From assembly GCA_043719805.1 (NCBI GenBank), contig JAYSTI010000015.1, positions 4,881 to 68,880 on the forward strand: DNA of 64,000 nt, given 5' to 3'. Both the position numbers and the translations under genes were made by a program. Below are positions 1 through 64,000 of the stretch, in pieces. Within the stretch, counting starts at the first letter, position 1. Each line of letters opens with the position of its first letter. A model generated the notes under the pieces. It searched no databases, had not been told where the DNA came from, and worked only from the letters and a program-made list of their open reading frames with translations. This stretch comes from Candidatus Lloydbacteria bacterium (GTDB lineage Bacteria; Patescibacteriota; Minisyncoccia; Phycocordibacterales; UBA6899).

Positions 1-440
1 CCAATCGAGCTGCGCAAAAGATCCTTGTTTTTGTAAATAGTAAGCGGGTACCGCTCTAATAGTTCCCCGACGACCTTCGAGCATGCTTCTTCAATGTCCC
101 AATAAGAAACACCCCGACAGTATGCGCCGTTTTGCAACTCCGTTGAGCCATCAGTTATTGTGCCGTTCACGCTTGCGAGGAGTCGCAAGCCGTATAGCTT
201 TGGCTCGTCGTTCATCATGGTGTCAAAATTTGCGCTTGGGTATTGTGTGATCCCCTGCTGGAAAAGATAGGCAAACAACGTTTGCCATTTGTCGGGAATA
301 GGATAATCAAAATTTGGGAAACTCCACGCCTGTTCCCCGGCGATGATGGGTGTAATTGTTGTGCGCACGGTAAGCAGTGCGCGCATAAGCGGTGAAAGCG
401 GGCTATTAAATCTTCCCGGGGAGAGGCTGAGGTGCCGCAT
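1..440 (-). CDS. Hypothetical protein, 3'-truncated at the window edge. The N-terminus reads MRHLSLSPGRF and the frame stays open down to position 1. This ORF is not in the supplied track because it has no in-window stop.
   Basis: I translated the reverse strand by eye from 549 down to 1 and met no stop codon. The first ATG is at 440..438. The frame differs from that of the overlapping upstream gene. Confidence 0.3.
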   Translation of the reverse strand, partial: MRHLSLSPGRFNSPLSPLMRALLTVRTTITPIIAGEQAWSFPNFDYPIPDKWQTLFAYLFQQGITQYPSANFDTMMNDEPKLYGLRLLASVNGTITDGSTELQNGAYCRGVSYWDIEEACSKVVGELLERYPLTIYKNKDLLRSSI

Positions 441-549
441 CGTTTCGGAAAATAATTCCGGACTTACCCGCCTCTCAGGAATAAAATATTGACGGTCATC
501 AGTAGCCGCCTCATTTCGGATTTTTTTTACCTCAGGATTTGATGATTCT

Positions 550-2391
550 TTAGTATTTTGCATATGTGTTTATCGCAGGCAACATGCGGGTGATTCCATA
601 TAATACATGACCGGCAGCATCAATCCAAGCGTTGGGGTGCATCGGGTCATGCCGAAAGCCACCCCACATCCTCGCCTGCATGTCTTCCTGTATAAAAAAA
701 GTATTTTCCTCGTTGTATTGCATGCGTTGTAGCCAACCTTGAGTACGCGCCAATACTTCACGTGGTACGAATTCGTTACCTGCAAGTACCTCGAATATTT
801 TTCCAACACCACGCGTGTACACAAACGTTGAGTTGCTGCAATTTGGAAAAGAGCCATCGGGACGTTGGTGTGAAAGAAGCCACAGCATAACATCAGCGTG
901 AACTGTTTTGTCGACATGGAGGCTTGCGACAGCAAGCTCAGCCCATAGCGCGAGACTAGGGGAGCCATCCTTTCTTGCGCGTGTGAAGCGTTGATAGAGC
1001 TGCGCAATACGCACTTTGGAAATTGCATGCGCACGTGCGGTTGGACTTTCAGACATGATAAAACTCACAGTTTGGCATAAACTGATGGGGTCAGTTGCTG
1101 ATGGGGAATCGAGATACGGGAGCAATTTTTCTTTTATCAACACGTTCGCACGAGTGTCGCCAAGTGCGCTTGCTAGTTGCCCGGTATAAGCGAGAATGAG
1201 CATAATATTTTCCCCTGCCTTTTTCTCTAACTCCGGAAGGTGGGTCATGAGGTAGCTGAAACTTTTTTGCGCTCCAGCTACGAAGCGAGCGTTTTTGGTA
1301 TGTGCGCCAAAGTGTGCGAGTGCCAGGGCGGTAAACGCGAGTCGCACCCAGTCGACTTGTGCGCCGAGGGCACCCCGCACATTGAGAATCGGGGGTATAT
1401 TTCCGTCCTTGTCCTGTCTGAGGAGTAGCCAGTCTGCCGCAAGTATCCCCATTTTTTGTAGTATTTCTATACCCACACCCTTCGTTGTCGCGATCACCGG
1501 ACCATGCAGTGTAAGTACTGAGTGGTGGTCGGTTGACTCGATGAAGTCGTCGACTTCAAAGATATGCACTTCACTTTGAGAAATATCACCATGGTTGATT
1601 CCCGCTTTTTCCCGGCCGAGCGAAGCGATTAGTTCAGTGAGCGTCCCAAATTCGCGAATATTGAAAATTTCAGGTAAATATAATCCTGACTGTTTTCCAT
1701 TTTTTATGAGATATCCCTTCTCGACGTAGACCTCATTTCTTGCCAACTCCTCTTTCGTGAGTGGAAAGGCAAGTGGGCTAAGGATGGTAATTTCAATACG
1801 GACGCGCTCAAGCTCTTCTCGCGTCACCGGTTTAAAGCGTAGGTCCATCATGGCCTCTCTAGTGGAGGAGCGTATTGCCGCGTCAACGGTCTGCCTTGAG
1901 GTGACATGTGACCCACGCATACAGCCTCCCACCCAGAGTGCGACTCCGATATGCGCCATTGCATTTTCGTGCGCCGCCGCCGACTCCGCAGCCTCGCTAC
2001 TGCCCGGATTTTCCCAATACTCCTTCATTGCCGCACGCGCAGAAGCAAATGCATGTTTTTTTTCTTCTATTGAAAGTGGAAAACGGAGCGGTCGAGCGCC
2101 ATTGCTGCGGTCTATTTTTTCTTCCACGGAAATTAATGGAGACGCAAAAAGCGTTACAAAACCCTCGGTGGGGAGTAATGCATCGAACGAGAGGCGAAAA
2201 GTCTCAACACCCTGCGCCACCGCGCTGTGCCATTTGGGGTTTCTGGGGTTAAGAGGAAATCGAAATTGGTAGTAGGCGTTGTGAGCGTCTTGCGTGACGC
2301 ACACCACATCGTCTTCTCGTGCGATAGTGCCAATCCATCGCATTGCGTGATTGATGAGCGTGCGACGTGCGGCCCGCCTTCGAAAGTTCAT
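550..2391 (-). CDS. AMMECR1-domain protein fused to a C-terminal alpha/alpha-toroid domain of the prenyltransferase/squalene-cyclase-like QxxDGSF repeat type
   Basis: A 613-aa ORF. The N-terminal ~180 aa resemble AMMECR1 (GVETFRLSFDALLPTEGFVTLFASPL). The C-terminal half carries repeats such as LLSHQRPDGSFPN and MWGGFRHD, typical of terpenoid-cyclase/prenyltransferase folds. Confidence 0.5.
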   Translation of the reverse strand: MNFRRRAARRTLINHAMRWIGTIAREDDVVCVTQDAHNAYYQFRFPLNPRNPKWHSAVAQGVETFRLSFDALLPTEGFVTLFASPLISVEEKIDRSNGARPLRFPLSIEEKKHAFASARAAMKEYWENPGSSEAAESAAAHENAMAHIGVALWVGGCMRGSHVTSRQTVDAAIRSSTREAMMDLRFKPVTREELERVRIEITILSPLAFPLTKEELARNEVYVEKGYLIKNGKQSGLYLPEIFNIREFGTLTELIASLGREKAGINHGDISQSEVHIFEVDDFIESTDHHSVLTLHGPVIATTKGVGIEILQKMGILAADWLLLRQDKDGNIPPILNVRGALGAQVDWVRLAFTALALAHFGAHTKNARFVAGAQKSFSYLMTHLPELEKKAGENIMLILAYTGQLASALGDTRANVLIKEKLLPYLDSPSATDPISLCQTVSFIMSESPTARAHAISKVRIAQLYQRFTRARKDGSPSLALWAELAVASLHVDKTVHADVMLWLLSHQRPDGSFPNCSNSTFVYTRGVGKIFEVLAGNEFVPREVLARTQGWLQRMQYNEENTFFIQEDMQARMWGGFRHDPMHPNAWIDAAGHVLYGITRMLPAINTYAKY

Positions 2392-2392
2392 A

Positions 2393-3121
2393 TTATTTTC
2401 CTAGTGCAAACCCATAAACGATAGACTCCGTAGTCCCATCGATATCCAGCAGTTGTTCGAGCATGTCGTCTATTGTGCCTCCAACGGCACAAGACTTAAT
2501 GCCAAGCGCCGAAGCAACGAGGCTGATATTTTGTCCGATATGTCCCGCTTCGAGAAAGATATAGCGATATCCGCGTTCACCATATTTGATCATTGACCGA
2601 GCGAAAGTCGCAGAGAGAAGTAGTACGCATCCAGCGTTGCCCACCCATCCATATGTAAATAATTTCGACATATCTTCGTCGGTGAAAGTTCTTTCCCAGA
2701 GTGCAGTGAGTGAATGTGCTCTGACATCATAATGGTAGAGCCCGGAAGGAAGTCCCGGCGATGGAACGATATTGAGGAGATATGACTCAATAGGATAACG
2801 GCTGCCCCCTGAAGGTTGCGCGCGATGGCCACCTTCACTCACTATGCCGCAGGAGTATTTCAGAAGTGTCCCCAGCTCATCTTTGAGAATGGGTTTTCTG
2901 GCAAAATCACGAACTGAGTTACGCGAAGCGAGTTTTTCAAAGAGATCTGCTTTTTGTACGTGGTCAGGGAGGGGGATCTTCTTGAATCGCGGATAAGATT
3001 TATGGTGTATTGTACGCCATTCTATCGGCCAGTCGTTTGGGTCACGTGGAAAAGGAGAGACATACCCATCCCTTATCTTTGAGGCGTGGTGGAAAAGCAT
3101 AGCGAAGTTCTTAGCATCCAT
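2393..3121 (-). CDS. SagB-type dehydrogenase (nitroreductase superfamily, McbC/SagB-like)
   Basis: A 242-aa ORF with the SagB signature: RNSVRDF...GHRAQPSGGSRYPIESYLLN...GLYHYD. The FMN-nitroreductase-like C-terminal half is present. It lies 1 bp from the gene at 550..2391, suggesting an operon. Confidence 0.65.
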   Translation of the reverse strand: MDAKNFAMLFHHASKIRDGYVSPFPRDPNDWPIEWRTIHHKSYPRFKKIPLPDHVQKADLFEKLASRNSVRDFARKPILKDELGTLLKYSCGIVSEGGHRAQPSGGSRYPIESYLLNIVPSPGLPSGLYHYDVRAHSLTALWERTFTDEDMSKLFTYGWVGNAGCVLLLSATFARSMIKYGERGYRYIFLEAGHIGQNISLVASALGIKSCAVGGTIDDMLEQLLDIDGTTESIVYGFALGK

Positions 3122-3181
3122 TATCGCACTATAGCAACGGCATAGAGTTTTATCAATATCAGCATGCTATAATCACAACCT

Positions 3182-3940
3182 ATGCAAATGTTGAAAGAAA
3201 AGATTTTTTTCGTCGCAATAACATACATTTTTCTTTTGGCGATGCTTGCCATTTCGTACGTTTGGTTTTTTCCGAAAACTATAGCAGGAGAATTATTCTT
3301 TGGTGGCTATGCACCTCTATATAATATCAAGCTGGCGAAGTTTAGTTATGAACAGTCGCTTCGCTTTGACGCTGTAAACGGCATTCCGCCGCCGTATGCA
3401 CACTATCAGCTTTCCCGCATTGCTTTTATCCAGGGCGACCTTCGCACGGCACTCAATGAGATCGACATCGAACTCGAGGTATACCCCGCCCACATGCACG
3501 CAAACTATGTTAAAGGTTTGACGCTTGCATACATGCGTCGCGACCAAGAGGCGATTGACGCATTTGCGAAGTTCATTGTTTACAAACCGCTGAGTTGGGC
3601 GGCGCGTAATGACAAGGCATGGCTCCATTTTCGCCTTGGTGATATTGACGAGGCCCTCGACACCATCATTCCTGCAGTTGTGCCGTACCCGGAGAACCCG
3701 TGGGTGCTCAACACCTACGGAGTTATGCTCATGAATAAGGGGGAATATGCAGAGGCCCAAAAACAGCTATCGCGCGGTTTGTTGGTTGTTAATCAAATGA
3801 CGGAGAAAGAATGGGGAGAGTCGTACCCAGGAAACTCTCCACAAATTTGGGAACGGGGGCTCGATGTGTTCCGCAAATCTTTGGCAGAGAACCTTGTGCT
3901 TACTAATCAGCATTTATCAACCCAGGGGGGTGGTCACTAG
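3182..3940 (+). CDS. Membrane-anchored tetratricopeptide-repeat protein
   Basis: There is an N-terminal TM helix (FFVAITYIFLLAMLAISYVWFF) followed by TPR-like helical repeats. Confidence 0.55.
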   Translation: MQMLKEKIFFVAITYIFLLAMLAISYVWFFPKTIAGELFFGGYAPLYNIKLAKFSYEQSLRFDAVNGIPPPYAHYQLSRIAFIQGDLRTALNEIDIELEVYPAHMHANYVKGLTLAYMRRDQEAIDAFAKFIVYKPLSWAARNDKAWLHFRLGDIDEALDTIIPAVVPYPENPWVLNTYGVMLMNKGEYAEAQKQLSRGLLVVNQMTEKEWGESYPGNSPQIWERGLDVFRKSLAENLVLTNQHLSTQGGGH

Positions 3941-3970
3941 TGTTTATTATTCTCCGATGCTATATAATAT

Positions 3971-4543
3971 ATGAATATGGAAAAAGGAAAAAACTTTCGT
4001 TCGCATGTTAAGAAATTAAAGTCTAGCCTATTGCCTGCCATTGGCGCGGTATCGTTTACGCTGTTGGTCGTTTTTTTGGGTAGTTTTGTGATTGCCGGAG
4101 GAGGAGCGCCCGCACTTGCTGAATTACATTTTGCGGGCCACTCAATACTTGGAAGTCGCGCGGGGTCGGTTGTTCCCGCAAGCTGCGAAAGCAATCCTCC
4201 AACAAACCATTTTGACGGAGACTGTCCATCGGTGGTAACGGTGGGCTTAAGTCCCGGTGACCCGCGCGTGAGCGCATGGATTACCGCAACTCCTGACACG
4301 CCGCGGCCAGGAGATTCGGTCACTGTTGCATGGGGGTCAACTGGTGCGACGAGCTGCATATCCAGCTGGACGCGGGCGGAGGTTGGGATAAGTGGAGCGG
4401 TGGTCCTCGGCGCGCCGAATATTTGCGAAAACGGTTACGCGTATGTTGTTTACTGTTCGAACGTGCAAGGTTTTTATAGTAAGCCTAGTGCAGACATTTA
4501 TGTCGAGTGGGCTAATCCTCCATGTTCAGGACCTCAGCGGTAG
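3971..4543 (+). CDS. Hypothetical secreted or membrane-anchored protein
   Basis: A 190-aa ORF with an N-terminal TM/signal segment and a Cys-containing Ser/Gly-rich body. A TATATAAT box lies just upstream. Confidence 0.4.
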   Translation: MNMEKGKNFRSHVKKLKSSLLPAIGAVSFTLLVVFLGSFVIAGGGAPALAELHFAGHSILGSRAGSVVPASCESNPPTNHFDGDCPSVVTVGLSPGDPRVSAWITATPDTPRPGDSVTVAWGSTGATSCISSWTRAEVGISGAVVLGAPNICENGYAYVVYCSNVQGFYSKPSADIYVEWANPPCSGPQR

Positions 4544-4552
4544 GCGCGACAG

Positions 4553-5684
4553 CATGCCCAAAAGTCATGTCTCTAGCTTCAGGCGCTTTTCTTGCCATGT
4601 AGCATGGCGCAAAGTGAAGACAAATTGTACTCAAAAATCACAATGCGTTGTTTTAGGTAGTTTTTTCTTTGCCCTTTGTGTTTCCACCTTGCTTTTTTCT
4701 AGTTTCGGTTTTTCAAAAAAGAGTAACCCTCCACATCTTTTTGTTTCGTACAACAATGCCACAGTAAACGGAGGACCGATTACTGCGATCGATCTCTCAA
4801 CGCTGGTGGCGAGTAGGCCGGACATCGACGCTTCGGTGTGTGATGGTATGGCATATCTCCCCACGCTCTCATCGGTCAGTTTTTACTGCCAAGGTTCTCG
4901 TTTGGGTCGTCAGTTTTGGACCTTTCATCTCAACGCGCTTGATGCTCGTCCTGCGTTCGGTGGATCAAGCGCGGTATTTCGACATCCACGCATGGTTGTC
5001 GATACGAGAGGTAGCGCCTTCTTTTCTGCGGGCGGCCCGCTTTCTTCACATGGGAACAATGCTCATGTTGTTATGCGGGGAGAAGACGGGTCACATGAAG
5101 TTGCAATTTCTGACGCACATCATAGTTTATATATCACGGAGCTTTTGCTTGATGAGGTGCGGGGCAAGCTGTGGGTCCTCAGTATGGGAGAGGCAGGGTA
5201 CACGCGACTCGACCGAATGGACATTGCAACACATCAGATAGACCTCTCAGTTCCGCTTCCCGTGCATTCTGCGTGGGGAATAATGAAAAATGGCGATCAG
5301 CTTGTGGTGGGCACATATCGGTCCTCTTTAGGTAAAGATGCATTTGTCTTTGATCTTGGTACGGGAAAAGAATCAGTATCGTTTGCCCTTCCGGTCGGAG
5401 GTGCAGGATATGTTGCGAAGGCGATGCTTGTAATGCCAAATGAAATCCTTATTGCAACCCAAGGTGGAGTGTTTCACCTCGACAAGGCAACCTACGGCAT
5501 AATAGGTTTTTCCACGACAAGTCCTGGAGATGCATTTACCAGGATGGTTGCTGACGATGCCTACATCTACGCAATAAACAGTTACGACAGCATTGTGCGC
5601 CTTAATGCGTCGGGCCTTGACCAAGAAGAGGTAATCCTGGCGGGGAACGGTGCTGGTGCGATGGAGATTCTCCTTGTCCCGTGA
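4553..5684 (+). CDS. Hypothetical secreted protein, possibly beta-propeller-like. The start is uncertain: the track ORF begins at 4392 and overlaps the previous gene.
   Basis: ORF 4392..5684. The internal Met at 4553 precedes a hydrophobic signal-like segment (VVLGSFFFALCVSTLLFSSFGF). Confidence 0.4.
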
Positions 5685-5740
5685 TTGTGCTTGGAGTGCA
5701 AGCGAATTTCCCAACAACCTGAAAAAGTTGTATTATTGGG

Positions 5741-5746
5741 TGTATA
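5741..5746 (+). promoter_or_regulatory. TATAAT -10-like box 12 bp upstream of the proposed start of the InlB-repeat protein gene
   Basis: The sequence reads ggtgTATAATaaaaaagctATG. The short leader is consistent with a leaderless or short-leader transcript. Confidence 0.3.
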
Positions 5747-5757
5747 ATAAAAAAGCT

Positions 5758-8412
5758 ATGCAAAGAAAATACCTACTATTTTTTTCGATGATTGTGATCT
5801 TGTTTTTTGGAGGCAAAGAAACTGTCTTCGCGGGGAATACTATTGATATTGAGCGCGGCACAGTGTCCTATATTGCCTGGACAGTTACACTTGCAGGTGC
5901 ATGTGCGCCTTCGACAACATATCCAGACCCTAACACTCCATCTGTTTCACTTCGCGATGCGTGGATGAGTGGAGTAGGTGGGGCATCAAGTGGGGCAATT
6001 TTCCTTCCTCCGGCTAACAACGTCGGCACGTGGACGTTTACCTGTACGCATATCGCAACAGCACTGGATACGGCAACTCCTTCGGATACTTCGACGCTTA
6101 ATGTGCGCGATTGTCCTTTTTATGGAAAAACTTGGGATGGTTCGACGTGTACGACCGCCCGCACCGTCACCTTCGACGCCAATGGCGGGTCGGGTTCAAT
6201 GGCCAATCAGGTTGCGAGCGTCTCAACCGCACTCACTGCGAACTCCTACACACGCGCCGGGTACACATTCAATGGCTGGAACACTGTTGCAGGTGCCGGG
6301 GGAACAGCATATGCAGACAGCGCCGCATACTCTTTTGCTGCAAATGCCACCCTCTATGCACAGTGGACAGCGCTCCCCGTATACACTCTCACCTTTGACG
6401 GCTGGGGCAGTACCGGTGGTGCAACCGCACTCATGAATATTCCGCAAGGCAATACTGTTCCACTCAACCTAAACGGCTACACCCGCACCGGATTTACCTT
6501 CAACGGGTGGAGCACAATTGCAGGTGGTGGCGGGACCTTATACGCCGACGGTGCGAACTACACCATGGGTGGAGCAAACGCCACTCTTTATGCGAGGTGG
6601 GTGGCAGTTCCCGTATACACCCTCACCTTTAACGGCAATGGTGCAGACGGCGGCGCAACCCCACTCATGAACATTGCACAGGGCGCAACGACACCTCTCA
6701 ACTTAAACGGCTTCACCCGTACCGGATTCAATTTCAACGGATGGAACACCTTGGCCGGAGGCGGAGGAACCGCATACGGCAACGGTGCGAACTACACCAT
6801 GGGTGGAGCAAACGCCACCCTCTATGCACAGTGGACTGCTGTTCCAGCCCCCGTCGTCACCGTCACCGGCGCAACAGTAAATGGAGGCACCGGAAACGGC
6901 AGCCGTTCCGCATACTATGGAGAAGCGGCAACTGTGAACTGGGCTGCAACCAATGGCGCCACTTCATGTTCCGTATACAGAAATGCAGTACTCGTCGGCC
7001 CATACGCATATCCCGGTACCTCGTCATACGTCACACCTGCACTTACAGCAGATGACAACTACCGCGTCGACTGTACGAACGGAACACTGGGAACAGGAAA
7101 CACAATTACCTTCATTATACCTCCGGTCCCGACAATCGTTGATGCTACGTGTCCTGTCCCTGGCAACAGCATGACCCTTAACTGGACACTTCCCGGCGTA
7201 TACACTGAAACGTATGTCCGTGCATACCGGACTCCTCCCGCATTCATCGATTGGACATCTGCCTGTTCACCCGCACAAGTCGCACCGAACGGCACCTGTT
7301 CCGTTGTGGTCGGCACCACGTTCACCATGGCAGCTACTCCGGGTCAGCAATACTATTGGTATATTCATACCAAGCACGCGAATACGAATTACAGTAATTC
7401 GGTGGGAGCAGGTGCGCCGTTTACGTGTACGCCCACTGCGCCAACAGTAACGGCCACACTAAATGGAGCCATTGCGCCGGTCACCATTCCCTCCGAAGGT
7501 TCCTTCACGCTCGCCATGTCCTCGACCGATGCAACTGCCTGTACGTGGGAACGTATCTCGACAAATAATCTCTTAGTTCCCTCATTTGCCCCGGCGCCGA
7601 TCCCCGTGCCTCTTGGTGGGCCATTCCAGCTCACTCCGCTTCTTCTGTCCGGTTGGCAGGGACCGGTAACGGTAACTCATAAGTTTGTTTGCTCGAACTT
7701 ATCCGGAAGTGACTCAAAATCGGTAGTGGTCACCGTGAACACCCCCGTTCCGCAGATAACAACAAACCCAGTTAATAATCTTGCTTTTGGTGATGTTCCA
7801 CTCAACAACATCCGCACAATGACATTCACCATGCAGAATACCGGACAGATTGGTTCAACACTCGCAGGTACGGTTACTACCGGAAGCGGACGCTTTGTTT
7901 GTACCGCTGGATGTGTGTACAATCTCGCCCAAGGCGCACCGGCGCAAACGGTCACCATGGAATTCACTCCAACCGCAAATGGAACTCTCAGTTTCCCCGC
8001 ACTCTTTAATGGAGTCGCAGAAAATACCCCGATTAATCCACTCGTGCTTTCCGGAAAGGGTATCCCCGCAGTCATCATGTTGCCTCCGTCAATCAATTTC
8101 GGTAGCGTCCCCATCATCCGCACCAAGGACATCACCTTCACGATTGTGAATATCGGTGCAGGCAACCTCGGACCTTCGACATTCGGCTTCGCTCCCCTTG
8201 GCGGGCCATACACCTGTGTTTCAGGGGCTACTTGCGCAGCCGGTGGCATCAACCTCAATTCCGGAGTTGTGAACACGGTCACCATTCGCTTCACACCAAC
8301 CGCAGCTATCGTGTACCCCCTATACAACGGAACACTGACCGGGCAACCGCTCTATATGGTCCCCATCAATGGTACGGGAGCGCAGCCGGTATTTGATGTG
8401 AAGGAGAGATAG
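5758..8412 (+). CDS. Large secreted adhesin-like protein. It carries three Listeria/Bacteroides (InlB B-repeat / Flg_new) repeats followed by choice-of-anchor-D / ASH-like Ig-fold domains.
   Basis: The signal peptide is MQRKYLLFFSMIVILFFGG. Three repeats match the Flg_new pattern (V/LTFDxNGG...GYTFNGWNT...ATLYAQW). The C-terminal units resemble FGxVPLNxxxTMTFTxxNTG. Confidence 0.75.
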   Translation: MQRKYLLFFSMIVILFFGGKETVFAGNTIDIERGTVSYIAWTVTLAGACAPSTTYPDPNTPSVSLRDAWMSGVGGASSGAIFLPPANNVGTWTFTCTHIATALDTATPSDTSTLNVRDCPFYGKTWDGSTCTTARTVTFDANGGSGSMANQVASVSTALTANSYTRAGYTFNGWNTVAGAGGTAYADSAAYSFAANATLYAQWTALPVYTLTFDGWGSTGGATALMNIPQGNTVPLNLNGYTRTGFTFNGWSTIAGGGGTLYADGANYTMGGANATLYARWVAVPVYTLTFNGNGADGGATPLMNIAQGATTPLNLNGFTRTGFNFNGWNTLAGGGGTAYGNGANYTMGGANATLYAQWTAVPAPVVTVTGATVNGGTGNGSRSAYYGEAATVNWAATNGATSCSVYRNAVLVGPYAYPGTSSYVTPALTADDNYRVDCTNGTLGTGNTITFIIPPVPTIVDATCPVPGNSMTLNWTLPGVYTETYVRAYRTPPAFIDWTSACSPAQVAPNGTCSVVVGTTFTMAATPGQQYYWYIHTKHANTNYSNSVGAGAPFTCTPTAPTVTATLNGAIAPVTIPSEGSFTLAMSSTDATACTWERISTNNLLVPSFAPAPIPVPLGGPFQLTPLLLSGWQGPVTVTHKFVCSNLSGSDSKSVVVTVNTPVPQITTNPVNNLAFGDVPLNNIRTMTFTMQNTGQIGSTLAGTVTTGSGRFVCTAGCVYNLAQGAPAQTVTMEFTPTANGTLSFPALFNGVAENTPINPLVLSGKGIPAVIMLPPSINFGSVPIIRTKDITFTIVNIGAGNLGPSTFGFAPLGGPYTCVSGATCAAGGINLNSGVVNTVTIRFTPTAAIVYPLYNGTLTGQPLYMVPINGTGAQPVFDVKER

Positions 8413-8430
8413 CAAAAAGATGAGCAAATC

Positions 8431-8456
8431 AAAAACCACCCTTCGGGTGGTTTTTG
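8431..8456 (+). terminator. Rho-independent terminator after the 5758..8412 gene
   Basis: The hairpin is aaaaaccaccc-ttcg-gggtggttttt, followed by T residues. Confidence 0.6.
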
Positions 8457-8457
8457 T

Positions 8458-8463
8458 TATAAT
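8458..8463 (+). promoter_or_regulatory. TATAAT box 7 bp before the ATG of the DJ-1 gene. The transcript is probably leaderless.
   Basis: The sequence reads gtTATAATggggacATG. Confidence 0.3.
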
Positions 8464-8469
8464 GGGGAC

Positions 8470-9003
8470 ATGGCGAAAATACTTTTTCTCGTCGCGCAGA
8501 CAGGCTTTCAAACCAAAGAATACAACGACTCAAAAAACGCGCTCACGCTTGCCGGGCACACCGTGACAACCGCATCGCGCGACGGCGGCATTGCGGTATC
8601 AACCGCAGATGAATCAATAGAAACCGACCTCAAGCTTCCTGACGTGCTTGTTGCTGATTACGACGGAGTGTTCATCATCGGAGGCCCGGGGTGCCTTACT
8701 CATCTTGATACCGAAGAGACGGTGCGCATCATGCGTGAAGCAAAAGAGAATGAGAAAATTATCTACGGGGCTATCTGCATTGCTCCGCGCATTCTCGCGA
8801 AGGCAAAATTGCTCAGCGGTGTGCATATTACCGCTTGGGACAATGACGGCAAACTTGGAACGATCTGTGAGAGTGGCGGATGTGTCCATGATTTACGCCC
8901 CGTCGTGCGCGATGGTCGCGTCATCACCGCAAATGGCCCGCAGTCGGCAAAAGATTTTGGAGAGACGATAGTCGCGACGCTTGCCGCGTCGGCTTCACGA
9001 TGA
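8470..9003 (+). CDS. DJ-1/PfpI family protein (class I glutamine-amidotransferase-like)
   Basis: A 177-aa ORF with the nucleophile-elbow motif AICIAP and DJ-1/PfpI-like length and fold signals. Confidence 0.75.
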   Translation: MAKILFLVAQTGFQTKEYNDSKNALTLAGHTVTTASRDGGIAVSTADESIETDLKLPDVLVADYDGVFIIGGPGCLTHLDTEETVRIMREAKENEKIIYGAICIAPRILAKAKLLSGVHITAWDNDGKLGTICESGGCVHDLRPVVRDGRVITANGPQSAKDFGETIVATLAASASR

Positions 9004-9227
9004 CCGACTACCGCATCAAAGTGCTTGCCGAACAAAGAAAGGAAGGCGTGGTGCTTGCACGCGACGGACGACTACTTGTATCAGTAAAAGCGAAGAGGGT
9101 AGAGTGGCGAGCGAATGAACGTGCGCTCTTTCTTATCGCAGAGTATCTCGCCATTCCCGTCGCCGACATTTCTATCGTTTGCGGTCATAATTTGCCGACT
9201 AAGACGATACGTGTTGGCACGAATTAG
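9000..9227 (+). CDS. DUF167/YggU-family small protein
   Basis: A 75-aa ORF. The pattern VKAKRVEWRANERALFLIAEYLAIPVADISIVCGHNLPTKTI matches the YggU-like consensus. Confidence 0.55.
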   Translation: MTDYRIKVLAEQRKEGVVLARDGRLLVSVKAKRVEWRANERALFLIAEYLAIPVADISIVCGHNLPTKTIRVGTN

Positions 9228-9407
9228 CAGAACTCAGGGCCACTTTAGTGGGGTGAAATTGTTCTGGCGTACGGCAGTGAAGCATTGTACAATACATTCG
9301 TTTTAATTCGCCCTCATTCCGCAGAAACATGCATTCGTTAAGGCCTCATCCATTAGTGTGTTGCTAAAAAAATGGATGATGCACAAAGGGCACGTGAGTG
9401 AGCTGAT

Positions 9408-11702
9408 ATGCCAAACCATCGACAGCAAAAAACCGGAGACATCCAACTCGCCCGCACCCTCGGCATTCCCGAAGTTACGCTACTTGGCATAGGCGCACTC
9501 CTTGGTGGAGGAATTTTTACATTACTCGGGTCAGCCGCAGGGCTCGCGGGAGGCGGTCTTATCTTCTCGATGCTGCTCGGATCAGGAATCGCATTCATTA
9601 ATTTGAACGCCTATGTTGCACTTGCGACGACGTTTCCACAGGCAGGAGGGGGCTACCACTGGGTGAAAGAAGGGCTTGGTGATTTCTCAGGATTTATGTC
9701 GGGCTGGTGTTCGTGGATGGCCTCGGCCGTTGCGTGCGCACTCTATGCTGTTTCTTTCGGATATTTTATGCAGGAACTGGCGTTTGATTATCTGCAACTT
9801 CCGCATGCTTTTCTTTCGGATTCCGGGTGGGAGATTGCGTTCACGCTTGCCGTCCTCCTCATTTTTGGATTAATCAATTATCGCGGAGTGAAACTATCGG
9901 GAAAGATAGGCGGTGGCATTGCCATCATCATCGTCGGCATTCTCGCATTCTATGTCACATACGGACTAAAGCACATGGCACTAAATCCGGAATTGCTGCA
10001 TATCAATTTTTCACCCCTTCTGCCAATGGGCCTCGCAGGGGTAATTCAGGCGGCCGCGCTATTTTATATTGCGTTTGAGGGCTCTGAGGTCCAGGCTCAA
10101 GCCGGGGAAGAGGTAGAAAACCCCGCAAAGGTCTTGAAAATAGGTCTATTCGCCTCTTGGGCCGTTGTTTCCATAATATACGTGTTCATTGCTGTCATTC
10201 TCATCGGAGCAACCAATGGGGGAGGAATCCCGTCATATCAGTTTTTGGGAGCAGCGTCTGAGCGGGCTATCATCGTGAGCGCAGAGGGATTCATGCCCTT
10301 TGGCTACCTCGTCATGCTCATCGCCGGGCTGCTGGCGAATCTTGCTGCGCTGAATGCAACCATCTACTCCTCATCGCGCGTGCTCTTTTCGCTTGGACGT
10401 GACCGACTGGTGTTCTCATCACTTGGAAAAATGCATCCCATCTATTTTATCCCGACGCGCGCACTGCTCCTCTCCCTTGCGTTTGTTGCCGTGATTTCAA
10501 CATTTCTTCCACTCAAAGATATTGCCAGTGTCGCGGACATTCTCTTCATCGTGTTATTCATGCAGTTGAATATTGCGTACATACAATTGCGCAGACAGAA
10601 GCCGGAAGCAAAGTGGCAATACGTCGTGCCCTTCGAGCCGTACCTTCCGCTTGTCGCCGTATTTTTGTACTTCCTCCTTGCCGTTGCTTTGTTTCATGTC
10701 AGTCCAACGGCAATATATTTCCTCTTAATCTGGGTATTATTTGGACTGGTCAACTATTTTGGTTATTCAAAGCGCGTCGAACGCGAAGACCACGCAAGGG
10801 AGGTAGTGTATGAGCACTCCACGCGCTTTCATCCGAAGAGCGAGTATCGTGTAGTGCTTCCCGTGGGTAGCGAGAAGAATTGGCATAGTTTTGCGGAGAT
10901 TGCCTCTGCGATGACAAAAGAAGAGGGCGGTGACCTTATCGCGTTGCGTATCCACGAAATGAAGGGGAACGACGACATCACCGGAGCATTTAACTCTTCA
11001 CGCGACAAGCGAGTTCTCGAAGAGATCGAAGAGGACATGGTGAGCAAGAAGATGAATATAGAAACGCGCATTGTGGCGTCCCACTCAGTTCCCGAAGCGA
11101 TTCTCGATACTATCCAATCTGAAAATGCGGATCTCGCACTGCTCAACTGGGACGGTCATGTGAATACGAAGGGGTTCATTTTCGGCCGCAAGATTGACGT
11201 AGTGCTTCATCGTGCAAAGTGTGACCTCCTTACCGTAAAGCTCGGCCTCGAGGATAAAAAGAAAAAGGTCATCATCCCCGTGGCCATCGATGCGAATCCC
11301 AACCTGCGTTTTACCGGGAAGGTCGCCACTGCGCTGTGTAACTCATTCGATTCGACAATTATGGTCGTGATGGTAGTACCTATCGACGTATTGGGAATCG
11401 AGGATGCGCGGTACAAGAAGATACTCGAAGTGCATGTGCGCGAGCTGAAGATTAAAGCGCAGGGGCGCGTCGAATCAATGTTGGTGTACTCCGATTATCT
11501 CGCATCGGGCATATTGAAAGCAGCAACGGGTTATGATGTCGTTCTTCTTCCGGCCGCACGCGGTCGCATTACCCGTGCCATTGGCGTCGGTTCGATACCC
11601 GAGCAAGTCGCAAAGAACTGCCGCAGAAAAACTGTTCTCATCGCAAAGGGTTACAAGGGGATAGCCCAGCCCTTCTGGGAGTACCTCATGAACCGGCTAT
11701 AG
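9408..11702 (+). CDS. APC-family amino-acid permease fused to C-terminal tandem universal stress protein (UspA) domains
   Basis: A 764-aa ORF. The N-terminal half has about 12 TM segments with APC motifs. The C-terminal ~280 aa hold two Usp-like alpha/beta domains. Confidence 0.8.
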   Translation: MPNHRQQKTGDIQLARTLGIPEVTLLGIGALLGGGIFTLLGSAAGLAGGGLIFSMLLGSGIAFINLNAYVALATTFPQAGGGYHWVKEGLGDFSGFMSGWCSWMASAVACALYAVSFGYFMQELAFDYLQLPHAFLSDSGWEIAFTLAVLLIFGLINYRGVKLSGKIGGGIAIIIVGILAFYVTYGLKHMALNPELLHINFSPLLPMGLAGVIQAAALFYIAFEGSEVQAQAGEEVENPAKVLKIGLFASWAVVSIIYVFIAVILIGATNGGGIPSYQFLGAASERAIIVSAEGFMPFGYLVMLIAGLLANLAALNATIYSSSRVLFSLGRDRLVFSSLGKMHPIYFIPTRALLLSLAFVAVISTFLPLKDIASVADILFIVLFMQLNIAYIQLRRQKPEAKWQYVVPFEPYLPLVAVFLYFLLAVALFHVSPTAIYFLLIWVLFGLVNYFGYSKRVEREDHAREVVYEHSTRFHPKSEYRVVLPVGSEKNWHSFAEIASAMTKEEGGDLIALRIHEMKGNDDITGAFNSSRDKRVLEEIEEDMVSKKMNIETRIVASHSVPEAILDTIQSENADLALLNWDGHVNTKGFIFGRKIDVVLHRAKCDLLTVKLGLEDKKKKVIIPVAIDANPNLRFTGKVATALCNSFDSTIMVVMVVPIDVLGIEDARYKKILEVHVRELKIKAQGRVESMLVYSDYLASGILKAATGYDVVLLPAARGRITRAIGVGSIPEQVAKNCRRKTVLIAKGYKGIAQPFWEYLMNRL

Positions 11703-12127
11703 GTCTTCCATAAATAGCGAGCTTCTTTGTTGCGTTTCCTTACAGGAACTGTACAGCTTTTGGATTTTTAAGAAAAAATCTCCAAAGCTCTTGCCGAACG
11801 GGTCCCACCCCGTTCCTCACCCACGCGACGCGGGCAACATATCAGAATATGTCTTCCTTGTCGCGTCTCCCGCGCCCTACTGGCGCAGTACACCTTTTGG
11901 ATACTTTTTTCGCTTCGCTCAAAATTATCTCAAAAGGTCTTGCTGTGGTCCCATCTGGATGGGTTCCCTTCACCACACCTCACCTCGAATCTCATCCATT
12001 TATAGTTGACGTAGTAAATTTGGTCCGCGCGCTTTCAAGTTCATGTTCTGAAAAAGACATATCCATCAACGTATTTTGACATTTTCACGGTGTAGGAAAT
12101 TGGGGTTGCGCTTTCTTTATTAGTGTG

Positions 12128-12133
12128 TATAAT
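12128..12133 (+). promoter_or_regulatory. Candidate -10 (TATAAT) upstream of the RRM gene
   Basis: The sequence gtgtgTATAATatatg sits about 95 bp upstream of the ATG. A TTGACA hexamer lies at 12076. Confidence 0.2.
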
Positions 12134-12229
12134 ATATGCATTCGTGTGTTTCTCGGGTGCTGCTGCATTAGCTGCGTGCGAGTCGAGAAGGTCGTACGCG
12201 AAGTTTTATGCAACTAGTTCTGACACAAA

Positions 12230-12544
12230 ATGGCTCAAAAGCTATACATTGGTGGATTGCCTTACTCAACGACGGATCAGGAGCTTGGTGATGCTTTCGC
12301 ATCGGCAGGTTCTGTAGTTTCGTCTTCGATCGTCACAGACCGAATGACCGGCCGCTCACGCGGATTCGGCTTCGTCGAAATGGCGTCGGAAGCTGAGGCA
12401 AATGCCGCTATTGATATGTGGCACGGCAAAGAGTTCGGTGGGCGTACGCTCACAGTGAATATTGCCCGCCCAAAGGAAGACCGACCACAAGGTGGTGGCG
12501 GTGGACAAGGTGGACAGCGCCGCGAGTGGCGCGAGCGCAATTAA
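12230..12544 (+). CDS. RRM-type RNA-binding protein with a Gly-rich C-terminal tail
   Basis: The RNP-2 motif (LYIGGLPY) and the RNP-1 motif (RGFGFVEM) are both present. The tail ends in GGGGGQGGQRR. Confidence 0.85.
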   Translation: MAQKLYIGGLPYSTTDQELGDAFASAGSVVSSSIVTDRMTGRSRGFGFVEMASEAEANAAIDMWHGKEFGGRTLTVNIARPKEDRPQGGGGGQGGQRREWRERN

Positions 12545-12565
12545 TATTGCGATCCAGCATTCAAT

Positions 12566-12604
12566 CAAACACCCCGCACTTACGTGCGGGGTGTTTGATT
12601 TTGT
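12566..12604 (+). terminator. Rho-independent terminator of the RRM gene
   Basis: The hairpin is aaacaccccgcac-ttac-gtgcggggtgttt, followed by gatttt. Confidence 0.7.
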
Positions 12605-12647
12605 AAGCATTTTTCTGCTCCTACCAAGTCCTCATGGGCGATGTCTC

Positions 12648-12691
12648 CCGAAGTACTATTTAGCCGCTATCGCGGCTAAATAGTACTTCGG
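12648..12691. repeat. Perfect 20-bp-arm palindrome, 7 bp from the left end of the IS element
   Basis: The sequence ccgaagtactatttagccgc-tatc-gcggctaaatagtacttcgg was verified base by base. Confidence 0.8.
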
Positions 12692-12698
12692 AGTTCAT

Positions 12699-13691
12699 TA
12701 GACTTGCTCCCCAATAACTCCCACTCGTCAAAAAACACACCCCACGGGTGTTTTTATGTTCGGTAACTCAAGTGATAGTTCCACAACCCCGCAGCGAGTT
12801 GAATGAAGAGGTCATCCAATTTCCCCAGTCGATTGCGAAAGGTCTCGGATACTGCACGAAAGCGTTTCATGCCACCGATTGCATGCTCCATGCGGACACG
12901 AATGCTTGAAATGAGTTTGTTCTCCGCTTTTTGTGTGGGTGTCAGTGGATATTTTTTTTGTTCCCTTTGTCGGTATACACACATTGGGGTGTTGTTTCTG
13001 TATTCCCTTAAATCCCGTGTCGACCCATATGCCCACCGAGGGTGGAATATGTGCGATTAACGATGCTTTGTCTGCCAGCCGTTTGTCATGCCGTCTTCCT
13101 GCTTTGGTGGGAGACACATAGAGAATGCGTTTCTTTTCATCGGTCATAATGATGTTCTTGCGTGTGGTGGTCTTCTTCTTTCCCGAGTATTGCTTGCGTT
13201 GATTCTTGGGTTTCTTGGGACGCTGTATTCGTCGTTCGGTTCCATCAAGAAATACATCCTTCACTTCCGGAAAGAGACGAAGAAACTCGTCGATGTCACC
13301 GATCCTCCGCTTGGGGAGCGTGTGCTTCACCTCCATACTGCGATTGAGCACTTGCGCAAAGAAGTGTACCGCCTCACAAGTTCTTCCTCGTGATTTCCCT
13401 GACAAGAAACCCAGGATATCAAAGGTGGGGTATGTTTTGAAATAGAAAAGGATGAAGAAGAGCTTTGCTTCGGCGGTGGAGAGATGCCCCTTTTGTCCTC
13501 CACCAGGGTTTCTTTTCCGATCTGGTTTCTTCATTTGAACGCTTTTCAGTGAGCATTCAAATACAGGAAGCAAATCGGTAAATTCTTGGTAACTAAGGCC
13601 GGTGAGTGCCTTAATGGCGCGATGGTCATGGGCAAGTTTGGTAATGTTCATTCATCTATTTTCTAATTTTTCTTATTGGGGAGCAAGTCTA
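12699..13691 (-). mobile_element. IS5-family (DDE_Tnp_4 / ISL2-like) insertion sequence of about 993 bp with 19-bp perfect terminal inverted repeats
   Basis: The left TIR is TAGACTTGCTCCCCAATAA at 12699..12717. Its reverse complement is at 13673..13691. A single transposase ORF lies inside. A possible TA target duplication flanks the element. Confidence 0.75.
12812..13651 (-). CDS. IS5-family DDE transposase
   Basis: A 279-aa ORF with the motif DGTERRIQRPKKPKNQRKQYSGKKKTTTRKN...GRRHDKRLAD, the DDE_Tnp_4 / IS5 ISL2-group signature. Confidence 0.8.
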   Translation of the reverse strand: MNITKLAHDHRAIKALTGLSYQEFTDLLPVFECSLKSVQMKKPDRKRNPGGGQKGHLSTAEAKLFFILFYFKTYPTFDILGFLSGKSRGRTCEAVHFFAQVLNRSMEVKHTLPKRRIGDIDEFLRLFPEVKDVFLDGTERRIQRPKKPKNQRKQYSGKKKTTTRKNIIMTDEKKRILYVSPTKAGRRHDKRLADKASLIAHIPPSVGIWVDTGFKGIQKQHPNVCIPTKGTKKISTDTHTKSGEQTHFKHSCPHGACNRWHETLSCSIRDLSQSTGEIG

Positions 13692-13705
13692 TTGTTTGCG
13701 TAAAC

Positions 13706-14275
13706 TCATTCTTGCACTCCGCATTCAAAAAATAATTTTTTAAGGTACTCAGAAAATGCACGCATTTCTTCCTGATATTCTTCAAGGCGAGTTTGTCGCG
13801 TTTCTTCATCTTCAATGGCTTGAATGTCAGACCCGATGCTTTCGAGTCGACTTAGTTTGTGCCCATATCCACTTGTGCTAAGCATCTGGTGGATAGGTAC
13901 TTTGCGTTCGCCATAAAAGTCATCGAGGATGGCAATGAGTCGTCGCCGTTCCTCAAGATTTTTTCGCATGATTTCCTCGAGTATTGCCTCCTTTTCTTCA
14001 TCACTGGTCGCGTCTTTCGCTTTGCGATAAAGTGCCGGCGCATCCCTTGTCTCAATGTCGACCCATGGTGCCCGAGTTCCGTGGTCAAGGTGGCCTTCGC
14101 AGGAACCGGTAGAATGGAATCCGCTTACAATGAGTCCGGCAAGGGCTTCTTTGATGCCCTCATCCACACCCCTTCCCAATTTGTCTGCAAAGGATTCTAT
14201 ATCTTCCCTCACCTTGTCCCAGACAGCCATCTTCTCAGGATTGAAGCCACCTTGATCTTCCGTATGTGTTTCCAT
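13706..14275 (-). CDS. Hypothetical acidic cytoplasmic protein
   Basis: A 189-aa ORF with no recognisable domain. Its density and orientation fit a real gene. Confidence 0.45.
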   Translation of the reverse strand: METHTEDQGGFNPEKMAVWDKVREDIESFADKLGRGVDEGIKEALAGLIVSGFHSTGSCEGHLDHGTRAPWVDIETRDAPALYRKAKDATSDEEKEAILEEIMRKNLEERRRLIAILDDFYGERKVPIHQMLSTSGYGHKLSRLESIGSDIQAIEDEETRQTRLEEYQEEMRAFSEYLKKLFFECGVQE

Positions 14276-14337
14276 TTATTCATAATAGGACTACTACTTC
14301 TTATTTGCAATGTTCGCATGTGGCACAAAACACATAA

Positions 14338-14362
14338 GACACATAAGGCAGCCTTATGTGTC
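14338..14362 (-). terminator. Hairpin downstream of the minus-strand gene 14390..14995. It may be a terminator.
   Basis: The hairpin is gacacataagg-cag-ccttatgtgtc, with 11 perfect base pairs. Confidence 0.35.
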
Positions 14363-14389
14363 CGCGACCAACTATCAAGAAAATGAAAG

Positions 14390-14995
14390 CTATGGTGTCA
14401 CGATCGAAAGAGTAGTTTTTGCGTCATGGATGTCCTGATTCCAGACGGCGAGTGTCGTGATGAGGCGATCGTATGCGGTGTTATTTTTATCAAGCGACTC
14501 TTTGTACGGCGCCGCACAGGCGTCGTTCCAGTTGGCGCAATTTTGATTGAACCCTGCTACAAGTTCCACGGATTCGTTTTTGATACGCAGCATCTCCTGT
14601 GAGAGCCTATCTGCGGCAAGCGTCTTTTCGTTAATCGTGGCTTCAAGCGAAGCACGGACGACCTCCGGAGAGGGGAGAATAATTTCTGGTGCAGAAATAT
14701 CAGCTCCAACATTTGCTTCGTCGAATACTTCTGCGCTCGAGGCATCCAGCGCACTACCTTCCACCTCTCTGCCAGTGGCGCCCTGATTGTCCGGAAGTGC
14801 ACTCCCGACTCCCGCAAGCTGCCCCGTAGGGCTTGTTGGCATCCAAAGGGTAAGATTACCCGTCGCGCCTATTCCGAGAATTACGCCAACGAGGAACGTT
14901 CCAAGGATAGCGCCAAGATGCACCTGTGACACGAGCGAAGGCTTTTCTTTTTGAATGACGATTGGAATGTGTACCATGAGAGCACTGTACCACAA
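14390..14995 (-). CDS. Hypothetical membrane-anchored protein. The start may be the internal Met at 14977.
   Basis: A 201-aa ORF with an N-terminal TM helix (LGAILGTFLVGVILGIGA) and a helical C-terminus. Confidence 0.45.
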   Translation of the reverse strand: MWYSALMVHIPIVIQKEKPSLVSQVHLGAILGTFLVGVILGIGATGNLTLWMPTSPTGQLAGVGSALPDNQGATGREVEGSALDASSAEVFDEANVGADISAPEIILPSPEVVRASLEATINEKTLAADRLSQEMLRIKNESVELVAGFNQNCANWNDACAAPYKESLDKNNTAYDRLITTLAVWNQDIHDAKTTLSIVTP

Positions 14996-15199
14996 TATTT
15001 AGTATAACGCAAGTAATTATGGACGAATCGTAGACCATGTTCCCTAAAATATAATCTGTGTGTTTATATAGGTATTTTGATGGTTCATAATATGCAGATA
15101 AGTGTTTTTTGTTCAAAGTAAGTTTGACACTCCCGCAAGTTTCTTGTTTGGGGATAACTTTTACAATTGCCTTATTTTTCAATGTAGAATATATAGATC

Positions 15200-15237
15200 G
15201 ACCATCGATATTTAGTGAAATCTCGACCATCGAGTTC
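15200..15237 (+). promoter_or_regulatory. Direct repeat TCGACCATCGA (x2) just upstream of the HTH gene. It is a candidate operator.
   Basis: The sequence aTCGACCATCGAtatttagtgaaatcTCGACCATCGAgtt ends 6 bp before the ATG at 15243. Confidence 0.3.
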
Positions 15238-15242
15238 CCAAA

Positions 15243-15737
15243 ATGACCTCAGAAGTGCAAAAAAAAGCAGGATTTATCACCCTCAAGGAAGCGAGTGAGC
15301 GTTTTGGGTATTCACCGGACTACATTGGACAGCTCATCAGAAAGGGCAAGCTCGAAGGAAAGCAGGTCTACGCGAATGTGGCTTGGATGACGACACCGGA
15401 GGCGATGGAAGAATATCTTGCCAAGGAAAAACGCACTGGGAAGACCGACAAGGAGAAAGTGAAGTGGACGCAGGATAGAGTGATGCAGACACTCTTCGAA
15501 CGCGACGGAAGCCGCGTATTGTCATGGGTACTTTATGCGACAATGGGAGTGCTTGCACTTGCGCTTTTGGTGGTGTTTTATTTTCTTTCCGTAGCACTCG
15601 ACAACCGCATGCAAGAGAGCGCGAAGGCACGACTTATCGAAACTACTTCCACCATGACAATACGTGTCGAGAAAGAAACACTCTCCGCATCCGGGTTAAT
15701 TCCACATGAGTTACTCTTTTCTTCCCGGAAGATATGA
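15243..15737 (+). CDS. Helix-turn-helix DNA-binding protein (HTH_17 / excisionase-like) with a C-terminal TM helix
   Basis: The HTH segment is ITLKEASERFGYSPDYIGQLIRKGKLEGKQV. The TM helix is VLALALLVVFYFLSVAL. Confidence 0.55.
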   Translation: MTSEVQKKAGFITLKEASERFGYSPDYIGQLIRKGKLEGKQVYANVAWMTTPEAMEEYLAKEKRTGKTDKEKVKWTQDRVMQTLFERDGSRVLSWVLYATMGVLALALLVVFYFLSVALDNRMQESAKARLIETTSTMTIRVEKETLSASGLIPHELLFSSRKI

Positions 15738-17524
15738 TCGAGAGAAACAACAATCATGTCGTGAGGTTGGGAGTACGCAGTGGCGCATCGCGTCCCACAT
15801 TTGCTGCGGTCAATCTTTCATCGCACGTGTTTGGCGCGCCACGCGTTGCTCCGACAAAAAAAATAACAGACGTACCTCGTTCGTTGCGCGGCGAGGAGAG
15901 AAGTGAAGAAGTTTCGACGCGGTCTACTTTTTATACCAGTACCATCGTAGGAGTTTTCTCGAAGGTCGCGGTATTACTCATTGTCCCCGTGCTTATTTTC
16001 CGCCCCCTCCTTCCGCTCTATGCCGCAGACGAGAGTGTAGCCTCACCGGTTGAAGTTTCTCCTGCGCCGGAAGTGGCGTCGCCTCCCGTCACACCAGCAC
16101 CTACCGTGGATGCTCCTGTTGATAGTGCGGCCGCAGATGTTCCTGCATCTGACGCTACTGCCATACCAAGCGACACGGAGGAGGTCCTGGTCGAAGAAAC
16201 CACGGTTGTAGTGGACGCGCCTCTGCCTCCTGCTGATGTTCCTCCCGCCATCGACACTCCACCCGAAGAGATCTCAGCGCAAACTCCCGGTGCTGCAACG
16301 ACGAGTGGCGCGACTCCGGCAGACGCTCTTCCCGCAGGAGGGGAAGTGCCCGGAGATTCGGGTGAGGCAAGTAGTACCCCTGTCGTGACAGAAGTGATGC
16401 CGACCGAAGAGGTTCCGCCGGTAACAATTGAAGAGGTGCCCGTAGTCGAGGAGGTTGCGCCCACTGAAGAAGTAGACTCCATTGAACCTGTCGCACCCGA
16501 GCTCACCAAAGAAGAAATCATTGCGCGTGAGCTCGAGAGTCGCTCTATCACGATGCGCCAAGAGTTGAAAAAAGAGATTGAGGCTGATGTGCTGAAGGGG
16601 TGTCTGACGCTCGATGGTGTCGGATATTATTGCTTGAAAGACAATGCACGCGCGGTCGCCTCCGGCACTCCATCACAGGCTCTTACCGCCGTCCACGCAG
16701 ATGTTGTTGTAGGGGGTACCGACAAAGAGATAATTGCGGACCGTGGTACCGAGATGATTCGACTGACCGATAACGATGTTGAGGACGCATTTCCTGCGAA
16801 AGACGTTGGAGGCACGCACGTGGTGTGGCAGACAGAAGACAGCGGGCGCTGGCAAATATTTTTCGCTGATGTATCTTCGAGTACTCCAACCATCTCACAG
16901 TTGACACACGGCACCGAGAGTAACTTCAATCCGCGCGTCGATGGTGGGAGTGTCGTCTGGCAAGGCTGGGTCGACGGAGGCTGGGAGATATTTCTTGCTG
17001 ACCAACTTTCCGCATCATCGCATTATGCGGCGGACAAGATGCCACAACTAAACACAATGCTCGGCATCGATGCATCGTGGCACGTCGTCCGCATCACACA
17101 AAATTCCGTGCACGATATGTTTCCGGCAATTGCCGGCGGCCTTGTGACGTGGCAGTCATTCGAAGGGGGAGTGTGGAGTGTCTACGCCTACAGCGTGATG
17201 ACCGGGAAGACAACCAAGCTTTCCGACGACGGCACAAAGAGTGAGAATCCGCGCTTTGCAGTCACGTGGGACGAGCGCGGTGCGAACGGGGAAACGCGCA
17301 TGATGGGATACGATATCGCAACAGGCGGAAAGGTCGACATGACACAGGCCGCACGCAATGTGCAGGGCGACAACAAACCCTATGTGCCGCAAACTCCGCA
17401 GCAGGCCCCCGAGCCGCTCGCACTTCCGGGTACTGCATCGACAACGGGCACAAGTACTGCGATGCGGGGTACAGGCGAGGGTGGTGACACGGGCGCCGGA
17501 ACAAGCACCGATACAACGATATGA
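15734..17524 (+). CDS. Secreted protein with a Pro/Ala/Val/Glu-rich linker and a TolB-like beta-propeller (PD40-like repeats)
   Basis: There is a signal anchor and a low-complexity region at 16020..16520. The motif W(Q)xxxDGxWxIFxAD recurs. Confidence 0.55.
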   Translation: MIERNNNHVVRLGVRSGASRPTFAAVNLSSHVFGAPRVAPTKKITDVPRSLRGEERSEEVSTRSTFYTSTIVGVFSKVAVLLIVPVLIFRPLLPLYAADESVASPVEVSPAPEVASPPVTPAPTVDAPVDSAAADVPASDATAIPSDTEEVLVEETTVVVDAPLPPADVPPAIDTPPEEISAQTPGAATTSGATPADALPAGGEVPGDSGEASSTPVVTEVMPTEEVPPVTIEEVPVVEEVAPTEEVDSIEPVAPELTKEEIIARELESRSITMRQELKKEIEADVLKGCLTLDGVGYYCLKDNARAVASGTPSQALTAVHADVVVGGTDKEIIADRGTEMIRLTDNDVEDAFPAKDVGGTHVVWQTEDSGRWQIFFADVSSSTPTISQLTHGTESNFNPRVDGGSVVWQGWVDGGWEIFLADQLSASSHYAADKMPQLNTMLGIDASWHVVRITQNSVHDMFPAIAGGLVTWQSFEGGVWSVYAYSVMTGKTTKLSDDGTKSENPRFAVTWDERGANGETRMMGYDIATGGKVDMTQAARNVQGDNKPYVPQTPQQAPEPLALPGTASTTGTSTAMRGTGEGGDTGAGTSTDTTI

Positions 17525-20500
17525 AGCAACTTCATTTCAATGTAATAAGGAGTATCCGACGCCGCGCACGGCGTGTGCTTCGCACATCGGGAATATTTTT
17601 CCTCACTTTGCTGACAATCTTTTACAGTTTTGGCGGTCTCGACTTCTATCTTGGGCTCATGACGCCATTTGCTCCCCGTGAGGCAGAGGCGGCATACACC
17701 GGAAAGCATCTCCGCACCGTTGAATTTATTTTGGGCGGAGGCACAGAGGCATCATCACGCGCGACGACACTCCTTACGTACTTCGGGTCAGCGACCTCGA
17801 CCACAAAGGGCCCCGCAGGAACAATGCCGGTCAAAATTCAGGGCTCCAGCATCGAAGTGAAAAGTGCGTATATTGACGTTGCGTATGTTATCGCAAGTCA
17901 GACAAATATCACCAACGAAGACGTTACTATTGATGTTGGTGGTTCTTCCTCTGGTGGCACAGATGCTCGCGTCGCAGAACTTGTTGGTGCGAGCCTTTAT
18001 GCGCAAAGTGGTGCCTTTACGAGCTACGTGAGACATCAGTACGACGTGACATCCTTTTTTGACCGACAGAGTGACGCAAGTTTCAATGCGGGAATACCCG
18101 TTGTGGCAAGTGTGGCCGTTACTGGCCCTACGCGTTCGCTGACCACACTCAGATTGGTTGTTACCTACGAGCAAAATTATTCAGCGAGTGTGCACACTGA
18201 GACGAAGACTGTGCGCTTCCCACTTGCTTCGACTGCAGCAAGCGACCGCGGTACGCGCGGGACGGTGTGTGCAGCCGCTACGACATGCACATTTCTTGCA
18301 ACGTCTACTATTCCCGATGCTGCGCTCGATGCGGATATCGTGAGTGTATATGTGGAGATGCATGGTGAGGTAAGCTCAAATCTTTCATCAAATTGGAGAA
18401 TAGGAATCCGCGGCGGGACTGGAACAAACGCGACGTCGTCTCCATTTGCGTGGTCGGAGTTGCTCACCGATGCTCCCGTTTATACAACCATCTGGAGTCC
18501 GACGGTGGGAAGTCCGAATTTTCAGAGGAATGCCGTGATGACTTTCGACGTACTGACCGGTACCGCCCCCGTCAACGCACTTGGCGGTGAGCTTGTCATT
18601 ACCTACAGTTTTTCTACCAATGCAGCGGTGCAGACGGAAACGGTGCGCTACTTTATGGACCAGCGCACCGCAGGCCCCGGTACAACACGCAATAACTTCG
18701 CCACGACATCGATGACGATATCCAACGGTGGGTTGTCTATGAAAAACGTATGGTTCAAAGTGCATACTGCACCCTTTGCTGCGAGTACTTTCACTTTATT
18801 CGGCAAGGTTGGGACGTCAACGGAGGTGACGAGGGGAATCACTATTGCAGCCGGAAATACCCGTGCAGGTAATGACCATACGATAATTTTCGACATGTCC
18901 GACAAGGCGGGGAATTTCTTTACGGCCGCAACTGACGTAATGGGAGCAACACAATTTTCTGCAGGCGGTGCACCGCCGGGAGTAGAGGCCTATTTCACAT
19001 TCACATGGAGCGGAAGTGCGGGGGGTGCAGAGACAAAAACGGTGACGTTTTCGGCCGCACAGCAGGGAACCAACGCAATCACAGGGGACTTTAATAATCG
19101 CCCCGCATATCTCTCACTCCCCGAGACGGTCACAAAGACATACCGCAGTGCATACCTTGAAACGAAGTACATGCATTCCCAGGCTTCCGCGTCCTTTGCT
19201 ATCGGCACTCTTACTATTGCCGTGAACGGTTCTTCAACGGTGATAACCGAGGTTGGAGATACTGAATCATATGCGTCGACCTATTTTGCTCAAATCGCGT
19301 CGTCGACATTTTCGGATGGAAACACCATCGCATGGACGGAGCGCGCCATAGAAATTAGTGAAGGAAAAAATGTGGCAAATCTCACCTCGTTCGCGAATAT
19401 GGTGGTGGTGACGTACGATGTAGATTTTTCTATCACCCAAGTAACCCCACCAGCGAAGCACCTCCGCACTGTGGAGTTTGTATTGGGAGGGGGCACCGAC
19501 ACGACATCACGCGCAACGGCGGTTTTGGCATATGGAGGGGCGACATGGAATACAGTGAAGGGTACAGCGGGGACTCGGTCGGTCATGATAAAAGGCTCGG
19601 GTATCGCAGTAAAAAACGCTTACCTTGACGTGTCGTATGTCATTAATACTTCCGCTGTTGTGACGAATGAAAATGTTTTTATTGATGTTGGTGGTTCATC
19701 ATCGGGGGGTACTGATGCGCGAGTTTCGGAGCTACTTGCTGCGTCACTTTGGGCAGCAAGTGGCCTCTCCGGATACCAGCGTCATCAGTACGACGTCACC
19801 GCATTCTTCGATAGACAGGGCGATGCAAGCTGGAACACGGGTATACCGGTCGCGACTGCGGTCTCTGTGACCGGACCGTCGCACTCACTCACTACGGTGA
19901 GGCTTGTTATTACATACGAGGAAAATTATTCACTTGTTCCACACACGGAAACGAAGACCGTGCGCTTCCCACTCTCCTCAATGGTGGCCGGGGACAGGGG
20001 TACGCGGAGTACGGTATGTGCCGCGGCGACAACATGCTCATTTCTTGCAACCTCTACAATTCCCGATGCAGTCGCCGATGGGGACATTGTGGATGTTTAT
20101 GTCGAAATACACGGCGAGGTAGATTCAAATGCTGCGTCGACTTTTCAGGTAGGCATTAGAGGCGGAAGCGGTGGAAACGCAACATCAACAGCATACAATT
20201 GGACAGAAGTGCTCCTCGACGACAACACAAAAACCGCTATTTGGCGTCCGACTGTTGGTAGTCCTAATTTTCAAAGGAATGCAGTGATGACCTTCGATGT
20301 GCTCATCGGGGCCGTGCCGATGAACGCACTCGGGGGTGAACTTGTCGTTACATACAATTATTCTACAGGTGCGGCGTTGCAAACAGAAACGGTCCGTTAT
20401 TTCATGGACCAAAATGCGACCTCTACCCCAGGAAATGCGCGGAGTGAGTTTCCTACGACAACGATGACGATATCGAATGTGGGTTTATCCATGCAAAATA

Positions 20501-22842
20501 TTTGGCTCAAGGCACACGTTGCGGCAACGTCGACTGCCAACATCACCATTTACGGAAAAGTGGGCACCTCGTCAGAAGTATCGCACGCCATTACTATCGG
20601 TGGGGTAAATCCGCGCTCGGGGGATGACCATAATTTAATATTAGATATGTCGGACAAAGCGGGGAATTTCTATACTGCGTCGACGGCACTCGCGGGGGCA
20701 GAGCAATTTAGCGCCGGTGCGGCCCCTATGGCTATCGAGGTCTATTTTACATTTACGTGGGCGGGAAATTTTGGCGGACTACAAACGCGAACCGCAACAT
20801 TCTCGGCAACACAGCAAGGACTCAACGCACTTGCAAACGATTACAACAACCGCCCCGCGTATATTAGCCTGCCTGAAACAGTGACGAAGACTTATCGTAG
20901 TGCATATCTTGAAACGAAGTTTATGCATTCGCAGGCGGCAAATATTTCCGCAGGAAATCTCACGATTGGCGTGAATGGTTCCTCTACGGTGATTCAGGAG
21001 TCTGCCGATACAGTGAATGAGTCCTACGCCTCCACATATTTTGCTCCGATTGCCTCCTCGACGTTCTCAGATGGGAATACGATTTCATGGACGGGGCGCG
21101 TCATTGAAATAAACGAATCAAAGAGTCAGGCGAACTTGGCGGGTTTCGCGAATATTGTGGTAGTGACCTATGACGCAAATCAAGAACTGTTGGTCCCAAC
21201 CTTCACGCAAAATTATTTCCAATTTTATCAGGACAATGACACCATCACGCCAACCGTTGCATGGCCGTCGAGCTCAGGGCCTATAGGAGAAAATGCGGAG
21301 ATAACGGCCGCGGACAATCCTCCCGCAAATGGTGACCGCGTGCGCATCCGCATGTCACTCAAAGTCGCGACGACAACGATGACTGCCTCGTCGACGCAAT
21401 TTAATTTGCAGTTTGCACAAAAAATTTCTACATGTAGCGCCGTTGCCTCATGGACCGATCTTGGCGTACCTGCGTCCGGTGCGCTCTGGAGAGGGTACAA
21501 CGCAACTCCTGTTTCAGGGGTACAACTTGCGGGTGGTGACCCACCCCCGGGAGGAACGGTGAAGCTTTCTGTTTCTGATTCTGCCGGAACATATCAAGAG
21601 TCGAATCCGACCGCGGTGAATCCGTTTGCGGTCATTGTTGGAAACGATGTTGAGTACGACTGGAATATTCAGAGCAACAATGCCGCAACAAATACGCCGT
21701 ACTGTTTCCGCATGACGAAGTCTGACGATAGCGCATTCTTTAGTTACGATTTTTATCCCGTCATCACAACAAGAGGATTTTTCCCTGAAGAAAAAAATTG
21801 GCGCTGGTATGACGATGAGACGGTGGCGAACCCAACCGTGCCGCTTTCGGGTGCAGGAGAGGGTGTTGCGCCGACGAACGTCGCGAACGGAAATACCATC
21901 AAACTCAGGCTCACTATCAATGAAGCTAACGCATCAATCGGCCCGAATCAAAAATTCCGTTTACAGTTCTCGACCTATTCTGATTTTTCCGCGAATGTGA
22001 ATTATGTTGAGGCGACTTCAACGTGTAGGGCCATCTCACAGTGGTGCTATGGCGATGGTGTCGACTTCAACAATGCTCCGGTGACGGCACCACTTCGACT
22101 GTCGGACTCGACCGCTGGTGGCACACACAACGAAGATGCCACAAGTACGACGTCATTCTATGCGCCAGCGTCAACTGCGGTAGAGTATGAATTTACTCTG
22201 CGCGGGCAGCGGGCATTCTGGAACACGACATATTTCTTCCGCGCATATGACGTGAATCATTCTCGCGCCGTTTCGCTCGGGAGCGGGGAAAGCTACCCAT
22301 CACTTTCTGTCGAGGGGACAACGCTTTCGTTTAGTATCGCGGGGATATCGACCTCGACAGTAATCGTTGGTGAAGGGGTGACGACGGACATCACCACCTA
22401 TCCGGCGGAAACAAGATTCATGTCCATTGCTCCGGGGTCGACAAAGATAGCTGCGCAGACACTTTCAGTCACGACGAATGCGGAAAACGGATATCAGGTA
22501 TTTTTGGGCACCGATGGGTGGTTTATGGGGTCGGGTGCACATGTTCCCGACATAGTGAGCACGAATGCGGTTCCGCTCGACTGGGCAGCTGCCTGCCCCG
22601 GTGCGCTCTCCGGATGTTTCGGCTATCATGCGGGTGATGACACACTCTTGGGGTCGACGCGATTTGTTCTTCCCGACACTTATGCGCCCTTTGCTTCAAC
22701 GACACTCGAGGAGGTGATGTACAATTCCGGCCCCGTAACTGCCGACACCGCCGACATGGTTTATCGCCTTGATATTCGTAACGCCCAGCCTGCGGGACAA
22801 TATTCCGTTCGGCTCACTTACCTCGTAGTTCCCACCTTCTAA
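17521..22842 (+). CDS. Giant surface protein (1773 aa) with an internal tandem duplication and a C-terminal WRGY-containing domain
   Basis: A single ORF with an N-terminal TM segment. Two repeats of about 584 aa (near 17704..19455 and 19456..21183) both begin KHLRTVEF(I/V)LGGGT. The tail resembles regions of the giant ORF at 49091. Confidence 0.8.
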   Translation: MKQLHFNVIRSIRRRARRVLRTSGIFFLTLLTIFYSFGGLDFYLGLMTPFAPREAEAAYTGKHLRTVEFILGGGTEASSRATTLLTYFGSATSTTKGPAGTMPVKIQGSSIEVKSAYIDVAYVIASQTNITNEDVTIDVGGSSSGGTDARVAELVGASLYAQSGAFTSYVRHQYDVTSFFDRQSDASFNAGIPVVASVAVTGPTRSLTTLRLVVTYEQNYSASVHTETKTVRFPLASTAASDRGTRGTVCAAATTCTFLATSTIPDAALDADIVSVYVEMHGEVSSNLSSNWRIGIRGGTGTNATSSPFAWSELLTDAPVYTTIWSPTVGSPNFQRNAVMTFDVLTGTAPVNALGGELVITYSFSTNAAVQTETVRYFMDQRTAGPGTTRNNFATTSMTISNGGLSMKNVWFKVHTAPFAASTFTLFGKVGTSTEVTRGITIAAGNTRAGNDHTIIFDMSDKAGNFFTAATDVMGATQFSAGGAPPGVEAYFTFTWSGSAGGAETKTVTFSAAQQGTNAITGDFNNRPAYLSLPETVTKTYRSAYLETKYMHSQASASFAIGTLTIAVNGSSTVITEVGDTESYASTYFAQIASSTFSDGNTIAWTERAIEISEGKNVANLTSFANMVVVTYDVDFSITQVTPPAKHLRTVEFVLGGGTDTTSRATAVLAYGGATWNTVKGTAGTRSVMIKGSGIAVKNAYLDVSYVINTSAVVTNENVFIDVGGSSSGGTDARVSELLAASLWAASGLSGYQRHQYDVTAFFDRQGDASWNTGIPVATAVSVTGPSHSLTTVRLVITYEENYSLVPHTETKTVRFPLSSMVAGDRGTRSTVCAAATTCSFLATSTIPDAVADGDIVDVYVEIHGEVDSNAASTFQVGIRGGSGGNATSTAYNWTEVLLDDNTKTAIWRPTVGSPNFQRNAVMTFDVLIGAVPMNALGGELVVTYNYSTGAALQTETVRYFMDQNATSTPGNARSEFPTTTMTISNVGLSMQNIWLKAHVAATSTANITIYGKVGTSSEVSHAITIGGVNPRSGDDHNLILDMSDKAGNFYTASTALAGAEQFSAGAAPMAIEVYFTFTWAGNFGGLQTRTATFSATQQGLNALANDYNNRPAYISLPETVTKTYRSAYLETKFMHSQAANISAGNLTIGVNGSSTVIQESADTVNESYASTYFAPIASSTFSDGNTISWTGRVIEINESKSQANLAGFANIVVVTYDANQELLVPTFTQNYFQFYQDNDTITPTVAWPSSSGPIGENAEITAADNPPANGDRVRIRMSLKVATTTMTASSTQFNLQFAQKISTCSAVASWTDLGVPASGALWRGYNATPVSGVQLAGGDPPPGGTVKLSVSDSAGTYQESNPTAVNPFAVIVGNDVEYDWNIQSNNAATNTPYCFRMTKSDDSAFFSYDFYPVITTRGFFPEEKNWRWYDDETVANPTVPLSGAGEGVAPTNVANGNTIKLRLTINEANASIGPNQKFRLQFSTYSDFSANVNYVEATSTCRAISQWCYGDGVDFNNAPVTAPLRLSDSTAGGTHNEDATSTTSFYAPASTAVEYEFTLRGQRAFWNTTYFFRAYDVNHSRAVSLGSGESYPSLSVEGTTLSFSIAGISTSTVIVGEGVTTDITTYPAETRFMSIAPGSTKIAAQTLSVTTNAENGYQVFLGTDGWFMGSGAHVPDIVSTNAVPLDWAAACPGALSGCFGYHAGDDTLLGSTRFVLPDTYAPFASTTLEEVMYNSGPVTADTADMVYRLDIRNAQPAGQYSVRLTYLVVPTF
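17704..21183 (+). repeat. Two tandem intragenic repeats of about 1.75 kb each
   Basis: The repeat protein segments are collinear from KHLRTVEF to VVVTYD. Identity is roughly 65-70% at the amino-acid level, estimated by eye. Confidence 0.8.
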
Positions 22843-22932
22843 ACATTCCACATGCAAACATCTGCCACCCCAAAGTGCATTTCAGTCGTTGTCCCCACTA
22901 CTTCTTGGGAATCCTACTCTATAATAAGAAGC

Positions 22933-24207
22933 ATGACGGAAAAGAGGAATCCGCGGGCATTTTGGTATACGATGCTGTTTTCTTTTTTGCTCTCACTCAT
23001 GTTTGCACCGCTCGCGCATGCTGAGGATTTCTCAGTAATCCCTGCAGTCATCGACGGGAAGGGGAAGTCGCGTGAGATTCTTCGCTACACGCTGACCGTC
23101 GAGAACACCACAAAGCACATGCTCCAGCTCTATCCGTGGGTCGCCGACCTCGACGCCGCTTCCGGTGCGACGGCGGGAAGCGATCTTGGCGGCGGGTCAC
23201 CGGGAGAATCGCGTATGGCCTCACCTTCCCGCTGGATAGAGATTAGTCGAGCAATGATTGACCTGCTTCCCGGTGAGAAGAAGGATATTCCGGTTCTGAT
23301 ACAAATAGACATGAATGCGGAGCCGGGAATTTACCATGCACTCATTCACGTGAGTGACGGCAGCAATCGCGCCGTTGCAGAGGCGAATGTCGCAGGTACG
23401 CGCGACACCGCGGTCAACATCGAAGTGCTTGATGACATTCACGAGCGGCTCGAGTTGAATACGTTTATGCCTGATAAGAATTTTTTCAGCGGCACCAACG
23501 CGTCATTCAATTATCGCATTGAAAACATCGGCAATCGCGGAGTTACTCCAACGGGCAAAATTCATATTTTTGACCGTAGAGGTGAAGAGGTTGCCGCCAT
23601 CGACGCAAATCAGGACAATCGTCGCCTTGAGCCGAACCAGAAAGAACTGCTCGCCTCAGTGTGGTCGGCAAACGGACATTTTGGACGGTACAAAGCGATG
23701 CTCGAGCTTGATTATGGCGCGCGTGGCGTTGTGCAAGATACGGTGTATTTTTGGATTATGCCTTGGACGAAACTGCTCGGCATGTTTGGGACCATCTGTT
23801 TGATGGGAGTTATCTTGGCGCTTGTGGCGCAGTCGTGGGGAATGGCGCAGCGCGGACCGCGACGACGTTTCGCTTTCTCTTTTTTGAGATCATCGCGTGG
23901 TCCCCGTGAGCTTGAGTTCTCGCCGGACGAAGAGGACAAAGATGCGCGCGAGGCATACGTCGACGGCATCACGGAGGTCGCAATTCCTCCACGCACCCGT
24001 ACGCGCTACAGCGTGGCCGAGCGAGAGCCGCGAACTCACGCACGCGAGACTCATGTGATTCATGACGAGTTGCACGCACTCGCTAGTGCAGGGAGGGGCG
24101 CGACGCATTCAGATGGTGCGCACACTGAGGGGCACAAGGTGCATCTGACCAAGAAAGAAAAATACATCGACCCGAATCATATCGTCACATTGGGAAGGAG
24201 GAAGTGA
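22933..24207 (+). CDS. Paralogue family A, copy 1. It is a cell-surface beta-sandwich protein with a C-terminal TM anchor and a basic cytoplasmic tail, with a DUF916/DUF3324-like (CscA-like) architecture.
   Basis: It has a signal peptide, a beta-rich domain of about 250 aa, a TM helix (LLGMFGTICLMGVILALVA) and a charged tail. It is paralogous to 24230..25615 and 36240..37316. Confidence 0.55.
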   Translation: MTEKRNPRAFWYTMLFSFLLSLMFAPLAHAEDFSVIPAVIDGKGKSREILRYTLTVENTTKHMLQLYPWVADLDAASGATAGSDLGGGSPGESRMASPSRWIEISRAMIDLLPGEKKDIPVLIQIDMNAEPGIYHALIHVSDGSNRAVAEANVAGTRDTAVNIEVLDDIHERLELNTFMPDKNFFSGTNASFNYRIENIGNRGVTPTGKIHIFDRRGEEVAAIDANQDNRRLEPNQKELLASVWSANGHFGRYKAMLELDYGARGVVQDTVYFWIMPWTKLLGMFGTICLMGVILALVAQSWGMAQRGPRRRFAFSFLRSSRGPRELEFSPDEEDKDAREAYVDGITEVAIPPRTRTRYSVAEREPRTHARETHVIHDELHALASAGRGATHSDGAHTEGHKVHLTKKEKYIDPNHIVTLGRRK

Positions 24208-24229
24208 TGCGTATCGCGGCATTTATACT

Positions 24230-25615
24230 ATGCAAAAAATGAAACAGTACACATTGTCTCCGGTTAGTTCGCTCACGCGACCCTGCTCCATTGCCATTTC
24301 CGCAATACTGTTTTTCGCACTGTTCCTACTTGTTCCCTCCGCCGCCTTCGCACAAGTCGATAAGAGTAGTCTCTCCATCACCATCGCCCCTCCGCTCTAT
24401 CAGCTTACTATTGCACCGGGCACATTGTGGAAGAGCACACTGCGCATCGTGAATACAAATCCCTATCCGCTCTCCATTCATACGGAGGTCGCAGATTTTC
24501 ATCCGAATGGGGAAACGGGAAATGCGGTGTTTGATAATTTGTCTCAGGGTAGTCCGGAAGACACTCGCCTCATGTCGGGGTGGATAATACTTCCCCCAGG
24601 TGATATCACGGTGCCACCTGACCAATCGTATGAGATTCCATTTTCAATCATGGTCCCACCGAATGCGGACCCGGGAGGGCACTACGGCGCCATTATGGTG
24701 GGCACACTTCCGCCGGACAACGTAGGTGGTAGCGGCGCGAGTGTCGGTACGATGCTCTCTTCGCTTATCTTCTTGCGCGTTCCCGGAGAGGTAATCGAGG
24801 AAGGGCTCATTCGTGACTTTTATGCCGCGAAGGATGTGGTGCCCTCGCCACTGCAGTCGTTTGTGTTGCGTTTCGAGAATAAAGGGAATGTGCATCTCGT
24901 TCCTCAGGGGCAAATCGTCATCACGAATATGTGGGGGAAGACGCGCGGGACAATAAACGTAAATGCAAAAAGTTCATTTGGTAACGTACTCCCCGGTTCA
25001 ACGAGAAAATTCGCCTTCGAATGGAAAGGGGAGGAGTCTATTTTTGATATCGGTCGCTACAAAGTGGAGGCGGTGCTTTCATATGGTGACCAAAACAAGC
25101 AGAGCGCCGTGCGCATAACGCACTTCTGGATTATTCCGTGGTTCAAAGTTTCCGCCACGCTCTTTACCGTCTTCTTTCTTGCGTGGTTCTTTACGTGGTC
25201 TATCAAGCGCTATATTCGCAATGCACTTCGGTTGGAGCGACAACGAATTTTTGGAGATGAGGGAGCGGAGCACAAAACAGCACATCGCGACACCAAGGCC
25301 ACACATCATCCGGCTCCTCATCACGAAGCTATGCCTCCGCGACTTACTCTCGACGTCCTGCGGCGCCCGCTTGTCGTTGGTGCAACGGAGCTGTCTCGCG
25401 GCAGATCAATGCCCGCTCACGTGGCGCACGCGAAGGAGAAGCACGCAAAACGGACCAAACACTTCTCATACATAGAGTGGGCAAAACGCTACCGCCTCTT
25501 CATTCTCTTCGTCCTAGTATTTGTCATGGGCTGTGCATTTATTTCTTGGTACTTCGTCGAAGTCTTCAAGGAGGAGCGCACTTACAACGTCACCGAAATC
25601 CGCCCGAAGGGGTAG
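24230..25615 (+). CDS. Paralogue family A, copy 2 (DUF916/DUF3324-like surface protein)
   Basis: It has the same signal, beta-domain, TM (WFKVSATLFTVFFLAWFFTW) and tail architecture. It shares the motifs SxxxxPPxYxL, G(Q/R)YKA(M/V) and F(W/I)I(M/I)PW with copy 1. Confidence 0.6.
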   Translation: MQKMKQYTLSPVSSLTRPCSIAISAILFFALFLLVPSAAFAQVDKSSLSITIAPPLYQLTIAPGTLWKSTLRIVNTNPYPLSIHTEVADFHPNGETGNAVFDNLSQGSPEDTRLMSGWIILPPGDITVPPDQSYEIPFSIMVPPNADPGGHYGAIMVGTLPPDNVGGSGASVGTMLSSLIFLRVPGEVIEEGLIRDFYAAKDVVPSPLQSFVLRFENKGNVHLVPQGQIVITNMWGKTRGTINVNAKSSFGNVLPGSTRKFAFEWKGEESIFDIGRYKVEAVLSYGDQNKQSAVRITHFWIIPWFKVSATLFTVFFLAWFFTWSIKRYIRNALRLERQRIFGDEGAEHKTAHRDTKATHHPAPHHEAMPPRLTLDVLRRPLVVGATELSRGRSMPAHVAHAKEKHAKRTKHFSYIEWAKRYRLFILFVLVFVMGCAFISWYFVEVFKEERTYNVTEIRPKG

Positions 25616-25716
25616 TGGGCATTAATCTCTACTTATATATAGACATTTCATTCTGTCTTGATAGAGTAGAGTGATGAAATTACAATTGAGTCCGTGGTTG
25701 AAATACAATCAATAAG

Positions 25717-26292
25717 ATGACACTTGTATCAAAAAAATATGTCGTTATGTGTGTTGGGTACACGCATTCAGGTAAAACAACGTTCGCAAAAAAAATTGCA
25801 AAAACCGTTAGCAATCTCGTGCTGATAGATACAGACGAAATTGCAAGCTTCGTTATGGAGCGTTACCCGGCAGCCGTCCTCTCTTTGCACAACAAACAAA
25901 AAAGAGATTTCAGAAACCCGAACCTCAAATTCCTTCTCTGGAAAGGCGTATTGAAATTCTGCTTAGATGCAGGCGTTAACGTCATGTTGTCCAATGGAAA
26001 TCTTGGGAAAGATATCCGCTCACTGATTTGCCGTACAGCAAAAGCAAATGGGTACAAGGTTGTTACGGTTTATTTTAATATTCCGACCGAGACTGTTGCG
26101 AGCAGGATTAAGTCTTCAAAGAAAAGCACGAAGATGTTTGTTCATTCGAAAAAATGGCAAGTGGTTTTAGATAAGCAGAAAGGATATGCAGAGCTTCCGC
26201 CTTCCAAAAAAGACACCACGTATTTTGAAATTCAAAAAAACGCAGACTATGGTTTGGTTGAGACAGGCATAGTACGGCTTCTATGCAAGTAG
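25717..26292 (+). CDS. P-loop kinase (AAA_33 / zeta-toxin-like ATP-binding protein)
   Basis: The Walker A motif GYTHSGKTT is present. The ORF is about 190 aa, similar in size to small nucleotide or antibiotic kinases. Confidence 0.6.
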   Translation: MTLVSKKYVVMCVGYTHSGKTTFAKKIAKTVSNLVLIDTDEIASFVMERYPAAVLSLHNKQKRDFRNPNLKFLLWKGVLKFCLDAGVNVMLSNGNLGKDIRSLICRTAKANGYKVVTVYFNIPTETVASRIKSSKKSTKMFVHSKKWQVVLDKQKGYAELPPSKKDTTYFEIQKNADYGLVETGIVRLLCK

Positions 26293-26505
26293 AGCGCGAG
26301 GGTTCGATGTCGCGTATGCCACTGTTTTGAGGCGATACATGTTTCAAGTGGAAGGTGACGAGGGAAGTTCCCTTGTTGAGCGTGGATAAAACTTCCTGGA
26401 GCCTCCACAGACGAACGGCTTGGTCCGCACGGTCCTGCGGGCGGCATTCGTCGAGGATAGTTTTGCCCGCCGCTGGAAGCGGGCAAATGAGCTCCAAGAT
26501 GTTTT

Positions 26506-26620
26506 ATCCGAGCTGAAAGTTACCCGCAGTTTGTCCACCATTTTCCACAGGCAGAATATAATTAATACTAGGTTCTTTCTATGTATTCTCGGAAATCCAC
26601 ACTCTTCGGTGTGGGTGCGG
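26506..26620 (+). promoter_or_regulatory. Promoter/leader module, copy 1. It contains DnaA-box-like 9-mers, TTTTCCACA, TATAAT and a conserved leader CTATGTATTCTCGGAAATCCACACTC.
   Basis: TTTGTCCAC is at 26530..26538. TTTTCCACA is at 26541..26549. TATAAT is at 26557..26562. The leader matches copy 2. Confidence 0.45.
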
Positions 26621-26754
26621 TGGGTGGTGCTGTCGTGACGCCAGTACTCGCCCTTGTCTATGCTGTGGGTCTTGGAACCCTCTGCGCCATCTCACTTTTG
26701 GCATCACTCTTCGCTCGCTATTTTCGTAGTAGAAACCAAGAAAATCTATTTATT

Positions 26755-28032
26755 TTACGTATGCACATGCTCGGCTTCAACGGAACATATAGAGCAGGTG
26801 TCACAAATACTTGCGCCATTCCTGAACGCTTTCCATGCTTTAGATAATGGAAGAATTCTCATAAACATGCAGAGATCAACGAGGCGACGGATACCCCAGC
26901 CAACTCTTCCATAGAGGGAAAAATTTCCGATAAGTACACCAGCCCACTTGGGGCCTGCGGGGATGGCATTAATGGGCATTGTGGGTGCATAAATTGTATA
27001 GATTGGAAGTAAGCCATTTCCCAGAATCGTCTGTGCGACGACCTCACCCGCATGCCTGCCGTCATAAAGTGCCGTCTGTGCCCATCCGGAAAATTGCGTT
27101 GCCGCTCCGTCGCCAGCAACAAATATCGCAGGGTAATCTTTGATTCGTAGATGTGCATCGACTTCTACCTTTCCGCGTTTGTCGATAGGAAGTTTCCAAT
27201 TCTCATAGCTTGCATTTGCGCGAACTCCCGCAGTCCAGATCACGGTCCGTGCTTTTATTTTCATGTCTTTTAAGAATACCTCTTCGCATTCTTCACGCTC
27301 AATCGTGCGATTAAGAAAAATGTTGATGCCCAATCCGCGCAAGTGATGCTCGATGCGGTCAGTAAATGATTTCGGAAGAGCGGGGAGAATTTTAGGAGCA
27401 CCCTCGATAAGATCAACGGATACCAGCCCAGGGTCAATGCCGTATGCGCTTGCGAGTTCTCGCGCGTAGACAATGAGTTGTCCTGCCATTTCGACCCCCG
27501 TAGCACCAGCACCGATGACGACAAAGTGTGCGTCGCAGATCTGCTCGACCTTGTTGGTAAAATCTATCTTGCAGGTGAGGAGTGCTTCAGTGATGTGTTG
27601 CTTCAGCTTGAGTGCCTCGGGGATGGACTTCATGCCGTATGAGTACTCCCTGAGTCCGGGAATGCCAAAGTAATTGGTCTCAGATCCAAGTCCCAGAATA
27701 AGATAATCGTAGCGATAACGAGAACCAGAAGAACCCGTGAGCGTTTTCTCCTCTCCGTGGAGTAGGGTGATGCGGTCTTCGACCACCTCAACATGTTTTC
27801 CTTGGAATATTTCTCGGAGTGGAATGCAAACTTCCAGTGGGGAGCTTCCCGTCACTAAGCGATAGAGGGCTGCATGATATTCAAAATGTGGCTTATCTGC
27901 GACAAGTATGATTTTTACATTTGGAAGGCGTTTTTTTTCTAGCGCTAGTGCGGCTGCAACTCCAGCAAATCCACCCCCCACGATAACAATGTGCGTTTCC
28001 ATCATGCCGGGGATTATAACATAGCAAGACAT
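26755..28032 (-). CDS. ndh: Type II NADH dehydrogenase (NDH-2), a FAD-dependent pyridine nucleotide-disulfide oxidoreductase
   Basis: The FAD-binding Rossmann motif is HIVIVGGGFAGV. A second GxGxxG (VVIGAGATGVE) is present. The real start is probably the Met at 28002 (METHIV). Confidence 0.8.
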   Translation of the reverse strand: MSCYVIIPGMMETHIVIVGGGFAGVAAALALEKKRLPNVKIILVADKPHFEYHAALYRLVTGSSPLEVCIPLREIFQGKHVEVVEDRITLLHGEEKTLTGSSGSRYRYDYLILGLGSETNYFGIPGLREYSYGMKSIPEALKLKQHITEALLTCKIDFTNKVEQICDAHFVVIGAGATGVEMAGQLIVYARELASAYGIDPGLVSVDLIEGAPKILPALPKSFTDRIEHHLRGLGINIFLNRTIEREECEEVFLKDMKIKARTVIWTAGVRANASYENWKLPIDKRGKVEVDAHLRIKDYPAIFVAGDGAATQFSGWAQTALYDGRHAGEVVAQTILGNGLLPIYTIYAPTMPINAIPAGPKWAGVLIGNFSLYGRVGWGIRRLVDLCMFMRILPLSKAWKAFRNGASICDTCSICSVEAEHVHT

Positions 28033-28360
28033 TCATTTTTACGGCAGTGCTTTCTTTGCAAAAAATACGGCATAGTCATCGTGCTGTCGATGTTTCCTAT
28101 TCATGCATTTGCTGTGATTGCTTATCTCCTCAGTCTTGCGGAGGTTATGTGGAAAAGGTAAGTAGTGTGGTCTTCGCCTTTTGGCGAAGCAGGCCCGTCG
28201 AGCGACCTAAAATTTCATCGAGTCATCGAGCGCTGAAATTTGGAAGTACTCGCAGTGGTACAGAATCACAATTTTTCGCAGGAAAAATTGATGATGAGTT
28301 TTTCGTCTCACGAAGCGAGGGCGACAAGGTTGCTCTGAAAAGACTTGCTGCCCGAGTGGA

Positions 28361-28475
28361 AAGTTATCCACAGTTATCCACAGTTTGTCCACCCTTTTTC
28401 CACAGTCGTTGTATAATAAATGCTAGGTGTATTCTATGTATTCTCGGATATCCACACTCCGAGGTCAAAAGTACA
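28361..28475 (+). promoter_or_regulatory. Promoter/leader module, copy 2. It has tandem perfect DnaA boxes TTATCCACA x2 plus TTTGTCCAC, TTTTCCACA and TATAAT, followed by a conserved leader.
   Basis: TTATCCACA is at 28364..28372 and 28374..28382. TATAAT is at 28412..28417. The leader is ctatgtattctcggatatccacactccgag. Confidence 0.5.
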
Positions 28476-28785
28476 GGTGAGTCACCATCCCAAATTATTG
28501 CATTGAAAAACGCTCCAAAAGTTTTTTAATGATTCGGCTTTTCAAGTGGTACTCGCCCGCGAAAAGTCAGAATTGAGCATTGTTTTATTGGAATGTCGGT
28601 TTGCCATTATTCATCCCACCGAGTTGCGAAACTCTTGGATAATGATCTGCGGACTCTGTGCGCTGACGGGGGAAAACGAGGGGCATGAAGCGTGTGCCAC
28701 AAAGGGTTTCTCAGTGTTGGAGCCAAAATTTGTGAATCGTTAGACATTGGTTGTGTCAACTTGGAATTTATCCCACTAGTTCTTT

Positions 28786-29994
28786 ATGAGCTATCTCCAC
28801 ATGTTTCGATATCTTGCCCGATTGAAAGGGCTCGGAATCGTACTCCTGACCGCTACTATCGGTTGGGCAGTCGGTATCCCGTTTCTTATTAATACTGGTT
28901 CGGCAGCGCAACTCACATTTGTCTCCGCCACTGCGTCTTCGTCTGCACCGTCCGTCTCGACGAGTTATATGGTACGATTTACGACAACTGGTACACTCGG
29001 CAGTGGCGTTGCGGGATTTGCTTCGTCAACGAGAATTACTTTCGATCCAGTGGGTGATTCGTTCGACGTCACTTCGCTCGCTACCACTACTGATGTATTT
29101 ATTTCAGGTGGCGTTACTCAGGTGGCAAATCTTGCTAGCTGTACGGGGCCAACAACTGATGAGGTTTACGTCTCGCAGATTGGTCGTTCGCAGCCTGCGG
29201 ACTTTGTCGAGTTTACCACTTGCATGGGAGACACGGTTCCCGCAGGTGCAAAGATCGTAAATCTTCCAAACGCACACGTCACCAATCCTGGAGCGACAGG
29301 TTCCTATGTCGTTCGCATCGGCGCGGGGTTCACCAACGCCACTACGACCGGAATTGCTGACTCCGGAGATACTCGCGTGGCGATCATTAGTTCAGTCACT
29401 ATGACGGCATCTGTCGATAGCAATCTGACCTTCGCAATCACCGGTGTTGCATCGAGCTCCATTGTGAACGGTGACACAACTTCAACATCAACGACTCCAT
29501 CTGTCACGGCAATTGGGTTCGGCACGCTCTCTGTCGGGACTTCGTCTATTGCTGCGCAGGACATTTCCGTTGCAACGAACGCCGCAAATGGCTTTAGTGT
29601 CACCGTCACGCAGAGCCAGGACCTCACTGCTTCGAATGGTGCGACAATCAATGCATTCAGGGATGGGAATGCGGCGCCCGCAGGTGTATTGGCTGCCCCC
29701 GCAGCTTGGGGTGCTGCCCCGTTGGGTACTATCGGTAACGCGAATTCTTACGGTCACATGGGAATTACCTCTGAGGATGCAACGTTGCCGGCCGATGACT
29801 TCGGCTCCGCATTCTACGGAGGACTCACGTCGACCTCAACACGCACAGTGCTCTATCACACAGGCCCTGCCGATGGAACGACCGCAGATATTGGAAGGAC
29901 GCGAGTTGGATACCGCGTGCAAATCACGTCACTTCAGGAGGCGGGATCTGATTATACGAATCAGATCAGGTACGTTTGTACGCCGATCTTCTAG
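28786..29994 (+). CDS. Paralogue family B, copy 1. It is a secreted or membrane-anchored beta-rich protein with a conserved post-TM segment (QLxxVSATASSSAPSVST...RFT) and an invariant C-terminus (...RYVCTPIF).
   Basis: A 402-aa ORF with an N-terminal TM. It is paralogous to 30035..31201 and 34673..35839. Confidence 0.65.
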   Translation: MSYLHMFRYLARLKGLGIVLLTATIGWAVGIPFLINTGSAAQLTFVSATASSSAPSVSTSYMVRFTTTGTLGSGVAGFASSTRITFDPVGDSFDVTSLATTTDVFISGGVTQVANLASCTGPTTDEVYVSQIGRSQPADFVEFTTCMGDTVPAGAKIVNLPNAHVTNPGATGSYVVRIGAGFTNATTTGIADSGDTRVAIISSVTMTASVDSNLTFAITGVASSSIVNGDTTSTSTTPSVTAIGFGTLSVGTSSIAAQDISVATNAANGFSVTVTQSQDLTASNGATINAFRDGNAAPAGVLAAPAAWGAAPLGTIGNANSYGHMGITSEDATLPADDFGSAFYGGLTSTSTRTVLYHTGPADGTTADIGRTRVGYRVQITSLQEAGSDYTNQIRYVCTPIF

Positions 29995-30034
29995 GATGCT
30001 GCCCACCTAACTTATCTAGCAAACAAAAATACCA

Positions 30035-31201
30035 GTGAATTATTACAACCCACTCATGCAATTTGTTCGTTCGAGAACATTGAGCGCCGCAATCATCATT
30101 GCGATGGTTGGTTTGGTGTTTCCGGCATTTCAACTCTTCACTCCAACCTACGCAGCACAGCTAAGCCTCGTAAGTGCCACGGCGTCTACGTCAGCCCCGT
30201 CGGTTTCGACGAACTACATGGTGAGGTTTACGAACATAAACACAATAGGCCAGGCAGTGACGGCATCAACATCGAGGATAACGTTTGACCCTCTTGGGAA
30301 CTCATTCGATTTTTCTTCACTCGTCGTCGGCGATATTACAGTCTCGGGTCCTCAGGTGACGACAAGAACCGGAATAGGTGGCTGCACGGGGCCGACAACA
30401 AATGAAATGTATCCGTCATCAATTGGCGTAAATCCCGACTATATTGAGCTTTCTACTTGCGTTGGCGACACTGTTCCCGCAGGTGCCATTTTGGTTAATA
30501 TGGCAAATGCTCATGTCGTGAATCCTGCAGCCGTTGGCTCGTATATTGTGCGCATTAACGGCACAATGACCGATTCCGCCGACACCCGTGTCGCAACCAT
30601 AAACTCCGTGACAATGACAGGAATCGTCGGCACCAATCTAACTTTCACGGTTGCCACTGTCGCCTCGAGTTCACTGGTCAACGGGGATACAACCTCAACG
30701 TCGAGTTCGGCGACGGCAATTGGGTTTGGCACACTTTCGGTTGGTACCTCGTCTATCGCCGCACAGGACATCACTGTTCAGACAAATGCATTAAATGGTT
30801 TCAGTGTAACGGTAACCGAAAACCAAGACCTCACTTCTTCCAACGGTGCGACTATCAACGCGTTTAGAGACGGCAATCCAGCACCAGGTGGCATCCTCGC
30901 TGCCCCCGCAGCTTGGGGTGCCGCCCCGTTGGGTACGATTGGTAATGCGAACTCCTACGGTCACATGGGGGTTACCTCTGAGGATTCAACGTTACCGGCC
31001 GATGACTTCGGCTCCGCATTCTACGGAGGACTCACCTCGACCTCAACGCGCACGGTGCTCTATCACACTGGTCCCGCAGACGCATCAACTGCAAACATCG
31101 GAGCTACTCGTGTGGGATTCCGTGTGCAGATTACCTCACTCCAGGAAGCCGGAACTGACTACACGAATCAGATCCGCTACGTCTGCACCCCGATTTTTTA
31201 G
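30035..31201 (+). CDS. Paralogue family B, copy 2
   Basis: A 388-aa ORF. The motifs AQLSLVSATASTSAPSVSTNYMVRFTN and the terminal ...QIRYVCTPIF are present. The 3' ~350 nt are about 85% identical in nucleotide sequence to copy 1. Confidence 0.65.
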   Translation: MNYYNPLMQFVRSRTLSAAIIIAMVGLVFPAFQLFTPTYAAQLSLVSATASTSAPSVSTNYMVRFTNINTIGQAVTASTSRITFDPLGNSFDFSSLVVGDITVSGPQVTTRTGIGGCTGPTTNEMYPSSIGVNPDYIELSTCVGDTVPAGAILVNMANAHVVNPAAVGSYIVRINGTMTDSADTRVATINSVTMTGIVGTNLTFTVATVASSSLVNGDTTSTSSSATAIGFGTLSVGTSSIAAQDITVQTNALNGFSVTVTENQDLTSSNGATINAFRDGNPAPGGILAAPAAWGAAPLGTIGNANSYGHMGVTSEDSTLPADDFGSAFYGGLTSTSTRTVLYHTGPADASTANIGATRVGFRVQITSLQEAGTDYTNQIRYVCTPIF

Positions 31202-31233
31202 GGTTACATTTTTAAACTCCGAATAGGTGACAA

Positions 31234-31262
31234 AAAAGCAAGCTCAAGCTGAGCTTGCTTTT
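31234..31262 (+). terminator. Rho-independent terminator after family-B copy 2
   Basis: The hairpin is aaaagcaagctca-agc-tgagcttgctttt. Confidence 0.6.
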
Positions 31263-31384
31263 ACGTAAAAAAATATATAGTGACTTATCCACTCGATATT
31301 AACAGCCTTATGAACAAATCTAAGGCGCAAATTTCTGGGGGGGGTGCTAGTGTGGGATAAGTTTGTTAAACTATTATTTGTGAT

Positions 31385-34108
31385 ATGAATATTTTTCAAG
31401 TGAACAAGATGACACAGTTGTCAATCTGTATACTAGCAGGGTTGTTTAGTTTTTCTATTGTTCACGCTCAAGGCGTAGCAGCATTTCCGCAGCGTATTAG
31501 CGTCGCCACTGATGGTACGCAGGCAAACGGGTGGTCATATCAACCACTGATTGGTGGCGATGGTCGCTTTGTTATTTTTAACTCAGGTGCGAACAATTTC
31601 GTTTCCGGAATAATTTCTACAGCTTCAGCGTATGTTCATGATAACCTGACTGGATCAACCGAGCCAGTAATTTCACTTAATGGAACGGTGAGGTATGCAT
31701 CTGCTAATTCAATTAGTAATAATGGAAGATATGTTGCTTTTAATTCTAGCGACTCCAGCCTTGTTTCTGGTGACACAAATGGTCAAATGGATACTTTTGT
31801 GCAAGACGTGACGACTGGCATAACAATTCGCGTAAGCATGGCAGCGGGCAATATTGAAAGTAACGGATATTCTACTCCATGGGCAGTAAGTAATGACGGA
31901 AATTTCACACTTTTTGATTCCAGTGCTACCAATCTTGTGCCTAACGACACGAATGGAGCATCTGATATTTTTTTGCGAGATATCAGTAATGGAGTCACTA
32001 CCAGGGTGAGTGTGGCAACTGATGGAACGCAGGGCGGCGGCGCATCCACTGGTCTTGCAAATTTTTCTGTTGACGCGCGCTTTGTCGTTTTTACATCAGA
32101 CGCAAATAATCTCGTTTCAGGTGACGCTGGTGGTAGGGATGTTTTTCTTCACGATAGAATAAGTGGCGCTACGACGCTTGTGAGTACCGCTTCCGATGGT
32201 ACTCAAGGAAATGGACAATGTGGCTATTGCGAGGGTTATCCAGAAATTTCTGGCAATGGCCGATTCATTGTATTTATTTCTAGTGCAACGAATTTGGTTT
32301 CTGGCGACACGAACGGTGTCACAGATGTTTTTGTAAAGGACTTACTGACTGGCATTACTACGCGCGAGAGCGTTGCAAGTGATGGATCACAAATGCTTGA
32401 CTCAGTAACTCAAGTTGGTGCGATGTATCCGCAAATTAGTGACAACGGACGATTTGTGACCTTTTCCACATTTGCTGCGAATCTTGTTGGTGACGACACG
32501 AATAATACCGTTGATGCTTTTATTCATGACCGAGATACGGGGATGACCTACAGAATTAGCGTAAACGGTTACAATTTGGAGGGTAATTCACATTCCCATC
32601 ATCCTGACGTGAGTGGTGATGGACGAGTGATAACTTTTTATTCAGACGCTACAAACATGGTTCCGGGAGACACAAACGGAGTTGGGGATATATTTGTGAA
32701 GCTAAATCCTGCACTGGTTGATGCTCGTCCGAATGCTCCAATGGGCTTTGTTGCAAGCATGGTCTCGACCTCGTCCCTCTCTCTTGCGTGGACAGATAAT
32801 TCGGCGAATGAAGATGGGTATCAGCTCGAACGTTCGTTTGATGGTGTCGCATATACGCAGATTGCAACGACGAGTGTTGATGCTGCAGGCCATATTGATA
32901 ATGGACTTTCCCCTGCGACTTCATACTACTATCGACTCCGTGCATTTAATGTTGGCGGTGCATCGGAGTATGCAACGACTTCGGCCGTTACCGAAGTGGA
33001 TAATCATGCCCCAGTATTATCCCTAATTGGCAATCAAGCAGTAAATGAGGGTGGAGTGCTTTCGCTCACCCTTTCGGCCTCTGACCGAGATGGCGACAGT
33101 ATAACTTACTCCGCATCAAATCTCCCCACAGGCGCAGTGTTTGATGCGCAAACCCATGTATTTTCTTGGACTCCCGCATTCACGCAGTCCGGGGTTTATC
33201 CCAACGTAGTGTTTACTGCGACTGATTCAGGAAATCCTACTCTGTCCATAACGGAATCCATTACAATCACCATAGACGACGTTAATCGTGCGCCGCTGCT
33301 CCTGCTAATTGGCAGTCGAGCAGTAAATGAGGGTGGAATGCTCACGTTTACCCTCTCGGCAACCGACCCCGATGAAGATAGTTTGACCTATGGTGCCTCC
33401 AACCTTCCACTGGGTGCGACGTTCGACGCGCAAACCCACACATTCTCATGGGTGCCGAGTTATAGCCAAGCAGGAAATTATACTAATATAGAGTTTACGG
33501 TCACCGACAGCGGAGGCCCTATCGAGCTCGCCGTGGAACTTGTCACAGTCACGGTGGGTGACGTGAATCGCGCGCCAGTCTTTGCGCCACTTAGTGCGCA
33601 GCAGGTACTTGAGAATGCCCCGCTTAGCTTCACTGTTTTCGCGACCGATCCGGATGGCGACACAGTCTCGCTCATGGCAACGAGCGCTCCTAGCGGGGCG
33701 ACATTCAATGCATTGACCGGTTTGTTCTCCTGGACACCCGGTCTCATGCAGGCGGGAGTCTGTGTCGTTATCTTTGTTGCAACGGACAACGGTCTACCGG
33801 TTGAACAGGCAATGATCGACGTAGTAATCACGGTTGGCGACGATCCCACCCCGGTTGAACAGGCGGCAGCCATAGTAGGCGTTGTGGTGGGCTATAACTT
33901 TCCGACAAATATAGAGAATTCTTATCTCGCTAATTTGAAGAAGGTTGAAAACTTTATCCAGAATGGACAGGTTACCTCTGCGCTTAACCAGCTGAACGCC
34001 TTCATCGTCAAGGTGAACGCTGATTATGGTCGCAGTATTATTACTCAGGTTGTACGTGATAATCTTCTCGCGATGGCCCAGCTACTGATTGCCGTGTTAA
34101 ACAACTAA
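31385..34108 (+). CDS. Large secreted protein with a PD40-like beta-propeller repeat region, an FN3 domain and three cadherin-like / putative-Ig domains
   Basis: The signal is (M)TQLSICILAGLFSFSIVHA. Repeats of the form S.DGTQ.NG.S..P.ISGDGRFV.F.S.A.NLV.GDTNG..DVF recur. The FN3 domain is LSLAWTDNSANEDGYQLERS...YYYRLRAFN. Three units of SxxDxDGDxxTYxASNLPxGAxFDAQTHxFSWxP follow. Confidence 0.7.
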   Translation: MNIFQVNKMTQLSICILAGLFSFSIVHAQGVAAFPQRISVATDGTQANGWSYQPLIGGDGRFVIFNSGANNFVSGIISTASAYVHDNLTGSTEPVISLNGTVRYASANSISNNGRYVAFNSSDSSLVSGDTNGQMDTFVQDVTTGITIRVSMAAGNIESNGYSTPWAVSNDGNFTLFDSSATNLVPNDTNGASDIFLRDISNGVTTRVSVATDGTQGGGASTGLANFSVDARFVVFTSDANNLVSGDAGGRDVFLHDRISGATTLVSTASDGTQGNGQCGYCEGYPEISGNGRFIVFISSATNLVSGDTNGVTDVFVKDLLTGITTRESVASDGSQMLDSVTQVGAMYPQISDNGRFVTFSTFAANLVGDDTNNTVDAFIHDRDTGMTYRISVNGYNLEGNSHSHHPDVSGDGRVITFYSDATNMVPGDTNGVGDIFVKLNPALVDARPNAPMGFVASMVSTSSLSLAWTDNSANEDGYQLERSFDGVAYTQIATTSVDAAGHIDNGLSPATSYYYRLRAFNVGGASEYATTSAVTEVDNHAPVLSLIGNQAVNEGGVLSLTLSASDRDGDSITYSASNLPTGAVFDAQTHVFSWTPAFTQSGVYPNVVFTATDSGNPTLSITESITITIDDVNRAPLLLLIGSRAVNEGGMLTFTLSATDPDEDSLTYGASNLPLGATFDAQTHTFSWVPSYSQAGNYTNIEFTVTDSGGPIELAVELVTVTVGDVNRAPVFAPLSAQQVLENAPLSFTVFATDPDGDTVSLMATSAPSGATFNALTGLFSWTPGLMQAGVCVVIFVATDNGLPVEQAMIDVVITVGDDPTPVEQAAAIVGVVVGYNFPTNIENSYLANLKKVENFIQNGQVTSALNQLNAFIVKVNADYGRSIITQVVRDNLLAMAQLLIAVLNN

Positions 34109-34130
34109 TCTGAGGCTAATCTGAATCAAC

Positions 34131-34165
34131 AAAGTCTCCGCGTAAGCGCGGAGACTTTGTTTTCT
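34131..34165 (+). terminator. Rho-independent terminator
   Basis: The hairpin is aaagtctccgcg-taa-gcgcggagacttt, followed by gtttt. Confidence 0.65.
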
Positions 34166-34420
34166 GTTGGCCATCGCGTGCAAATAACCTCACCCTAGGA
34201 GACAGGAACATATTACGCGAACAAGATCAGCTACGTTTTACCCCGTTTTTTTGATTTTTTCGACCGAAAATGATCAGTTAAAAACTATTTTACTATTCAA
34301 TGGTATAGTTGGGTATTTTTTTGCCCCTATGCTTATCCACTTTTGTGGACAACATTGTCGAATATAATGATATTTTCACGATTGCGCGATTTCCGAGGAG
34401 AAATCGCAACAAAATATGAG

Positions 34421-34500
34421 TTATCCACAGTTATCCACCGTAAGCGCACCACTTTTCCACAGGAGCGGTATAATTACTTGTAGGTGAGTTCTCTGTTTAT
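34421..34500 (+). promoter_or_regulatory. Promoter module, copy 3, with TTATCCACA/TTATCCACC tandem boxes, TTTTCCACA and TATAAT, upstream of family-B copy 3
   Basis: TTATCCACA is at 34421..34429. TTATCCACC is at 34431..34439. TTTTCCACA is at 34453..34461. TATAAT is at 34469..34474. Confidence 0.5.
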
Positions 34501-34672
34501 GGAAACAGAGAACAACACAAAAACATCCCATTCGCGAATAACAGAAGCGTTCTGAATATGGACTTCCCACAGGGACATATGCAACATCAGAACATTAGTG
34601 CTTCACTTTCTCCCGCTGCAAATTCTCCAAACTTGCAAGCAGTTATTCGTTATCAAAATAAAAGTTCACACT

Positions 34673-35839
34673 ATGGACTACACAAACGCATTTCGTTCTT
34701 TAATTCGCATGAGGTGGCTCGCCACGACGCTTGTCGTCGCGACCTTCTCTTGGGCACTCGGCCTACCATTTCTTTTTAATACGGCATCGGCATCTCAGCT
34801 CTTGCTGGTGAGTGCAACTGCATCATCATCTGCACCACTGGTCTCTGGAAATTACATTGTGCGATATACGAACATAAACACAATTGGTCAGGCCGTGACG
34901 GCATCAACAACAAGGATCACCTTTGACCCTGGGAGTAATTCATTCGATTTTTCGACGCTCGTCGTCGGCGATGTAACCATCTCAGGTCCTCAGGTGACGG
35001 GGAGAGCTAATATCGGTGCTTGCTCTGCACCGACCACAAATGAAATGTACCCCTCATCAATTGGCGTGAATCCAGACTATATTGAACTTACTACTTGTGT
35101 TGGTGATACCGTTGTCGCCGGTGCGCTTACTGTGAGTGTCGTAAATTCACATATAACAAATCCATCAGGTGTTGGTTCCTATGTGGTGCGTGTCGGCGGC
35201 ACAATGGCGGATTCCGCAGACACACGCGTTGCCATCATTAGCTCAGTGACCATGACCGCAATTGTTGATACCAACCTTACCTTTACAATTGCGGGTGTTG
35301 CCTCTAGTTCGCTCGTGAACGGCGACACAACCTCGACTTCGACCTCCGCAATAGCTATCGGGTTTGGCATCATCTCCGTTGGTACGTCGTCCATTGCGGC
35401 GCAGGACATTACCGTTGCTACAAATGCCTTCAATGGTTTTTCGGTGACCATCACTCAAAACCAAGACCTTCTTTCCGCGAATGGTGCAAACATCAACGCG
35501 TTTAAGGACGGCAATCCCGCACCAGGTGGTGTTCTCGATGCCCCCGTAGCCTGGACGACGCCACTAGGAACACTCGGAGTGAATAATGCATATGGTCACA
35601 TGGGTGTGACATCAGAGGATTCATCATTACCGACAGGTGACGCATTTGGCACTTCACTCTACGGTGGACTCACGTCTACGTCGACACGCACGGTCCTCTA
35701 TCACACTGCGGTGGCAGACGGTACGACTGCGCACATTGGTGCAACCCGCGTGGGATACCGCGTGCAGGTCTCGGCACTTCAGGAAGCAGCCGTCGACTAC
35801 AACAACGTTATCACCTACGTTTGTACCCCAATCTTTTAA
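34673..35839 (+). CDS. Paralogue family B, copy 3
   Basis: The start is at MDYTNAFRS, inside track ORF 34598..35839. The motifs SQLLLVSATASSSAPLVSGNYIVRYTN and the terminal ...TYVCTPIF are present. Confidence 0.65.
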   Translation: MDYTNAFRSLIRMRWLATTLVVATFSWALGLPFLFNTASASQLLLVSATASSSAPLVSGNYIVRYTNINTIGQAVTASTTRITFDPGSNSFDFSTLVVGDVTISGPQVTGRANIGACSAPTTNEMYPSSIGVNPDYIELTTCVGDTVVAGALTVSVVNSHITNPSGVGSYVVRVGGTMADSADTRVAIISSVTMTAIVDTNLTFTIAGVASSSLVNGDTTSTSTSAIAIGFGIISVGTSSIAAQDITVATNAFNGFSVTITQNQDLLSANGANINAFKDGNPAPGGVLDAPVAWTTPLGTLGVNNAYGHMGVTSEDSSLPTGDAFGTSLYGGLTSTSTRTVLYHTAVADGTTAHIGATRVGYRVQVSALQEAAVDYNNVITYVCTPIF

Positions 35840-36239
35840 AAGCACAATAGAAGCCGCCTCGCCTTGCCGTGGGGCCACTGTGATTTGGTCATACATTAGA
35901 ATATGTCTTGCCTTCTACAATCCCCATGCGTCGTATCTGCGTTCATCTGATACGCTCCACGGCAATGCAATCTAGTGTGCGTATCTTGGGTGTTCGGGCT
36001 ACCCGGAAGTGCTCGAATGCAGTCCATAGTGAAAAATGCACCAATCAATTTGATTGGTGCATTTTTTTGTCGTTTTACTGCACCGTTGCCTTTCCAAATG
36101 TGATTTATAAGATCACACTTTCCACATAGCCAATGATTCGGTACAATGGTAACTAGTCTCACTGAGGTGAGTTGTGGAAAGGAAAGAATTTATACATAGC
36201 TTATACGCCTCGCCGTGCGGGAGAGGTCCAAAATTTTTT

Positions 36240-37316
36240 ATGTCGAGATCCAATATGATTTTAAAGAGTGATTTGGTCCTTGCCGCGTTTGTCGGCTCTG
36301 CGATGCTCATCGCACCACTTTCGGCACTCGCGCAAAATAAAGTGAGTTTCAATCTTTCCCCTACGACTATTGAAGATAAAGTTGAGCCGGGCACGGAGCA
36401 CTCGTACTCGGTGCGTATCGAAAATCGTGGCGATCAGGGGACAACTCTTTATCCTGTCGCACGCAACATTTCAACAATCGGAGCCGACCATCAGCCCGTC
36501 TACATGGAAGGAGCTGACGTAAATGCGACGGAGCTTGCATCATGGATAACATACGATGAGTCAGTGCTTGATGTTCCTGCAGGCAAGGGGGCAGTGCTCC
36601 ATTTCACCATCAAATTTCCCGCCGATGCACGTCCCGGTTCGCACCTCGCGGGTTTATTTTTGACACAGAAACCGCCCGACAACCTCAAGGAAGGTTCTGC
36701 GGTGGGTTTCGATATTGGTGCAATACTCCATTTTCAAATGAAAGGGGATATCGTTGAGGACACACGCATGAGGGGATTCCGTACCGACAAGCTTATCTAT
36801 GGTTCTGCGAACGTCGTCTTTAGTGTGGAGGCGGAGAATAAGGGCAACACGCTTTCGCGCCCCCAAGGACTGATTGATATTACGGACATGTTCGGAAAGA
36901 AAGTCGAGTCACTTCCAGTGAATGAGACAGCTTACGTCATCTCACCGAACGCCACCGGAAAGTACGACGTCAACTGGAGTCCGGACGGGTTTGTCATCGG
37001 TCACTTTGAAGCGGTTGTGGCGCTCGCGGTACCTCTCGTTGACGGCGGAAATCAAACCATTTCATCGGTGACTTCGTTCTGGATACTCCCAATGAATATC
37101 ATTGGCCCGGTCTTGGGGGGTCTCCTCACGTTCATTCTCGTACTCTATTTCATGATTCGCCTCTACGTTAAACGACAGTTAGCGGGAATGGTGGGTGGAC
37201 GCGGAAGCTCGGCTGCACGTGGCGCACAGGGCATTTCACGACTTGCTGCGGTGGCCATCGGACTCTTGTTTGCGATTATTGTGGGTCTACTCATCCTCTT
37301 CTTCTACTTTGGCTAG
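36240..37316 (+). CDS. Paralogue family A, copy 3 (DUF916/DUF3324-like anchored surface protein)
   Basis: The signal is MSRSNMILKSDLVLAAFVGSAMLIAPLSALA. It has a beta-domain, a TM (IIGPVLGGLLTFILVLYFMI) and a second C-terminal TM. Confidence 0.55.
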   Translation: MSRSNMILKSDLVLAAFVGSAMLIAPLSALAQNKVSFNLSPTTIEDKVEPGTEHSYSVRIENRGDQGTTLYPVARNISTIGADHQPVYMEGADVNATELASWITYDESVLDVPAGKGAVLHFTIKFPADARPGSHLAGLFLTQKPPDNLKEGSAVGFDIGAILHFQMKGDIVEDTRMRGFRTDKLIYGSANVVFSVEAENKGNTLSRPQGLIDITDMFGKKVESLPVNETAYVISPNATGKYDVNWSPDGFVIGHFEAVVALAVPLVDGGNQTISSVTSFWILPMNIIGPVLGGLLTFILVLYFMIRLYVKRQLAGMVGGRGSSAARGAQGISRLAAVAIGLLFAIIVGLLILFFYFG

Positions 37317-37321
37317 CGAAG

Positions 37322-37354
37322 AAAATAGAGAAAGTTCACTTTCTCTATTTTTCT
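37322..37354 (+). terminator. Rho-independent terminator after family-A copy 3
   Basis: The hairpin is aaaatagagaaag-ttcac-tttctctattttt, with 13 perfect base pairs. Confidence 0.65.
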
Positions 37355-37640
37355 GAGCGACGCCAAAGCAAATTCATCATATCTGGATTGTGCCAGATAT
37401 GATGAATTTGTCATTGGTTAGCGAGAAATACTTGAGTGTGAGCACTCAGTCATTTCTGAGCGACGCCAAAGCAAATACGCAGTTGCGGGGCTTTGCCCGC
37501 TGCTGCGTATTTGTCATTGGCTAAAATGCGAAATTGCACCCCAATTATGAAAGTTTTTACGACGTGATGCCAAAGCAAATTCACCGCAGCGACGCGGTGA
37601 ATTTGCTATTTGGTATCATACGAAATTTAATCCGTCTGCT
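37355..37640 (+). repeat. Array of at least 3 hairpins with conserved flanks (GCCAAAGCAAAT...ATTTGYC) and divergent inner stems showing compensatory variation
   Basis: Unit 1 stem: caaattcatcatatctgg / ccagatatgatgaatttg. Unit 2 stem: caaatacgcagttgcgggg / gcccgctgctgcgtatttg. Unit 3 stem: gcaaattcaccgc / gcggtgaatttgc. An extra hairpin, acttgagtg..cactcagt, lies between units. Confidence 0.6.
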
Positions 37641-37681
37641 TTGCTGGAGGTTATTCTCAGCTCACTTGGTATAATCGTTCC

Positions 37682-38647
37682 ATGGAACAAGCACTAAAGA
37701 AATACTGGAAAGAAAAAAAGCCTACGAGTAATTGTGATATCTTGGTTGTGACGCTTTTGGCTCCCGGACAAAGTACGAATCATCTCAATTACAAGGTGGC
37801 CACAACAAAGGGCACATACGTAGCAAGGGTGAGCAATCCAAAGGAGGTCCTCCCACACGGAGATCTCGCGGATGAATTTGCGATCTTGAAACTCGCAGAA
37901 AGATACAACGTGGGACCACGTGCGATTTGTATAGACAGTAAACACTTTGATTTCACGCTGTTGGTTGAGGAGTATCTCGACGGTGTTCCTTATTCGGAGC
38001 TGAGTGAAGCCGATGCAAAGGAGTTTCAGGGCGCCATTGAATTGTTGCTCAAGGTGAGTAGTATGGAGATTTCTAAAGAGCGGTTTCCGCATAAGTCTAC
38101 TTATCTGACGTATGTGACGAACTTCACCGTATGGCATGAGAGACTTCTGGAGATTTCCCGGGCTGTTGGAGAAGAGAGTGCGCTCGTTCGGCAATTCGGG
38201 CAAATTGCAAAAGAAGCTGAAAACATTCTTCAAAAAAAAGAGCATCTTCTCGCGGGTGCGCCAAAGGAGTTCATTTATAATGACGTACATCCGGGGAATA
38301 TGTTTTGGATGCCTCTCGATCACAGCGCAAAATTCATTGACTGGCAGAAGGTGAGCCTTGGTGATCCGACTTTTATGGCCGCACTTTTCGCGAGACGATT
38401 TGGCTCTATTTGGAGGGAGGATAATGCACAATTTGCCACGAGGGTCATGAAAGCATGTGTGGACAAGAAGCAAGTACCAAATTTTAATGAATTGTTTCAT
38501 GCTCGACTTCTTGAGAGGGCAGTGTCGGACATGATTTGGGTCGTCTGGGCTGATGTGAAAAGAGGGAATGAGGCGAATGTTTCTCCCGCAGAAGCGAACC
38601 CATATTATCTTGAGGCGAAGTCGTTGATGTCCACATTTTCGATGTGA
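37682..38647 (+). CDS. Aminoglycoside-phosphotransferase / choline-kinase-family kinase (APH fold)
   Basis: The catalytic loop is YNDVHPGNMFW (HxxN). The divalent-cation-binding motif is FIDWQ. Confidence 0.7.
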   Translation: MEQALKKYWKEKKPTSNCDILVVTLLAPGQSTNHLNYKVATTKGTYVARVSNPKEVLPHGDLADEFAILKLAERYNVGPRAICIDSKHFDFTLLVEEYLDGVPYSELSEADAKEFQGAIELLLKVSSMEISKERFPHKSTYLTYVTNFTVWHERLLEISRAVGEESALVRQFGQIAKEAENILQKKEHLLAGAPKEFIYNDVHPGNMFWMPLDHSAKFIDWQKVSLGDPTFMAALFARRFGSIWREDNAQFATRVMKACVDKKQVPNFNELFHARLLERAVSDMIWVVWADVKRGNEANVSPAEANPYYLEAKSLMSTFSM

Positions 38648-38749
38648 GTTCCATGTGGTTGCACTCCCAGTCATTAAAGAGATTTCCCGACGCTGAGGGT
38701 GCGTGAAAGGTCTTTACCTAAGGGCAATTTAGCCATAAAATGAGGCCAT

Positions 38750-39184
38750 ATGGCCATTTGGAAGGATAAGGTGGGCAAAAAGGCAACAATTCAATATGCA
38801 GCGATACTTATCGTGGGCTTTGCCGTGCTTACGCAGCTCACTTTTGACGGATTCGCGCCGATAAAAAATATTGCACTTCAGGCGACGGAAAATATTGCCG
38901 GAGTAATTGGTATTGCGGGATCAGTTGCACCTAATGAATATAATGACCTCGCCGCACAGATTGACCAGAAAAATGAAGAGCTCACGCTTCGCGAGCAAGC
39001 ATTGGCGGTCCGAGAGGAAGCGCTTTTCTCGGGGAATGACCGCATTACCCTCGACGTACTTTTCGGTATCACGGGGCTCCTTTTACTGCTCATTTCGCTC
39101 AATTTTTACTACGATTGGAGGCGCGGTCCTTCGGTTGATTATGTTGGACCGTCTCATCGGGACGAAATGACAACTCGACTGTAA
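38750..39184 (+). CDS. Hypothetical membrane protein with a coiled-coil segment
   Basis: A 144-aa ORF with two hydrophobic helices flanking a helical charged region. Confidence 0.4.
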   Translation: MAIWKDKVGKKATIQYAAILIVGFAVLTQLTFDGFAPIKNIALQATENIAGVIGIAGSVAPNEYNDLAAQIDQKNEELTLREQALAVREEALFSGNDRITLDVLFGITGLLLLLISLNFYYDWRRGPSVDYVGPSHRDEMTTRL

Positions 39185-39192
39185 CAATTACA

Positions 39193-40134
39193 ATGCACGA
39201 ACGAACAAACATTACAGCCACGCCGGTCAGGTTGACCATCCGGAGAGAAGGTCGTGCGCAATACGCACCCCCGCTCCCGCAACCACCACCGAAGAAAAAG
39301 CGCGGAGGAGGTTTTTGGAAAGGGTCGCTCATCGTCATCGGGGCGATACTGCTCACTACGCTTGCGAGTAAGGCGAGCGATTCCCTTAAGATAAGTGACG
39401 CGCTTTTGCTCGCCGGAACAGGGAAATCGACTGAGGTGTTACGTTGCCCAAAGGAGATGGTGTATGTCCCCACATCTCTGGGTGGATTCTGTATTGACCG
39501 TTATGAGGTGACGACGAGTGTGACCTGCCCGCGCACGAGTCCGTCGAGTGAAATGCAGACAAGGGAGAATCTTGCGGTTGCGACCTGTGTCCCCGAGTCG
39601 ACGAAGGGGATGTATCCGTGGGTAAACGCATCATACGCTCAGGCGATGGCGCTCTGTGCGCGAGTGGGGAAAAGGCTACCTTCTCCCGGAGAGTGGTATC
39701 GTGCAGCGCTCGGTACTCCCGATACGATAGGCGACGTGAAGGCTGGGTGTGTCCTTGGTCGCTCTGGTATGAGTCAGGGAGAAAAAGCCGGAGTGCACGA
39801 AGAGTGTGTTTCCTCGTTTGGTTCCTACGATATGGTGGGAAACGTCTGGGAATGGGTAGATGCGGATGTTGTGGACGGGGTCTACGGTGACCGCACGCTT
39901 CCGCCTGAGGGGTACATCACCGAAGCAGATGCGGACGGAGTCCCTTCGCAAACAGCCACGACTTCTTCGCCGGTATTTGGCGAAGACTATTTCTACGCTG
40001 ATTCGACCGGAGTGCGCGGAATGTTTCGCGGAGGGTTTTGGAATTTGACCGACAGGGCGGGAATTTTTACCATCAACGCCACCATCCAGACCTCGTTCGC
40101 CGGCTCTGCCGTCGGGTTTCGTTGTGTAAAATAA
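39193..40134 (+). CDS. Membrane-anchored protein of the formylglycine-generating-enzyme family (FGE-sulfatase / SUMF1-like domain)
   Basis: The motifs FCIDRYEVT, GKRLPSPGEWYRAALG, MVGNVWEWV and FRGGFW are present. There is an N-terminal TM. Confidence 0.65.
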   Translation: MHERTNITATPVRLTIRREGRAQYAPPLPQPPPKKKRGGGFWKGSLIVIGAILLTTLASKASDSLKISDALLLAGTGKSTEVLRCPKEMVYVPTSLGGFCIDRYEVTTSVTCPRTSPSSEMQTRENLAVATCVPESTKGMYPWVNASYAQAMALCARVGKRLPSPGEWYRAALGTPDTIGDVKAGCVLGRSGMSQGEKAGVHEECVSSFGSYDMVGNVWEWVDADVVDGVYGDRTLPPEGYITEADADGVPSQTATTSSPVFGEDYFYADSTGVRGMFRGGFWNLTDRAGIFTINATIQTSFAGSAVGFRCVK

Positions 40135-40171
40135 GCAGCAAATTTGTAGAGCGCGAAAACAGAACATATTC

Positions 40172-41920
40172 ATGACACAACAGAGAGTACATCATTCAGC
40201 GATACTGCAAAAAAAGGACCCGGCACCGATGGCCGGCATTCTTCTTTTTTTAACCTTGCTTATTCCGTTGTCATTTGTGCATGCTGGTACGATTTCGTTT
40301 GTGAGTGACACCGTCTCGACATCGGCCCCGAGTGCAACGACGACGTCGCACACAATTCAGTTCACCGTGGCGACGGCAATACCCCCAGGCGGGCATATCG
40401 TGGTGACCCCCGAGGGCTTCACCATTCCCGTTGCACTCAGTTTTGCGGACGTTGACCTTGCTGTCGCGACATTGCCGGGCGCGTTTACTAATCGCATACT
40501 TGCGGCTGTGCCCAGTGTGACTGATGTCGGGGTGACGGTTACATCAGGACTAACGGGGCAGATACTGTTTACACTTAGTTCGGGTGCAGGAATATCTGCA
40601 GGAGACACCGTAAAAATTTCCATAGGGGATGTTGCCACATTTGGCGGTGTGGGGACGCAATTTATTGAGAGCCCTGGTACTGTCGGTTCGCGCCACGTGC
40701 GCTTTTTGACGACGAATGCCGTCAATGCGAATCTTGATTTCGGGTCCACGATTGTGGCCATCATCGCTCCGGTGGGAATCACCGCTTCGTTGCCGGTATT
40801 TGAGCCAACTCGTACGAATGCACTTCCTTCTGGGCTCTTCCCTGGGAGTACGCGGAACATCTGGGTGTCGCTTAACACCGATATTCCCGCAACGTGTCGC
40901 TACGCTACCTCAAGTGGCGTGCTCTATACAAACATGCTGGGAAGCACCGCCTTTACCGCTGCAAATGGTGGCTTGCTGCACTATCGCAACGAGGCGGTCG
41001 CCACAAATACTGTGTATAGTTTTTATGTGCGCTGTCAGACGCCTTCATTGATAGTGAACTCCAGCGACCTACTTATCCGTTTTGAAATAGGAGTAGAGGC
41101 GGGTGCGGCAACCGCGACGCCACCGCTTCCGCCTCCACCACCTCCGGGCGGGGGAGGCATTTCGGGGCCGGGCGGAGGAGGAGGGCTTTACTTGAACGGT
41201 GGAGACGTAACCCTCGAGGGTAGGGCGGCACCGGGCGCGGCAATGGTTTTCCTTAAGGACGGCGTGATTGCGCGCGAGACGACCGTGTCTCAAGTAGGAG
41301 ATTTTTCAGAAAAGTTCACGAACCTCCAGCGCGGTACCTATACATGGGGTGTATATATCCGAGATACGAACGGGAGGCTTTCCTCGACATATTCGTCGAC
41401 TATTTACCTCATCGCAAGAACAAACAACATCATTGCACCTGTATACATTTCTCCGACGATAATCGCTGCGACGACAACGGTTGGCCTTGGGGATAAGATA
41501 AAATTGAGCGGATACGCAATACCGCTAACTCCGGTTCAGGTGATAATGAATGCACAAGGAAATGCACTTTCGGGAAAGATAGTCACCGGCACGACGACGG
41601 CAAATGGGAACGGCTCGTGGAGTTTGGAACTATCCTCCGATGGATTAGCGAAGGGGACATACGAGGCGAAGGCGCTCTCAAAACTTCTGAATAAAGATCA
41701 GAGTCTCTTGAGTCCAATACTCTACATCGGTATGGGCGTTTCTCCGACTCCCGATTTTACGAATCGTTCAGACTTGAATAAAGATAAAAAGGTGAATCTC
41801 ATCGACTTTTCGATATTGTTGTTTAATTGGAAAAGTTCGGACCCGGTGTCGGACATCAATCAGGACGGGACGGTGAATTTGGTGGACTTTTCTATCATGC
41901 TCGCCAATTGGACCGGGTAA
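40172..41920 (+). CDS. Secreted protein with a C-terminal type-I dockerin module. Its N-terminal post-signal segment is shared with family B.
   Basis: Two Ca-binding dockerin repeats are present: DLNKDKKVNLIDFSILLFNW and DINQDGTVNLVDFSIMLANW. The N-terminal segment TISFVSDTVSTSAPSATTTSHTIQFT follows the signal peptide. Confidence 0.65.
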   Translation: MTQQRVHHSAILQKKDPAPMAGILLFLTLLIPLSFVHAGTISFVSDTVSTSAPSATTTSHTIQFTVATAIPPGGHIVVTPEGFTIPVALSFADVDLAVATLPGAFTNRILAAVPSVTDVGVTVTSGLTGQILFTLSSGAGISAGDTVKISIGDVATFGGVGTQFIESPGTVGSRHVRFLTTNAVNANLDFGSTIVAIIAPVGITASLPVFEPTRTNALPSGLFPGSTRNIWVSLNTDIPATCRYATSSGVLYTNMLGSTAFTAANGGLLHYRNEAVATNTVYSFYVRCQTPSLIVNSSDLLIRFEIGVEAGAATATPPLPPPPPPGGGGISGPGGGGGLYLNGGDVTLEGRAAPGAAMVFLKDGVIARETTVSQVGDFSEKFTNLQRGTYTWGVYIRDTNGRLSSTYSSTIYLIARTNNIIAPVYISPTIIAATTTVGLGDKIKLSGYAIPLTPVQVIMNAQGNALSGKIVTGTTTANGNGSWSLELSSDGLAKGTYEAKALSKLLNKDQSLLSPILYIGMGVSPTPDFTNRSDLNKDKKVNLIDFSILLFNWKSSDPVSDINQDGTVNLVDFSIMLANWTG

Positions 41921-42479
41921 ATACCGCTCGGGTTTATGGCTTTTGAAAGGCACACAGTCGGCCCCTCCGAGGTAGCACACCCTTTGAGCAATTTCTAAAA
42001 AAGCTCAAAAGGTCTTGCGCAATGGGCCACACCCATCGTTCACCTGCCGGGGCCGCTCTCGCTCACCACGGAGAGTACTTTTTGCTTTCAAATTCACTTC
42101 GCTCATTAGAATACGAAGTCGCCCGGTAGTTGCCACATCAGAACGAGAATTAGGCCAACCGTCCTGCGAGGGGCCCTAAGAAGTGGTAAATCCTCGTTGT
42201 TGAGGAAGTGCTACATTCTGTATTCTCTAAAAAAATCAATACCTTGCTTCCAGGTTCGTTTCTTACGCTAAGTGAGTATGCGCAATTTTTTGTAGAGGAG
42301 AAAATTCGTGGTGTTTTTTGACATTCCTTTGCAATGCGCTAGTCGCGTAAAGCTACACTTTATGGTTGGTTTTGTTTTCGAAAAACACAAAAAATATTTT
42401 CCTCGACAATGCGTTGATGTGTGTTAGTTTTAGCAAGGATTACGTACGTTGAAAAAACGTTCACCACAAGGAGAATTGA

Positions 42480-43922
42480 GTGAAAACGAGAGACGATGCG
42501 ATCGATCCCGTGCACTATTTTGGGAAGCTGCTCGGCCTTGACTCGGCCGGCATGACGGCGCTCGTCAAACGCGCACTTTTTGGTGCGGAAGACGGCGAGC
42601 TCTTTCTGCAGCGTTCGGAAAGCGAAAGTGTTTCGCTCAACGATGGCCGGGTCCAGTCGCCGTCACGAAGTGTGGACCAAGGATTTGGTCTGCGCCGCGT
42701 GAACGGGGAGTCGGTGCTTTACGCACACGGCAATACGATCTCGACTCGGGCTATCGTTCGCGCGGGCAAAGAGCTCCGCGAAATCGCAACGGCGAAGCAG
42801 TCGTACGTGATGCGGGAGGTGCTTCCGCAACCGATGGCTCGTTATGCCGGAACGCTCACCCCACTGTCGCTTGCGGCTCGGGTAAAGGTCCTGCGTGCGA
42901 TCGACCGTTACGCGCGAAAAGACAAAGTGGTGACCAACGTCAGTGCTTTCATTGCGAGTGGACTCACCTATGTCCTCATCGTGCGTGCGGATGGAACTGT
43001 TGCGAGCGATGTTCGCCCGATGACAAAACTGTTTGTCTCGGTCCAGTGCGCCCTCGGTGAGAAGCGTGAGAGCGGAGATGGAAGTATCGCCGGACGATAC
43101 GATTATTCGCGCCTCATCGCGCCGAATGTGTGGATGCCGGAAGTTGATCTTGCGATACACAACGCAAAGGAAACGCTGCGTGCGGGACCATGTCCGTCGG
43201 GCATCATGCCTGTCGTCTTGGGTCCGGGTTGGGCCGGAGTATTGCTTCATGAAGCTATCGGGCACGGACTGGAAGCTGACTGTGTGTGGCGGAAGACAAC
43301 CGTCTTCGCGGACCTCGTCGGAAAACGCGTTGCAAGCGAACTTGTGACGGTTGTCGACGATGGCACGTTGCAAGACGAACGTGGCTCACTCACCATCGAT
43401 GATGAGGGGACACCGACCGAGCGCACCGTGCTTATCAAAGACGGTATTTTGGTCGGCTTCATGCACGACAGACAGAGTGCGCGTTTGCTCAATATGCGTG
43501 CGACCGGCAGCGGTCGTCGCGAATCGTACGAACATCGCACGCAGGTGCGTATGCGCAACACACTCATGGAGAGTGGCGTGACTCCACCCGAAGACATCAT
43601 CGCCGCAACAAAGCACGGTTTGTATATGCCTTCGTTCAGCGGCGGACAAGTTGACCCGGTAACGGGGCAATTCGTGTTCGGCTGTGAGCTTGCGTACAAG
43701 ATTGAAGACGGCAAACTGACTACGCCGGTCGTTGGTGCAACGCTTATCGGCAATTGCACTACGGTGCTCACGTTCGTTGACCTCGTCGGAAATGACAGTA
43801 AGTTGGGCGGCGCGGGAACGTGCGGCAAGGGAGGGCAAAGTGTGCCTGTTGGCATCGGCCAACCGACACTGCGGCTTTCCGGCGGAGTGACCGTCGGCGG
43901 AACTGAAACAGCAGCGGAATAA
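42480..43922 (+). CDS. tldD: TldD metalloprotease (TldD/PmbA family)
   Basis: The metal-binding motif HEAIGHGLE is present. The ORF is 480 aa with a GTG start. Confidence 0.8.
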   Translation: MKTRDDAIDPVHYFGKLLGLDSAGMTALVKRALFGAEDGELFLQRSESESVSLNDGRVQSPSRSVDQGFGLRRVNGESVLYAHGNTISTRAIVRAGKELREIATAKQSYVMREVLPQPMARYAGTLTPLSLAARVKVLRAIDRYARKDKVVTNVSAFIASGLTYVLIVRADGTVASDVRPMTKLFVSVQCALGEKRESGDGSIAGRYDYSRLIAPNVWMPEVDLAIHNAKETLRAGPCPSGIMPVVLGPGWAGVLLHEAIGHGLEADCVWRKTTVFADLVGKRVASELVTVVDDGTLQDERGSLTIDDEGTPTERTVLIKDGILVGFMHDRQSARLLNMRATGSGRRESYEHRTQVRMRNTLMESGVTPPEDIIAATKHGLYMPSFSGGQVDPVTGQFVFGCELAYKIEDGKLTTPVVGATLIGNCTTVLTFVDLVGNDSKLGGAGTCGKGGQSVPVGIGQPTLRLSGGVTVGGTETAAE

Positions 43923-43933
43923 AGGAGACGACC

Positions 43934-45277
43934 ATGAATCAAAAAGAAATGCTGCGTGTCGGCAGGCAACTGCTGCGTCACGCGAAGTCCGCCGGCGCGA
44001 CTGATGCCGTTGTGTCACTCGACACGTCGATAGAGCGTGGCGTCACTGTTCGTGACGGAGTGCAAGAGGATGTCACGTTTTCGAGCAGTGCCGGTTTCAC
44101 TGTAACGGCGATTGTCGGGGACAAGCGCGGACATGCGCAAAGCTCCTCATTCGCGAGCGAGGACCTTGCTCGTACCGCAAAAGAGGCGGTACTGTCTGCG
44201 CATCTCGTAAGTGCAAACCCGCACCAGCGGCTTGCGCGACCTGACGAATGGCCGTGTGCGATGGAGGAGCTGCCCGCCAAAATGGCGCTCCTCGATTGCT
44301 TGGACCGCAGTCCGGAGCCGACATTGAAAGAACTCGTTGGACAGGCGATCGTACTTGATCGCATTGCGCGGAAGTTCCCGGGAATTTCCCGCAGCGAAGG
44401 GACCAGTTTTGGTTTCCAGTCTGATGTTTCGGTACAACTTTTGTCGAACGGTTTCGCAATCGTCTCTCCGTCGACACAGTATTCAAAGAGCACGAGTGTT
44501 ATTGCGGAAAAAGCCGGTGAGATGAAATCCGGTTCGCATTGGCACGTGGCGGCTCATCGTGCAGACCTGATGGAAGATGAGGAGTGTGCCTACCGTGCAG
44601 GAGACTATGCGGTGCGACAGCTCGGTGCGCATTCGATCAAAACGGAAGCGATGCCGGTCATCTTTGATAAGCGGGTTTCTCCGCGACTGCTTGAGGCGCT
44701 CTTTGCCGCCATCAGCGGTGAGTGCGTATATCAGAAAGAGACCTTCCTACTCGACCATCTCGGTTCACACATCTTTCGTGATGATGTGCACATTGTCGAG
44801 CGGCCGCATATGCCGCGCCGACTTCAGTCAGAGCTCTATGACGACGACTGCGTCAAGACCTCGCCGTGGACCTTGGTCGACGAAGGGTTGCTCAAGATGT
44901 GGGCAACATCCATCGAATCGGCGTCGAAGCTCGGCACGAGCGGCTCGACGGGACATGCATCGGGTGCACTTAATTTGCTCCTGTGTCCTTCGATGAGTTC
45001 GTTGAACACAATGATTCGGAAGATTGATCGCGGGTTTCTTGTTACCGATATCATGGGCGACGGAACGAATGTTGCGACCGGAGCATATTCGGTCGGAGCG
45101 GAAGGTTTCCTCATCGAGCGCGGCGAGATTGTCTGTGCAGTGAACAAGGTGACCATTGCAGGGAACTTGCTCAAAATGTTCCGGCACATGATTCCCGCTG
45201 ATGATTGTTCCGATAACACTTATGGTGCGAATGCCCCGAGCTGCCTCATCGACGAGATGATGGTCGCAGGGGAATAG
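43934..45277 (+). CDS. pmbA: PmbA/TldE protease (TldD/PmbA family partner)
   Basis: A 447-aa ORF adjacent to tldD. It has the family-typical Gly-rich C-terminal region (DIMGDGTNVATGAYSVGAEGFLIERGE). Confidence 0.75.
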   Translation: MNQKEMLRVGRQLLRHAKSAGATDAVVSLDTSIERGVTVRDGVQEDVTFSSSAGFTVTAIVGDKRGHAQSSSFASEDLARTAKEAVLSAHLVSANPHQRLARPDEWPCAMEELPAKMALLDCLDRSPEPTLKELVGQAIVLDRIARKFPGISRSEGTSFGFQSDVSVQLLSNGFAIVSPSTQYSKSTSVIAEKAGEMKSGSHWHVAAHRADLMEDEECAYRAGDYAVRQLGAHSIKTEAMPVIFDKRVSPRLLEALFAAISGECVYQKETFLLDHLGSHIFRDDVHIVERPHMPRRLQSELYDDDCVKTSPWTLVDEGLLKMWATSIESASKLGTSGSTGHASGALNLLLCPSMSSLNTMIRKIDRGFLVTDIMGDGTNVATGAYSVGAEGFLIERGEIVCAVNKVTIAGNLLKMFRHMIPADDCSDNTYGANAPSCLIDEMMVAGE

Positions 45278-45289
45278 GTAGTTGTGCGA

Positions 45290-45318
45290 AAGGCGCTGTA
45301 TCCACAGCGCCTTTTTTG
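45290..45318 (+). terminator. Rho-independent terminator after pmbA
   Basis: The hairpin is ggcgctg-tatcca-cagcgcc, followed by ttttttg. Confidence 0.65.
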
Positions 45319-45715
45319 TACACACAAATCTGTTTCTTCACAGGGTGAAGATCAAAGCATTTACCTAATAAATAGCGAGGGTAAAACATTTTGGGAGCCC
45401 TCGCAGGCGCAAACTTTCGAGAGCGAGGGCATTCTCCTTTTGAAATGGCCCTGCGCAAGCCCGACGGGGCGAGCAAAGCAAAAATTCAGCAGAATTTTAT
45501 GCGTGCCTTTCAAAAGGAGAATGCCCCAGCGAGCGTTCTCCCCTTGTTGTTCACAGTTTCATTGCGCAAGATATACAATTTCACGTATAATGTATTCAAC
45601 TCTACCGTGATGAAAGTTTGGGCTAAAACATTTTTTCAGAAAAAATGTTCGTCCGAACAAATTTAGGAAATTTGTTTTAGGAGGCGGGTTACTAATTAAT
45701 TGTACTTTTGATTAT

Positions 45716-46228
45716 ATGAGTTCTTTTTTACAAAAACTCAAAGGAAAGGGAATTGGAGTATCAGACGAACACACTGTTTCGACGACGAATCTTCCCGCAA
45801 AATCAGACATTCCCGCAGGCGTAACGCAACTTCCGGTTGACGTTAAGCAAGGTGACACGGAGATCACCATATACGCACAAGTACCGGGGACCGAGATCAA
45901 GGATCTCGATGTGTCTATCGAGGGGGACAATGACGTCATCACCATCCAGGGTACATCACGTCGCCCCGAGGACCTTATGCCGCATGCAGCAGAGGGCAAC
46001 GTGTCTATCAATCAGGGCGTGCAGCACGAAGAAGAGCATGACGCGTTCACGCTTGAGGAGTGTGTTTGGGGGAAATTTTTCAGACAGATTATTCTTCCTC
46101 AAGAAGTCGACGCCGCCGCCGCACAGGCAAAGGTGAAGGACGGCGTCCTCGTGCTTCATTTGCCGCTCAAGGGTCACACCTCAAATAAGTTGCGCATGCA
46201 TGTCGAACGCGTAGATTCTGCTGCATAG
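45716..46228 (+). CDS. Hsp20 / alpha-crystallin-family small heat-shock protein
   Basis: It has the ACD beta-sandwich pattern (ITIYAQVPG...DLDVSIEGDNDVITIQG...GKFFRQIILP...KDGVLVLHLP). Confidence 0.8.
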   Translation: MSSFLQKLKGKGIGVSDEHTVSTTNLPAKSDIPAGVTQLPVDVKQGDTEITIYAQVPGTEIKDLDVSIEGDNDVITIQGTSRRPEDLMPHAAEGNVSINQGVQHEEEHDAFTLEECVWGKFFRQIILPQEVDAAAAQAKVKDGVLVLHLPLKGHTSNKLRMHVERVDSAA

Positions 46229-46257
46229 GTGCGTTCATGTTTGCGTAACTCATTCTT

Positions 46258-47757
46258 ATGCGCCGCTCACTCCTCACACAATCAATAGGATTTTTTCTCA
46301 GTGTACTAGTGGTCATCGGTGCACCGATGGTGGTTTTTGCGCAACAGGCGGGAGACGTACAGACCGGAGGAGCAGTGCTTTCGTTCAATCCTCCCTCCGG
46401 GATTATCGGAGTAGGGAAGACGCTGACGGTGACCATTGCCGTCGAGTCTCCTGCACCATTCAATTCAGCAAACGCACTCGTCAGTTTTGATAAAAATATT
46501 CTGACCATGGACGGCGTTTCGAAGGCAAGCTCCGCATTTTCGTTTTGGCCCGAAGAGCCGACTATCTCCAATGCGAATGGAACGATGAATTTTGGCGGTG
46601 GCGGCACCGTGGGACTTGTTGGGAAGAAGACCATTCTGACAATCACTTTGAAGGGAGTCAAAGAGGGAAAAAGCGATGTGGTGTTTACCACCGGCTCTGT
46701 TTTGGCCAATGACGGAAAAGGTACGGATATTTTAAGTACTAAAATTATTGCCAACTACACGGTGTCCGCGACGGCCGCAAATAATACGCACCCTCCGATA
46801 CCGGGCCTCCCTGATACCGGACTATTGGGTCCAAAGCCCGAATTGCCGGATGTTACTTCAACGTCGCATCCCGACGAAAATCTTTATTACAATGCACCCA
46901 AAGGGCGATTTTTATGGGAATTACCTCCTGACGTATTGATTGTGCGCATGGACCTCGACAAGAGTGCCAAGACCGACCCGAAGACAAGTTATGACCCGGC
47001 GATAAACGAAAAAGAATTCGACCAGCTCACCGACGGGGTGATGTATTTTCATTTGAAATATCAAAATGATGCAGGTTGGGGGCCGATTTTGCACAGGAAG
47101 ATAATGGTGGACCGAACTGCACCGCCTCCTTTTACGCTTGACATTACGGTGCCTGCGTCTACGACGGATGTAATAGTGAAATTTTCCGCAACGGATACGC
47201 TCTCGGGAATCGACCGCTACGAGGCTGTCGTCGATGCGGGGGATGCCATAAAAATAGCGTTGAGTGCCGTCAAGGATGATACGTACAAGCTTTCCGGACA
47301 AAGCCCCGGCGAGCACACACTCACCCTTAAGGCGTATGACAAAGCAGGGAATTACACTCCTGCTGAAGGAAAGTTTCTGATTGAAGGAGAGCTTCCTTCT
47401 GATGCCTCAAAGCTCGTTGTTGACGATACACCGAAGCCGACGAACTGGTCGCTCATTGCGAATATCTTTCTCGTCGCGCTTGTTGCATTCCTCATCGGCT
47501 ATATGTGGTACGAAAGAAAATCGTTTCGTAAAGAGAAGTATGTGACAAAGCGAGAAGCAGATGAGCTGCGCGATAGCCTGGGAAATATTTTTGCAGCACT
47601 TCGTGAGGAGATAGGGGAGCAGACCGGTGCACTTTTCCAAAAACCTAATCCGTCTGCGCAGGACAGGGAAGTCATGGAAAAAATCAATGAGGCGATTGAT
47701 CTTTCTGAAGAATTGATATCCAAGGAGGCGGAGGACGTCCGTAAACTCCTCATGTAA
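46258..47757 (+). CDS. Membrane-anchored protein with an N-terminal cohesin-like domain, an Ig-like domain, a TM helix and a cytoplasmic coiled-coil tail
   Basis: The signal peptide is present. The cohesin-like pattern is LSFNPPSG..VGKTLTVTIAVES..LVSFDKNILTMDGVS..MNFGGG..KTILTITLKGVKEGKSDVVF. The TM is WSLIANIFLVALVAFLIGYMWY. Confidence 0.55.
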   Translation: MRRSLLTQSIGFFLSVLVVIGAPMVVFAQQAGDVQTGGAVLSFNPPSGIIGVGKTLTVTIAVESPAPFNSANALVSFDKNILTMDGVSKASSAFSFWPEEPTISNANGTMNFGGGGTVGLVGKKTILTITLKGVKEGKSDVVFTTGSVLANDGKGTDILSTKIIANYTVSATAANNTHPPIPGLPDTGLLGPKPELPDVTSTSHPDENLYYNAPKGRFLWELPPDVLIVRMDLDKSAKTDPKTSYDPAINEKEFDQLTDGVMYFHLKYQNDAGWGPILHRKIMVDRTAPPPFTLDITVPASTTDVIVKFSATDTLSGIDRYEAVVDAGDAIKIALSAVKDDTYKLSGQSPGEHTLTLKAYDKAGNYTPAEGKFLIEGELPSDASKLVVDDTPKPTNWSLIANIFLVALVAFLIGYMWYERKSFRKEKYVTKREADELRDSLGNIFAALREEIGEQTGALFQKPNPSAQDREVMEKINEAIDLSEELISKEAEDVRKLLM

Positions 47758-48276
47758 AAACTTCCAAATTTGGCACACTACAATTTTTTCATCAACGAAA
47801 GGTTTGGGGGACGTACCCCATGTACGCCCCCGCAAACACTTTCATCTTGAAAAAATTGCAATGCGACTGATTTTTCTTAGCGGTAGCCGCTTTAGAAAAA
47901 CGAAGTGCCCTTGTGGTATATCCAAATTATGAAAGTTTTTGTAAGTCCGCTCGAACATCGCCACCTTGTCGCCTCGCAGCTTATCCCAAATATCACGCTA
48001 GCTTTCAGCGCCAAAATATTAGTTTTAAAATTTCGGCTTGCTTGCATATTTCTATTTTGCCTCGCACTACATCTCAATTTTGTAAATAATTTAATGCGTA
48101 GGTTTTTCAAAAAGATATAAATACTCGCTTGAGAGTGTTTTGATTCGACCCTTCTGCTACGGTGGTGCAACGATGATTTATATAATGTGTACGGTCGTAC
48201 ACATTATATAAAATTGAGAAAGAAGTCGAAAAAGAAAATCGCCCCAGGATGGAGGGCGATTGATACTTGGTTGGTC

Positions 48277-48840
48277 TTAGAACCAGTTGCTCCAGAACCG
48301 TTTGGCTCGCAGTGCGTCAGCATCTTCGGCATGGTTTTTGATGTACCAATTGCTCCAAAAGCGTTTTGCCGGCGGCACGTCAGCGCCTTTAGTGCGGTAT
48401 GTGTCGAGCCAGCCAATCCCCCAGGTGCGTTCGTGGCCCGAGGCACTTATCGCCTCTGGTGTTTCGGAATAGCCCTTTTTCTTGAGTCGCCAGATGCCGA
48501 TGCTCTCTCCGAGGCTGACGCCGGTGAGGAGTATGACGAAAGAAAAAAAGAACTCAGATGCCGGCGCAGAGCATATCGTCGTGAGTGCTACCGTACAGCC
48601 CGCTGCTGTGCCAAGATTGTCTAGTGCACCGAAGCCATTTTTTGAAGGTTTCATGACCCCAGTGACGAGCAACCCCGCGGATAGGAAGGTCGCATAAATG
48701 AGCAGACCTGGTGGCAGTGTCCTCATCAGCATCCATGTAATCCAAAAAACTATTGAGCCGATGATTGCGTAAGAAAGGAATGCGGCGACGCAGTCAAACA
48801 ACGTTGCGCGCCTCAGCAATTTCATTTGGTTTGTTTCCAC
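48277..48840 (-). CDS. Hypothetical polytopic membrane protein with C-terminal KRFWSNW(Y/F) repeats
   Basis: A 187-aa ORF with four hydrophobic helices. The perfect palindrome tatataatgtgtacg-gtc-cgtacacattatata lies 70 bp downstream. Confidence 0.45.
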   Translation of the reverse strand: METNQMKLLRRATLFDCVAAFLSYAIIGSIVFWITWMLMRTLPPGLLIYATFLSAGLLVTGVMKPSKNGFGALDNLGTAAGCTVALTTICSAPASEFFFSFVILLTGVSLGESIGIWRLKKKGYSETPEAISASGHERTWGIGWLDTYRTKGADVPPAKRFWSNWYIKNHAEDADALRAKRFWSNWF

Positions 48841-49090
48841 GTATGCTCCTTGTGTGTGGTCAATGAATCTATGAAAAATCTACATAAGAAATGGCTTTTT
48901 GTCAATTTTTGAATAATAAGGACGCGCGCGCGAGGGTAACCTGTGGAAAACTTTTGCAATGAAGCAAATGTGGTGCGGTTGAGCCATTGTGCCGTACCCG
49001 ATTTTGCGTAGAAATGAGGCCATTTTTAGGCATTTTTTTGGTAAAATAACGTGCATAACCGATCCTGTTGGAGGACTGGTATTTTGTTTC

Positions 49091-52000
49091 ATGCACAATC
49101 AATTTTCATTCATTTTGAGACGCCTGAATATCAGTTTTTCCGTGCGCACGCGCCTCGTTTTTGGGGCACTCGCACTCGTCGTAACGCTGTGGGCATTCAC
49201 ACAATTTGTGCTCGCAGAAAAGGAAGCGAATGTGTATATTTTTCCGAGTGCGATGGGCAGTGACGGCTGGGAGAATGATGAGGCATCACTAATGCAAGAC
49301 CTTTCTCCTGATGCGGAGCTTGTCGATTTTACGCGTGACAATTCTTCGCAGGTATTTTTTGGAAAACCCGTTTCGACTTCTACGGTCGACACGTCCGTCA
49401 TCGAGACGCCTGCTCCTGCGCCGGCAGAGGCCCCCATTGTTGAAGTAACAACAACACCTCAATCCGATGCTCCCGCATCGGTGACTGAAACACTTCCGTC
49501 TTTTCCAAATCCATTTGTTCCGTCGGGAATAAATATTGAGACGCCTGTCGTTGCACCCATGCCTACAGTCGAAGAGACTGCGCCAAGTGGTATTCAGTCA
49601 AAAATTGAACAGACGTTACGAGATTTTTTGACGCGTGTGTGGAGTCCCCACTCAGCAATCGCATTGGAAGTGCCAACGACAACGAGTGAGATAGTGAGTG
49701 ACGCACCGAACCTCTCTCTGGTAACGGACTTATTTATTTCAAGTGGTGTCGGTTCGCTCGAAGTGCCTCCGCTTGTTGAGGGCTCGAGTGCAAGCACCGC
49801 ATCGACATCCACATTCAGCGAAATTATTATCAGTGACATCGTACCTACGGGGGACACTGCGACGACGGCCGACGCTTCTCCTCTGCCAATTTTGCCCAGC
49901 GTTGAAAGTGCAGACCCGTACACCGTTGCACTTTGTACAACGCTCGGAAAAACGTGCCACGTCATGGAGTTCGACGGGTTTGGTCTAGGCGGCGCTCTCG
50001 ACAAAAATCCTCTTCTTGGCGCGACGCTGGAAATTTCGCTTGCGGGGTCCGGCGCATTCACCACCGGCGCATATGACCGCGTTATTGTGCGCGCGTACCA
50101 TGCGGGGCATTGGCAGTTTCTTGGGTCGACGGAGTTGCGTGGAGAAGTGTCAAACGGTAAGCACGGCGGATACCGGAAATACGAACTTCCGGATATCGCA
50201 GAATGGCAAGACCTTTCGGACCTCAAGATTGTCGTCGAGTACGACCGCACGAGTGATGCGGATGCATCTGCATACGTCGACGGCATCTGGATTAATGCGC
50301 GTTACGCGAATGACGCACTTGCCGATGCTTCCGCTGAAGATGTTGCGCTCTCAGGAATGAATATTCGCAGTACGCTTCTGGCAAAGGACGCTGAAGCAAG
50401 AAAAGCACGACGCGACAGATTGATGCTTCCCGAAGGCAAAGAACTCTCCTTCGTCAACAGACAAGATTATGCAGGCGCAACGCTTTCCGTCAAAACCGAT
50501 GATGCGGTCTATCACGCACTTGGGGATGGACGTACGTATTTCAATGTGACGAACGAGAGTGCTGACCCGCAGGTGGTGCGCGTGCAGTTCCACTTTCCCG
50601 TTGAGGGTGCGAACGTGAAGTCGCTTTCTCGGTTTGCGCACAACGTTCCGTACAAAGTGGGGCAATTGAAATACAATGACATCGGATATTTTTGTGATGC
50701 AGGATGGGAGTCGGGAACTTCTCCCTCGACATTTCGTTGTGCGGTAAACGAAGAAGTGCGCTCGTGTGACCGATTGAACGATGACAAAACAAATTGTATT
50801 ACCGTCGGTGCGCGCGTCGGACTTACCGAGGGGACGGAATACCGTGACGGATGGATGGAGGCAGCACTTCGCCCGGGCTCGATTATCGATGATGCGGGAC
50901 TCTTTGCAAAGGCGGTCGATCTCCTGTTGAACCAGCTTCCACCTGACATCATGCCGTCTACCGTTCTTCCTGTCGCACATCTCGGTGACTCCGTGCTCCT
51001 TCAGCCCGGGCAGACGATGTATTTCCGTGCGGACATTACTGTTCCCTTGAACGGTCGTGGAGACTTTTTTGTGGAGGCCGCGGCACAGTCCGGAGCATAC
51101 GGATTGGTCCGTTCTGGTTGGGACGGTTCGTGGAATCATCGTGCGCATATTTCCATCGACAATGAAAACATCACTACAGACGGCACATTTGCAATTCCCA
51201 TCTCACTTGATAATGCACCGTCCGGTTTTTGGGAACACGTTTCGCGGGACGGAAGCGACATTCGATTTGTCGATGAGGCCGCTGCCGCCGAACTCCCATA
51301 CTGGCTTCAAGCTTTTGATACCGAGAAAAAGACTGGGCTAGTTTGGGTTCGTGCGAACGGGAAGGACGGAGGTGCCTCTACGACGATTGCGATGTATTAC
51401 GATTTTGCGACGACCACTTCGCGTTCGGACCCTGCGGCACCATTCCGCACCACAGAACCTGAACCGCGCGGAATAATATTTGGCGGGAGTCAGTCAGACA
51501 TGACACTCCACGTCATTGCACTCGATGACAATGTGCGCGTTCTCGCATCGGACAAACCCGAGGTTGTTTTGAAGAAGGGAGAGAGTGCACTTTTCGACGG
51601 CATGAAACCGGGAAGCGTAATTTCTGCTGACGGTCCTATCGCCGCATCGGTCGAGGCGCCGGGTGCGAATGCAATTTATGTTCCGACGGGATATGCGGGT
51701 GACGAGTTTATTATTCCCGGGATAGGAGGGGAGCGCGAGCTTTCGCTCGGTGTGACCGCACCGAACGTTACACATGCGGGGCTTGGATTCACAAACGGCC
51801 CGGAAATACTCGATCCGGTACGAGGCTCCATCGTTGGGCGCCCAATTGCTCTGGATGAAAGCGTCACACTCACCGGTTCGGGCGACATCATCCCCGTACT
51901 CGGAAGCAACAGCCAATCATTTCCTACGCCGATTTATCCTGCAACTACCGAGGAGCTTTTCGGATTCCAAGTGGGGAGGAGTGTCGTCGGCGTAGCGTGG

Positions 52001-55000
52001 GACGCAACGGCATTTACGGTGGCATGTGGAAATGGTGCACGTCAGGAAGTTGACGGAAGACGAAAGGGGATGACCGTGAAGCTTGATCACTGCGGTGCAG
52101 GCGAGGGACTTCTCTCTGATGCAGTACGTGTTATGGGTGCAAGCAATCCGATAGGCATCGTCGGCGAGGTCAACGAAAATCTCACCGTCGCCGTGCCACG
52201 CAGTGAGTTTGCTTCATCGTATCTTTCACCTTACGATGCGACGGGCGTCTCGATACTTTGTGCCGGAGAAGACGGTGCCATGGATATCGGCGTCTTCGAC
52301 CCTCAGGGCGGGATACTTGCCTCTTCGACTTGCGCAGGTGCGGGCGTGTATCCGGGCAGAACATTCATTGCTCCGGTGAAAGATATTTTTGCGGCAGGGT
52401 TTTCGGTGCGGACGATATCTTCTCTGTCGCCGCAGACATTTCTCGCAGCAATCGTTCCGAGCGTGAAGGCAAGTGTGGACGCCAAGGTGTCACACGCACT
52501 TCTCCCGCTCATTTCGCCTCAGCTTTCTCGCGTATCGGGAGCACGTCATCCCGGGGCGCAGATCGGCGAAGAAGAGTTCGTGGTTCCCGGAGAGCATCGT
52601 CGACTTGATGTTGACGCAGACGGTCGTGATAAAGATCATTTTGGTAGATTGCTTTCAAAGGATCGCGAATTTTCTATTCACCAATTACCTGCGTTCGTTT
52701 TTCAGTACAAGCGTCAGGCAAACGGATTGTTGCAGAGTGTCCGCGACGTGTTCGGGGTGAAGCCGTTCAGCGTTTCTCGCGTCGTGCTGAAGCATGCAAC
52801 CATGGGTGATATCCCCGTCAATTATGACATCAGCTACGGCAACAACAATGAATGGTCAGTTGCGCTGAAAGACATGCATGGTGCGGTGCGTCCGGGAAAA
52901 TATACGCTGTACGTTGAGATCGCGGAGGGCGGTGAGGTGTATGTTGACGAGTACGATTTTTATTGGGGGGTTCTTGCAATCAATTTCAATAAAACTGTTT
53001 TTACGGAGGGTGAGAAGGTTGCAATTTCGGTCGGCGCACTTTCAAACAACGGCAACACTATTTGTGATGCGAATGTGAAATTGTGGATTACGGACACAGT
53101 CGGCGTTGAGGATGAGGTTTTGATGACACCATCCGGACTTTGTAATGGGAACAACGTCGTCGACGTGCCGGATTATTCGGCCATGTACGCACTTCCAAAC
53201 GCGACGGGAACATATAAGGTGAAGCTCGTGCGCTTTGATCAGTACGAAAATGTTGCGAGCCAAGTAAGCGACAGTTTCGAAGTGAGGGAGAGTGTTCCGT
53301 ATTCCGTGGAGCGTGATGGTCCAACGCGCATCTATCCGCTTGCACATTACCCGATGAAGATTCGCATTCATGCAAATGAGGCATTCGAGGGGAATATCGT
53401 GGAGCGCATCCCGGGGGATTTCACTGTTATCGACAGAGGTAATGCAAATTTAGAGTGGGGCGATGCTGAGCATACGTTTATCACTGCGACATGGCCGGTG
53501 AAGCTTTCTGCGGGCGGCTCCATTGACCTGCAATATACATTTGACGCACCGGACCGCTCGCCGTTCCTTTTCTTGCTCGGGCCACTCGAGATGACGAGCA
53601 CGAGCGGTGGGACGAATTTCTCCGAGTTGAGACAGTGGCAGATTGCGTCCGATGCGGCAGGGAAGATGATTTTGTATTGGGATGGAGGCGCAGCTCCCTC
53701 GGGGTGGACCTGTGTTTCATGTTTGGGAAGCGACCCTTTTTCGTTTCGCATTGCCATGGGTTCATCAACATATGGCGGGCAAGGGGGTGCAACAACGACG
53801 ACACATACGGTTTCCGGAACAATAAATACCGCGACATCGACGGCTGTTGCGGAAAGTACCCAGAACAATTTGCTCCTTGCGGATAATTTGCACGGACATT
53901 CGGTCACTCCCAATGTTGTCGCCGCAACAAATACACCGCTTTCCAAGACACTACGCGTCATTCAGTCGACCTCGGCGGGGGAGCCACCATCATTGCCGGT
54001 GGGAGCTATTGCAATGTTTGATATTGCCTCCACCTCACTTCCGTTGACGTGGTATCGCTATGCTCCGATGGATGGGTATTACGCAATGGCTTCGACATCG
54101 GTCGGCTCGACCACTGGTGCCAATACTCATGCACATACGGTGACCGGTTCAACGTCCCCCGCAACCGGCAATGGATATCGTTCGCGTACTCCGACTATCT
54201 CCCCTCAGCCCGCACTACTCAGCCACGTCCACCGGTTTTCAACCTCAACAAACCCCACGGTAAACAATGAGCCGCCATACGTTGAGGTGCTTTATGCTCG
54301 ACTCACTGTGGCAACGACAACCTTACAGAATTTCAATGGCATGATAACGATGTGGGACAATACACCACCTGCAGGGTGGACAAATCAGTCAGACGCGGGG
54401 CAAGTCTTTGATGGAAAGTTTTTGAAGGCATCGACAACATATAGCGGCACGGGGGGTGGTACGACGCACACGCACATCGATATGAGTGGAGGAGCTGTCC
54501 AGTCGCCTGATGCGCAGGCAAATGGACGCACGCCGACTTCCCCCGTTGTTGTACAATCAGCACCGGGAGACCATTCACACGCTTTCAATCTCAGCGGCTA
54601 TTCGACTGATACGAGTTTGCCTAATTACATCGAAGTAATTTTTGCAAAGCGCTTCAGCGGAATTACTGTTTACGCACAAGACAATCATCTTTGGTATGAC
54701 AACGTAAATGCTAATACCCCGACAGACATCTGGCCTCCGGGAGGATCAACCCTTGGCGAGGGGGACGCTATTACTGTTTCAACGCAGCCGCCAATTCCGG
54801 GAAATGTGCTTCGATTGCGCATGACGTTCAACGTTACGAATGCGACAGCAACAGCATTGTCGCAGGCGTTCAAGCTGCAGTATGTTGCAGCGGACAGCGG
54901 TACCTGCGCATCGGCACTCATGTGGACCGACGTCGGGGCTATCGGCGCAGGTGGGGCACTTTGGCGGGGATACAACAATGCGGGAGTTACTGACGGAGCA

Positions 55001-58000
55001 AACCTCTCGTCATTGTTGTTGACGAATTCAAATGTCGGGGAAAGTTATACGGAGCAAAATAATTCTTCTTCAACCCCGACAGAAATTCCGCTTCTCCAAA
55101 CTGGAGAGTGGGATTGGGTAATACAGGACAATCTTGCGACAGAGGGAACAAATTATTGTTTCCGCATGGTGAAGTCGGACGGTACTCCCCTGGACACGTA
55201 TACTGACTATCCCGAGGCAATCACAAATAGTGCTCCCGACCTGCCGGTGCAAACTATTCCATTTGATAATCAAAAAGTAAGTAGCGTGACCCCCGACTTT
55301 CGATTCGTCGGCGTTGACCCTGAATTGAACGACCTCGACTACGAGATACAGATCGACACTACCGCGACGTTTACTGCGCCGTTCATCGACAAGGAGTCAA
55401 CAGCAAACCCTGAATTGTTTGACAACATCAATACTCCTGCAAATAAGGCGCCATTCTATTCCGGAGATACAATCCACTTTGCTCCAACTACCGCCCTCAC
55501 GAATGGTGTCACCTACTGGTGGCGCGTGCGCGCAAAAGATACCAATGCATCCAATACATATGGTGCGTGGTCGGCGATACAAAGTTTCACTATTGATACG
55601 AGCGTTGTTCGCACGACGTGGTTCCAGACACGACAGATACAATTTTTGAATGATACTTTTGATGGTGCGACTACGACTGGTGCGAATGATGTGCAACTTG
55701 TTGTGGGTTCATCGACGGGTTACATTTATTCACAGCCGATATACTTTAGCGTGCGCGGAGCGGAAACTGTGTGGGCGACTACCTCATGGAGTAGAGACGA
55801 AACGAACGGCACAGTACGATTGCAAGTTGAATATTATACGTCGACCAGTTCATGGGCGCTTATCCCTGATGCGGATTTGTCCGGGAATGCCGCGACTTTT
55901 GGAGGTGGGTCGAAGTCGCTACTCACACTTGATCCGAATACGTATTCAATAATTCGTCTCAAGGCTACATTGATCAACATCAGTGGTTCGCCGATACTGC
56001 AAGATTGGACCGTTTCATGGGGGTATAAGGTGGTGACTCCGACACAATATCTTCCCTTTGATAATGCGAAAGTAGGCACGACGACGCCGTCATTCGAGTT
56101 CCGCTCGTCCGACCCTCTTGGGGGAGACCTCTACTATGAAATTCAGTGGTCGACAACCTCTGCATTCACCTCTTCCACAACGCGAAATTCGCAGGCAAGC
56201 ACCACGGCATTTATAAATATTCAGAATGCCACGGACACCCAACCGTTCAATTCCGGTGACCGTATTCGCTTTACGCCATACGGGGGCGACACACTTTCTG
56301 CAACAACAACCTATTATTGGCGTGTGCGCGCGAAGGACGTCAATGGTACGAACGTCTTTTCTTTCTGGTCTTCAATCTGGAGTATCACGACCGATTCTGC
56401 GCTGACATATACGACGTGGTTTCAAACTCATGACGGGCAATTCTCGACTGACGCCCTCACGAGCATGGAGACGTTTGCATCAAATACATTGCGAGTCGCG
56501 ACGACGACCGGGGATGCGATGTTTGCGTATGCTTCAGGGGTAAATCAGGCGCCGAAGTATCGTCTCTGGGACGGTGCTTCGTGGGGTTCTTCTGCGGCAT
56601 CACTCAGCGCATCTTCCACCATCCAATGGGTAGTACTTAAGGCATCGACACTTTATGGCGAGTATCTTATGGGGACGATTGGAGCCAATAAGCATGCGAT
56701 TTTTCAGGTTTACAAAAACGGCGCTTGGGGAAATTCCTTGAGTCTTACGACGACCGTGGCGAATGTTTCGCGACGTGGAATTGCAATTGCGTATCAGACG
56801 TTATCCGGTAATGCGGTTGTCGCCGCATGTGACGGTGATGCGGACCCGAGATATGCGATATGGAACAGCACGTCATCCTCCTGGTCGGCAACGGGGACTA
56901 TCAACGTGGCAAGTGTGAACAACTGCGAGTGGCTTCGACTTGTTTCAAGTCCTATTTCAAATGAAGTCATTGTCATGGAGCGCGATACGGGTGCCGCGTA
57001 CGAGGCACAAGTGTTGAATGGGACTACGTCGACGTGGGGGAACGCAACGACGTTTGGTGGAATGACCGAAACGGGTCATGAGGGAATGGCTTTGGAATAT
57101 GAGCGAAGTGGATATCAGGCGATTGCGTTATCTTCGAGATTGAACACGGCAAATTTTGGTTGGCGTTCATGGGATGGTTCGATTTGGTCTGCCGCACTCA
57201 CGAATCAGTCAATAACCGACGACTTCGAATGGGGGAATCTTAAGGTGCCGGGTTACGCGACGGACACATTAGCACTGTGTTATGAAAATCAAGTTGACGA
57301 CCATTACGTCATTCGCTGGAATGGAGCTGCGTGGGTGGGCAATACCGTCATGACGGCAACGGGTAATACAAAAAACGACAACCGTTCGATTGACTGTGAT
57401 TATGATGCCGCAACGTCGACCGATAAGTCGAACGTTGTTGTTGCATATAGTGACACGACCAATGCGCGCTATAAGGTGTTTCAGTCGACAACAACCCCGT
57501 GGTCGTGGTGGAGCCAAGGAACTATTTCCACCATTCCTGCTTCTGCGGCGGTACAAACAGCGCGTACGCTTGGAGGAAAGATACTTGCGGTGTTTCTCAA
57601 TAAGACCGCGAAGAGTTATGACTTTTCTGCATGGAATGGTTCGACGTGGTCGACTACGCAAACACTAGAGACAACATCGTCGGTGTCCGCATCTCCATAC
57701 GCCGAGCCTTTTATGCTTGCCGCGAAAAATCCCGCAACGCAAGGCTCCGTTGTTTCTACGCAGATTAATTTTGCAGACGGACTTTCTCCTGCATGGAGGC
57801 AAGTGTTATGGAGCGCGCAAAAACCTACGGGAACCACGTTCGTTGTCCAAGTTCAATATTTGGATTCAGGAACGGGGGCGTGGACACTCATTCCCAATGC
57901 CCAGATTCCTGGAAATGACGTCGGAACAACGACCTCGCCAATCTCAATCTTAAATTTAAACACCACGACTTATGGCACGATACGACTTGTCGGTAGCGCT

Positions 58001-61000
58001 ACATGTTATTTTGGGACATGCCCGTTCCTCAATGATTGGTCTGTCGAATGGGCGCTGGGAATTCAAATTTCCGGAATAGCCCGCGCGCACGACCTCACCA
58101 CAAATGTGACATCAGGAACAGTCGCCGTTGCGGTCAACGGAGCGATTCAGACGGGTAGAACAGGAACGATAGCCGCGAACGGAAGTTGGTATATCGATAA
58201 TGTGAATGCGTTCGCGGGCAACGTAGTTACGGTGTTCATTTCGGGAGCAAATGACTTCAACGAAGCGGTTGCTGTGGCAAAATATACCGGACCCGGAGAC
58301 ATGGGCGGTATGAAGTTGAGCGAGCGGTGGCTCACGCTGGGGTCCGCATCAACTACGGGGCAGACGCTCACACTTACCGACATTGGTCGATATGATAATT
58401 CCATTTCAGCCAATGAAGATATTTTCTACGATGTCGGAGTCGGTGGAGATTATACTAATTGCGCGACAGGAGTGTGCCTCGATTCAAGTATCGATGTGTA
58501 CTCCAACACCTTCCGTCCGTCGACTTCCACGCCGCAGACAGTGAATACGTGGGACATGCGCAACGTCGCATATTTCTACGCAGATGCAAACACGGTGAAG
58601 GTGAGTGGTTCCTGGATAAACGTCGGCGGATTTACATCAAATGCTTCAACGATTATCTTCAATGCAACAAGCTCGACGCGCACCATTGATTCGACGGGTG
58701 CAGCGACCTCAACGTTCTTTAATGTGACATTCGGCGAGAGTGGAAACGTCGCAACGTGGGGATTGTCCAGTGCGTTCACTGCAACGGGAACAGTCTCTAT
58801 GAATTTTGGTACGACTTCACCGGGGACCTCCGCGATGACGCTTCAGGGTGACCTCTCAATCGGGGCGTCCGGGACATTCTTGAAGGGGACCGCGACGACG
58901 ACCTTTTCCGGAGCATTGTCAAAAACGTGGACAGACAGCACGGCATCGAAGCAGGACCTCGGAAATATTTTAATCGATGGAACAGCAAAGACATTAACAC
59001 TGGGTTCGTCTGTGAGGGCAAGTGCAGTGAAGATCGGCGCCGACGACATACTCAACGCCGGAGGAGCAAATACGATGACTGTTTTGGGCTTCTGGGAGAA
59101 TCTCGGAACATTCACTGCGCAGACGGGGACCGTGACATTCGCCACGACGACGGCAAGTCTTTCAATTAACCAAGGTATTTCAGATTTTTACAATCTTACA
59201 TTTAATGGCTCCGGCGGGTCATGGCGGTGGTTGAACACCAATGCAACCGCAACTGCTAATGTGACAATTACCGTCGGCACCGTCACCCTCCCCGGGGGAA
59301 CTCTTGCAGTCGGTAGCTCGTTTGATAACTCCGGCGGTACATTCGTGAATAGCAGTGGTGCAATCAAGTTTACTTCGACAGCGACGGGGAGAAATGTTCG
59401 ATTCAACGGCTCCAATGCTTCCACGCTTTTGTTTTCGGGTACTGGCGGTGGATGGACATTCCTTGATGCAAATGCGACTGCAACACAGGACGTCTTTATT
59501 ACTGCAGGTACGCCAACATTCCCAAGTGGTACGCTTGAAGTAGGTCGCGATTTCTTGAATCAAAGCGGAGCATTCACGGCCAACGGAGGCACACTCAAGA
59601 TGACGTCGACCTTGTCGGGTCGGTCCATCACCTTGTTTGGTTCTTCGCTCGCGTCGCTGCTTATTGCTGCCGCCGGCACCTTTACCATCACCGACACCAA
59701 CGCAACTGCAACCGCAGATGTCATGTTCGCCGCCGGAACGACGGTGTTCCCATCCGGAACGTTTGCCATCGGTGGGTCATTCACAAATAGCGCGGTGTTT
59801 ACGGCAGGAAGTCAGGTTGCATTTAATGCTTCATCGGGAACGAAGCTCGTCAATCCCGGTAGTTCATCGTTTGTGAACGTAAGTGTCAGGCCTTCAACCG
59901 GCGCGACCACAACTATCACAGCGAATGCGACCACGACGGGCACATTCACACTCGTCTCCGGCAATTTCTCGCAGACGACGGGAACCGCACTTGCCGTAGG
60001 CGGCGCCTTCACCAATCAGACGGGAGGTGCTGCGACGACGTGGACCGGCTCCACGCTTTCGCTCAATTCTGGTACGTCATTCACATTGAATACGAAGACG
60101 TTGGGTGGTGATGCATATGCAACAATGCGGCTCGTGGCAGGCACGAACATTCGCATGTGGGGCTCTTCCGTCAGCACCTACCAGCTCGCCAGTTTCTCCT
60201 CGATGTATTCCCAGAATAACGTGGGGATAAGCGGGGCGCTTCTCATTGCAGGGGACTACGCGCGTACGAGTGGAACGGATTATTGGGATTACGCAACCGA
60301 TTTTGACGGGACAGCATTAGGAGGAAGTTCGCGACAGGTAAATGTGCGCTTTACGCCGAATGCGACGACAACCTTTACCACTGGCGCCATCCTCAGCATT
60401 GTCGGCACTTCGACTGCAACGACAACCATAGACCGACAGACGACCGGCAGTTTCGCGATCTCGCTTGCGAGTACGACACTGAATGCCTCGTACTATCAAT
60501 TCCGAAACATGAATTCTTCCGGACTGAGTCTTTCCGGCTCCACGACCATCACATCGCTTTCTTACGGTGATTTTGAGGTCGCAACCGCGGGGGGTAGTGC
60601 GCTTACCATTGCGTCGACGACAGTGACGCATAACTCCGGATTACAAATATTCAACGTGCGTTTTGCGACAACGACCGCCATCTCCGCATTCAATGTGACC
60701 GAAGTGGGTACGCCGACTTCAGTGTCGTCATACATCCGCTTCAAACAACACTACGGAAATCTTGCCGGTGAAGGATTTGACGTCGATCCGGGAGGGAATC
60801 CGGGATACATCCGGTGGGATGATAGTTTGTTCGTCATTTCCATTTCGGGAACGGTTTATACTACTGCGCTTACGCCAATGGGTGCACCAACGTGTAACGA
60901 TGTAACGCCGAATGTGCGCGTGAAGGTTGACGGCTTGGGGAATTTTACTGCGGTATGTAGTTCTGTAGACGGCACATTTACTGTTCCGGGCGTTACCTTT

Positions 61001-64000
61001 ACCGGCGATACGGTCATGACGGTGTATCTTGATACAGGAGGAGCAGCTAAGGCCGTTTGGGTGACGAGGTCAGCCGCCGCCAGTCTTTCGGGCGTTAAGC
61101 TGTATCAGAATCGCGTCATTGTCAGTCATGAGGACGTCACTCCGCTCACGATCGCGAACATGAACGCCTACGATGGAGGGGACGATGCGGACATTCCGTT
61201 TGTGGCGACGCTCGGATCTCCAAATACGCTTACGGTAAATCCGGAGATGGAGTTTTGGGTATGGACCGGGAAGACGTTCATTCCCGGAGGAAATATCACA
61301 CTCAATTCGGGGGGCTCCGGAAATAATTGGGATGGTGCATTCCACATCGATAACAGCTCGACTTTCACCGCGCAGGGGACGGAGTCACATTCGGTCGGGG
61401 GCAAATGGACCGCAGATGCCGGTGCGACATTCACTGCTGCTTCGTCGACATTCATCTTTACTGCAACCACATCGGGAAAGGCAATCACCGCAATCGTACC
61501 AATCACATTCTGGAATACAACGTTCAACGGCACGGGGGGAAATTGGTCAGTGAACCAGACCGTGAACGTCGGAAACAATTTCGTTGTTACGGCAGGAACA
61601 GTTTCGGGTGCAAGTTCTATTAACGTAACCGGAACGAGTGCAAGCGGGAACGGAGTTGTTGCGATGACGGGTGGGACGTTCTCCCTGTTCTACGGCGGAA
61701 CATTTGGAGGAACGTCAGACTGGAGTTTCAATAATCTTACCTTCGGTACCGGCACGGTGGCGACAACAACAAAGACTGCTTCTTCGACGGTGACGGTGTC
61801 GAGTGTATTGACCGTTGCAAGTGCCCATGTATTTCTTGCGGGTAGTCCGTCGACGTGGAATTTGACCGGCGGCGGGACTCCGTTCGTTCAAAGTGGTACG
61901 TTCGACGCACAGACGAGCATCTTCAGATATAGCAGTAATGCGGCGACGAACATCACGCCCGCAACGTATCATCGCCTCTATCTTGCACCGAGCGCGTCGG
62001 GTGGTCCGACGTATACATTTTCGAGCGGTACGTTCACCGTGAACAATAATTTGAGTATTGGTGACGGAGTAAACACCGCGACGGTGACGGCGACGACCAA
62101 TGACCCGATTCTCAATGTGCTTGGGGATATGTTCATTCGCGCGACTACGACATTTATCGCGTCAGATAGTGCGGCTCTAAACGCGTCGCGTGACTTTGTA
62201 AACGCAGGGCTCTTCACGAGCTCAGGTGGGACCGTCAACTTTATTGCAACAACAACCGGACGCTTTGTTACGACTGCGTCTTCGTCGTTTGCCAACGTGA
62301 ATTTCAACGGCGCGGCGGGAGGATGGACGATAACGGGGAATGCAACGTCGACAAGTAATTTCTCTCTCACTGCTTCGTCACAATTTACGATGGCGTCGGG
62401 TACAACACTTGAGGTGAAGGGGGTATTTACCAATGCCGTGGGTGGCACTGCAACGACGTGGACAGGCACAACGCTCTACATGAACTCCGGCGCCACATCC
62501 GCACTCAACGCGAAGTCTGTGTTGGGGGATCAGTATGAGACGCTGAACGTCGCCGCAAGTACTGCAATTAGTATGTGGAACTCAGCTGCAACCTCGACGA
62601 GCATCAACGCGAGTGGAAGTTTGTATTCACAAAACCACGCGTCGACGACCGGCTTACTGTACATATTCGGAGCATACGCACGCTCATCCGGAACGGACTA
62701 TTGGAGTTACGCAAATAATTTCGATGGAACCGCGCTTGGGGTAGCGAGTCGTCGCGTTGATGTGCGTTTTGCCTCTGCGACAACGATGACGGTATCGGGT
62801 ACCGGAGGACTTGAGGTGATTGGTATTTCAACTGCATCGACGACGCTCGATGTGCAGTCTTTGGGTACGTACGCCATGAGTTTTTCAGGTGGCTCGTCGA
62901 CGATGCGGTATTTGAATGTTCGTGGAGTCAATGGCAACGGTTTTAATTACTCCGGCACAACACTGGCGAATGATCTCTCGGATGCCGATTTTCTTCTGCA
63001 GGTGGACGGGGGAAGTATGATTACCGTCGCAGGAGGGACGATCGACGTGAACCCGCTCAAGATCTTTTCACGAAACTATTTCAGCACCACGACGGGTATT
63101 GTCTCTGGGTATAACGTGAAGGCGACCGGTGTTTCCGGATCAATCTGGCGTTTCTCCGGAACTCCCGCCTTGTACGGAAATTATTCCGGAGAGGCCCGTG
63201 ATTCCGACCCAGGAGGCGACCCGGGGTACATTGTGTGGGATGACTCTGCGAACAACGTTACAATTTCAGGAAATGTGTACGGCGACGAAGGGGTTACTCC
63301 TATCGGTGGACCGACATGTAACGGTGTTACGCAAAACGTACGACTCAAGGTGCAAGGGGCAGGTACCTATACCTCGGCTTGTAATGCGGTATCGGGAGCA
63401 TTTTCAATCTCATCTGTCGTGTTTAATCCCGGAGACACACTCACGCTCTATCTCGACACTAATAGCACTACGTCTGCGGCGAATATTTCCGTTGATCCGA
63501 CAACGAACATCAGCAACATGCATCTGTATCGCGATCGCGTCATTCTCCGTCACGAACAGGGAAGTCCGATGACTATCGCTGCAATCGATTTGTACGACGG
63601 CAATCAGGACACCGATATCGCAGTCCAGGCATCGCTCGGCGCTCCAAATATTCTCATTGTTCGCGCAGGCACAAAAATTATCGTCTGGACCGCGAAAACA
63701 TTTACGCCGGGAGGAAACGTAACGATACACGGAAATGCCGCAAGTGGCATTGACGGCACGGTCGAGCTTCAGGCGACGTCGACGTGGGCATCAACGGGCT
63801 CGGAAACGCACACATTGGCAGGGCAGTTCCTTGCGCAGTCCGCCGCTACTGTTGTTCCCGCAAGTTCCACGTTCATATTCTATGCAACGACGACGGGAAA
63901 GTACATTGCGGCATCGTCATCGCTTACGTTCTATAATCTCACCTTCAGTGGCGCTTCCGGAGGTTGGGATATCGGCGGCGTTGGTACTTCGTCCAACGAT
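49091..64000 (+). CDS. Giant surface protein of at least 4,970 aa, 3'-truncated at the window end. It was missed by the ORF track because it has no in-window stop. Its modules are: a signal anchor; a Pro/Ala-rich linker; tail-collar-like HxH modules; a WRGY domain; FN3-like domains; long parallel beta-helix repeat tracts; and a tandem super-repeat of about 2.4 kb.
   Basis: I translated this frame codon by codon from the ATG at 49091 to 64000, which is 14,910 nt or exactly 4,970 codons. I met no stop. The protein is coherent throughout, with repeated motifs such as TYYWRVRAKD and FxNLTFxGxGGxW. It shares a domain with the ORF at 17521..22842. The N-terminus is MHNQFSFILRRLNISFSVRTRLVFGALALVVTLWAF. 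Confidence 0.75.
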   Translation, partial: MHNQFSFILRRLNISFSVRTRLVFGALALVVTLWAFTQFVLAEKEANVYIFPSAMGSDGWENDEASLMQDLSPDAELVDFTRDNSSQVFFGKPVSTSTVDTSVIETPAPAPAEAPIVEVTTTPQSDAPASVTETLPSFPNPFVPSGINIETPVVAPMPTVEETAPSGIQSKIEQTLRDFLTRVWSPHSAIALEVPTTTSEIVSDAPNLSLVTDLFISSGVGSLEVPPLVEGSSASTASTSTFSEIIISDIVPTGDTATTADASPLPILPSVESADPYTVALCTTLGKTCHVMEFDGFGLGGALDKNPLLGATLEISLAGSGAFTTGAYDRVIVRAYHAGHWQFLGSTELRGEVSNGKHGGYRKYELPDIAEWQDLSDLKIVVEYDRTSDADASAYVDGIWINARYANDALADASAEDVALSGMNIRSTLLAKDAEARKARRDRLMLPEGKELSFVNRQDYAGATLSVKTDDAVYHALGDGRTYFNVTNESADPQVVRVQFHFPVEGANVKSLSRFAHNVPYKVGQLKYNDIGYFCDAGWESGTSPSTFRCAVNEEVRSCDRLNDDKTNCITVGARVGLTEGTEYRDGWMEAALRPGSIIDDAGLFAKAVDLLLNQLPPDIMPSTVLPVAHLGDSVLLQPGQTMYFRADITVPLNGRGDFFVEAAAQSGAYGLVRSGWDGSWNHRAHISIDNENITTDGTFAIPISLDNAPSGFWEHVSRDGSDIRFVDEAAAAELPYWLQAFDTEKKTGLVWVRANGKDGGASTTIAMYYDFATTTSRSDPAAPFRTTEPEPRGIIFGGSQSDMTLHVIALDDNVRVLASDKPEVVLKKGESALFDGMKPGSVISADGPIAASVEAPGANAIYVPTGYAGDEFIIPGIGGERELSLGVTAPNVTHAGLGFTNGPEILDPVRGSIVGRPIALDESVTLTGSGDIIPVLGSNSQSFPTPIYPATTEELFGFQVGRSVVGVAWDATAFTVACGNGARQEVDGRRKGMTVKLDHCGAGEGLLSDAVRVMGASNPIGIVGEVNENLTVAVPRSEFASSYLSPYDATGVSILCAGEDGAMDIGVFDPQGGILASSTCAGAGVYPGRTFIAPVKDIFAAGFSVRTISSLSPQTFLAAIVPSVKASVDAKVSHALLPLISPQLSRVSGARHPGAQIGEEEFVVPGEHRRLDVDADGRDKDHFGRLLSKDREFSIHQLPAFVFQYKRQANGLLQSVRDVFGVKPFSVSRVVLKHATMGDIPVNYDISYGNNNEWSVALKDMHGAVRPGKYTLYVEIAEGGEVYVDEYDFYWGVLAINFNKTVFTEGEKVAISVGALSNNGNTICDANVKLWITDTVGVEDEVLMTPSGLCNGNNVVDVPDYSAMYALPNATGTYKVKLVRFDQYENVASQVSDSFEVRESVPYSVERDGPTRIYPLAHYPMKIRIHANEAFEGNIVERIPGDFTVIDRGNANLEWGDAEHTFITATWPVKLSAGGSIDLQYTFDAPDRSPFLFLLGPLEMTSTSGGTNFSELRQWQIASDAAGKMILYWDGGAAPSGWTCVSCLGSDPFSFRIAMGSSTYGGQGGATTTTHTVSGTINTATSTAVAESTQNNLLLADNLHGHSVTPNVVAATNTPLSKTLRVIQSTSAGEPPSLPVGAIAMFDIASTSLPLTWYRYAPMDGYYAMASTSVGSTTGANTHAHTVTGSTSPATGNGYRSRTPTISPQPALLSHVHRFSTSTNPTVNNEPPYVEVLYARLTVATTTLQNFNGMITMWDNTPPAGWTNQSDAGQVFDGKFLKASTTYSGTGGGTTHTHIDMSGGAVQSPDAQANGRTPTSPVVVQSAPGDHSHAFNLSGYSTDTSLPNYIEVIFAKRFSGITVYAQDNHLWYDNVNANTPTDIWPPGGSTLGEGDAITVSTQPPIPGNVLRLRMTFNVTNATATALSQAFKLQYVAADSGTCASALMWTDVGAIGAGGALWRGYNNAGVTDGANLSSLLLTNSNVGESYTEQNNSSSTPTEIPLLQTGEWDWVIQDNLATEGTNYCFRMVKSDGTPLDTYTDYPEAITNSAPDLPVQTIPFDNQKVSSVTPDFRFVGVDPELNDLDYEIQIDTTATFTAPFIDKESTANPELFDNINTPANKAPFYSGDTIHFAPTTALTNGVTYWWRVRAKDTNASNTYGAWSAIQSFTIDTSVVRTTWFQTRQIQFLNDTFDGATTTGANDVQLVVGSSTGYIYSQPIYFSVRGAETVWATTSWSRDETNGTVRLQVEYYTSTSSWALIPDADLSGNAATFGGGSKSLLTLDPNTYSIIRLKATLINISGSPILQDWTVSWGYKVVTPTQYLPFDNAKVGTTTPSFEFRSSDPLGGDLYYEIQWSTTSAFTSSTTRNSQASTTAFINIQNATDTQPFNSGDRIRFTPYGGDTLSATTTYYWRVRAKDVNGTNVFSFWSSIWSITTDSALTYTTWFQTHDGQFSTDALTSMETFASNTLRVATTTGDAMFAYASGVNQAPKYRLWDGASWGSSAASLSASSTIQWVVLKASTLYGEYLMGTIGANKHAIFQVYKNGAWGNSLSLTTTVANVSRRGIAIAYQTLSGNAVVAACDGDADPRYAIWNSTSSSWSATGTINVASVNNCEWLRLVSSPISNEVIVMERDTGAAYEAQVLNGTTSTWGNATTFGGMTETGHEGMALEYERSGYQAIALSSRLNTANFGWRSWDGSIWSAALTNQSITDDFEWGNLKVPGYATDTLALCYENQVDDHYVIRWNGAAWVGNTVMTATGNTKNDNRSIDCDYDAATSTDKSNVVVAYSDTTNARYKVFQSTTTPWSWWSQGTISTIPASAAVQTARTLGGKILAVFLNKTAKSYDFSAWNGSTWSTTQTLETTSSVSASPYAEPFMLAAKNPATQGSVVSTQINFADGLSPAWRQVLWSAQKPTGTTFVVQVQYLDSGTGAWTLIPNAQIPGNDVGTTTSPISILNLNTTTYGTIRLVGSATCYFGTCPFLNDWSVEWALGIQISGIARAHDLTTNVTSGTVAVAVNGAIQTGRTGTIAANGSWYIDNVNAFAGNVVTVFISGANDFNEAVAVAKYTGPGDMGGMKLSERWLTLGSASTTGQTLTLTDIGRYDNSISANEDIFYDVGVGGDYTNCATGVCLDSSIDVYSNTFRPSTSTPQTVNTWDMRNVAYFYADANTVKVSGSWINVGGFTSNASTIIFNATSSTRTIDSTGAATSTFFNVTFGESGNVATWGLSSAFTATGTVSMNFGTTSPGTSAMTLQGDLSIGASGTFLKGTATTTFSGALSKTWTDSTASKQDLGNILIDGTAKTLTLGSSVRASAVKIGADDILNAGGANTMTVLGFWENLGTFTAQTGTVTFATTTASLSINQGISDFYNLTFNGSGGSWRWLNTNATATANVTITVGTVTLPGGTLAVGSSFDNSGGTFVNSSGAIKFTSTATGRNVRFNGSNASTLLFSGTGGGWTFLDANATATQDVFITAGTPTFPSGTLEVGRDFLNQSGAFTANGGTLKMTSTLSGRSITLFGSSLASLLIAAAGTFTITDTNATATADVMFAAGTTVFPSGTFAIGGSFTNSAVFTAGSQVAFNASSGTKLVNPGSSSFVNVSVRPSTGATTTITANATTTGTFTLVSGNFSQTTGTALAVGGAFTNQTGGAATTWTGSTLSLNSGTSFTLNTKTLGGDAYATMRLVAGTNIRMWGSSVSTYQLASFSSMYSQNNVGISGALLIAGDYARTSGTDYWDYATDFDGTALGGSSRQVNVRFTPNATTTFTTGAILSIVGTSTATTTIDRQTTGSFAISLASTTLNASYYQFRNMNSSGLSLSGSTTITSLSYGDFEVATAGGSALTIASTTVTHNSGLQIFNVRFATTTAISAFNVTEVGTPTSVSSYIRFKQHYGNLAGEGFDVDPGGNPGYIRWDDSLFVISISGTVYTTALTPMGAPTCNDVTPNVRVKVDGLGNFTAVCSSVDGTFTVPGVTFTGDTVMTVYLDTGGAAKAVWVTRSAAASLSGVKLYQNRVIVSHEDVTPLTIANMNAYDGGDDADIPFVATLGSPNTLTVNPEMEFWVWTGKTFIPGGNITLNSGGSGNNWDGAFHIDNSSTFTAQGTESHSVGGKWTADAGATFTAASSTFIFTATTSGKAITAIVPITFWNTTFNGTGGNWSVNQTVNVGNNFVVTAGTVSGASSINVTGTSASGNGVVAMTGGTFSLFYGGTFGGTSDWSFNNLTFGTGTVATTTKTASSTVTVSSVLTVASAHVFLAGSPSTWNLTGGGTPFVQSGTFDAQTSIFRYSSNAATNITPATYHRLYLAPSASGGPTYTFSSGTFTVNNNLSIGDGVNTATVTATTNDPILNVLGDMFIRATTTFIASDSAALNASRDFVNAGLFTSSGGTVNFIATTTGRFVTTASSSFANVNFNGAAGGWTITGNATSTSNFSLTASSQFTMASGTTLEVKGVFTNAVGGTATTWTGTTLYMNSGATSALNAKSVLGDQYETLNVAASTAISMWNSAATSTSINASGSLYSQNHASTTGLLYIFGAYARSSGTDYWSYANNFDGTALGVASRRVDVRFASATTMTVSGTGGLEVIGISTASTTLDVQSLGTYAMSFSGGSSTMRYLNVRGVNGNGFNYSGTTLANDLSDADFLLQVDGGSMITVAGGTIDVNPLKIFSRNYFSTTTGIVSGYNVKATGVSGSIWRFSGTPALYGNYSGEARDSDPGGDPGYIVWDDSANNVTISGNVYGDEGVTPIGGPTCNGVTQNVRLKVQGAGTYTSACNAVSGAFSISSVVFNPGDTLTLYLDTNSTTSAANISVDPTTNISNMHLYRDRVILRHEQGSPMTIAAIDLYDGNQDTDIAVQASLGAPNILIVRAGTKIIVWTAKTFTPGGNVTIHGNAASGIDGTVELQATSTWASTGSETHTLAGQFLAQSAATVVPASSTFIFYATTTGKYIAASSSLTFYNLTFSGASGGWDIGGVGTSSND
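60240..64000 (+). repeat. Diverged tandem super-repeat of about 2.4 kb per copy within the giant ORF. Copy 2 continues beyond the window.
   Basis: Copy 1 (about 60240..62640) and copy 2 (62640 onwards) are collinear segments: YAR(T/S)SGTDYW.YA..FDGTALG...R.V.VRF...PGG(N/D)PGYI.WDDS...ISG.VY...TP.GGPTCN.VT.NVR.KV.G...LYLDT. Confidence 0.65.

What the first reader, a model, noticed from the sequence alone, without database searches (positions are those of the whole stretch)
1..3121. Orphan SagB-type dehydrogenase in an operon with an AMMECR1-toroid fusion protein, and a third overlapping gene
SagB/McbC-type dehydrogenases normally partner with YcaO cyclodehydratases in thiazole/oxazole-modified peptide (TOMM) biosynthesis. 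Here the SagB-like gene at 2393..3121 is followed 1 bp later by a 613-aa protein. That protein joins an AMMECR1 domain to an alpha/alpha-toroid (QxxDGSF-repeat, terpenoid-cyclase or LanC-like) domain. A further ORF in another frame runs from 440 to the window edge. No YcaO gene or obvious precursor peptide is visible in this window. However, a TldD/PmbA pair, which processes microcin B17 in E. coli, is encoded at 42.5-45.3 kb. The combination is not a described system. It could represent a non-canonical peptide- or protein-modification pathway.
Basis: inference. Interest (0 to 1): 0.55.

Follow-up and report, generated by a model that had tools for sequence, protein, structure and literature searches.

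The report
AMMECR1–toroid partner in a YcaO peptide cluster
The SagB gene is not orphan, because the gene cut by the window edge is its YcaO cyclodehydratase and a Cys-rich precursor gene follows; this is a thiazole/oxazole peptide cluster whose unusual part is a conserved, undescribed AMMECR1–toroid protein that appears to stand in for the usual YcaO helper.

Summary
The three ORFs are real. They are SagB (2393..3121, minus strand), a 613-aa AMMECR1 + alpha/alpha-toroid protein (550..2391, minus) and a third ORF.

- **Third ORF.** It starts at 563, not 440. It overlaps the 613-aa gene by 14 nt and is the N-terminus of a 529-aa SagD-type YcaO that ends in PHPFP.
- **Precursor.** On the longer source contig, a 79-aa ORF lies 126 nt downstream of ycaO. 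It has a TM helix, an A-x-A-D-V motif and the tail SGCCESSSSCGS. So "orphan SagB, no YcaO, no precursor" is wrong: this is a TOMM/LAP-type cluster, a kind already reported in CPR bacteria.
- **What is unusual.**
  - No E1-like or RRE partner is present.
  - The AMMECR1–toroid protein belongs to a family of about 260 clusters at 50% identity.
  - It sits next to or overlaps this YcaO clade in 18 of 21 loci with enough flank.
  - In three lineages it is fused to YcaO in one polypeptide.
  - Its AMMECR1 "catalytic" Cys is Ser in 135 of 146 members.
- **Recurrent neighbours.** Membrane-anchored precursors and two TM-TPR proteins recur. SagB presence tracks the Cys content of the precursor tail.
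- **TldD/PmbA.** The pair is real but 39 kb away, and it is adjacent to the system in only 1 of 44 unique loci.
- **Best reading.** The fusion protein is a new YcaO partner or co-enzyme. That role is inferred, not shown.

The parts
2393..3121 (-). SagB-type FMN dehydrogenase (242 aa), first gene of the minus-strand operon
   Evidence: TIGR03605 at 130.2 bits (cutoff 78.4) and PF00881 at E 5.5e-21. The K-Y motif (IKYGERGYRY) and R..PS.G.R.P.E.Y are invariant in 14 cluster-associated homologues.
550..2391 (-). 613-aa three-domain protein: N-terminal alpha+beta domain, AMMECR1 domain and (alpha/alpha)6 toroid. It starts 1 nt after the SagB stop.
   Evidence: ORF and junction. AF2 model with pLDDT 74.6. 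Family of 260 representatives at E<=1e-30.
2092..2391 (-). N-terminal domain (residues 1-100; one helix plus five strands), family-specific. It is missing in two of the three natural fusions to YcaO.
   Evidence: Secondary structure from the AF2 model. P0176 and P0211 begin at the AMMECR1 domain.
1507..2073 (-). AMMECR1 domain (residues ~107-295), with R159-G160-S161 in place of the canonical R-G-C motif and D183-x-R185-F186 retained
   Evidence: PF01871 E 1.4e-14. PDB 1zq7 and 1vaj by profile and by Foldseek. Position 161 is Ser in 135 and Cys in 10 of 146 aligned representatives. Motif definition from PMC2034487.
553..1479 (-). (alpha/alpha)6 toroid domain (residues ~305-613) with conserved K531, E534, R580-H581-D582, D591 and H595
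   Evidence: Foldseek finds MstE and squalene-hopene cyclase at E 2e-5 with target TM ~0.5, then GH88/GH105, LanCL, AprG and the alpha2-macroglobulin TED domain. Weak SQHop_cyclase_C and TED_complement hits in 4 of 7 members. Residue conservation.
1..563 (-). First 187 codons of a 529-aa SagD-type YcaO cyclodehydratase, overlapping the previous gene by 14 nt. The rest lies beyond the window edge.
   Evidence: Exact-match contig L001: PF02624 E 2.4e-51; TIGR03604 at 215.5 bits (cutoff 219.25); C-terminal ...NPLPHPFP. AF2 pLDDT 91.9; Foldseek best matches are MusD, LynD and TruD.
3182..3940 (+). Divergently transcribed 252-aa protein with an N-terminal TM helix and TPR repeats; a recurrent member of the neighbourhood
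   Evidence: TPR Pfam hits. Homologues are found in most of the well-covered loci, including L003, L005, L012, L015, L016, L018, L019, L028, L037 and L047-L052.

Best explanation
The left end of the window is a thiazole/oxazole-modified peptide (TOMM/LAP-type) gene cluster, probably from a CPR/Patescibacteria-like bacterium. The operon reads sagB, then the AMMECR1-toroid gene, then ycaO. Just outside the window come a 79-aa precursor and a TM-TPR protein.

Proposed course of events:
1. The precursor carries an N-terminal membrane helix, a conserved juxtamembrane motif ending in A-x-A|D-V-(A)P, and a short acidic Cys/Ser tail (SGCCESSSSCGS).
2. The SagD-type YcaO uses ATP to cyclodehydrate Cys (and possibly Ser) in that tail to azolines.
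3. SagB (FMN) oxidises the azolines to azoles.
4. The AMMECR1-toroid protein works in physical complex with the YcaO. It takes the place of the missing E1-like/RRE partner, either presenting the substrate or activating the YcaO. It may also contribute chemistry of its own through its conserved Ser/Cys (AMMECR1 cleft) and the Lys/Glu/Arg-His-Asp/Asp/His cluster in the toroid.
5. The two membrane-anchored TPR proteins act as scaffolds at the membrane. Cleavage after the invariant Ala then releases the modified tail.

Shown: domain identities, gene order, synteny and natural gene fusion. Inferred: the complex, the role of the fusion protein, the chemistry and the processing.
For: Domain identities:
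- The SagB and YcaO assignments, with catalytic signatures and the C-terminal PxPxP motif, rest.
- The YcaO model is closest to the azoline-forming heterocyclases MusD, LynD and TruD.

Precursor family:
- It was found in about 25 unique loci. Each member has a TM helix, an invariant Ala at -1, Asp at +1 in nearly all, and a hypervariable Gly/acidic/Cys tail that in several loci resembles McbA.
- SagB is present in 13 of 13 loci whose tail has at least 2 Cys. It is absent where the tail has 0-1 Cys (L003, L026). In L049 it is absent and a FAD oxidase is encoded in the locus.

Link between the fusion protein and YcaO:
- 18 of 21 unique fusion-bearing loci with at least 2 kb visible downstream carry this YcaO clade. 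Most are within 30 nt or overlap by 8-14 nt.
- Three separate 50%-identity clusters (P0170, P0176, P0211) encode AMMECR1-toroid-YcaO as one 1043-1131-aa polypeptide. One was verified in its genomic context, with nitroreductase, precursor and TPR genes around it.

No conventional partner:
- No ThiF/E1-like, Ocin-ThiF, TfuA or RRE family hits any gene of these loci.
- Nothing E1- or RRE-like appears in the fold searches.
Against: - When loci were sampled YcaO-first, 3 of 7 (L047, L051, L052) lack the fusion gene within the visible 10-12 kb yet keep the precursor and both TPR proteins. L047 and L052 carry SagB next to their YcaO; in L051 it lies ~2.2 kb downstream, beyond the precursor and p365 genes. 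The fusion is therefore not obligatory in cis.
- Some precursors beside fusion + YcaO have no Cys or Thr at all (L006, L026, L032: ADVPEGGEGGEGGEGGGPEGDS). Azoline formation cannot be the whole story.
- The very strong conservation of polar residues in the toroid, and the Ser/Cys swap in the AMMECR1 cleft, look more like an enzyme than a passive adaptor.
- The positive-inside rule places the precursor tail outside the cell, away from the cytoplasmic enzymes.
- No biochemical data exist for any member.
Confidence: 0.55

Rival explanations
1. The AMMECR1-toroid protein is a tailoring enzyme, not a YcaO partner. It would perform a separate modification or cleavage on the same precursor, for example at the conserved A|D-V-P site or on the Cys-Asp/Glu positions of the tail. 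The YcaO would recognise the substrate itself through its ~150-aa N-terminal extension.
For: - K531, E534, D591 and H595 are present in every representative aligned at those positions (145-147 of 150). R527 and R580-H581-D582 are nearly invariant.
- The AMMECR1 cleft residue alternates between Ser and Cys, as nucleophiles do.
- The fusion co-occurs with Cys-free precursors.
- The fusion is absent from 3 of 7 YcaO-first loci.
- The YcaO has a conserved family-specific N-terminal extension.
Against: - Overlapping reading frames with ycaO are the rule, and there are three independent covalent fusions to YcaO. This is the pattern seen for the E1-like partner in cyanobactin heterocyclases.
- The N-terminal extension of the YcaO shows no RRE-like winged helix in the model or in fold hits.
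Confidence: 0.3
2. The system does not make a diffusible natural product. It decorates a small membrane-anchored protein that stays on the cell, for instance as a metal-binding or host-contact appendage of an episymbiotic CPR cell. The TM-TPR proteins would be its assembly factors.
For: - All ~25 small ORFs keep a full-length TM helix.
- Two TM-anchored TPR proteins are the most constant neighbours.
- No ABC exporter, immunity gene or dedicated protease recurs in the loci.
- The tails are acidic and rich in Gly and Cys.
Against: - The invariant small residue at -1 (with A/V/T at -3) before Asp looks like a cleavage site that would release the tail.
- The hypervariable tails resemble antibiotic cores such as McbA.
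- This reading concerns the fate of the product and is compatible with either role for the fusion protein.
Confidence: 0.25
3. One reading: an orphan SagB-like nitroreductase acts without a YcaO, together with the AMMECR1-toroid protein and the distant TldD/PmbA pair, in a new YcaO-independent pathway.
For: - The window alone shows no recognisable YcaO domain.
- TldD/PmbA is present in the window and adjacent to the fusion gene in one locus, L028.
Against: - The truncated ORF is the start of a 529-aa YcaO on an exact-match contig.
- YcaO accompanies the fusion in 18 of 21 informative loci.
- SagB is present in only part of the loci (13 of 40 unique fusion-bearing loci, many with short flanks).
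- TldD/PmbA is adjacent in 1 of 44 unique loci, which is compatible with chance.
Confidence: 0.03

Closest known systems
Microcin B17 synthetase McbBCD with McbA, matured by TldD/TldE (E. coli)
   Same: - A YcaO cyclodehydratase (McbD is a fold hit at E 3e-13) works with a SagB/McbC-type FMN dehydrogenase that has the Lys-Tyr motif.
- Several precursors of this family have Gly/Ser/Cys-rich cores very like McbA (L052, L050, L053).
- A TldD/PmbA pair exists in the same genome window.
   Different: - No McbB (E1-like, zinc-binding) homologue is present; an AMMECR1-toroid protein sits in that position.
- The precursor has a membrane helix in place of a soluble leader.
- There are no McbEFG-type export or immunity genes.
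- TldD/PmbA is not linked to the cluster, except in L028.
Fused cyanobactin-type heterocyclases (LynD, TruD, PatD, MusD): E1-like/RRE domains fused to YcaO
   Same: - These are the best sequence-profile and structural matches of the YcaO.
- The principle is the same: the YcaO partner is encoded adjacently or fused N-terminally to the YcaO domain. That arrangement recurs here as AMMECR1-toroid-YcaO polypeptides.
   Different: The N-terminal partner here is not E1-like and has no RRE. It is an AMMECR1 (RAGNYA-fold) domain plus an (alpha/alpha)6 toroid, with no detectable sequence or fold relation to E1.
LAP clusters of Candidate Phyla Radiation genomes (Sharrar et al. 2020, PMC7298704)
   Same: - YcaO + nitroreductase + small precursor clusters in Parcubacteria and Microgenomates. 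That paper reports 110 clusters in 93 further CPR genomes, 89 of them with a nitroreductase next to the YcaO.
- The present YcaO clade carries Woesebacteria, Parcubacteria and Patescibacteria names.
   Different: That report does not mention an AMMECR1 or toroid protein, the membrane-anchored precursor family or the TM-TPR genes. Its example cluster has a peptidase instead.
AMMECR1 / AmmeMemoRadiSam system protein A (PF01871, TIGR04335)
   Same: The two-RAGNYA-domain fold and the D-x-R-aromatic motif are kept.
   Different: - The score is below the TIGR04335 cutoff (56 bits against 99).
- The 'absolutely conserved' Cys of RGChG is Ser in most members.
- No Memo-like dioxygenase or radical SAM neighbour is present.
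- The domain is fused to a toroid and coupled to YcaO.
Class II terpene cyclase / squalene-hopene cyclase and LanC-like (alpha/alpha)6 toroids
   Same: The overall toroid fold and two Q-x-x-D-G-x-F/I-P repeats.
   Different: - Similarity is at fold level only (TM ~0.5, 14-16% identity).
- There is no DxDD motif.
- No Cys is conserved in the domain, so the LanC Cys-Cys-His zinc site is absent.
- There is no thioester CGEQ motif.
- A distinct conserved set is present instead: R527, K531, E534, R580-H581-D582, D591 and H595.

Membership tests
TOMM/LAP biosynthetic cluster (azol(in)e-forming YcaO + SagB dehydrogenase) | YcaO domain with ATP/Mg-binding motifs | tested here: met
   PF02624 E 2.4e-51. 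G-E-x-x-E-R, N-G-x-x-G and E-x-x-x-R-D are conserved across the clade.
TOMM/LAP biosynthetic cluster (azol(in)e-forming YcaO + SagB dehydrogenase) | Membership of the SagD-type cyclodehydratase subfamily (TIGR03604) | tested here: inconclusive
   215.5 bits over the whole model (positions 7-377 of 377), against a curated cutoff of 219.25.
TOMM/LAP biosynthetic cluster (azol(in)e-forming YcaO + SagB dehydrogenase) | C-terminal PxPxP motif of azoline-forming YcaOs (established knowledge from the YcaO literature) | tested here: met
   The protein ends ...NPLPHPFP. P525 and H526 are invariant in 58 homologues, and P527, F528 and P529 are conserved in at least 90%.
TOMM/LAP biosynthetic cluster (azol(in)e-forming YcaO + SagB dehydrogenase) | SagB/McbC-type FMN dehydrogenase with the Lys-Tyr motif | tested here: met
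   TIGR03605 at 130.2 bits, above the 78.4 cutoff. K-Y is invariant in 14 homologues.
TOMM/LAP biosynthetic cluster (azol(in)e-forming YcaO + SagB dehydrogenase) | E1-like / Ocin-ThiF-like partner carrying an RRE | tested here: not met
   No such Pfam or NCBIfam hit in any gene of the loci. No E1 or RRE fold match for the fusion protein or the YcaO N-terminus.
TOMM/LAP biosynthetic cluster (azol(in)e-forming YcaO + SagB dehydrogenase) | Adjacent small precursor with a Cys/Ser/Thr-rich core | tested here: met
   79-aa ORF at L001:7534-7773 ending SGCCESSSSCGS. Its family is found in about 25 loci, but a few members have Cys-free tails.
TOMM/LAP biosynthetic cluster (azol(in)e-forming YcaO + SagB dehydrogenase) | Azole/azoline heterocycles in the product | not testable with these tools
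   Needs mass spectrometry of the modified peptide.
AMMECR1 (PF01871) / AmmeMemoRadiSam protein A (TIGR04335) | AMMECR1 two-domain fold | tested here: met
   PF01871 at 54.4 bits, above the 25 cutoff. Foldseek 1zq7 E 1.5e-8 with target TM 0.76.
AMMECR1 (PF01871) / AmmeMemoRadiSam protein A (TIGR04335) | R-G-C-h-G motif with an 'absolutely conserved' Cys (PMC2034487) | tested here: not met
   R159-G160-S161 in the window protein. Ser in 135, Cys in 10 and Leu in 1 of 146 aligned representatives.
AMMECR1 (PF01871) / AmmeMemoRadiSam protein A (TIGR04335) | D-x-R-aromatic motif | tested here: met
   D183-x-R185-F186. D and R are each present in 141 of 147 aligned representatives.
AMMECR1 (PF01871) / AmmeMemoRadiSam protein A (TIGR04335) | Neighbourhood with a Memo-like dioxygenase and a radical SAM enzyme; score above the TIGR04335 cutoff | tested here: not met
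   56 bits against a cutoff of 99. No such neighbours in any locus.
LanC-like lanthionine cyclase | Cys-Cys-His zinc site and a LANC_like profile match | tested here: not met
   No LANC_like hit in 7 members at E<=5. No invariant Cys in the toroid. LanCL1/2 appear only as weak fold hits (E 1.5e-3, TM 0.39).
Class II terpene cyclase / prenyltransferase toroid | Profile match above threshold and a DxDD (cyclase) or Asp/Cys/His zinc (prenyltransferase) site | tested here: not met
   SQHop_cyclase_C is found only below threshold in 4 of 7 members (best E 3.8e-4). There is no conserved DxDD or Cys. Fold similarity only.

The most novel reading that the evidence does not exclude
The AMMECR1-toroid protein would be a third kind of YcaO partner, after the E1-like/RRE proteins and TfuA. 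It would bind membrane-anchored precursors and activate the YcaO, or extend its chemistry. In the Cys-free members this could include a non-azoline reaction such as ATP-dependent cleavage or backbone modification at the conserved A|D-V-P site. This would be the first experimentally tractable functional context for the AMMECR1 domain, whose biochemical role has been unknown since its discovery. It would point to action on peptides rather than RNA.
Probability: 0.4. Interest if true: 0.78.

Novelty: new variant of a known kind. Interest (0 to 1): 0.6.

Why it matters
- **YcaO enzymology.** YcaO enzymes depend on partner proteins that decide what they bind and which chemistry they perform. Each new partner class, such as the E1-like/RRE proteins and TfuA, has opened a new area of RiPP enzymology. 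Here a sizeable, unannotated protein family (about 260 clusters at 50% identity) is tied to one YcaO clade by synteny, overlapping reading frames and natural fusion. It lacks every known partner signature.
- **AMMECR1.** It is a universally distributed domain named after a human disease locus, and no biochemical function is known for it. A defined candidate peptide substrate and partner enzyme would make its function directly testable in E. coli.
- **CPR biology.** The system is widespread in CPR/Patescibacteria. These organisms have tiny genomes and almost no known secondary metabolism, so a conserved six-gene investment suggests a role in their episymbiotic lifestyle.
- **For the scan itself.** An apparently 'orphan' tailoring gene at a window edge should be checked against the truncated neighbouring ORF first.

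Tried and rejected
1. **Truncated ORF alone.** Searching its 146-187 residues against Pfam and NCBIfam gave nothing. It was resolved only by fetching the exact-match contig.
2. **LanC, terpene cyclase, prenyltransferase or thioester (TED) identity for the toroid.** Only fold-level or sub-threshold matches appeared, and the defining catalytic residues are absent.
3. **An RRE or E1-like domain hidden in the YcaO N-terminal extension or in the fusion's N-terminal domain.**
   - The secondary-structure order does not fit beta3-alpha3.
   - Fold hits show only YcaO structures plus a weak dsRBD-like match.
   - The N-terminal domain is missing in two of the three natural fusions.
4. **TldD/PmbA as a cluster component.** The pair is adjacent in one locus only, L028.
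5. **p365 as an enzyme.** It has only TM + TPR (LapB-like) similarity.
6. **RNA elements.** There is no Rfam family or tRNA anywhere in the window.
7. **Organism name.** Taxonomy is inferred from homologue labels only.
8. **Literature.** No paper links AMMECR1 with YcaO or RiPPs.
9. **Myxococcota loci.** No small-ORF homologue was found there. A convergent lipoprotein-like ORF with repeated [IV][IV]EAP motifs is there instead; it was not pursued.

Full report
**1. Observation**

All genes of the finding lie on the minus strand.

- The ORF at 2393..3121 (242 aa) matches TIGR03605 'SagB family peptide dehydrogenase' at 130.2 bits (cutoff 78.4) and PF00881 at E 5.5e-21.
- Its TAA stop ends at 2393. 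One base later, the ATG at 2391 opens a 613-aa ORF running to 550.
- Residues ~107-295 of that ORF are an AMMECR1 domain. The evidence is PF01871 at E 1.4e-14, a profile hit to PDB 1zq7 at E 3e-15, and Foldseek at 1.5e-8 with TM 0.76.
- In the AlphaFold model (pLDDT 74.6) residues ~305-613 form an (alpha/alpha)6 toroid. A small alpha+beta domain (residues 1-100) precedes the AMMECR1 domain.
- The TldD/PmbA pair at 42480..45277 is real.

**2. The third ORF is the YcaO**

- The ORF that runs off the window edge starts at ATG 563, not 440, and overlaps the 613-aa gene by 14 nt.
- Its 146-187 visible residues match no profile.
- An exact look-up of the 613-aa protein returned an 11.2-kb contig, L001, that extends the window leftwards.
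- On L001 the ORF is a 529-aa YcaO:
  - PF02624 scores E 2.4e-51.
  - TIGR03604 'SagD family' scores 215.5 bits over the full model, just under the 219.25 cutoff.
  - The C-terminus is ...NPLPHPFP, the PxPxP tail typical of azoline-forming YcaOs.
- A 58-sequence alignment gave a model with pLDDT 91.9. Its best structural matches are MusD, LynD and TruD, followed by the archaeal YcaOs, E. coli YcaO and McbD.
- A 79-aa ORF lies 126 nt downstream of ycaO and is preceded by a TGTATAAT box. Its sequence is MKHTLKKPTLNTLLNFTAVVLLGLIAILLGYITKQSSKDAALLGTTLDPLLIVNVALADVAPTDYSESGCCESSSSCGS.

The SagB is therefore not orphan. The locus is a TOMM/LAP-type cluster.

**3. Conservation**

*Size and spread of the fusion family*

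- Word-indexed search found only 7 clusters.
- An exhaustive profile search of 1.84 billion representatives found 260 with E<=1e-30.
- Loci were collected from three sources:
  - GTDB species representatives gave 13 loci. They come from Saccharibacteria, Paceibacterota, Taylorbacteria, Moranbacteria and the Parcubacteria group, and also from Bdellovibrionales and Myxococcales/Polyangiaceae.
  - JGI/ENA metagenomes gave 28 loci.
  - Contig look-ups supplied the rest.

*Link between the fusion gene and YcaO*

- I built HMMs from the first loci and mapped every locus with them.
- There are 40 unique fusion-bearing loci, and 21 of them show at least 2 kb downstream of the fusion gene.
- Of those 21, 18 carry this YcaO clade. 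Usually it is the next gene, with a gap of 30 nt or less or an overlap of 8-14 nt.
- The three exceptions (L010, L015, L018) all belong to a subtype that also encodes a phosphoribosyltransferase-like + beta-propeller protein. Each has one flank cut by the contig end. In complete loci of that subtype (L003, L012, L037) the YcaO lies 2-6 kb away.

*Other recurrent members*

- A small precursor-like ORF.
- A ~365-aa protein with a TM helix and LapB-like TPR repeats, called 'p365' here.
- The 252-aa TM-TPR protein, encoded divergently in the window at 3182..3940.
- SagB, in part of the loci.
- A SAM-methyltransferase-like gene in one subgroup.

**4. The precursor family**

- About 25 unique small ORFs share the same layout:
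  - a basic N-terminus and a full-length TM helix;
  - a short Ser/Lys-rich stretch;
  - a motif with Ala at -1 in every member, A/V/T at -3, Asp at +1 in nearly all (for example ALA|DVAP, AHA|DVPV, ASA|DAPG) and usually Pro at +3 or +4;
  - a hypervariable tail rich in Gly, Asp/Glu, Ser and Cys.
- Several tails resemble McbA closely, for example L052 GGGSSGSGGGSVGGGDGSGCGSCGAGCGDGCGSS....
- SagB is present in all 13 loci whose tail has two or more Cys.
- SagB is absent in well-covered loci with one Cys (L003) or none (L026). L049, with three Cys, lacks SagB but encodes a FAD_binding_4 oxidase in the locus.

A conserved leader with a variable core, plus oxidase presence tracking Cys content, is what a RiPP substrate would show.

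**5. What the AMMECR1-toroid protein is**

*AMMECR1 domain*

- Balaji and Aravind defined an R-G-C-h-G motif with an 'absolutely conserved' Cys, and a D-x-R-aromatic motif, as the predicted active site (PMC2034487).
- In this family D-x-R-F is kept, but the Cys is Ser in the window protein.
- Among 146 aligned family representatives the residue is Ser in 135 and Cys in 10.
- A Ser/Cys interchange suggests a retained nucleophile rather than a dead site.

*Toroid*

- It matches MstE and squalene-hopene cyclase only at fold level (E 2e-5, TM ~0.5, about 15% identity).
- Weaker fold matches are GH88/GH105, LanCL1/2, AprG and the alpha2-macroglobulin TED domain.
- Pfam gives only sub-threshold SQHop_cyclase_C and TED_complement hits.
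- It has no conserved Cys (so no LanC zinc site), no DxDD and no CGEQ.
- Instead K531, E534, D591 and H595 are present in every representative aligned at those positions. R527, Q558-Y559 and R580-H581-D582 are nearly invariant.

The domain is a distinct toroid family of the terpenoid-cyclase-like superfold.

**6. Evidence that it works with the YcaO**

- The two genes are adjacent, with overlapping reading frames, in most loci (section 3).
- Three representatives from different 50%-identity clusters are single polypeptides containing AMMECR1, toroid and YcaO domains, and they end in PHLFP. They are P0170 (1131 aa), P0176 (1043 aa) and P0211 (1055 aa).
- P0176 was checked in its genomic context (L053). 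The gene order is a second YcaO, then nitroreductase, the triple fusion, a 90-aa precursor (…NIAHADSGTSDEGGFQVEGCGNSGGCGCSGGSEGDGEGC), a p365-like protein and a TPR protein.
- This is the arrangement known for the E1-like partner in LynD, TruD and PatD.
- No gene in any locus matches ThiF/E1, Ocin-ThiF, TfuA or an RRE family.
- Neither model shows such a fold.

From established knowledge, azoline-forming YcaOs need a partner for leader binding and activation. The most economical reading is that the AMMECR1-toroid protein fills that role.

**7. Evidence against, and open points**

- I sampled the YcaO clade without regard to the fusion. That clade has 92 clusters, with Woesebacteria, Parcubacteria and Patescibacteria labels.
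  - Four of seven loci have the fusion (L048, L049, L050, L053).
  - Three do not have it within the visible 10-12 kb (L047, L051, L052), although they keep the precursor, p365, TPR and SagB.
  - The fusion may be encoded elsewhere in those genomes, or it may be dispensable.
- One subgroup (L006, L026, L032) pairs fusion + YcaO + methyltransferase with tails that lack Cys and Thr (ADVPEGGEGGEGGEGGGPEGDS). There the YcaO must either act on the terminal Ser or do something other than azoline formation.
- The strong conservation of polar residues argues that the fusion protein is an enzyme in its own right.
- The positive-inside rule places the precursor tail outside the cell, while the enzymes have no signal peptides.
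- The A-x-A|D motif resembles a signal-peptidase-I site, but it lies 12-25 residues beyond the helix.
- TldD/PmbA is adjacent to the fusion gene only in L028. At roughly one pair per small genome this is compatible with chance. The McbA-like cores keep TldD/PmbA processing as a testable idea, not a finding.

**8. Comparison with what is known**

- LAP clusters (YcaO + nitroreductase + precursor) have been reported as widespread in CPR genomes (PMC7298704). The kind of system is therefore known.
- The following are not described in NCBIfam or Pfam or in the searchable literature:
  - the AMMECR1-toroid family and its coupling to YcaO;
  - the membrane-anchored precursor family with the A|D-V-P motif;
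  - the TM-TPR companions.
- I file the locus as a TOMM/LAP-type cluster by mechanism. One defining feature, the E1-like/RRE partner, was tested and not met, and the azole product itself is not testable with these tools.
- I do not file the 613-aa protein as a member of the AmmeMemoRadiSam system, LanC, or the terpene cyclases.

**9. Verdict**

The ORFs and domains are right, but 'orphan' and 'no YcaO/precursor' are artefacts of the window edge.
- The locus is a new variant of a known kind.
- It has a specific, testable novelty: a new candidate YcaO partner or co-enzyme built from an AMMECR1 domain and a toroid.
- Confidence in the partner model is moderate (0.55). The main rival, an independent tailoring enzyme, stands at 0.3.
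- The organism is inferred to be CPR/Patescibacteria-like from homologue labels only.

Noticed in passing
window 51200-64000: Under table 11 there is no ORF of 200 aa or more on either strand across ~13 kb, only scattered ORFs of 90-197 aa. GC (0.48-0.55) is like the rest of the window. The whole window has no tRNA and no Rfam family. Coding density looks abnormally low. Possible causes are a degraded or pseudogenised region, a frameshift-rich assembly, or something non-coding.
   Followed up: partly
L028:299-3279 (metagenome contig Ga0209542_10013970): A TldD/PmbA pair lies directly upstream of the AMMECR1-toroid gene (3654-5507) in this one locus. It is the only case among the 44 unique loci examined. 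This weakly echoes microcin B17 maturation.
   Followed up: partly
L003:3665-5311, L012:4527-6164, L037:8239-9885, L047:5262-6914, L052:7567-9228 and others: A ~550-aa cytoplasmic protein with a phosphoribosyltransferase-like N-terminus and a PQQ-like beta-propeller defines a sub-architecture of the system. In that subtype the genes are more scattered. L047 has two YcaOs and no AMMECR1-toroid gene in view.
   Followed up: partly
L006:12646-13495, L016:12555-13505, L026:11275-12276, L032:3081-4250: A SAM-methyltransferase-like gene follows the precursor in a subgroup whose tails end in ...EGDS. Most of those tails lack Cys, which suggests a different or additional modification.
   Followed up: no
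L011:11397-11666, L013:5130-5627, L017:2731-3258 (minus strand): The Myxococcota loci lack the small TM precursor. Instead they have a convergent lipoprotein-like ORF (lipobox ...VASCGG) with repeated [IV][IV]EAP[YA] motifs. It may be a lineage-specific substrate or an unrelated neighbour.
   Followed up: no
L007:12787-13047 and 13075-14211: The Saccharibacteria precursor has an extremely Cys-rich core (VCCPCRFVVEGCDCCSAEGCAEGVEGCACVGCESCDSACVA). It is followed by a 378-aa TM protein whose N-terminal part (…AISSIMDILGYWGDKRF…) resembles a C39-like peptidase motif without the Cys.
   Followed up: no
window 3971-4543 (+) and 5650-8412 (+): Downstream of the TM-TPR gene lie secreted or surface proteins. 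One is a 190-aa protein that shares a VPASCES motif with the protein in the same position in L003/L004. Another is a 920-aa protein with repeated TxTFxxNGGxG…GYTFxGWNT units. Similar secreted proteins follow the TPR gene in many loci.
   Followed up: partly
L001:7490-7536 (about 1.1 kb left of the window edge): An extended -10-like box (TGTGTATAAT) lies ~30 nt upstream of the precursor ATG, with no clear Shine-Dalgarno sequence. This suggests the precursor has its own promoter and a short leader.
   Followed up: no

Follow-up and report, generated by a model that had tools for sequence, protein, structure and literature searches.

The window, i.e. the whole 64-kb stretch of Candidatus Lloydbacteria DNA that was analysed, contains three copies of a promoter module on its plus strand. 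The module consists of a TATAAT -10 hexamer without a -35 element, a row of DnaA-type boxes placed head-to-tail from -60 to -20, and a long conserved leader that includes an AGGTG motif and a 5' hairpin. Copies 2 and 3 precede three genes of a single family, here called family B. The features of the three loci are listed below, with box positions aligned on the -10 hexamer.

26504..26562, plus strand: copy 1 module
26504-26512 and 26520-26528, plus strand: decayed distal boxes of copy 1, TTATCCGAG and TTACCCGCA
26531-26539 and 26541-26549, plus strand: intact boxes of copy 1, TTGTCCACC and TTTTCCACA
26557-26562, plus strand: TATAAT of copy 1
26581..26847, plus strand: orphan ORF of 88 codons, opened by the duplicated leader ATG
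28364..28404, plus strand: copy 2 array, all four boxes head-to-tail on the coding strand
28364-28372 (-60) and 28374-28382 (-50), plus strand: copy 2 boxes, both TTATCCACA
28385-28393 (-39) and 28396-28404 (-28), plus strand: copy 2 boxes TTGTCCACC and TTTTCCACA
28412..28417, plus strand: -10 hexamer TATAAT of copy 2
28425..28785, plus strand: inferred 5' leader of copy 2 (~360 nt), starting near the conserved AGGTG at 28425-28429
28436-28480, plus strand: small ORF of 14 codons in the copy 2 leader
28442-28448 and 28458-28464, plus strand: arms of a hairpin in the copy 2 leader
28448-28456: fifth box-like site in the copy 2 leader, ATATCCACA
28786-29994 and 30035-31201, plus strand: two family-B genes read from copy 2
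~31235-31265: terminator-like hairpin after these two genes
34333..34352: inverted pair of box-like sites, TTATCCACttttGTGGACAA, ~70 bp 5' of the first copy 3 box
34421..34461, plus strand: copy 3 box array
34421-34429 (-60) and 34431-34439 (-50), plus strand: copy 3 boxes TTATCCACA and TTATCCACC
34453-34461 (-28), plus strand: copy 3 box TTTTCCACA, preceded by a degenerate middle unit
34469..34474, plus strand: -10 hexamer TATAAT of copy 3
34482..34672, plus strand: inferred leader of copy 3 (~190 nt), with AGGTG at 34482-34486
34488-34498 and 34503-34513, plus strand: arms of an 11-bp 5' hairpin in the copy 3 leader; the invariant blocks of this leader are CATCCCA and GCGAATA...TTATTCG
34673..35839, plus strand: third family-B gene, start ATG at 34673
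36031-36067: terminator after the third family-B gene

Alignment of the three copies reveals the same ordered elements at each locus, as the original prediction had claimed. The array comprises four head-to-tail boxes (TTATCCACA, TTATCCACA, TTGTCCACC and TTTTCCACA), the CCAC cores of which are 10, 11 and 11 bp apart, and each unit opens with a T-run phased at 10-11 bp. The extended box, GTTATCCACAG, is identical over 11 positions to the R1 and R4 boxes of the Escherichia coli oriC. In copies 2 and 3 boxes of the TTATCCACA type are positioned at -60, -50, (-39) and -28 from the -10 hexamer. The predicted 10-bp spacing between boxes is observed in both copies, involving two perfect boxes in copy 2 and one perfect box together with TTATCCACC in copy 3.

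These elements clearly exceed chance. The pattern TTTTCCACAG-N5-10-TATAAT matches three times in the window (at 26541, 28396 and 34453) against 0.00 times in 100 shuffles, and the spacer between TTTTCCACAG and TATAAT measures N6/7 in all three copies. Allowing at most one mismatch, TTATCCACA yields 31 matches in the window where 11.3 ± 3.4 are expected, and its only perfect occurrences in the 64 kb, at 28364, 28374 and 34421, all lie within copies 2 and 3. Matches to TTATNCACA with at most one mismatch are found at 28364, 28374, 28396 and 28448 in copy 2, and at 34421, 34431 and 34453, with additional sites at 34333/34344, in copy 3; clusters of at least two such sites are therefore present at both copies, and copy 1 contains a single site (26541). 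The box-cluster score A, which combines density and affinity of four successive boxes (PMC2533591), reaches 0.357 for copy 2, the highest value in the window, 0.19-0.21 for copy 3 and ~0.02 for copy 1, and does not exceed 0.07 outside copies 2 and 3. Copy 2 lies above the reference of A>0.3, which was calibrated on Bacillus subtilis, and copies 3 and 1 lie below it. No boxes were found in ~5 kb of contig added leftward of the window.

Copies 2 and 3 lack a -35 element. At copy 2 no -35 match is present 17 bp 5' of the -10 hexamer, and the promoter is not reported by a sigma-70 -35/-10 scan. In place of the -35 element the direct repeats with 10-11-bp phasing are found, a trait of OmpR/PhoB-type promoters. 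Other TATAAT promoters of the same genome likewise have no -35 element, and an activator would therefore not be strictly needed at the box-array promoters. A conserved AGGT(G) is located 7 nt 3' of TATAAT, and transcription is inferred to start near this motif. The inverted pair of box-like sites upstream of copy 3 is retained in two related sequences, L019 (as TTGTCCACtcctGTGGATAA) and L023, despite diverging flanks.

The prediction that the module stands three times upstream of surface-protein genes does not hold for copy 1, which precedes the orphan ORF. Copy 1 is 83% identical to copy 2 across 88 nt and is missing from the Lloydbacteria relative described below; to judge from this comparison, it is a recent, lineage-specific partial duplicate of 88 nt with decayed distal boxes. 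The orphan ORF overlaps the 3' end of a convergent Pyr_redox gene (26755-28005, minus strand), and a search of 5.8 billion protein clusters with its 88-residue product returned only the product itself. The Pyr_redox gene starts with a leaderless ATG directly after a TATAAT.

The predicted products of the family-B genes are secreted proteins that carry a pair of Ig-like domains. In the AF2 model (pLDDT 87.9) an N-terminal helix is followed by two Ig-like beta-sandwich domains. No match was found for family B in Pfam, NCBIfam or a PDB sequence search, and a Foldseek search with the AF2 model reveals only generic likeness to Ig-like adhesins, BslA and TasA.

Promoter and leader are better conserved than the genes that follow. 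Compared with the Lloydbacteria ortholog, promoter plus leader show 85-87% identity and the coding sequences ~70-75%; for copy 2 the leader is 87% identical, versus ~70-73% for the coding sequence, and the copy 3 leader is 85% identical. The conserved blocks include CCATCCCA and GCGAATA/TATTCG; according to RNAalifold the latter may form a long-range helix, which is invariant in 5/5 sequences and shows no informative variation. A leader common to copies 1 and 2 does exist, of the form CTATGTATTCTCGGA(A/T)ATCCACACTC, the version given in the original prediction being one A short. The hairpin proposed for it does not extend to both copies, as ctcgg...ccgag is present in copy 2 only and copy 1 folds as CCACAC-UCUUCG-GUGUGG. 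The copy 2 hairpin does not vary among the three close genomes, and its folding is not superior to that of shuffled sequences (z of ~-0.2 to -0.5). The only clearly stable leader hairpin is the 5' hairpin of copy 3, with z = -5.2, -3.5 and -3.1 in three genomes and one compensatory change; for covariation the sequences are too few and too alike. Comparison of the leaders with Rfam gives no family at the gathering threshold nor at E<=1.

The short leader peptide that had been proposed is not retained in relatives: L019 has lost the ATG at copy 3 and has a shifted frame, and the ATG of copies 1 and 2 is missing in L024, L026 and L028. A leader-peptide attenuator was rejected on account of this unconserved reading frame and of the absence of homologs of the 88-residue ORF. 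Rather than through a leader peptide, the leader probably works as RNA, with mRNA stability or translation as possible points of action.

The distribution of the module was examined by scanning the JGI metagenomes and 185,579 species genomes. A strict pattern matches 11 stretches among the species genomes. In a related Candidatus Lloydbacteria genome both matches lie on one stretch (L005), at the positions orthologous to copies 2 and 3, and no further stretch of that genome matches the strict pattern; the metagenome scan recovered the module again only in this same genome. The original prediction had named dispersal over dozens of unrelated sites as one outcome that would speak against it, and no such dispersal is seen in the genome and metagenome scans. 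Similar sites do occur elsewhere among the scanned genomes, and several of these are dnaA promoters: the box-TTTTCCACAG-N-TATAAT architecture is found 5' of dnaA-dnaN in Acidaminococcus and 5' of dnaA in Alteribacillus. Two further CPR genomes have this architecture as well, upstream of a type IV pilin in one (Paceibacter, L011) and of a secreted protein not homologous to family B in the other (Buchananbacteria, L006).

Within the family-B loci the box is tied to gene and position. In a comparison of 145 kb from nine genomes, whose family-B proteins range in identity from 100% to 40%, every one of the 14 perfect TTATCCACA sites is located upstream of a family-B gene, where ~1.1 sites would be expected by chance according to our own estimate. 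When 16 promoters are aligned on the -10 hexamer, 12 of them have the first base of the distal box at -60 to -62, down to 40% protein identity. The copy 2 array is kept in L021/L005 and L023, and the copy 3 boxes are identical in L019 and L023; L027 carries four phased variant boxes at -60, -50, -39 and -28. The distant relatives L028, L030 and L026_a contain a lone perfect box at -60 without a partner, and the proximal units of the distant relatives have kept the T-run and lost the CCAC core (TTTTCAACA). The -60 box is the best-conserved element, with decay of the proximal boxes in distant relatives. In the alignment with the Lloydbacteria ortholog, identity rises from background to ~100% exactly at the first box. 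The proposed gene-specific, regulon-like cis element driving family-B genes is supported by these 14 of 14 perfect sites and by the conserved position of the distal box across genomes.

It is somewhat more probable than not that this element is a DnaA-responsive promoter module, conserved and fixed in position, which serves genes for the secreted Ig-like surface proteins of family B. On the strength of the R1/R4 identity and of the like-built dnaA promoters of Acidaminococcus and Alteribacillus, DnaA is a plausible candidate for the protein that binds the boxes; the specificity of the DnaA of this organism is assumed here from the general conservation of domain IV. The match suggests that the replication initiator may also control the two surface-protein operons.

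A different, dedicated regulator might instead bind the repeats and activate the -35-less promoter as a tandem array, the candidates being a winged-helix response regulator of the OmpR/PhoB type or a paralog that is like domain IV of DnaA on its own. Promoters under OmpR/PhoB-family regulators, such as those of the Pho regulon, typically have direct repeats between -60 and -20 with a phasing of 10-11 bp, and the four same-orientation repeats, their 10/11-bp phasing, their extent from -60 to -20 and the lack of a -35 element agree with this arrangement. Moreover, within the 145 kb the box is restricted to a single gene family and therefore resembles a small dedicated regulon. The repeat unit, however, is a full 11-bp high-affinity E. 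coli R1/R4 box instead of a half-site of 6-7 bp, a lone perfect -60 box persists in the distant L028, L030 and L026_a, and a like architecture is found at dnaA promoters of unrelated phyla. A match to an OmpR/PhoB half-site was rejected, since the unit equals the DnaA R-box 11-mer and the scanned ORFs of the window, which give no Response_reg or Trans_reg_C match, include no cognate regulator; such a regulator may be encoded outside the window. In addition, two tandem perfect boxes would be bound anyway in any cell containing DnaA. A dedicated regulator appears unlikely.

Three further explanations have even less in their favour. The clusters could chiefly serve replication control, by titrating DnaA or modulating DnaA-ATP like datA, DARS and the B. 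subtilis clusters, with an incidental promoter position, and copy 2 does attain the cluster density of the stable B. subtilis sites, which are themselves intergenic. The fixed distance from distal box to -10 hexamer (12 of 16), the fixed orientation and the link to one gene family across genomes indicate a transcriptional constraint instead, which makes a primary role in replication quite improbable; the two roles can nevertheless coexist. A strong factor-independent promoter, in which phased T-tracts bend the DNA in an UP-element-like manner and the likeness to DnaA boxes is coincidental, would account for the T-run that opens each unit at 10-11-bp phasing and for the distant proximal units that keep the T-run without the CCAC core. 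Yet the exact 9-11-mer is conserved beyond the T-tracts, including CCACAG, and curvature leaves the 14 of 14 perfect boxes unexplained, so that we judge this very improbable. Finally, the three copies inside 8 kb, with copy 1 arising from duplication, might recall a replication origin, or else a mobile or repetitive element (MITE/REP-like) scattered through the genome, but this is hardly conceivable. A mobile repeat was rejected on the scans, with 11 stretches in all, matches in the Lloydbacteria relative at orthologous positions only and no spread to many unrelated sites. An oriC was rejected because the cumulative GC skew does not reverse anywhere in the window, the scanned window ORFs contain no DnaA or DnaN domain, AT-rich stretches are confined to the -10 and leader regions, and several copies are present.

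For the preferred DnaA-responsive module the following mechanism can be proposed. DnaA would occupy the distal boxes of high affinity (GTTATCCACAG at -60 and -50) and, once bound, would aid RNA polymerase at a promoter that offers no -35 contact. A rise in DnaA-ATP could then let binding spread cooperatively to the weaker boxes (-39, -28 and, in copy 2, ~+25) and thereby reduce transcription, following the logic of E. coli nrdAB. The output of an abundant surface protein would thereby be tied to DnaA and growth status. Activation is favoured as the direction of control because the -60 box is best conserved and distant relatives have lost much of the proximal boxes, but only weakly so, given that like-built dnaA promoters are repressed.

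Gene regulation in the Patescibacteria (CPR) is almost unexplored to our knowledge, because most of them are uncultivable, and a literature search gave no paper that ties DnaA boxes to CPR promoters. The present cis element shows single-base positional conservation across a wide evolutionary span and, since it matches the site of a universal, purifiable protein, provides a directly testable handle. If DnaA binds, its role as a transcription factor would extend to surface-structure genes, which would hint at a way for minimal-genome organisms to link the production of their envelope with replication; if the boxes are bound by some other protein, they define its regulon. The Paceibacteria are CPR bacteria with very few transcription factors. 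As a more speculative and somewhat doubtful extension, DnaA might double in these organisms as the chief transcriptional regulator of those cell-surface structures that are most abundant, via an oriC-like oligomerisation array that has become the upstream half of a promoter. The controlled structures would comprise family B in the Lloydbacteria lineage and, in Paceibacter and Buchananbacteria, type IV pilin and further secreted proteins; synthesis of the envelope or of attachment organelles would then be wired directly to the replication cycle.

Several known systems share features with the module. Pho-box promoters (PhoB/PhoP) have direct repeats with 10-11-bp periodicity that replace the -35 region, but the repeat at the present loci is a DnaA box and not CTGTCAT or TT(A/T/C)ACA, and no response regulator is found nearby. 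In the DnaA-oligomerisation arrays of the E. coli oriC, R1 and R4 anchor arrays of weaker sites of the same orientation. The module similarly contains a strong GTTATCCACAG anchor followed by weaker same-orientation boxes 1-2 bp apart, but unlike oriC it shows no clear DUE, dnaA/dnaN context or GC-skew reversal, its array ends at the -10 hexamer, and it occurs in several copies per locus. Stable in vivo DnaA sites of B. subtilis are intergenic and have a cluster score A>0.3 (Ishikawa et al. 2007, PMC2533591). With these B. subtilis clusters and with the DnaA-regulated sda and dnaA (PMC2533591), copy 2 shares a dense intergenic group of boxes that scores >0.3 and adjoins a regulated gene, whereas the present array is far more compact (4 boxes in 41 bp) and in strict register with the -10 hexamer.

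The autoregulated dnaA promoters of Acidaminococcus (L007/L009/L013) and Alteribacillus (L012) have their elements in the near-identical order TTATCCACA(C), (C)TGTCCACAG, TTTTCCACAG, 8 nt and TATAAT. There dnaA-dnaN lies downstream, whereas the present module is followed by a leader of 190-360 nt and a surface-protein operon. Repression is the textbook outcome at dnaA promoters of such architecture. More generally, DnaA acts as an activator or a repressor (PMC8203912), and at the nrdAB promoter activation comes from high-affinity boxes and repression from a box specific for DnaA-ATP (Olliver et al. 2010, summarised in PMC8203912). As at the present loci, strong boxes in E. coli nrdAB lie 5' of the core promoter and the weaker box or boxes nearer to it, a layout by which low occupancy can activate and high DnaA-ATP can repress. 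The module differs from nrdAB in its four head-to-tail boxes with oriC-like spacing of 1-2 bp, which reach -20 at a promoter without a -35 element, and in its target, a secreted surface protein instead of a replication-related enzyme. A DnaA-box promoter at these loci would be an addition to an already known kind of promoter.

The promoter/leader modules near 26506-26620 (copy 1), 28361-28475 (copy 2) and 34421-34500 (copy 3), claimed in the original prediction, were all found as described in the sequence. The core TTTTCCACAG-N6/7-TATAAT has three matches in the window, all on the + strand (26541, 28396 and 34453), against none in 100 dinucleotide-preserving shuffles. DnaA-type 9-mers (boxes) with at most one mismatch number 31 against an expected 11.3 +/- 3.4, an approximately 3-fold excess, and perfect TTATCCACA is present at just three sites in the 64 kb (28364, 28374 and 34421). 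Measured from the -10 hexamer TATAAT, copy 2 consists of four boxes arranged head to tail.

Boxes of copy 2, with start relative to the -10 hexamer
Box 1: TTATCCACA, -60
Box 2: TTATCCACA, -50
Box 3: TTGTCCACC, -39
Box 4: TTTTCCACA, -28

The CCAC cores of this row are spaced by 10, 11 and 11 bp, and the row is followed by 7 nt, TATAAT, another 7 nt and a conserved AGGTG. Boxes are present at -60, -50 and -28 in copy 3, while copy 1 has kept the two proximal boxes and its distal boxes are degenerate. Since a sigma-70 -35/-10 scan detected none of the three copies, they have no -35 element, which is also missing at other TATAAT promoters of the same genome. Many of these other promoters are placed 6-9 nt ahead of the start codon, and TATAAT hexamers at window positions 3168, 3963, 5743, 8458, 28018 (minus strand) and 37670 only 2-9 nt ahead of one, so near that the genome apparently makes common use of leaderless mRNAs; the TATAAT just before its start codon also confirmed 28005 as the true start of the Pyr_redox gene. 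A perfect palindrome at 48181-48215, TATATAATGTGTACG..CGTACACATTATATA, carries TATAAT on both strands and could represent divergent promoters with one common operator.

The window is syntenic with Candidatus Lloydbacteria RIFCSPHIGHO2_02_FULL_50_18 (hereafter the Lloydbacteria relative) at approximately 70-75% nucleotide identity, and its organism is a Lloydbacteria-like member of the Patescibacteria (CPR). The modules lie in a surface-protein island, containing giant ORFs, proteins with Ig, cohesin and dockerin domains, and three paralogs of the secreted family B.

Family-B genes
28786-29994, family-B gene 1
30035-31201, family-B gene 2
34673-35839, family-B gene 3

Sequence searches of Pfam, NCBIfam and PDB gave no match for family B, which has at least 234 homologs; the few with names come from Paceibacterota, Pacebacteria or Lloydbacteria. 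Its AlphaFold model (pLDDT 87.9) predicts two Ig-like beta-sandwich domains behind an N-terminal helix, and the likeness of this model to Gram-positive adhesins, BslA and TasA appears generic only. Between both family-B operons lies a 907-aa gene (31385-34108) with He_PIG, Big_9, fn3 and FIMAH domains, with a lone TTATCCACT at 31285, approximately 100 nt upstream; the gene is missing from the Lloydbacteria relative, indicating a lineage-specific insertion or loss. Family-A proteins (22852-25615 and 36174-37316) start with a signal sequence, are rich in beta structure along the body and end in a TM segment. A family-A member weakly matches the WxL-interacting protein (PF06030, E=0.0024), the family-B model gives a weak Foldseek match to the E. 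faecium WxLIP-WxL complex (9i25_C, E=0.018), and Gram-positive loci for WxL surface complexes are possible analogues of the island. Behind gene 36174-37316, three tandem hairpin modules (37355-37615), each consisting of GCCAAAGCAAAT, a stem-loop and ATTTG, are 79-89% conserved in the Lloydbacteria relative (fetched stretch L005, 1218-1601) and look like repeated terminator or RNA elements. A 1,773-aa ORF without a Pfam match (17521-22842) is the first of a conserved operon upstream of family B, and a giant ORF (48983-64000+), over 5,000 codons long and containing DUF2341, runs past the window end. A small ORF (15243-15737) with a weak HTH_17/AbiEi match, directly upstream of the surface operon 15734-25615, is a possible local regulator. 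Elsewhere, a DDE_Tnp_4 transposase gene (12812-13651, minus strand) indicates an IS element, and adjacent AMMECR1-domain, nitroreductase-family and YcaO genes with a 79-aa ORF (550-3121, and 5819-7773 of fetched stretch L032) look like a YcaO-type peptide-modification (RiPP) cluster.

The predicted module proved stronger than the sequence alone could show: the cis element is constrained in position, is conserved in all nine genomes sampled and is specific to a single surface-protein family. In the pairwise alignment with the Lloydbacteria relative, background similarity upstream of the array changes to near identity exactly from AAAGTTATCCACAG; promoter and leader are 85-87% identical, against approximately 70-75% for coding regions. 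Family-B loci were added from seven further genomes, with protein identities from 72% down to 40%, and every family-B operon start in the fetched loci has sense-orientation DnaA-type boxes upstream of TATAAT, TACAAT or TATACT. In these loci and the window together (145 kb), all 14 perfect TTATCCACA sites fall in family-B upstream regions, against approximately 1.1 sites by chance (our own estimate). Of 16 promoters, 12 have a distal box whose start lies between -60 and -62. In one fetched locus (L027) the four boxes are phased variants, TTTTCCACA, CTATACACA, TTCTCCACA and TTTTGCACA, at -60, -50, -39 and -28. A perfect -60 box persists even in the most distant relatives, with the proximal units eroded to a T-run plus CAACA.

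Equivalence of the three copies is not supported. Copy 1 is a partial, 88-nt duplicate of copy 2 (83% identity, from the second box to the leader start) with mutated distal boxes, and lies within a segment (~25615-28160: AAA_33 kinase gene, copy 1 with its ORF, Pyr_redox gene) that is missing from the Lloydbacteria relative. Its leader ATG starts an ORF of 88 codons. This ORF overlaps the Pyr_redox gene, which is convergent to it, and is an orphan: 5.8 billion protein clusters contain no homolog. The best reading of copy 1 is a by-product of recent origin, now in decay, which may still be active and yield an antisense transcript.

In a genome otherwise favouring leaderless mRNAs, the inferred leaders of copies 2 and 3 extend over ~360 and ~190 nt, and they are better conserved than the genes downstream. 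The proposed leader peptide is not supported, as the sORFs lack conservation: in the Lloydbacteria relative, copy 3 no longer has its ATG and the reading frame has shifted, and the ATG of copies 1 and 2 is absent from more distant genomes. Nor is the ctcgg/ccgag hairpin shared, being confined to copy 2 and its orthologs, where it is invariant, with a stability no better than that of shuffled sequence. The 5' hairpin of copy 3 is clearly stable (z -3 to -5), with one compensatory change. Recurrent leader blocks (AGGTG at the inferred 5' end; GGAGGAAG...CCATCCCA; GCCATTATTC or GCGAATA...TATTCG) tentatively suggest a function at the RNA level, e.g. in stability or ribosome access; an Rfam search of the leaders matched no family. 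GCGAATA and TATTCG(T/C) (34537-34543 and 34644-34650) are invariant in all five copy-3-type leaders (window, and fetched stretches L019, L023, L024 and L026) and could pair over this distance to form a helix shortly before the start codon, with no informative covariation in these five.

A dispersed mobile repeat is ruled out by genome and metagenome scans, which place the module at orthologous Lloydbacteria loci. The strict pattern TTATCCAC-N10-26-TTTTCCACAG-N5-9-TATAAT, scanned in a single genome per species over 185,579 species, gave 11 stretches against approximately 0.4 chance matches (our own estimate); the Lloydbacteria relative has both of its matches on L005, where they are orthologous to copies 2 and 3. 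When the JGI metagenomes were scanned for the core plus AGGT, the module appeared in that same organism only; the seven other matches are all without boxes. A replication origin is also ruled out, as cumulative GC skew shows no reversal over the window and no DnaA or DnaN domain was matched among the window ORFs scanned.

As to the protein that binds the array, the extended unit GTTATCCACAG has exactly the sequence of R1 and R4, both of them high-affinity boxes in the oriC of E. coli. The genome scan revealed the same element order ahead of dnaA-dnaN in three Acidaminococcus genomes and ahead of dnaA in Alteribacillus, as well as ahead of a type IV pilin in Paceibacter and a secreted protein in Buchananbacteria, both CPR genomes, and of a protein with a signal-peptide-like N-terminus in a Eubacteriales MAG. 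In the cluster measure of Ishikawa et al., values above 0.3 mark those DnaA sites of B. subtilis that are stable in vivo (PMC2533591); against this B. subtilis-based threshold copy 2 scores 0.357 and copy 3 ~0.2, with the rest of the window at 0.07 or less. Together, these matches and scores point to DnaA. The main rival, a different direct-repeat regulator of the OmpR/PhoB type, is less likely but fits in part; against it, the complete 11-mer of DnaA forms the repeat unit, a -60 box can survive without any partner, and a scan of window ORFs found no gene for such a regulator. The element is built from canonical high-affinity DnaA boxes, and DnaA dependence is plausible; a literature search found no paper linking DnaA boxes to CPR promoters. 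The original interpretation is partly supported: its DnaA-box promoter module holds, without three equivalent copies, leader peptide or shared hairpin.

DnaA is an established transcription factor, acting as activator or repressor, and at nrdAB it activates via high-affinity boxes and represses via a DnaA-ATP-specific box (PMC8203912). In the module, DnaA anchored at -60 and -50 would help RNA polymerase at a -10-only promoter, and a DnaA-ATP-dependent spread over -39 and -28, in copy 2 also over ATATCCACA at ~+25, may then curb transcription. Activation is weakly favoured as the sign of control, because the upstream -60 box is the element that stays fixed and is conserved best; counting against activation, dnaA promoters with this layout are classically repressed. 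The module would belong to a known class, DnaA-box-controlled promoters, here in a phylum not studied so far and ahead of genes that are an unusual cargo for it.

Follow-up and report, generated by a model that had tools for sequence, protein, structure and literature searches.

Results

Gene content of the locus

The source genome belongs to a Lloydbacteria-like member of the candidate phyla radiation, and the DNA was analysed as one 64 kb stretch (the window), which contains one dockerin and one cohesin. The ORFs encoding them were both found in the ORF list of the window exactly at the coordinates given here, with the following neighbours and features:

38750..39184, + strand: gene for a small TM / coiled-coil protein (Pfam; recurs upstream in related loci)
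39193..40134, + strand: gene for a TM-anchored FGE-sulfatase-like protein (Pfam; recurs in related loci)
40172..41920, + strand: gene for a secreted dockerin-tailed protein, 582 aa (ORF, Pfam, homologs, AlphaFold2)
41744..41917, + strand: dockerin module (Pfam, loop pattern, homolog alignment, AlphaFold2)
41771-41806, + strand: Ca loop 1 (D534-D545), then helix 543-551 (pattern DLNKDKKVNLID, AlphaFold2)
41852-41887, + strand: Ca loop 2 (D561-D572), then helix 570-578 (pattern DINQDGTVNLVD, AlphaFold2)
42480..43922, + strand: tldD (Pfam)
43934..45277, + strand: pmbA (Pfam)
45716..46228, + strand: HSP20 / alpha-crystallin small heat-shock gene (hsp20), 170 aa, without signal peptide (Pfam HSP20, E 6e-13)
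46258..47757, + strand: gene for a membrane-anchored cohesin protein, 499 aa (ORF, Pfam, alignment, AlphaFold2, Foldseek)
46372..46767, + strand: cohesin module, aa 39-170 (PF00963, homologs, AlphaFold2, Foldseek)
47446..47754, + strand: TM helix (nt 47446-47511) and cytoplasmic helical hairpin (nt 47512-47754) (alignment, AlphaFold2)
49091..64000, + strand: 5′ part of a giant surface-protein gene, running off the window (homologs, independent assembly)

The dockerin gene starts 37 nt after the end of the FGE-sulfatase-like gene, and the cohesin gene 29 nt after the end of hsp20. The distance from the dockerin gene to the cohesin gene is 4.3 kb, with tldD and pmbA in between. Only the loci of the nearest Lloydbacteria relatives (L007, L008 and L088) have these two genes, which are absent from L001-L006 and the other loci. 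The tldD/pmbA segment (42480..45277) is an insertion specific to this lineage that separates the dockerin gene from hsp20 and lies outside the conserved cassette, and a part for TldD/PmbA in the system was rejected because all but the closest relatives lack them. Neither Rfam families nor tRNAs were found in the window. A promoter scan gave 13 sites against 11.9 expected from shuffles, i.e. not above shuffles; terminator-like sites were enriched (30 versus 15.8 in shuffles) and defined no clear operon borders. A terminator-like site lies upstream of hsp20, together with a promoter-like site from the same scan. Because of these sites, the 4.3 kb gap and the intervening tldD/pmbA, we tentatively regard the dockerin and cohesin genes as probably separate transcripts.

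A secreted protein with a compact dockerin

The dockerin protein is composed of a signal peptide (aa 1-38, …SFVHA↓GT), two beta domains (aa 42-197 and 214-306, the 'dN' region), a disordered Pro/Gly linker (aa 310-341), two Ig-like domains (aa 344-425 and 442-521) and the dockerin (aa ~525-582). Its AlphaFold2 model has a pLDDT of 82.7, and Pfam matches to Big_6 and Big_13 were below gathering. Most of its 70 homologs carry a precomputed PF00404 match. The N-terminal domain is common to three paralogs of the surface island, at 28786, 30035 and 34598 (hmmsearch E 1.7e-8, 2e-4 and 1e-3, respectively), in agreement with the link to this island that an earlier note on the same DNA had drawn. The top Foldseek match was a Haloferax S-layer protein (7ptp_A, E 6e-12), and Sap (9g93_A, 6hhu_A) was also among the matches; the TM scores of only 0.11-0.15 indicate that such similarities probably reflect generic strings of Ig domains.

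The same note had described the C-terminus of this protein as a textbook type I dockerin. That it is a dockerin was borne out by several lines of evidence. Pfam Dockerin_1 (PF00404) scored 25.9 bits against a gathering threshold of 22.9 (E 1.1e-5), and the module has a duplicated 12-residue EF-hand-like Ca loop with Asp/Asn at positions 1, 3, 5, 9 and 12, intact in both copies and followed each time by a helix in the AlphaFold2 model. The loop pattern used, D-x-[NDS]-x-[DNS]-x-x-[hydrophobic]-[NDTSE]-x-x-D-[hydrophobic], matched only twice in the six frames of the window, both times in this ORF and 27 residues apart. Across 29 homologs, down to 36% identity, D534, N536, D538, N542, D545, D561 and D572 are invariant and N563 and D565 nearly so; the dockerin helices are extremely conserved, and the module ends in a conserved NWTG. 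The word "textbook", though, was an overstatement. Instead of one full-length Pfam match, two separate half-length stretches were obtained (profile positions 25-52 of 57), and no middle helix is predicted by AlphaFold2. Canonical cellulosomal type I dockerins have three helices and carry a Ser/Thr recognition pair at loop positions 10-11, whereas here these positions are hydrophobic (L-I and L-V). The module does not have the canonical cellulosomal type I layout; it is a compact form with a 27-residue repeat spacing. As its repeats are nearly identical, a dual mode of binding would be possible. No NCBIfam model matched above its cutoff (dockerin_GC, 20.5 bits versus 29).

A cohesin on a membrane stalk

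The cohesin protein carries a signal peptide (aa 1-28, …VVFA↓QQ), the cohesin module, a linker (aa 173-189), two Ig/FN3-like domains (aa 199-297 and 305-375) and a single C-terminal TM helix (aa 397-418, W397-Y418), which is followed by ERKSFRKEK, a positive-inside flank, and by a helical cytoplasmic tail of about 80 aa (aa 419-499). AlphaFold2 places helices at 397-460 and 467-498. In the alignment, the TM helix and the tail form the most conserved stretch of the protein. Neither an SLH nor an LPXTG (sortase) anchor was found, and the membrane-embedded anchoring and the helical cytoplasmic region proposed earlier both held.

The cohesin fold that had been suggested for about 46300-46760 was likewise recovered. 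Pfam Cohesin (PF00963) matched residues 52-162 with 24.7 bits against a gathering threshold of 24.1, such that in this genome both module scores are marginally above gathering, and 35 of 38 family members matched the same profile, with a best E of 3.8e-9. Residues 39-170 were modelled as a beta-sandwich with a pLDDT of about 90. In Foldseek searches of the PDB, the top fold match was 2w1n (cohesin and FN3, E 3e-11), and the model also aligned with 6kgd_A (CaCohA2; TM 0.73, rmsd 3.0 Å over 156 columns) and the type I cohesin 4ums (TM 0.68). The full-length family profile, run against PDB sequences, gave weak cohesin matches only (5aoz_A, E 0.096; 5m2o_A, E 0.17).

Conservation of the gene cluster

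A census was made of 80 GTDB species-representative loci, 79 of which encode the cohesin protein with its tail. Two arrangements occur. Type I loci have the order dockerin protein, HSP20, cohesin-TM protein and a giant protein of ~6,000 aa, seen in L001, L002, L005 and L007 and down to ~35% identity; in L003 the genes of the cluster overlap by 4 nt or abut. Type II loci have the order dockerin protein, cohesin protein and cohesin-TM protein, without HSP20 or the giant gene. Of the 51 loci whose upstream DNA extends for at least 6 kb, 33 have a same-strand dockerin gene upstream of the cohesin gene. By type, it is present upstream in 11 of 13 informative type II loci and in 25 of 42 type I loci, where the gaps of 388-4066 nt leave room mostly for hsp20 alone between the two genes; in the remaining 17 loci of this type, none is present over at least 6 kb upstream. 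Even where no dockerin gene lies nearby, the cohesin retains its conserved positions. The family dockerin HMM matched no other gene in type I loci.

The tightest linkage of the cohesin gene, missed in the earlier note, is with hsp20 and the giant gene: an HSP20 gene lies directly upstream in 60 of the 79 loci, and 47 of 52 type I loci have a giantN homolog downstream of it. The giant protein has 6,242 aa in an independent assembly, with an N-terminal TM / signal anchor, a DUF2341 (aa 720-785) and an Ig domain (aa 2349-2432). Two proteins matched its first 1,200 aa in a word-indexed search, and full-length giants were recovered by an exhaustive search of representatives. No dockerin, cohesin or paired Ca loops were found in 14 full-length giant homologs, and the idea that the giant itself carries the dockerin for the cohesin was rejected on this ground.

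Judged from gene order, the dockerin and cohesin genes are part of a surface gene cluster conserved across the class Paceibacteria. Their products are separate exported proteins from one conserved neighbourhood without cellulolytic context, an arrangement expected of a non-cellulosomal pair. Type I and type II loci share the same dockerin signature, and a single genome can have both types, as with L030 and L066, which lie on the same contig, so that the partnership may not be one-to-one; orthogonal dockerins for the two locus types were considered and rejected, given the shared signature.

Discussion

Proposed function and alternative explanations

We think it probable that the locus encodes a non-cellulosomal cohesin–dockerin anchoring pair within a surface gene cluster conserved in Paceibacteria. 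The conserved linkage in two locus architectures supports a functional pairing of the two proteins, from which we infer binding. In the proposed mechanism, the 582-aa protein would be exported via its Sec-type signal peptide and display four beta-sandwich domains and a compact dockerin with two Ca loops, while the 499-aa protein would be a type I membrane protein with a membrane-distal cohesin, two Ig/FN3-like spacers, one TM helix and a cytoplasmic hairpin of ~80 aa. The dockerin would fold around two Ca2+ ions and plug into the cohesin, tethering the secreted protein without a covalent bond to the outer end of a protein stalk on the membrane. Most likely, then, the pair acts as an enzyme-free plug and socket that pins a surface protein to the cell, with binding presumed to be Ca-dependent and the two proteins presumed to be each other's partners. 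Since the device has no enzyme, its predicted job is to display or anchor a surface-coat or adhesion protein rather than to break down polysaccharides, and we infer a role in a surface coat or in host attachment. A more elaborate picture, in which the pair is the anchoring device of a Paceibacteria coat or attachment apparatus, with an S-layer-like multi-Ig protein on a cohesin stalk, a dedicated small heat-shock protein and a ~6,000-aa host-contact fibre alongside, is speculative and in our view rather unlikely as a whole.

The close linkage to hsp20 and the giant gene suggests another possibility, namely that the cohesin-TM protein works mainly with these two, e.g. as a platform in the membrane on which the 6,000-aa fibre is held or assembled through some contact other than a dockerin, the dockerin protein being an accessory or docking elsewhere. 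Both links (60/79 and 47/52) are tighter than that to the dockerin gene (25/42), and no part of the cohesin protein is better conserved than its cytoplasmic tail. However, the 14 full-length giants offer no known cohesin ligand, and type II loci retain the cohesin-TM and dockerin proteins in the absence of giant gene and HSP20. We give this explanation a small chance; it is compatible with an anchoring pair and does not exclude it. It could also be that the two modules do not bind each other at all. The dockerin-like tail would then be a cohesin-independent Ca module with a stabilising role or an affinity for wall or glycan, the cohesin-like domain a beta-sandwich spacer or lectin, and their proximity a matter of a shared surface island. 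The marginal Pfam scores of both modules would fit, as would an island full of unrelated beta-sandwich surface proteins, and dockerin-like modules without cohesins are reported from many organisms (Peer et al. 2009, as cited in PMC9012536). Yet the cohesin is backed by its fold and by 35 of 38 homologs, the two families recur side by side in two independent architectures over class-level divergence, and the extreme conservation of the dockerin helices is as expected of a protein interface, which makes the absence of binding improbable.

The earlier note had called the system cellulosome-like. The docking principle stands, but enzymes and CBM are lacking and there is one cohesin only. For a true miniature cellulosome, with polysaccharide-degrading enzymes arrayed at the cell surface, the two signature modules speak and nothing else: the 64 kb hold a single cohesin and a single dockerin, and no dockerin on CAZymes, no multi-cohesin scaffoldin with CBM and no SLH or sortase anchor was found at the locus. 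It was rejected, as the dockerin protein, the cohesin protein and their conserved neighbours contain no CAZyme or CBM, and we consider its probability negligible.

Significance

Non-cellulosomal cohesins and dockerins are widespread, and automatic annotation by NCBI already labels proteins of close relatives as 'cohesin domain-containing' and 'dockerin type I domain-containing', so the existence of such a pair is no surprise in principle. In the literature searched, this locus is not described. In groundwater, Paceibacteria rank among the most abundant uncultured bacteria; they appear to be host-dependent, and to our knowledge almost nothing is known about how they build their surface and attach. 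A conserved enzyme-free pair would offer a concrete and testable handle on CPR envelope architecture, the features of interest being the membrane-embedded cohesin, its conserved cytoplasmic tail, the dedicated small heat-shock protein and the adjacent giant protein. The TM helix would add to the known modes of cohesin anchoring (SLH and sortase), and the module pair would belong to the core surface equipment of an entire bacterial class. If the coat or attachment-device reading were true, the locus would provide the first case of a surface layer, or of an epibiont attachment structure, anchored through cohesin and dockerin.

Comparison with known systems

Cellulosomal type I pairs (CohA2–Doc0917 of C. 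acetobutylicum, 6kgd; the ScaB cohesin of P. cellulosolvens, 4ums) share the module families and the cohesin fold with the present pair, and their dockerins likewise consist of a duplicated Ca-loop-plus-helix segment. Here, in contrast, there are no enzymes, no CBM and one cohesin, a TM helix takes the place of SLH or sortase as the anchor, and the dockerin is compact with hydrophobic loop positions 10-11. In the Clostridium perfringens GH84C cohesin–FN3 structure (2w1n), the cohesin is followed by an FN3/Ig-like domain, as in our protein, and the pairing is used outside cellulose degradation; the C. perfringens modules reside on secreted glycoside hydrolases and toxins, whereas here both partners are without catalytic domains and the cohesin protein is embedded in the membrane. 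A precedent for the gene arrangement is the minimal pair ClcC/ClcD of Cellulosilyticum lentocellum, where a single cohesin gene neighbours a dockerin gene and the products form a heterodimer by experiment and enhance cellulase activity (PMC13487519). The present pair differs in being enzyme-free, membrane-anchored and set within a larger conserved surface locus.

Outside the cellulolytic bacteria, dockerin and cohesin proteins of ANME archaea and Archaeoglobus have been proposed as organisers of surface proteins (PMC9012536), and they too occur in non-cellulolytic, syntrophic or symbiotic organisms. Their domain partners are different (ABC substrate-binding proteins, multi-cohesin proteins), and a cassette with HSP20 and a giant gene is not reported there (PMC9012536). 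The eukaryotic TMEM132 proteins combine a cohesin homologue with tandem Ig-like domains, a single TM helix and a cytoplasmic tail (PMC6030884); the likeness to the cohesin-TM protein is one of architecture only, TMEM132 being eukaryotic and without a known dockerin partner. Finally, giant surface proteins and dockerin repeats also occur in the Omnitrophota, bacteria that are likewise ultra-small and depend on hosts. Their repeats lie inside the giant, for which a role in attachment has been proposed (bioRxiv 10.1101/2023.11.21.568195), whereas at the present locus the giant has no dockerin and the dockerin is borne by a separate protein of 582 aa.

The dockerin protein

Genes of the cohesin–dockerin locus and its surroundings (window coordinates)
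22852..24207, 24230..25615 and 36174..37316: WxLIP / CscA-like surface-protein paralogs with C-terminal TM anchors
38750..39184: small TM / coiled-coil protein, upstream of the dockerin gene
39193..40134: TM-anchored FGE-sulfatase / EgtB-like protein, ending before a 37-nt gap to the dockerin gene
40172..41920, + strand: dockerin-protein gene (ORF, 582 aa)
42480..43922: tldD (Pfam), between the dockerin and cohesin genes
43934..45277: pmbA (Pfam), between the dockerin and cohesin genes
45716..46228: HSP20-family gene with a cytoplasmic product (Pfam), between the dockerin and cohesin genes
46258..47757, + strand: cohesin-TM gene (ORF, 499 aa)
49091..64000, running off the window end: giant surface-protein gene, at least 4,969 codons in the window

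The earlier note had proposed a pair made up of a secreted protein ending in a textbook type I dockerin and a membrane-anchored protein with a cohesin-like domain, and both ORFs (40172..41920 and 46258..47757) are present with exactly the coordinates it gave. When the 64 kb window was searched in all six frames for Ca loops with Asp/Asn at positions 1, 3, 5, 9 and 12, only two matches were obtained, both at the extreme C-terminus of ORF 40172..41920 and with a spacing of 27 residues. The Pfam search proposed in that note gave a Dockerin_1 score of 25.9 bits (gathering score, 22.9). Furthermore, among 29 homologs with identities down to 36%, residues D534, N536, D538, N542 and D545 of loop 1 and D561, N563, D565 and D572 of loop 2 are invariant or nearly so, and the helix motif that follows the loops, DFSI(L/M)LxNW, is as conserved as the Ca-coordinating positions. 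AlphaFold2 predicts helices at 543-551 and 570-578, one behind each Ca loop. Taken together, the Pfam score, the Ca loops, the conserved positions and the predicted helices indicate that the dockerin module is real, but that it is a compact variant. That is, the "textbook" type I assignment did not stand: the Pfam alignment consists of two separate half-length stretches, no middle helix is predicted in the AlphaFold2 model, and loop positions 10-11 are hydrophobic, whereas C. thermocellum type I dockerins carry a Ser/Thr pair there.

Upstream of the dockerin, AlphaFold2 predicts a signal peptide and beta domains at 42-197 and 214-306, which a disordered Pro/Gly linker (310-341) joins to Ig-like domains at 344-425 and 442-521. 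The best fold matches in the PDB were S-layer proteins, namely Haloferax csg (7ptp_A, E 6e-12) and B. anthracis Sap, followed by other strings of Ig-like domains; with TM scores of merely 0.11-0.15, these matches mean "multi-Ig surface protein" and nothing beyond. No catalytic domain was found in this protein by Pfam and NCBIfam profile searches.

The membrane-anchored cohesin protein

The cohesin assignment of the 499-aa protein was likewise checked against Pfam, where residues 52-162 matched PF00963 at 24.7 bits (gathering score, 24.1). The score is marginal, but the family supports it: 35 of 38 homologs match the same profile (best E 3.8e-9). An AlphaFold2 model built from a 38-sequence alignment was confident (mean pLDDT 83, about 90 over residues 39-170) and begins with a signal-peptide helix and a beta-sandwich at the N-terminus; a linker of 17 residues, two more beta-sandwich domains, a helix of ~64 residues and a second helix follow in this order. 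In Foldseek searches of the PDB, the top match was the cohesin–FN3 module of C. perfringens GH84C (2w1n, E 3e-11), and the single-domain type I cohesin CohA2 of C. acetobutylicum (6kgd_A, TM 0.73, rmsd 3.0 A) and the ScaB type I cohesin (4ums, TM 0.68) were also matched. The beta-sandwich recognised in the earlier note is thus borne out by profile, model and fold. The TM helix and cytoplasmic tail hold as well: the ~64-residue helix starts with the TM segment W397-Y418, which is directly followed by a positive-inside flank (ERKSFRKEK) that places the helical tail in the cytoplasm.

The best-conserved stretch of the whole protein is this cytoplasmic helical hairpin (aa 419-499, window 47512..47754), with the consensus KREADELRD..GNIFAALREE..EQ…KPNPSA.DREV…DLSEELISKE.EDVRKLL. 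Such conservation points to oligomerisation or to a partner inside the cell that is itself conserved.

Given the observed modules, topology and gene linkage, the reading with the best support is an anchor of the plug-and-socket kind, in which the secreted multi-Ig protein would dock via its Ca-dependent dockerin on the membrane-distal cohesin of the type I membrane protein, whose two Ig-like domains would serve as the stalk. The binding of dockerin to cohesin is inferred, as are its dependence on Ca and the biological role that it plays.

Conservation of the gene order

Full-length homologs of both proteins are restricted to the Parcubacteria / Paceibacteria group of CPR bacteria; among named records, that of Candidatus Lloydbacteria is nearest (locus tags A2845_05010 and A2845_05030; identities of 81% and 73%). 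On the contigs of divergent homologs (36-44% identity), the order is dockerin protein, HSP20, cohesin-TM protein and a giant of 5,863-6,297 aa with DUF2341, and the TldD/PmbA pair is confined to the closest relatives. We scanned 80 species-representative loci with HMMs of each module, and a protein combining cohesin and tail was found in 79 of them. HSP20 lies directly upstream of the cohesin-TM gene, often abutting it, in 60 of these 79 (type I loci). A giant homolog follows downstream in 47 of the 52 type I loci with enough downstream DNA. Where the DNA extended at least 6 kb upstream, a dockerin gene was present upstream on the same strand in 25/42 type I loci, at 388-4066 nt from the cohesin gene, and upstream in 33/51 of all loci; among informative loci without HSP20 the count was 11/13.

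Loci without HSP20 mostly show a second architecture, consisting of a dockerin protein, a cohesin protein without TM and a cohesin-TM protein. Both architectures can occur a few kb apart in one genome, as on contig CAYTAR010000002.1, where one locus reads dockerin–HSP20–cohesin-TM and the other dockerin–cohesin–cohesin-TM (L030 and L066), with a dockerin signature common to both. Instead of strictly private pairs, there seems to be a single dockerin type throughout the class, which serves between one and three cohesin proteins.

Two small proteins of 259-288 aa from other homologous loci (L079:5084-5860 and L086:12356-13219) resemble adaptor scaffoldins, in that they match both family HMMs, that of the cohesin and, with a divergent sequence (DIDGDGxVTIxDISRF…DFNGDGxMTFRDFGIIL), that of the dockerin; Pfam support is weak, with 19.5 bits for the dockerin in L086 only and no cohesin match.

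Because the tightest linkage of the cohesin gene is to the giant gene, the giants were examined as possible dockerin carriers. The window's giant is 6,242 aa long in an independent assembly and has a TM helix at the N-terminus as well as DUF2341 and an Ig domain; its 4,969 in-window residues contain DUF2341 and one Ig domain only, and homologs across Paceibacteria reach 5.4-7.7 thousand aa. An exhaustive representative search provided 17 giant homologs, 14 of them full-length (5,714-7,696 aa). In these 17, neither the dockerin and cohesin HMMs nor those of the tail, mid, dN and dM modules gave a match at E ≤ 10, and paired Ca loops were found in 0/17, so this candidate was rejected. The conserved motif at the C-terminus of full-length giants, KPTSTxPxxDDxYWGIxIPxGTxxxxHxGxNTFxAxxD, differs from a dockerin. 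In type I loci, the dockerin is therefore carried by the 582-aa protein alone. Moreover, conserved cohesin positions stay conserved in loci without a nearby dockerin gene, which fits a partner gene at some other site of the genomes concerned.

The gene of a small heat-shock protein is hence linked to those of surface proteins. HSP20 might act in the cytoplasm as a holdase that keeps the 6,242-aa pre-protein, or it might be a partner of the conserved cohesin-TM tail.

Genomic surroundings

The "family-B motif" by which the earlier note had tied the dockerin protein to neighbouring surface proteins was confirmed, its first domain being homologous to the N-terminal domain of paralogs at 28786..29994 (E 1.7e-8), 30035..31201 (2e-4) and 34598..35839 (1e-3). 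These three are mutually 64-70% identical, and over their last ~190 aa they match the C-terminal end of a 1,773-aa protein at 17521..22842 (E 1e-9 to 4e-7), which in turn has a ~190-aa segment in common with the giant (E 5e-26). Through these shuffled modules, the paralogs, the 1,773-aa protein, the dockerin protein and the giant are connected in one network of surface proteins. Many related loci have copies of the WxLIP / CscA-like family ahead of the dockerin gene. The common domains and these paralogs place the cohesin–dockerin pair in a modular surface-protein island. The FGE-sulfatase / EgtB-like gene is conserved, either once or twice, at many of the related loci, and its product might be a modifier of surface proteins.

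Long genes of the window lie nearly all on the + strand; a short antisense membrane-protein ORF is located between the cohesin-TM gene and the giant frame. Between pmbA and hsp20 there is a perfect 19-nt inverted repeat (45427-45445 / 45508-45526) with a loop of 62 nt, and downstream of the cohesin-TM gene a perfect 17-nt palindrome (48177-48212); both could be terminators or operators. No tRNA genes, and no Rfam families at gathering threshold, were found in the whole 64 kb window.

Comparison with known systems

Full-text searches of the literature turned up no paper on a cohesin–dockerin locus of Paceibacteria or of CPR; relatives of the two proteins are already named cohesin- or dockerin-domain proteins by NCBI's pipeline. 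Non-cellulosomal cohesin and dockerin modules are described as widespread by Peer et al. 2009, as cited in PMC9012536. A saccharibacterium has an essential dockerin-domain protein (PMC10633639), and dockerin-type giant proteins are reported from Omnitrophota (bioRxiv 10.1101/2023.11.21.568195). In vitro binding has been described for an adjacent gene pair with one cohesin and one dockerin (PMC13487519), and a cohesin+Ig+TM architecture for eukaryotic TMEM132 (PMC6030884). The pair had been called cellulosome-like, which holds for the presence of both modules; all else differs from cellulosomes, as the Lloydbacteria pair comes without enzymes and without CBM, and with a single cohesin held by a TM anchor.
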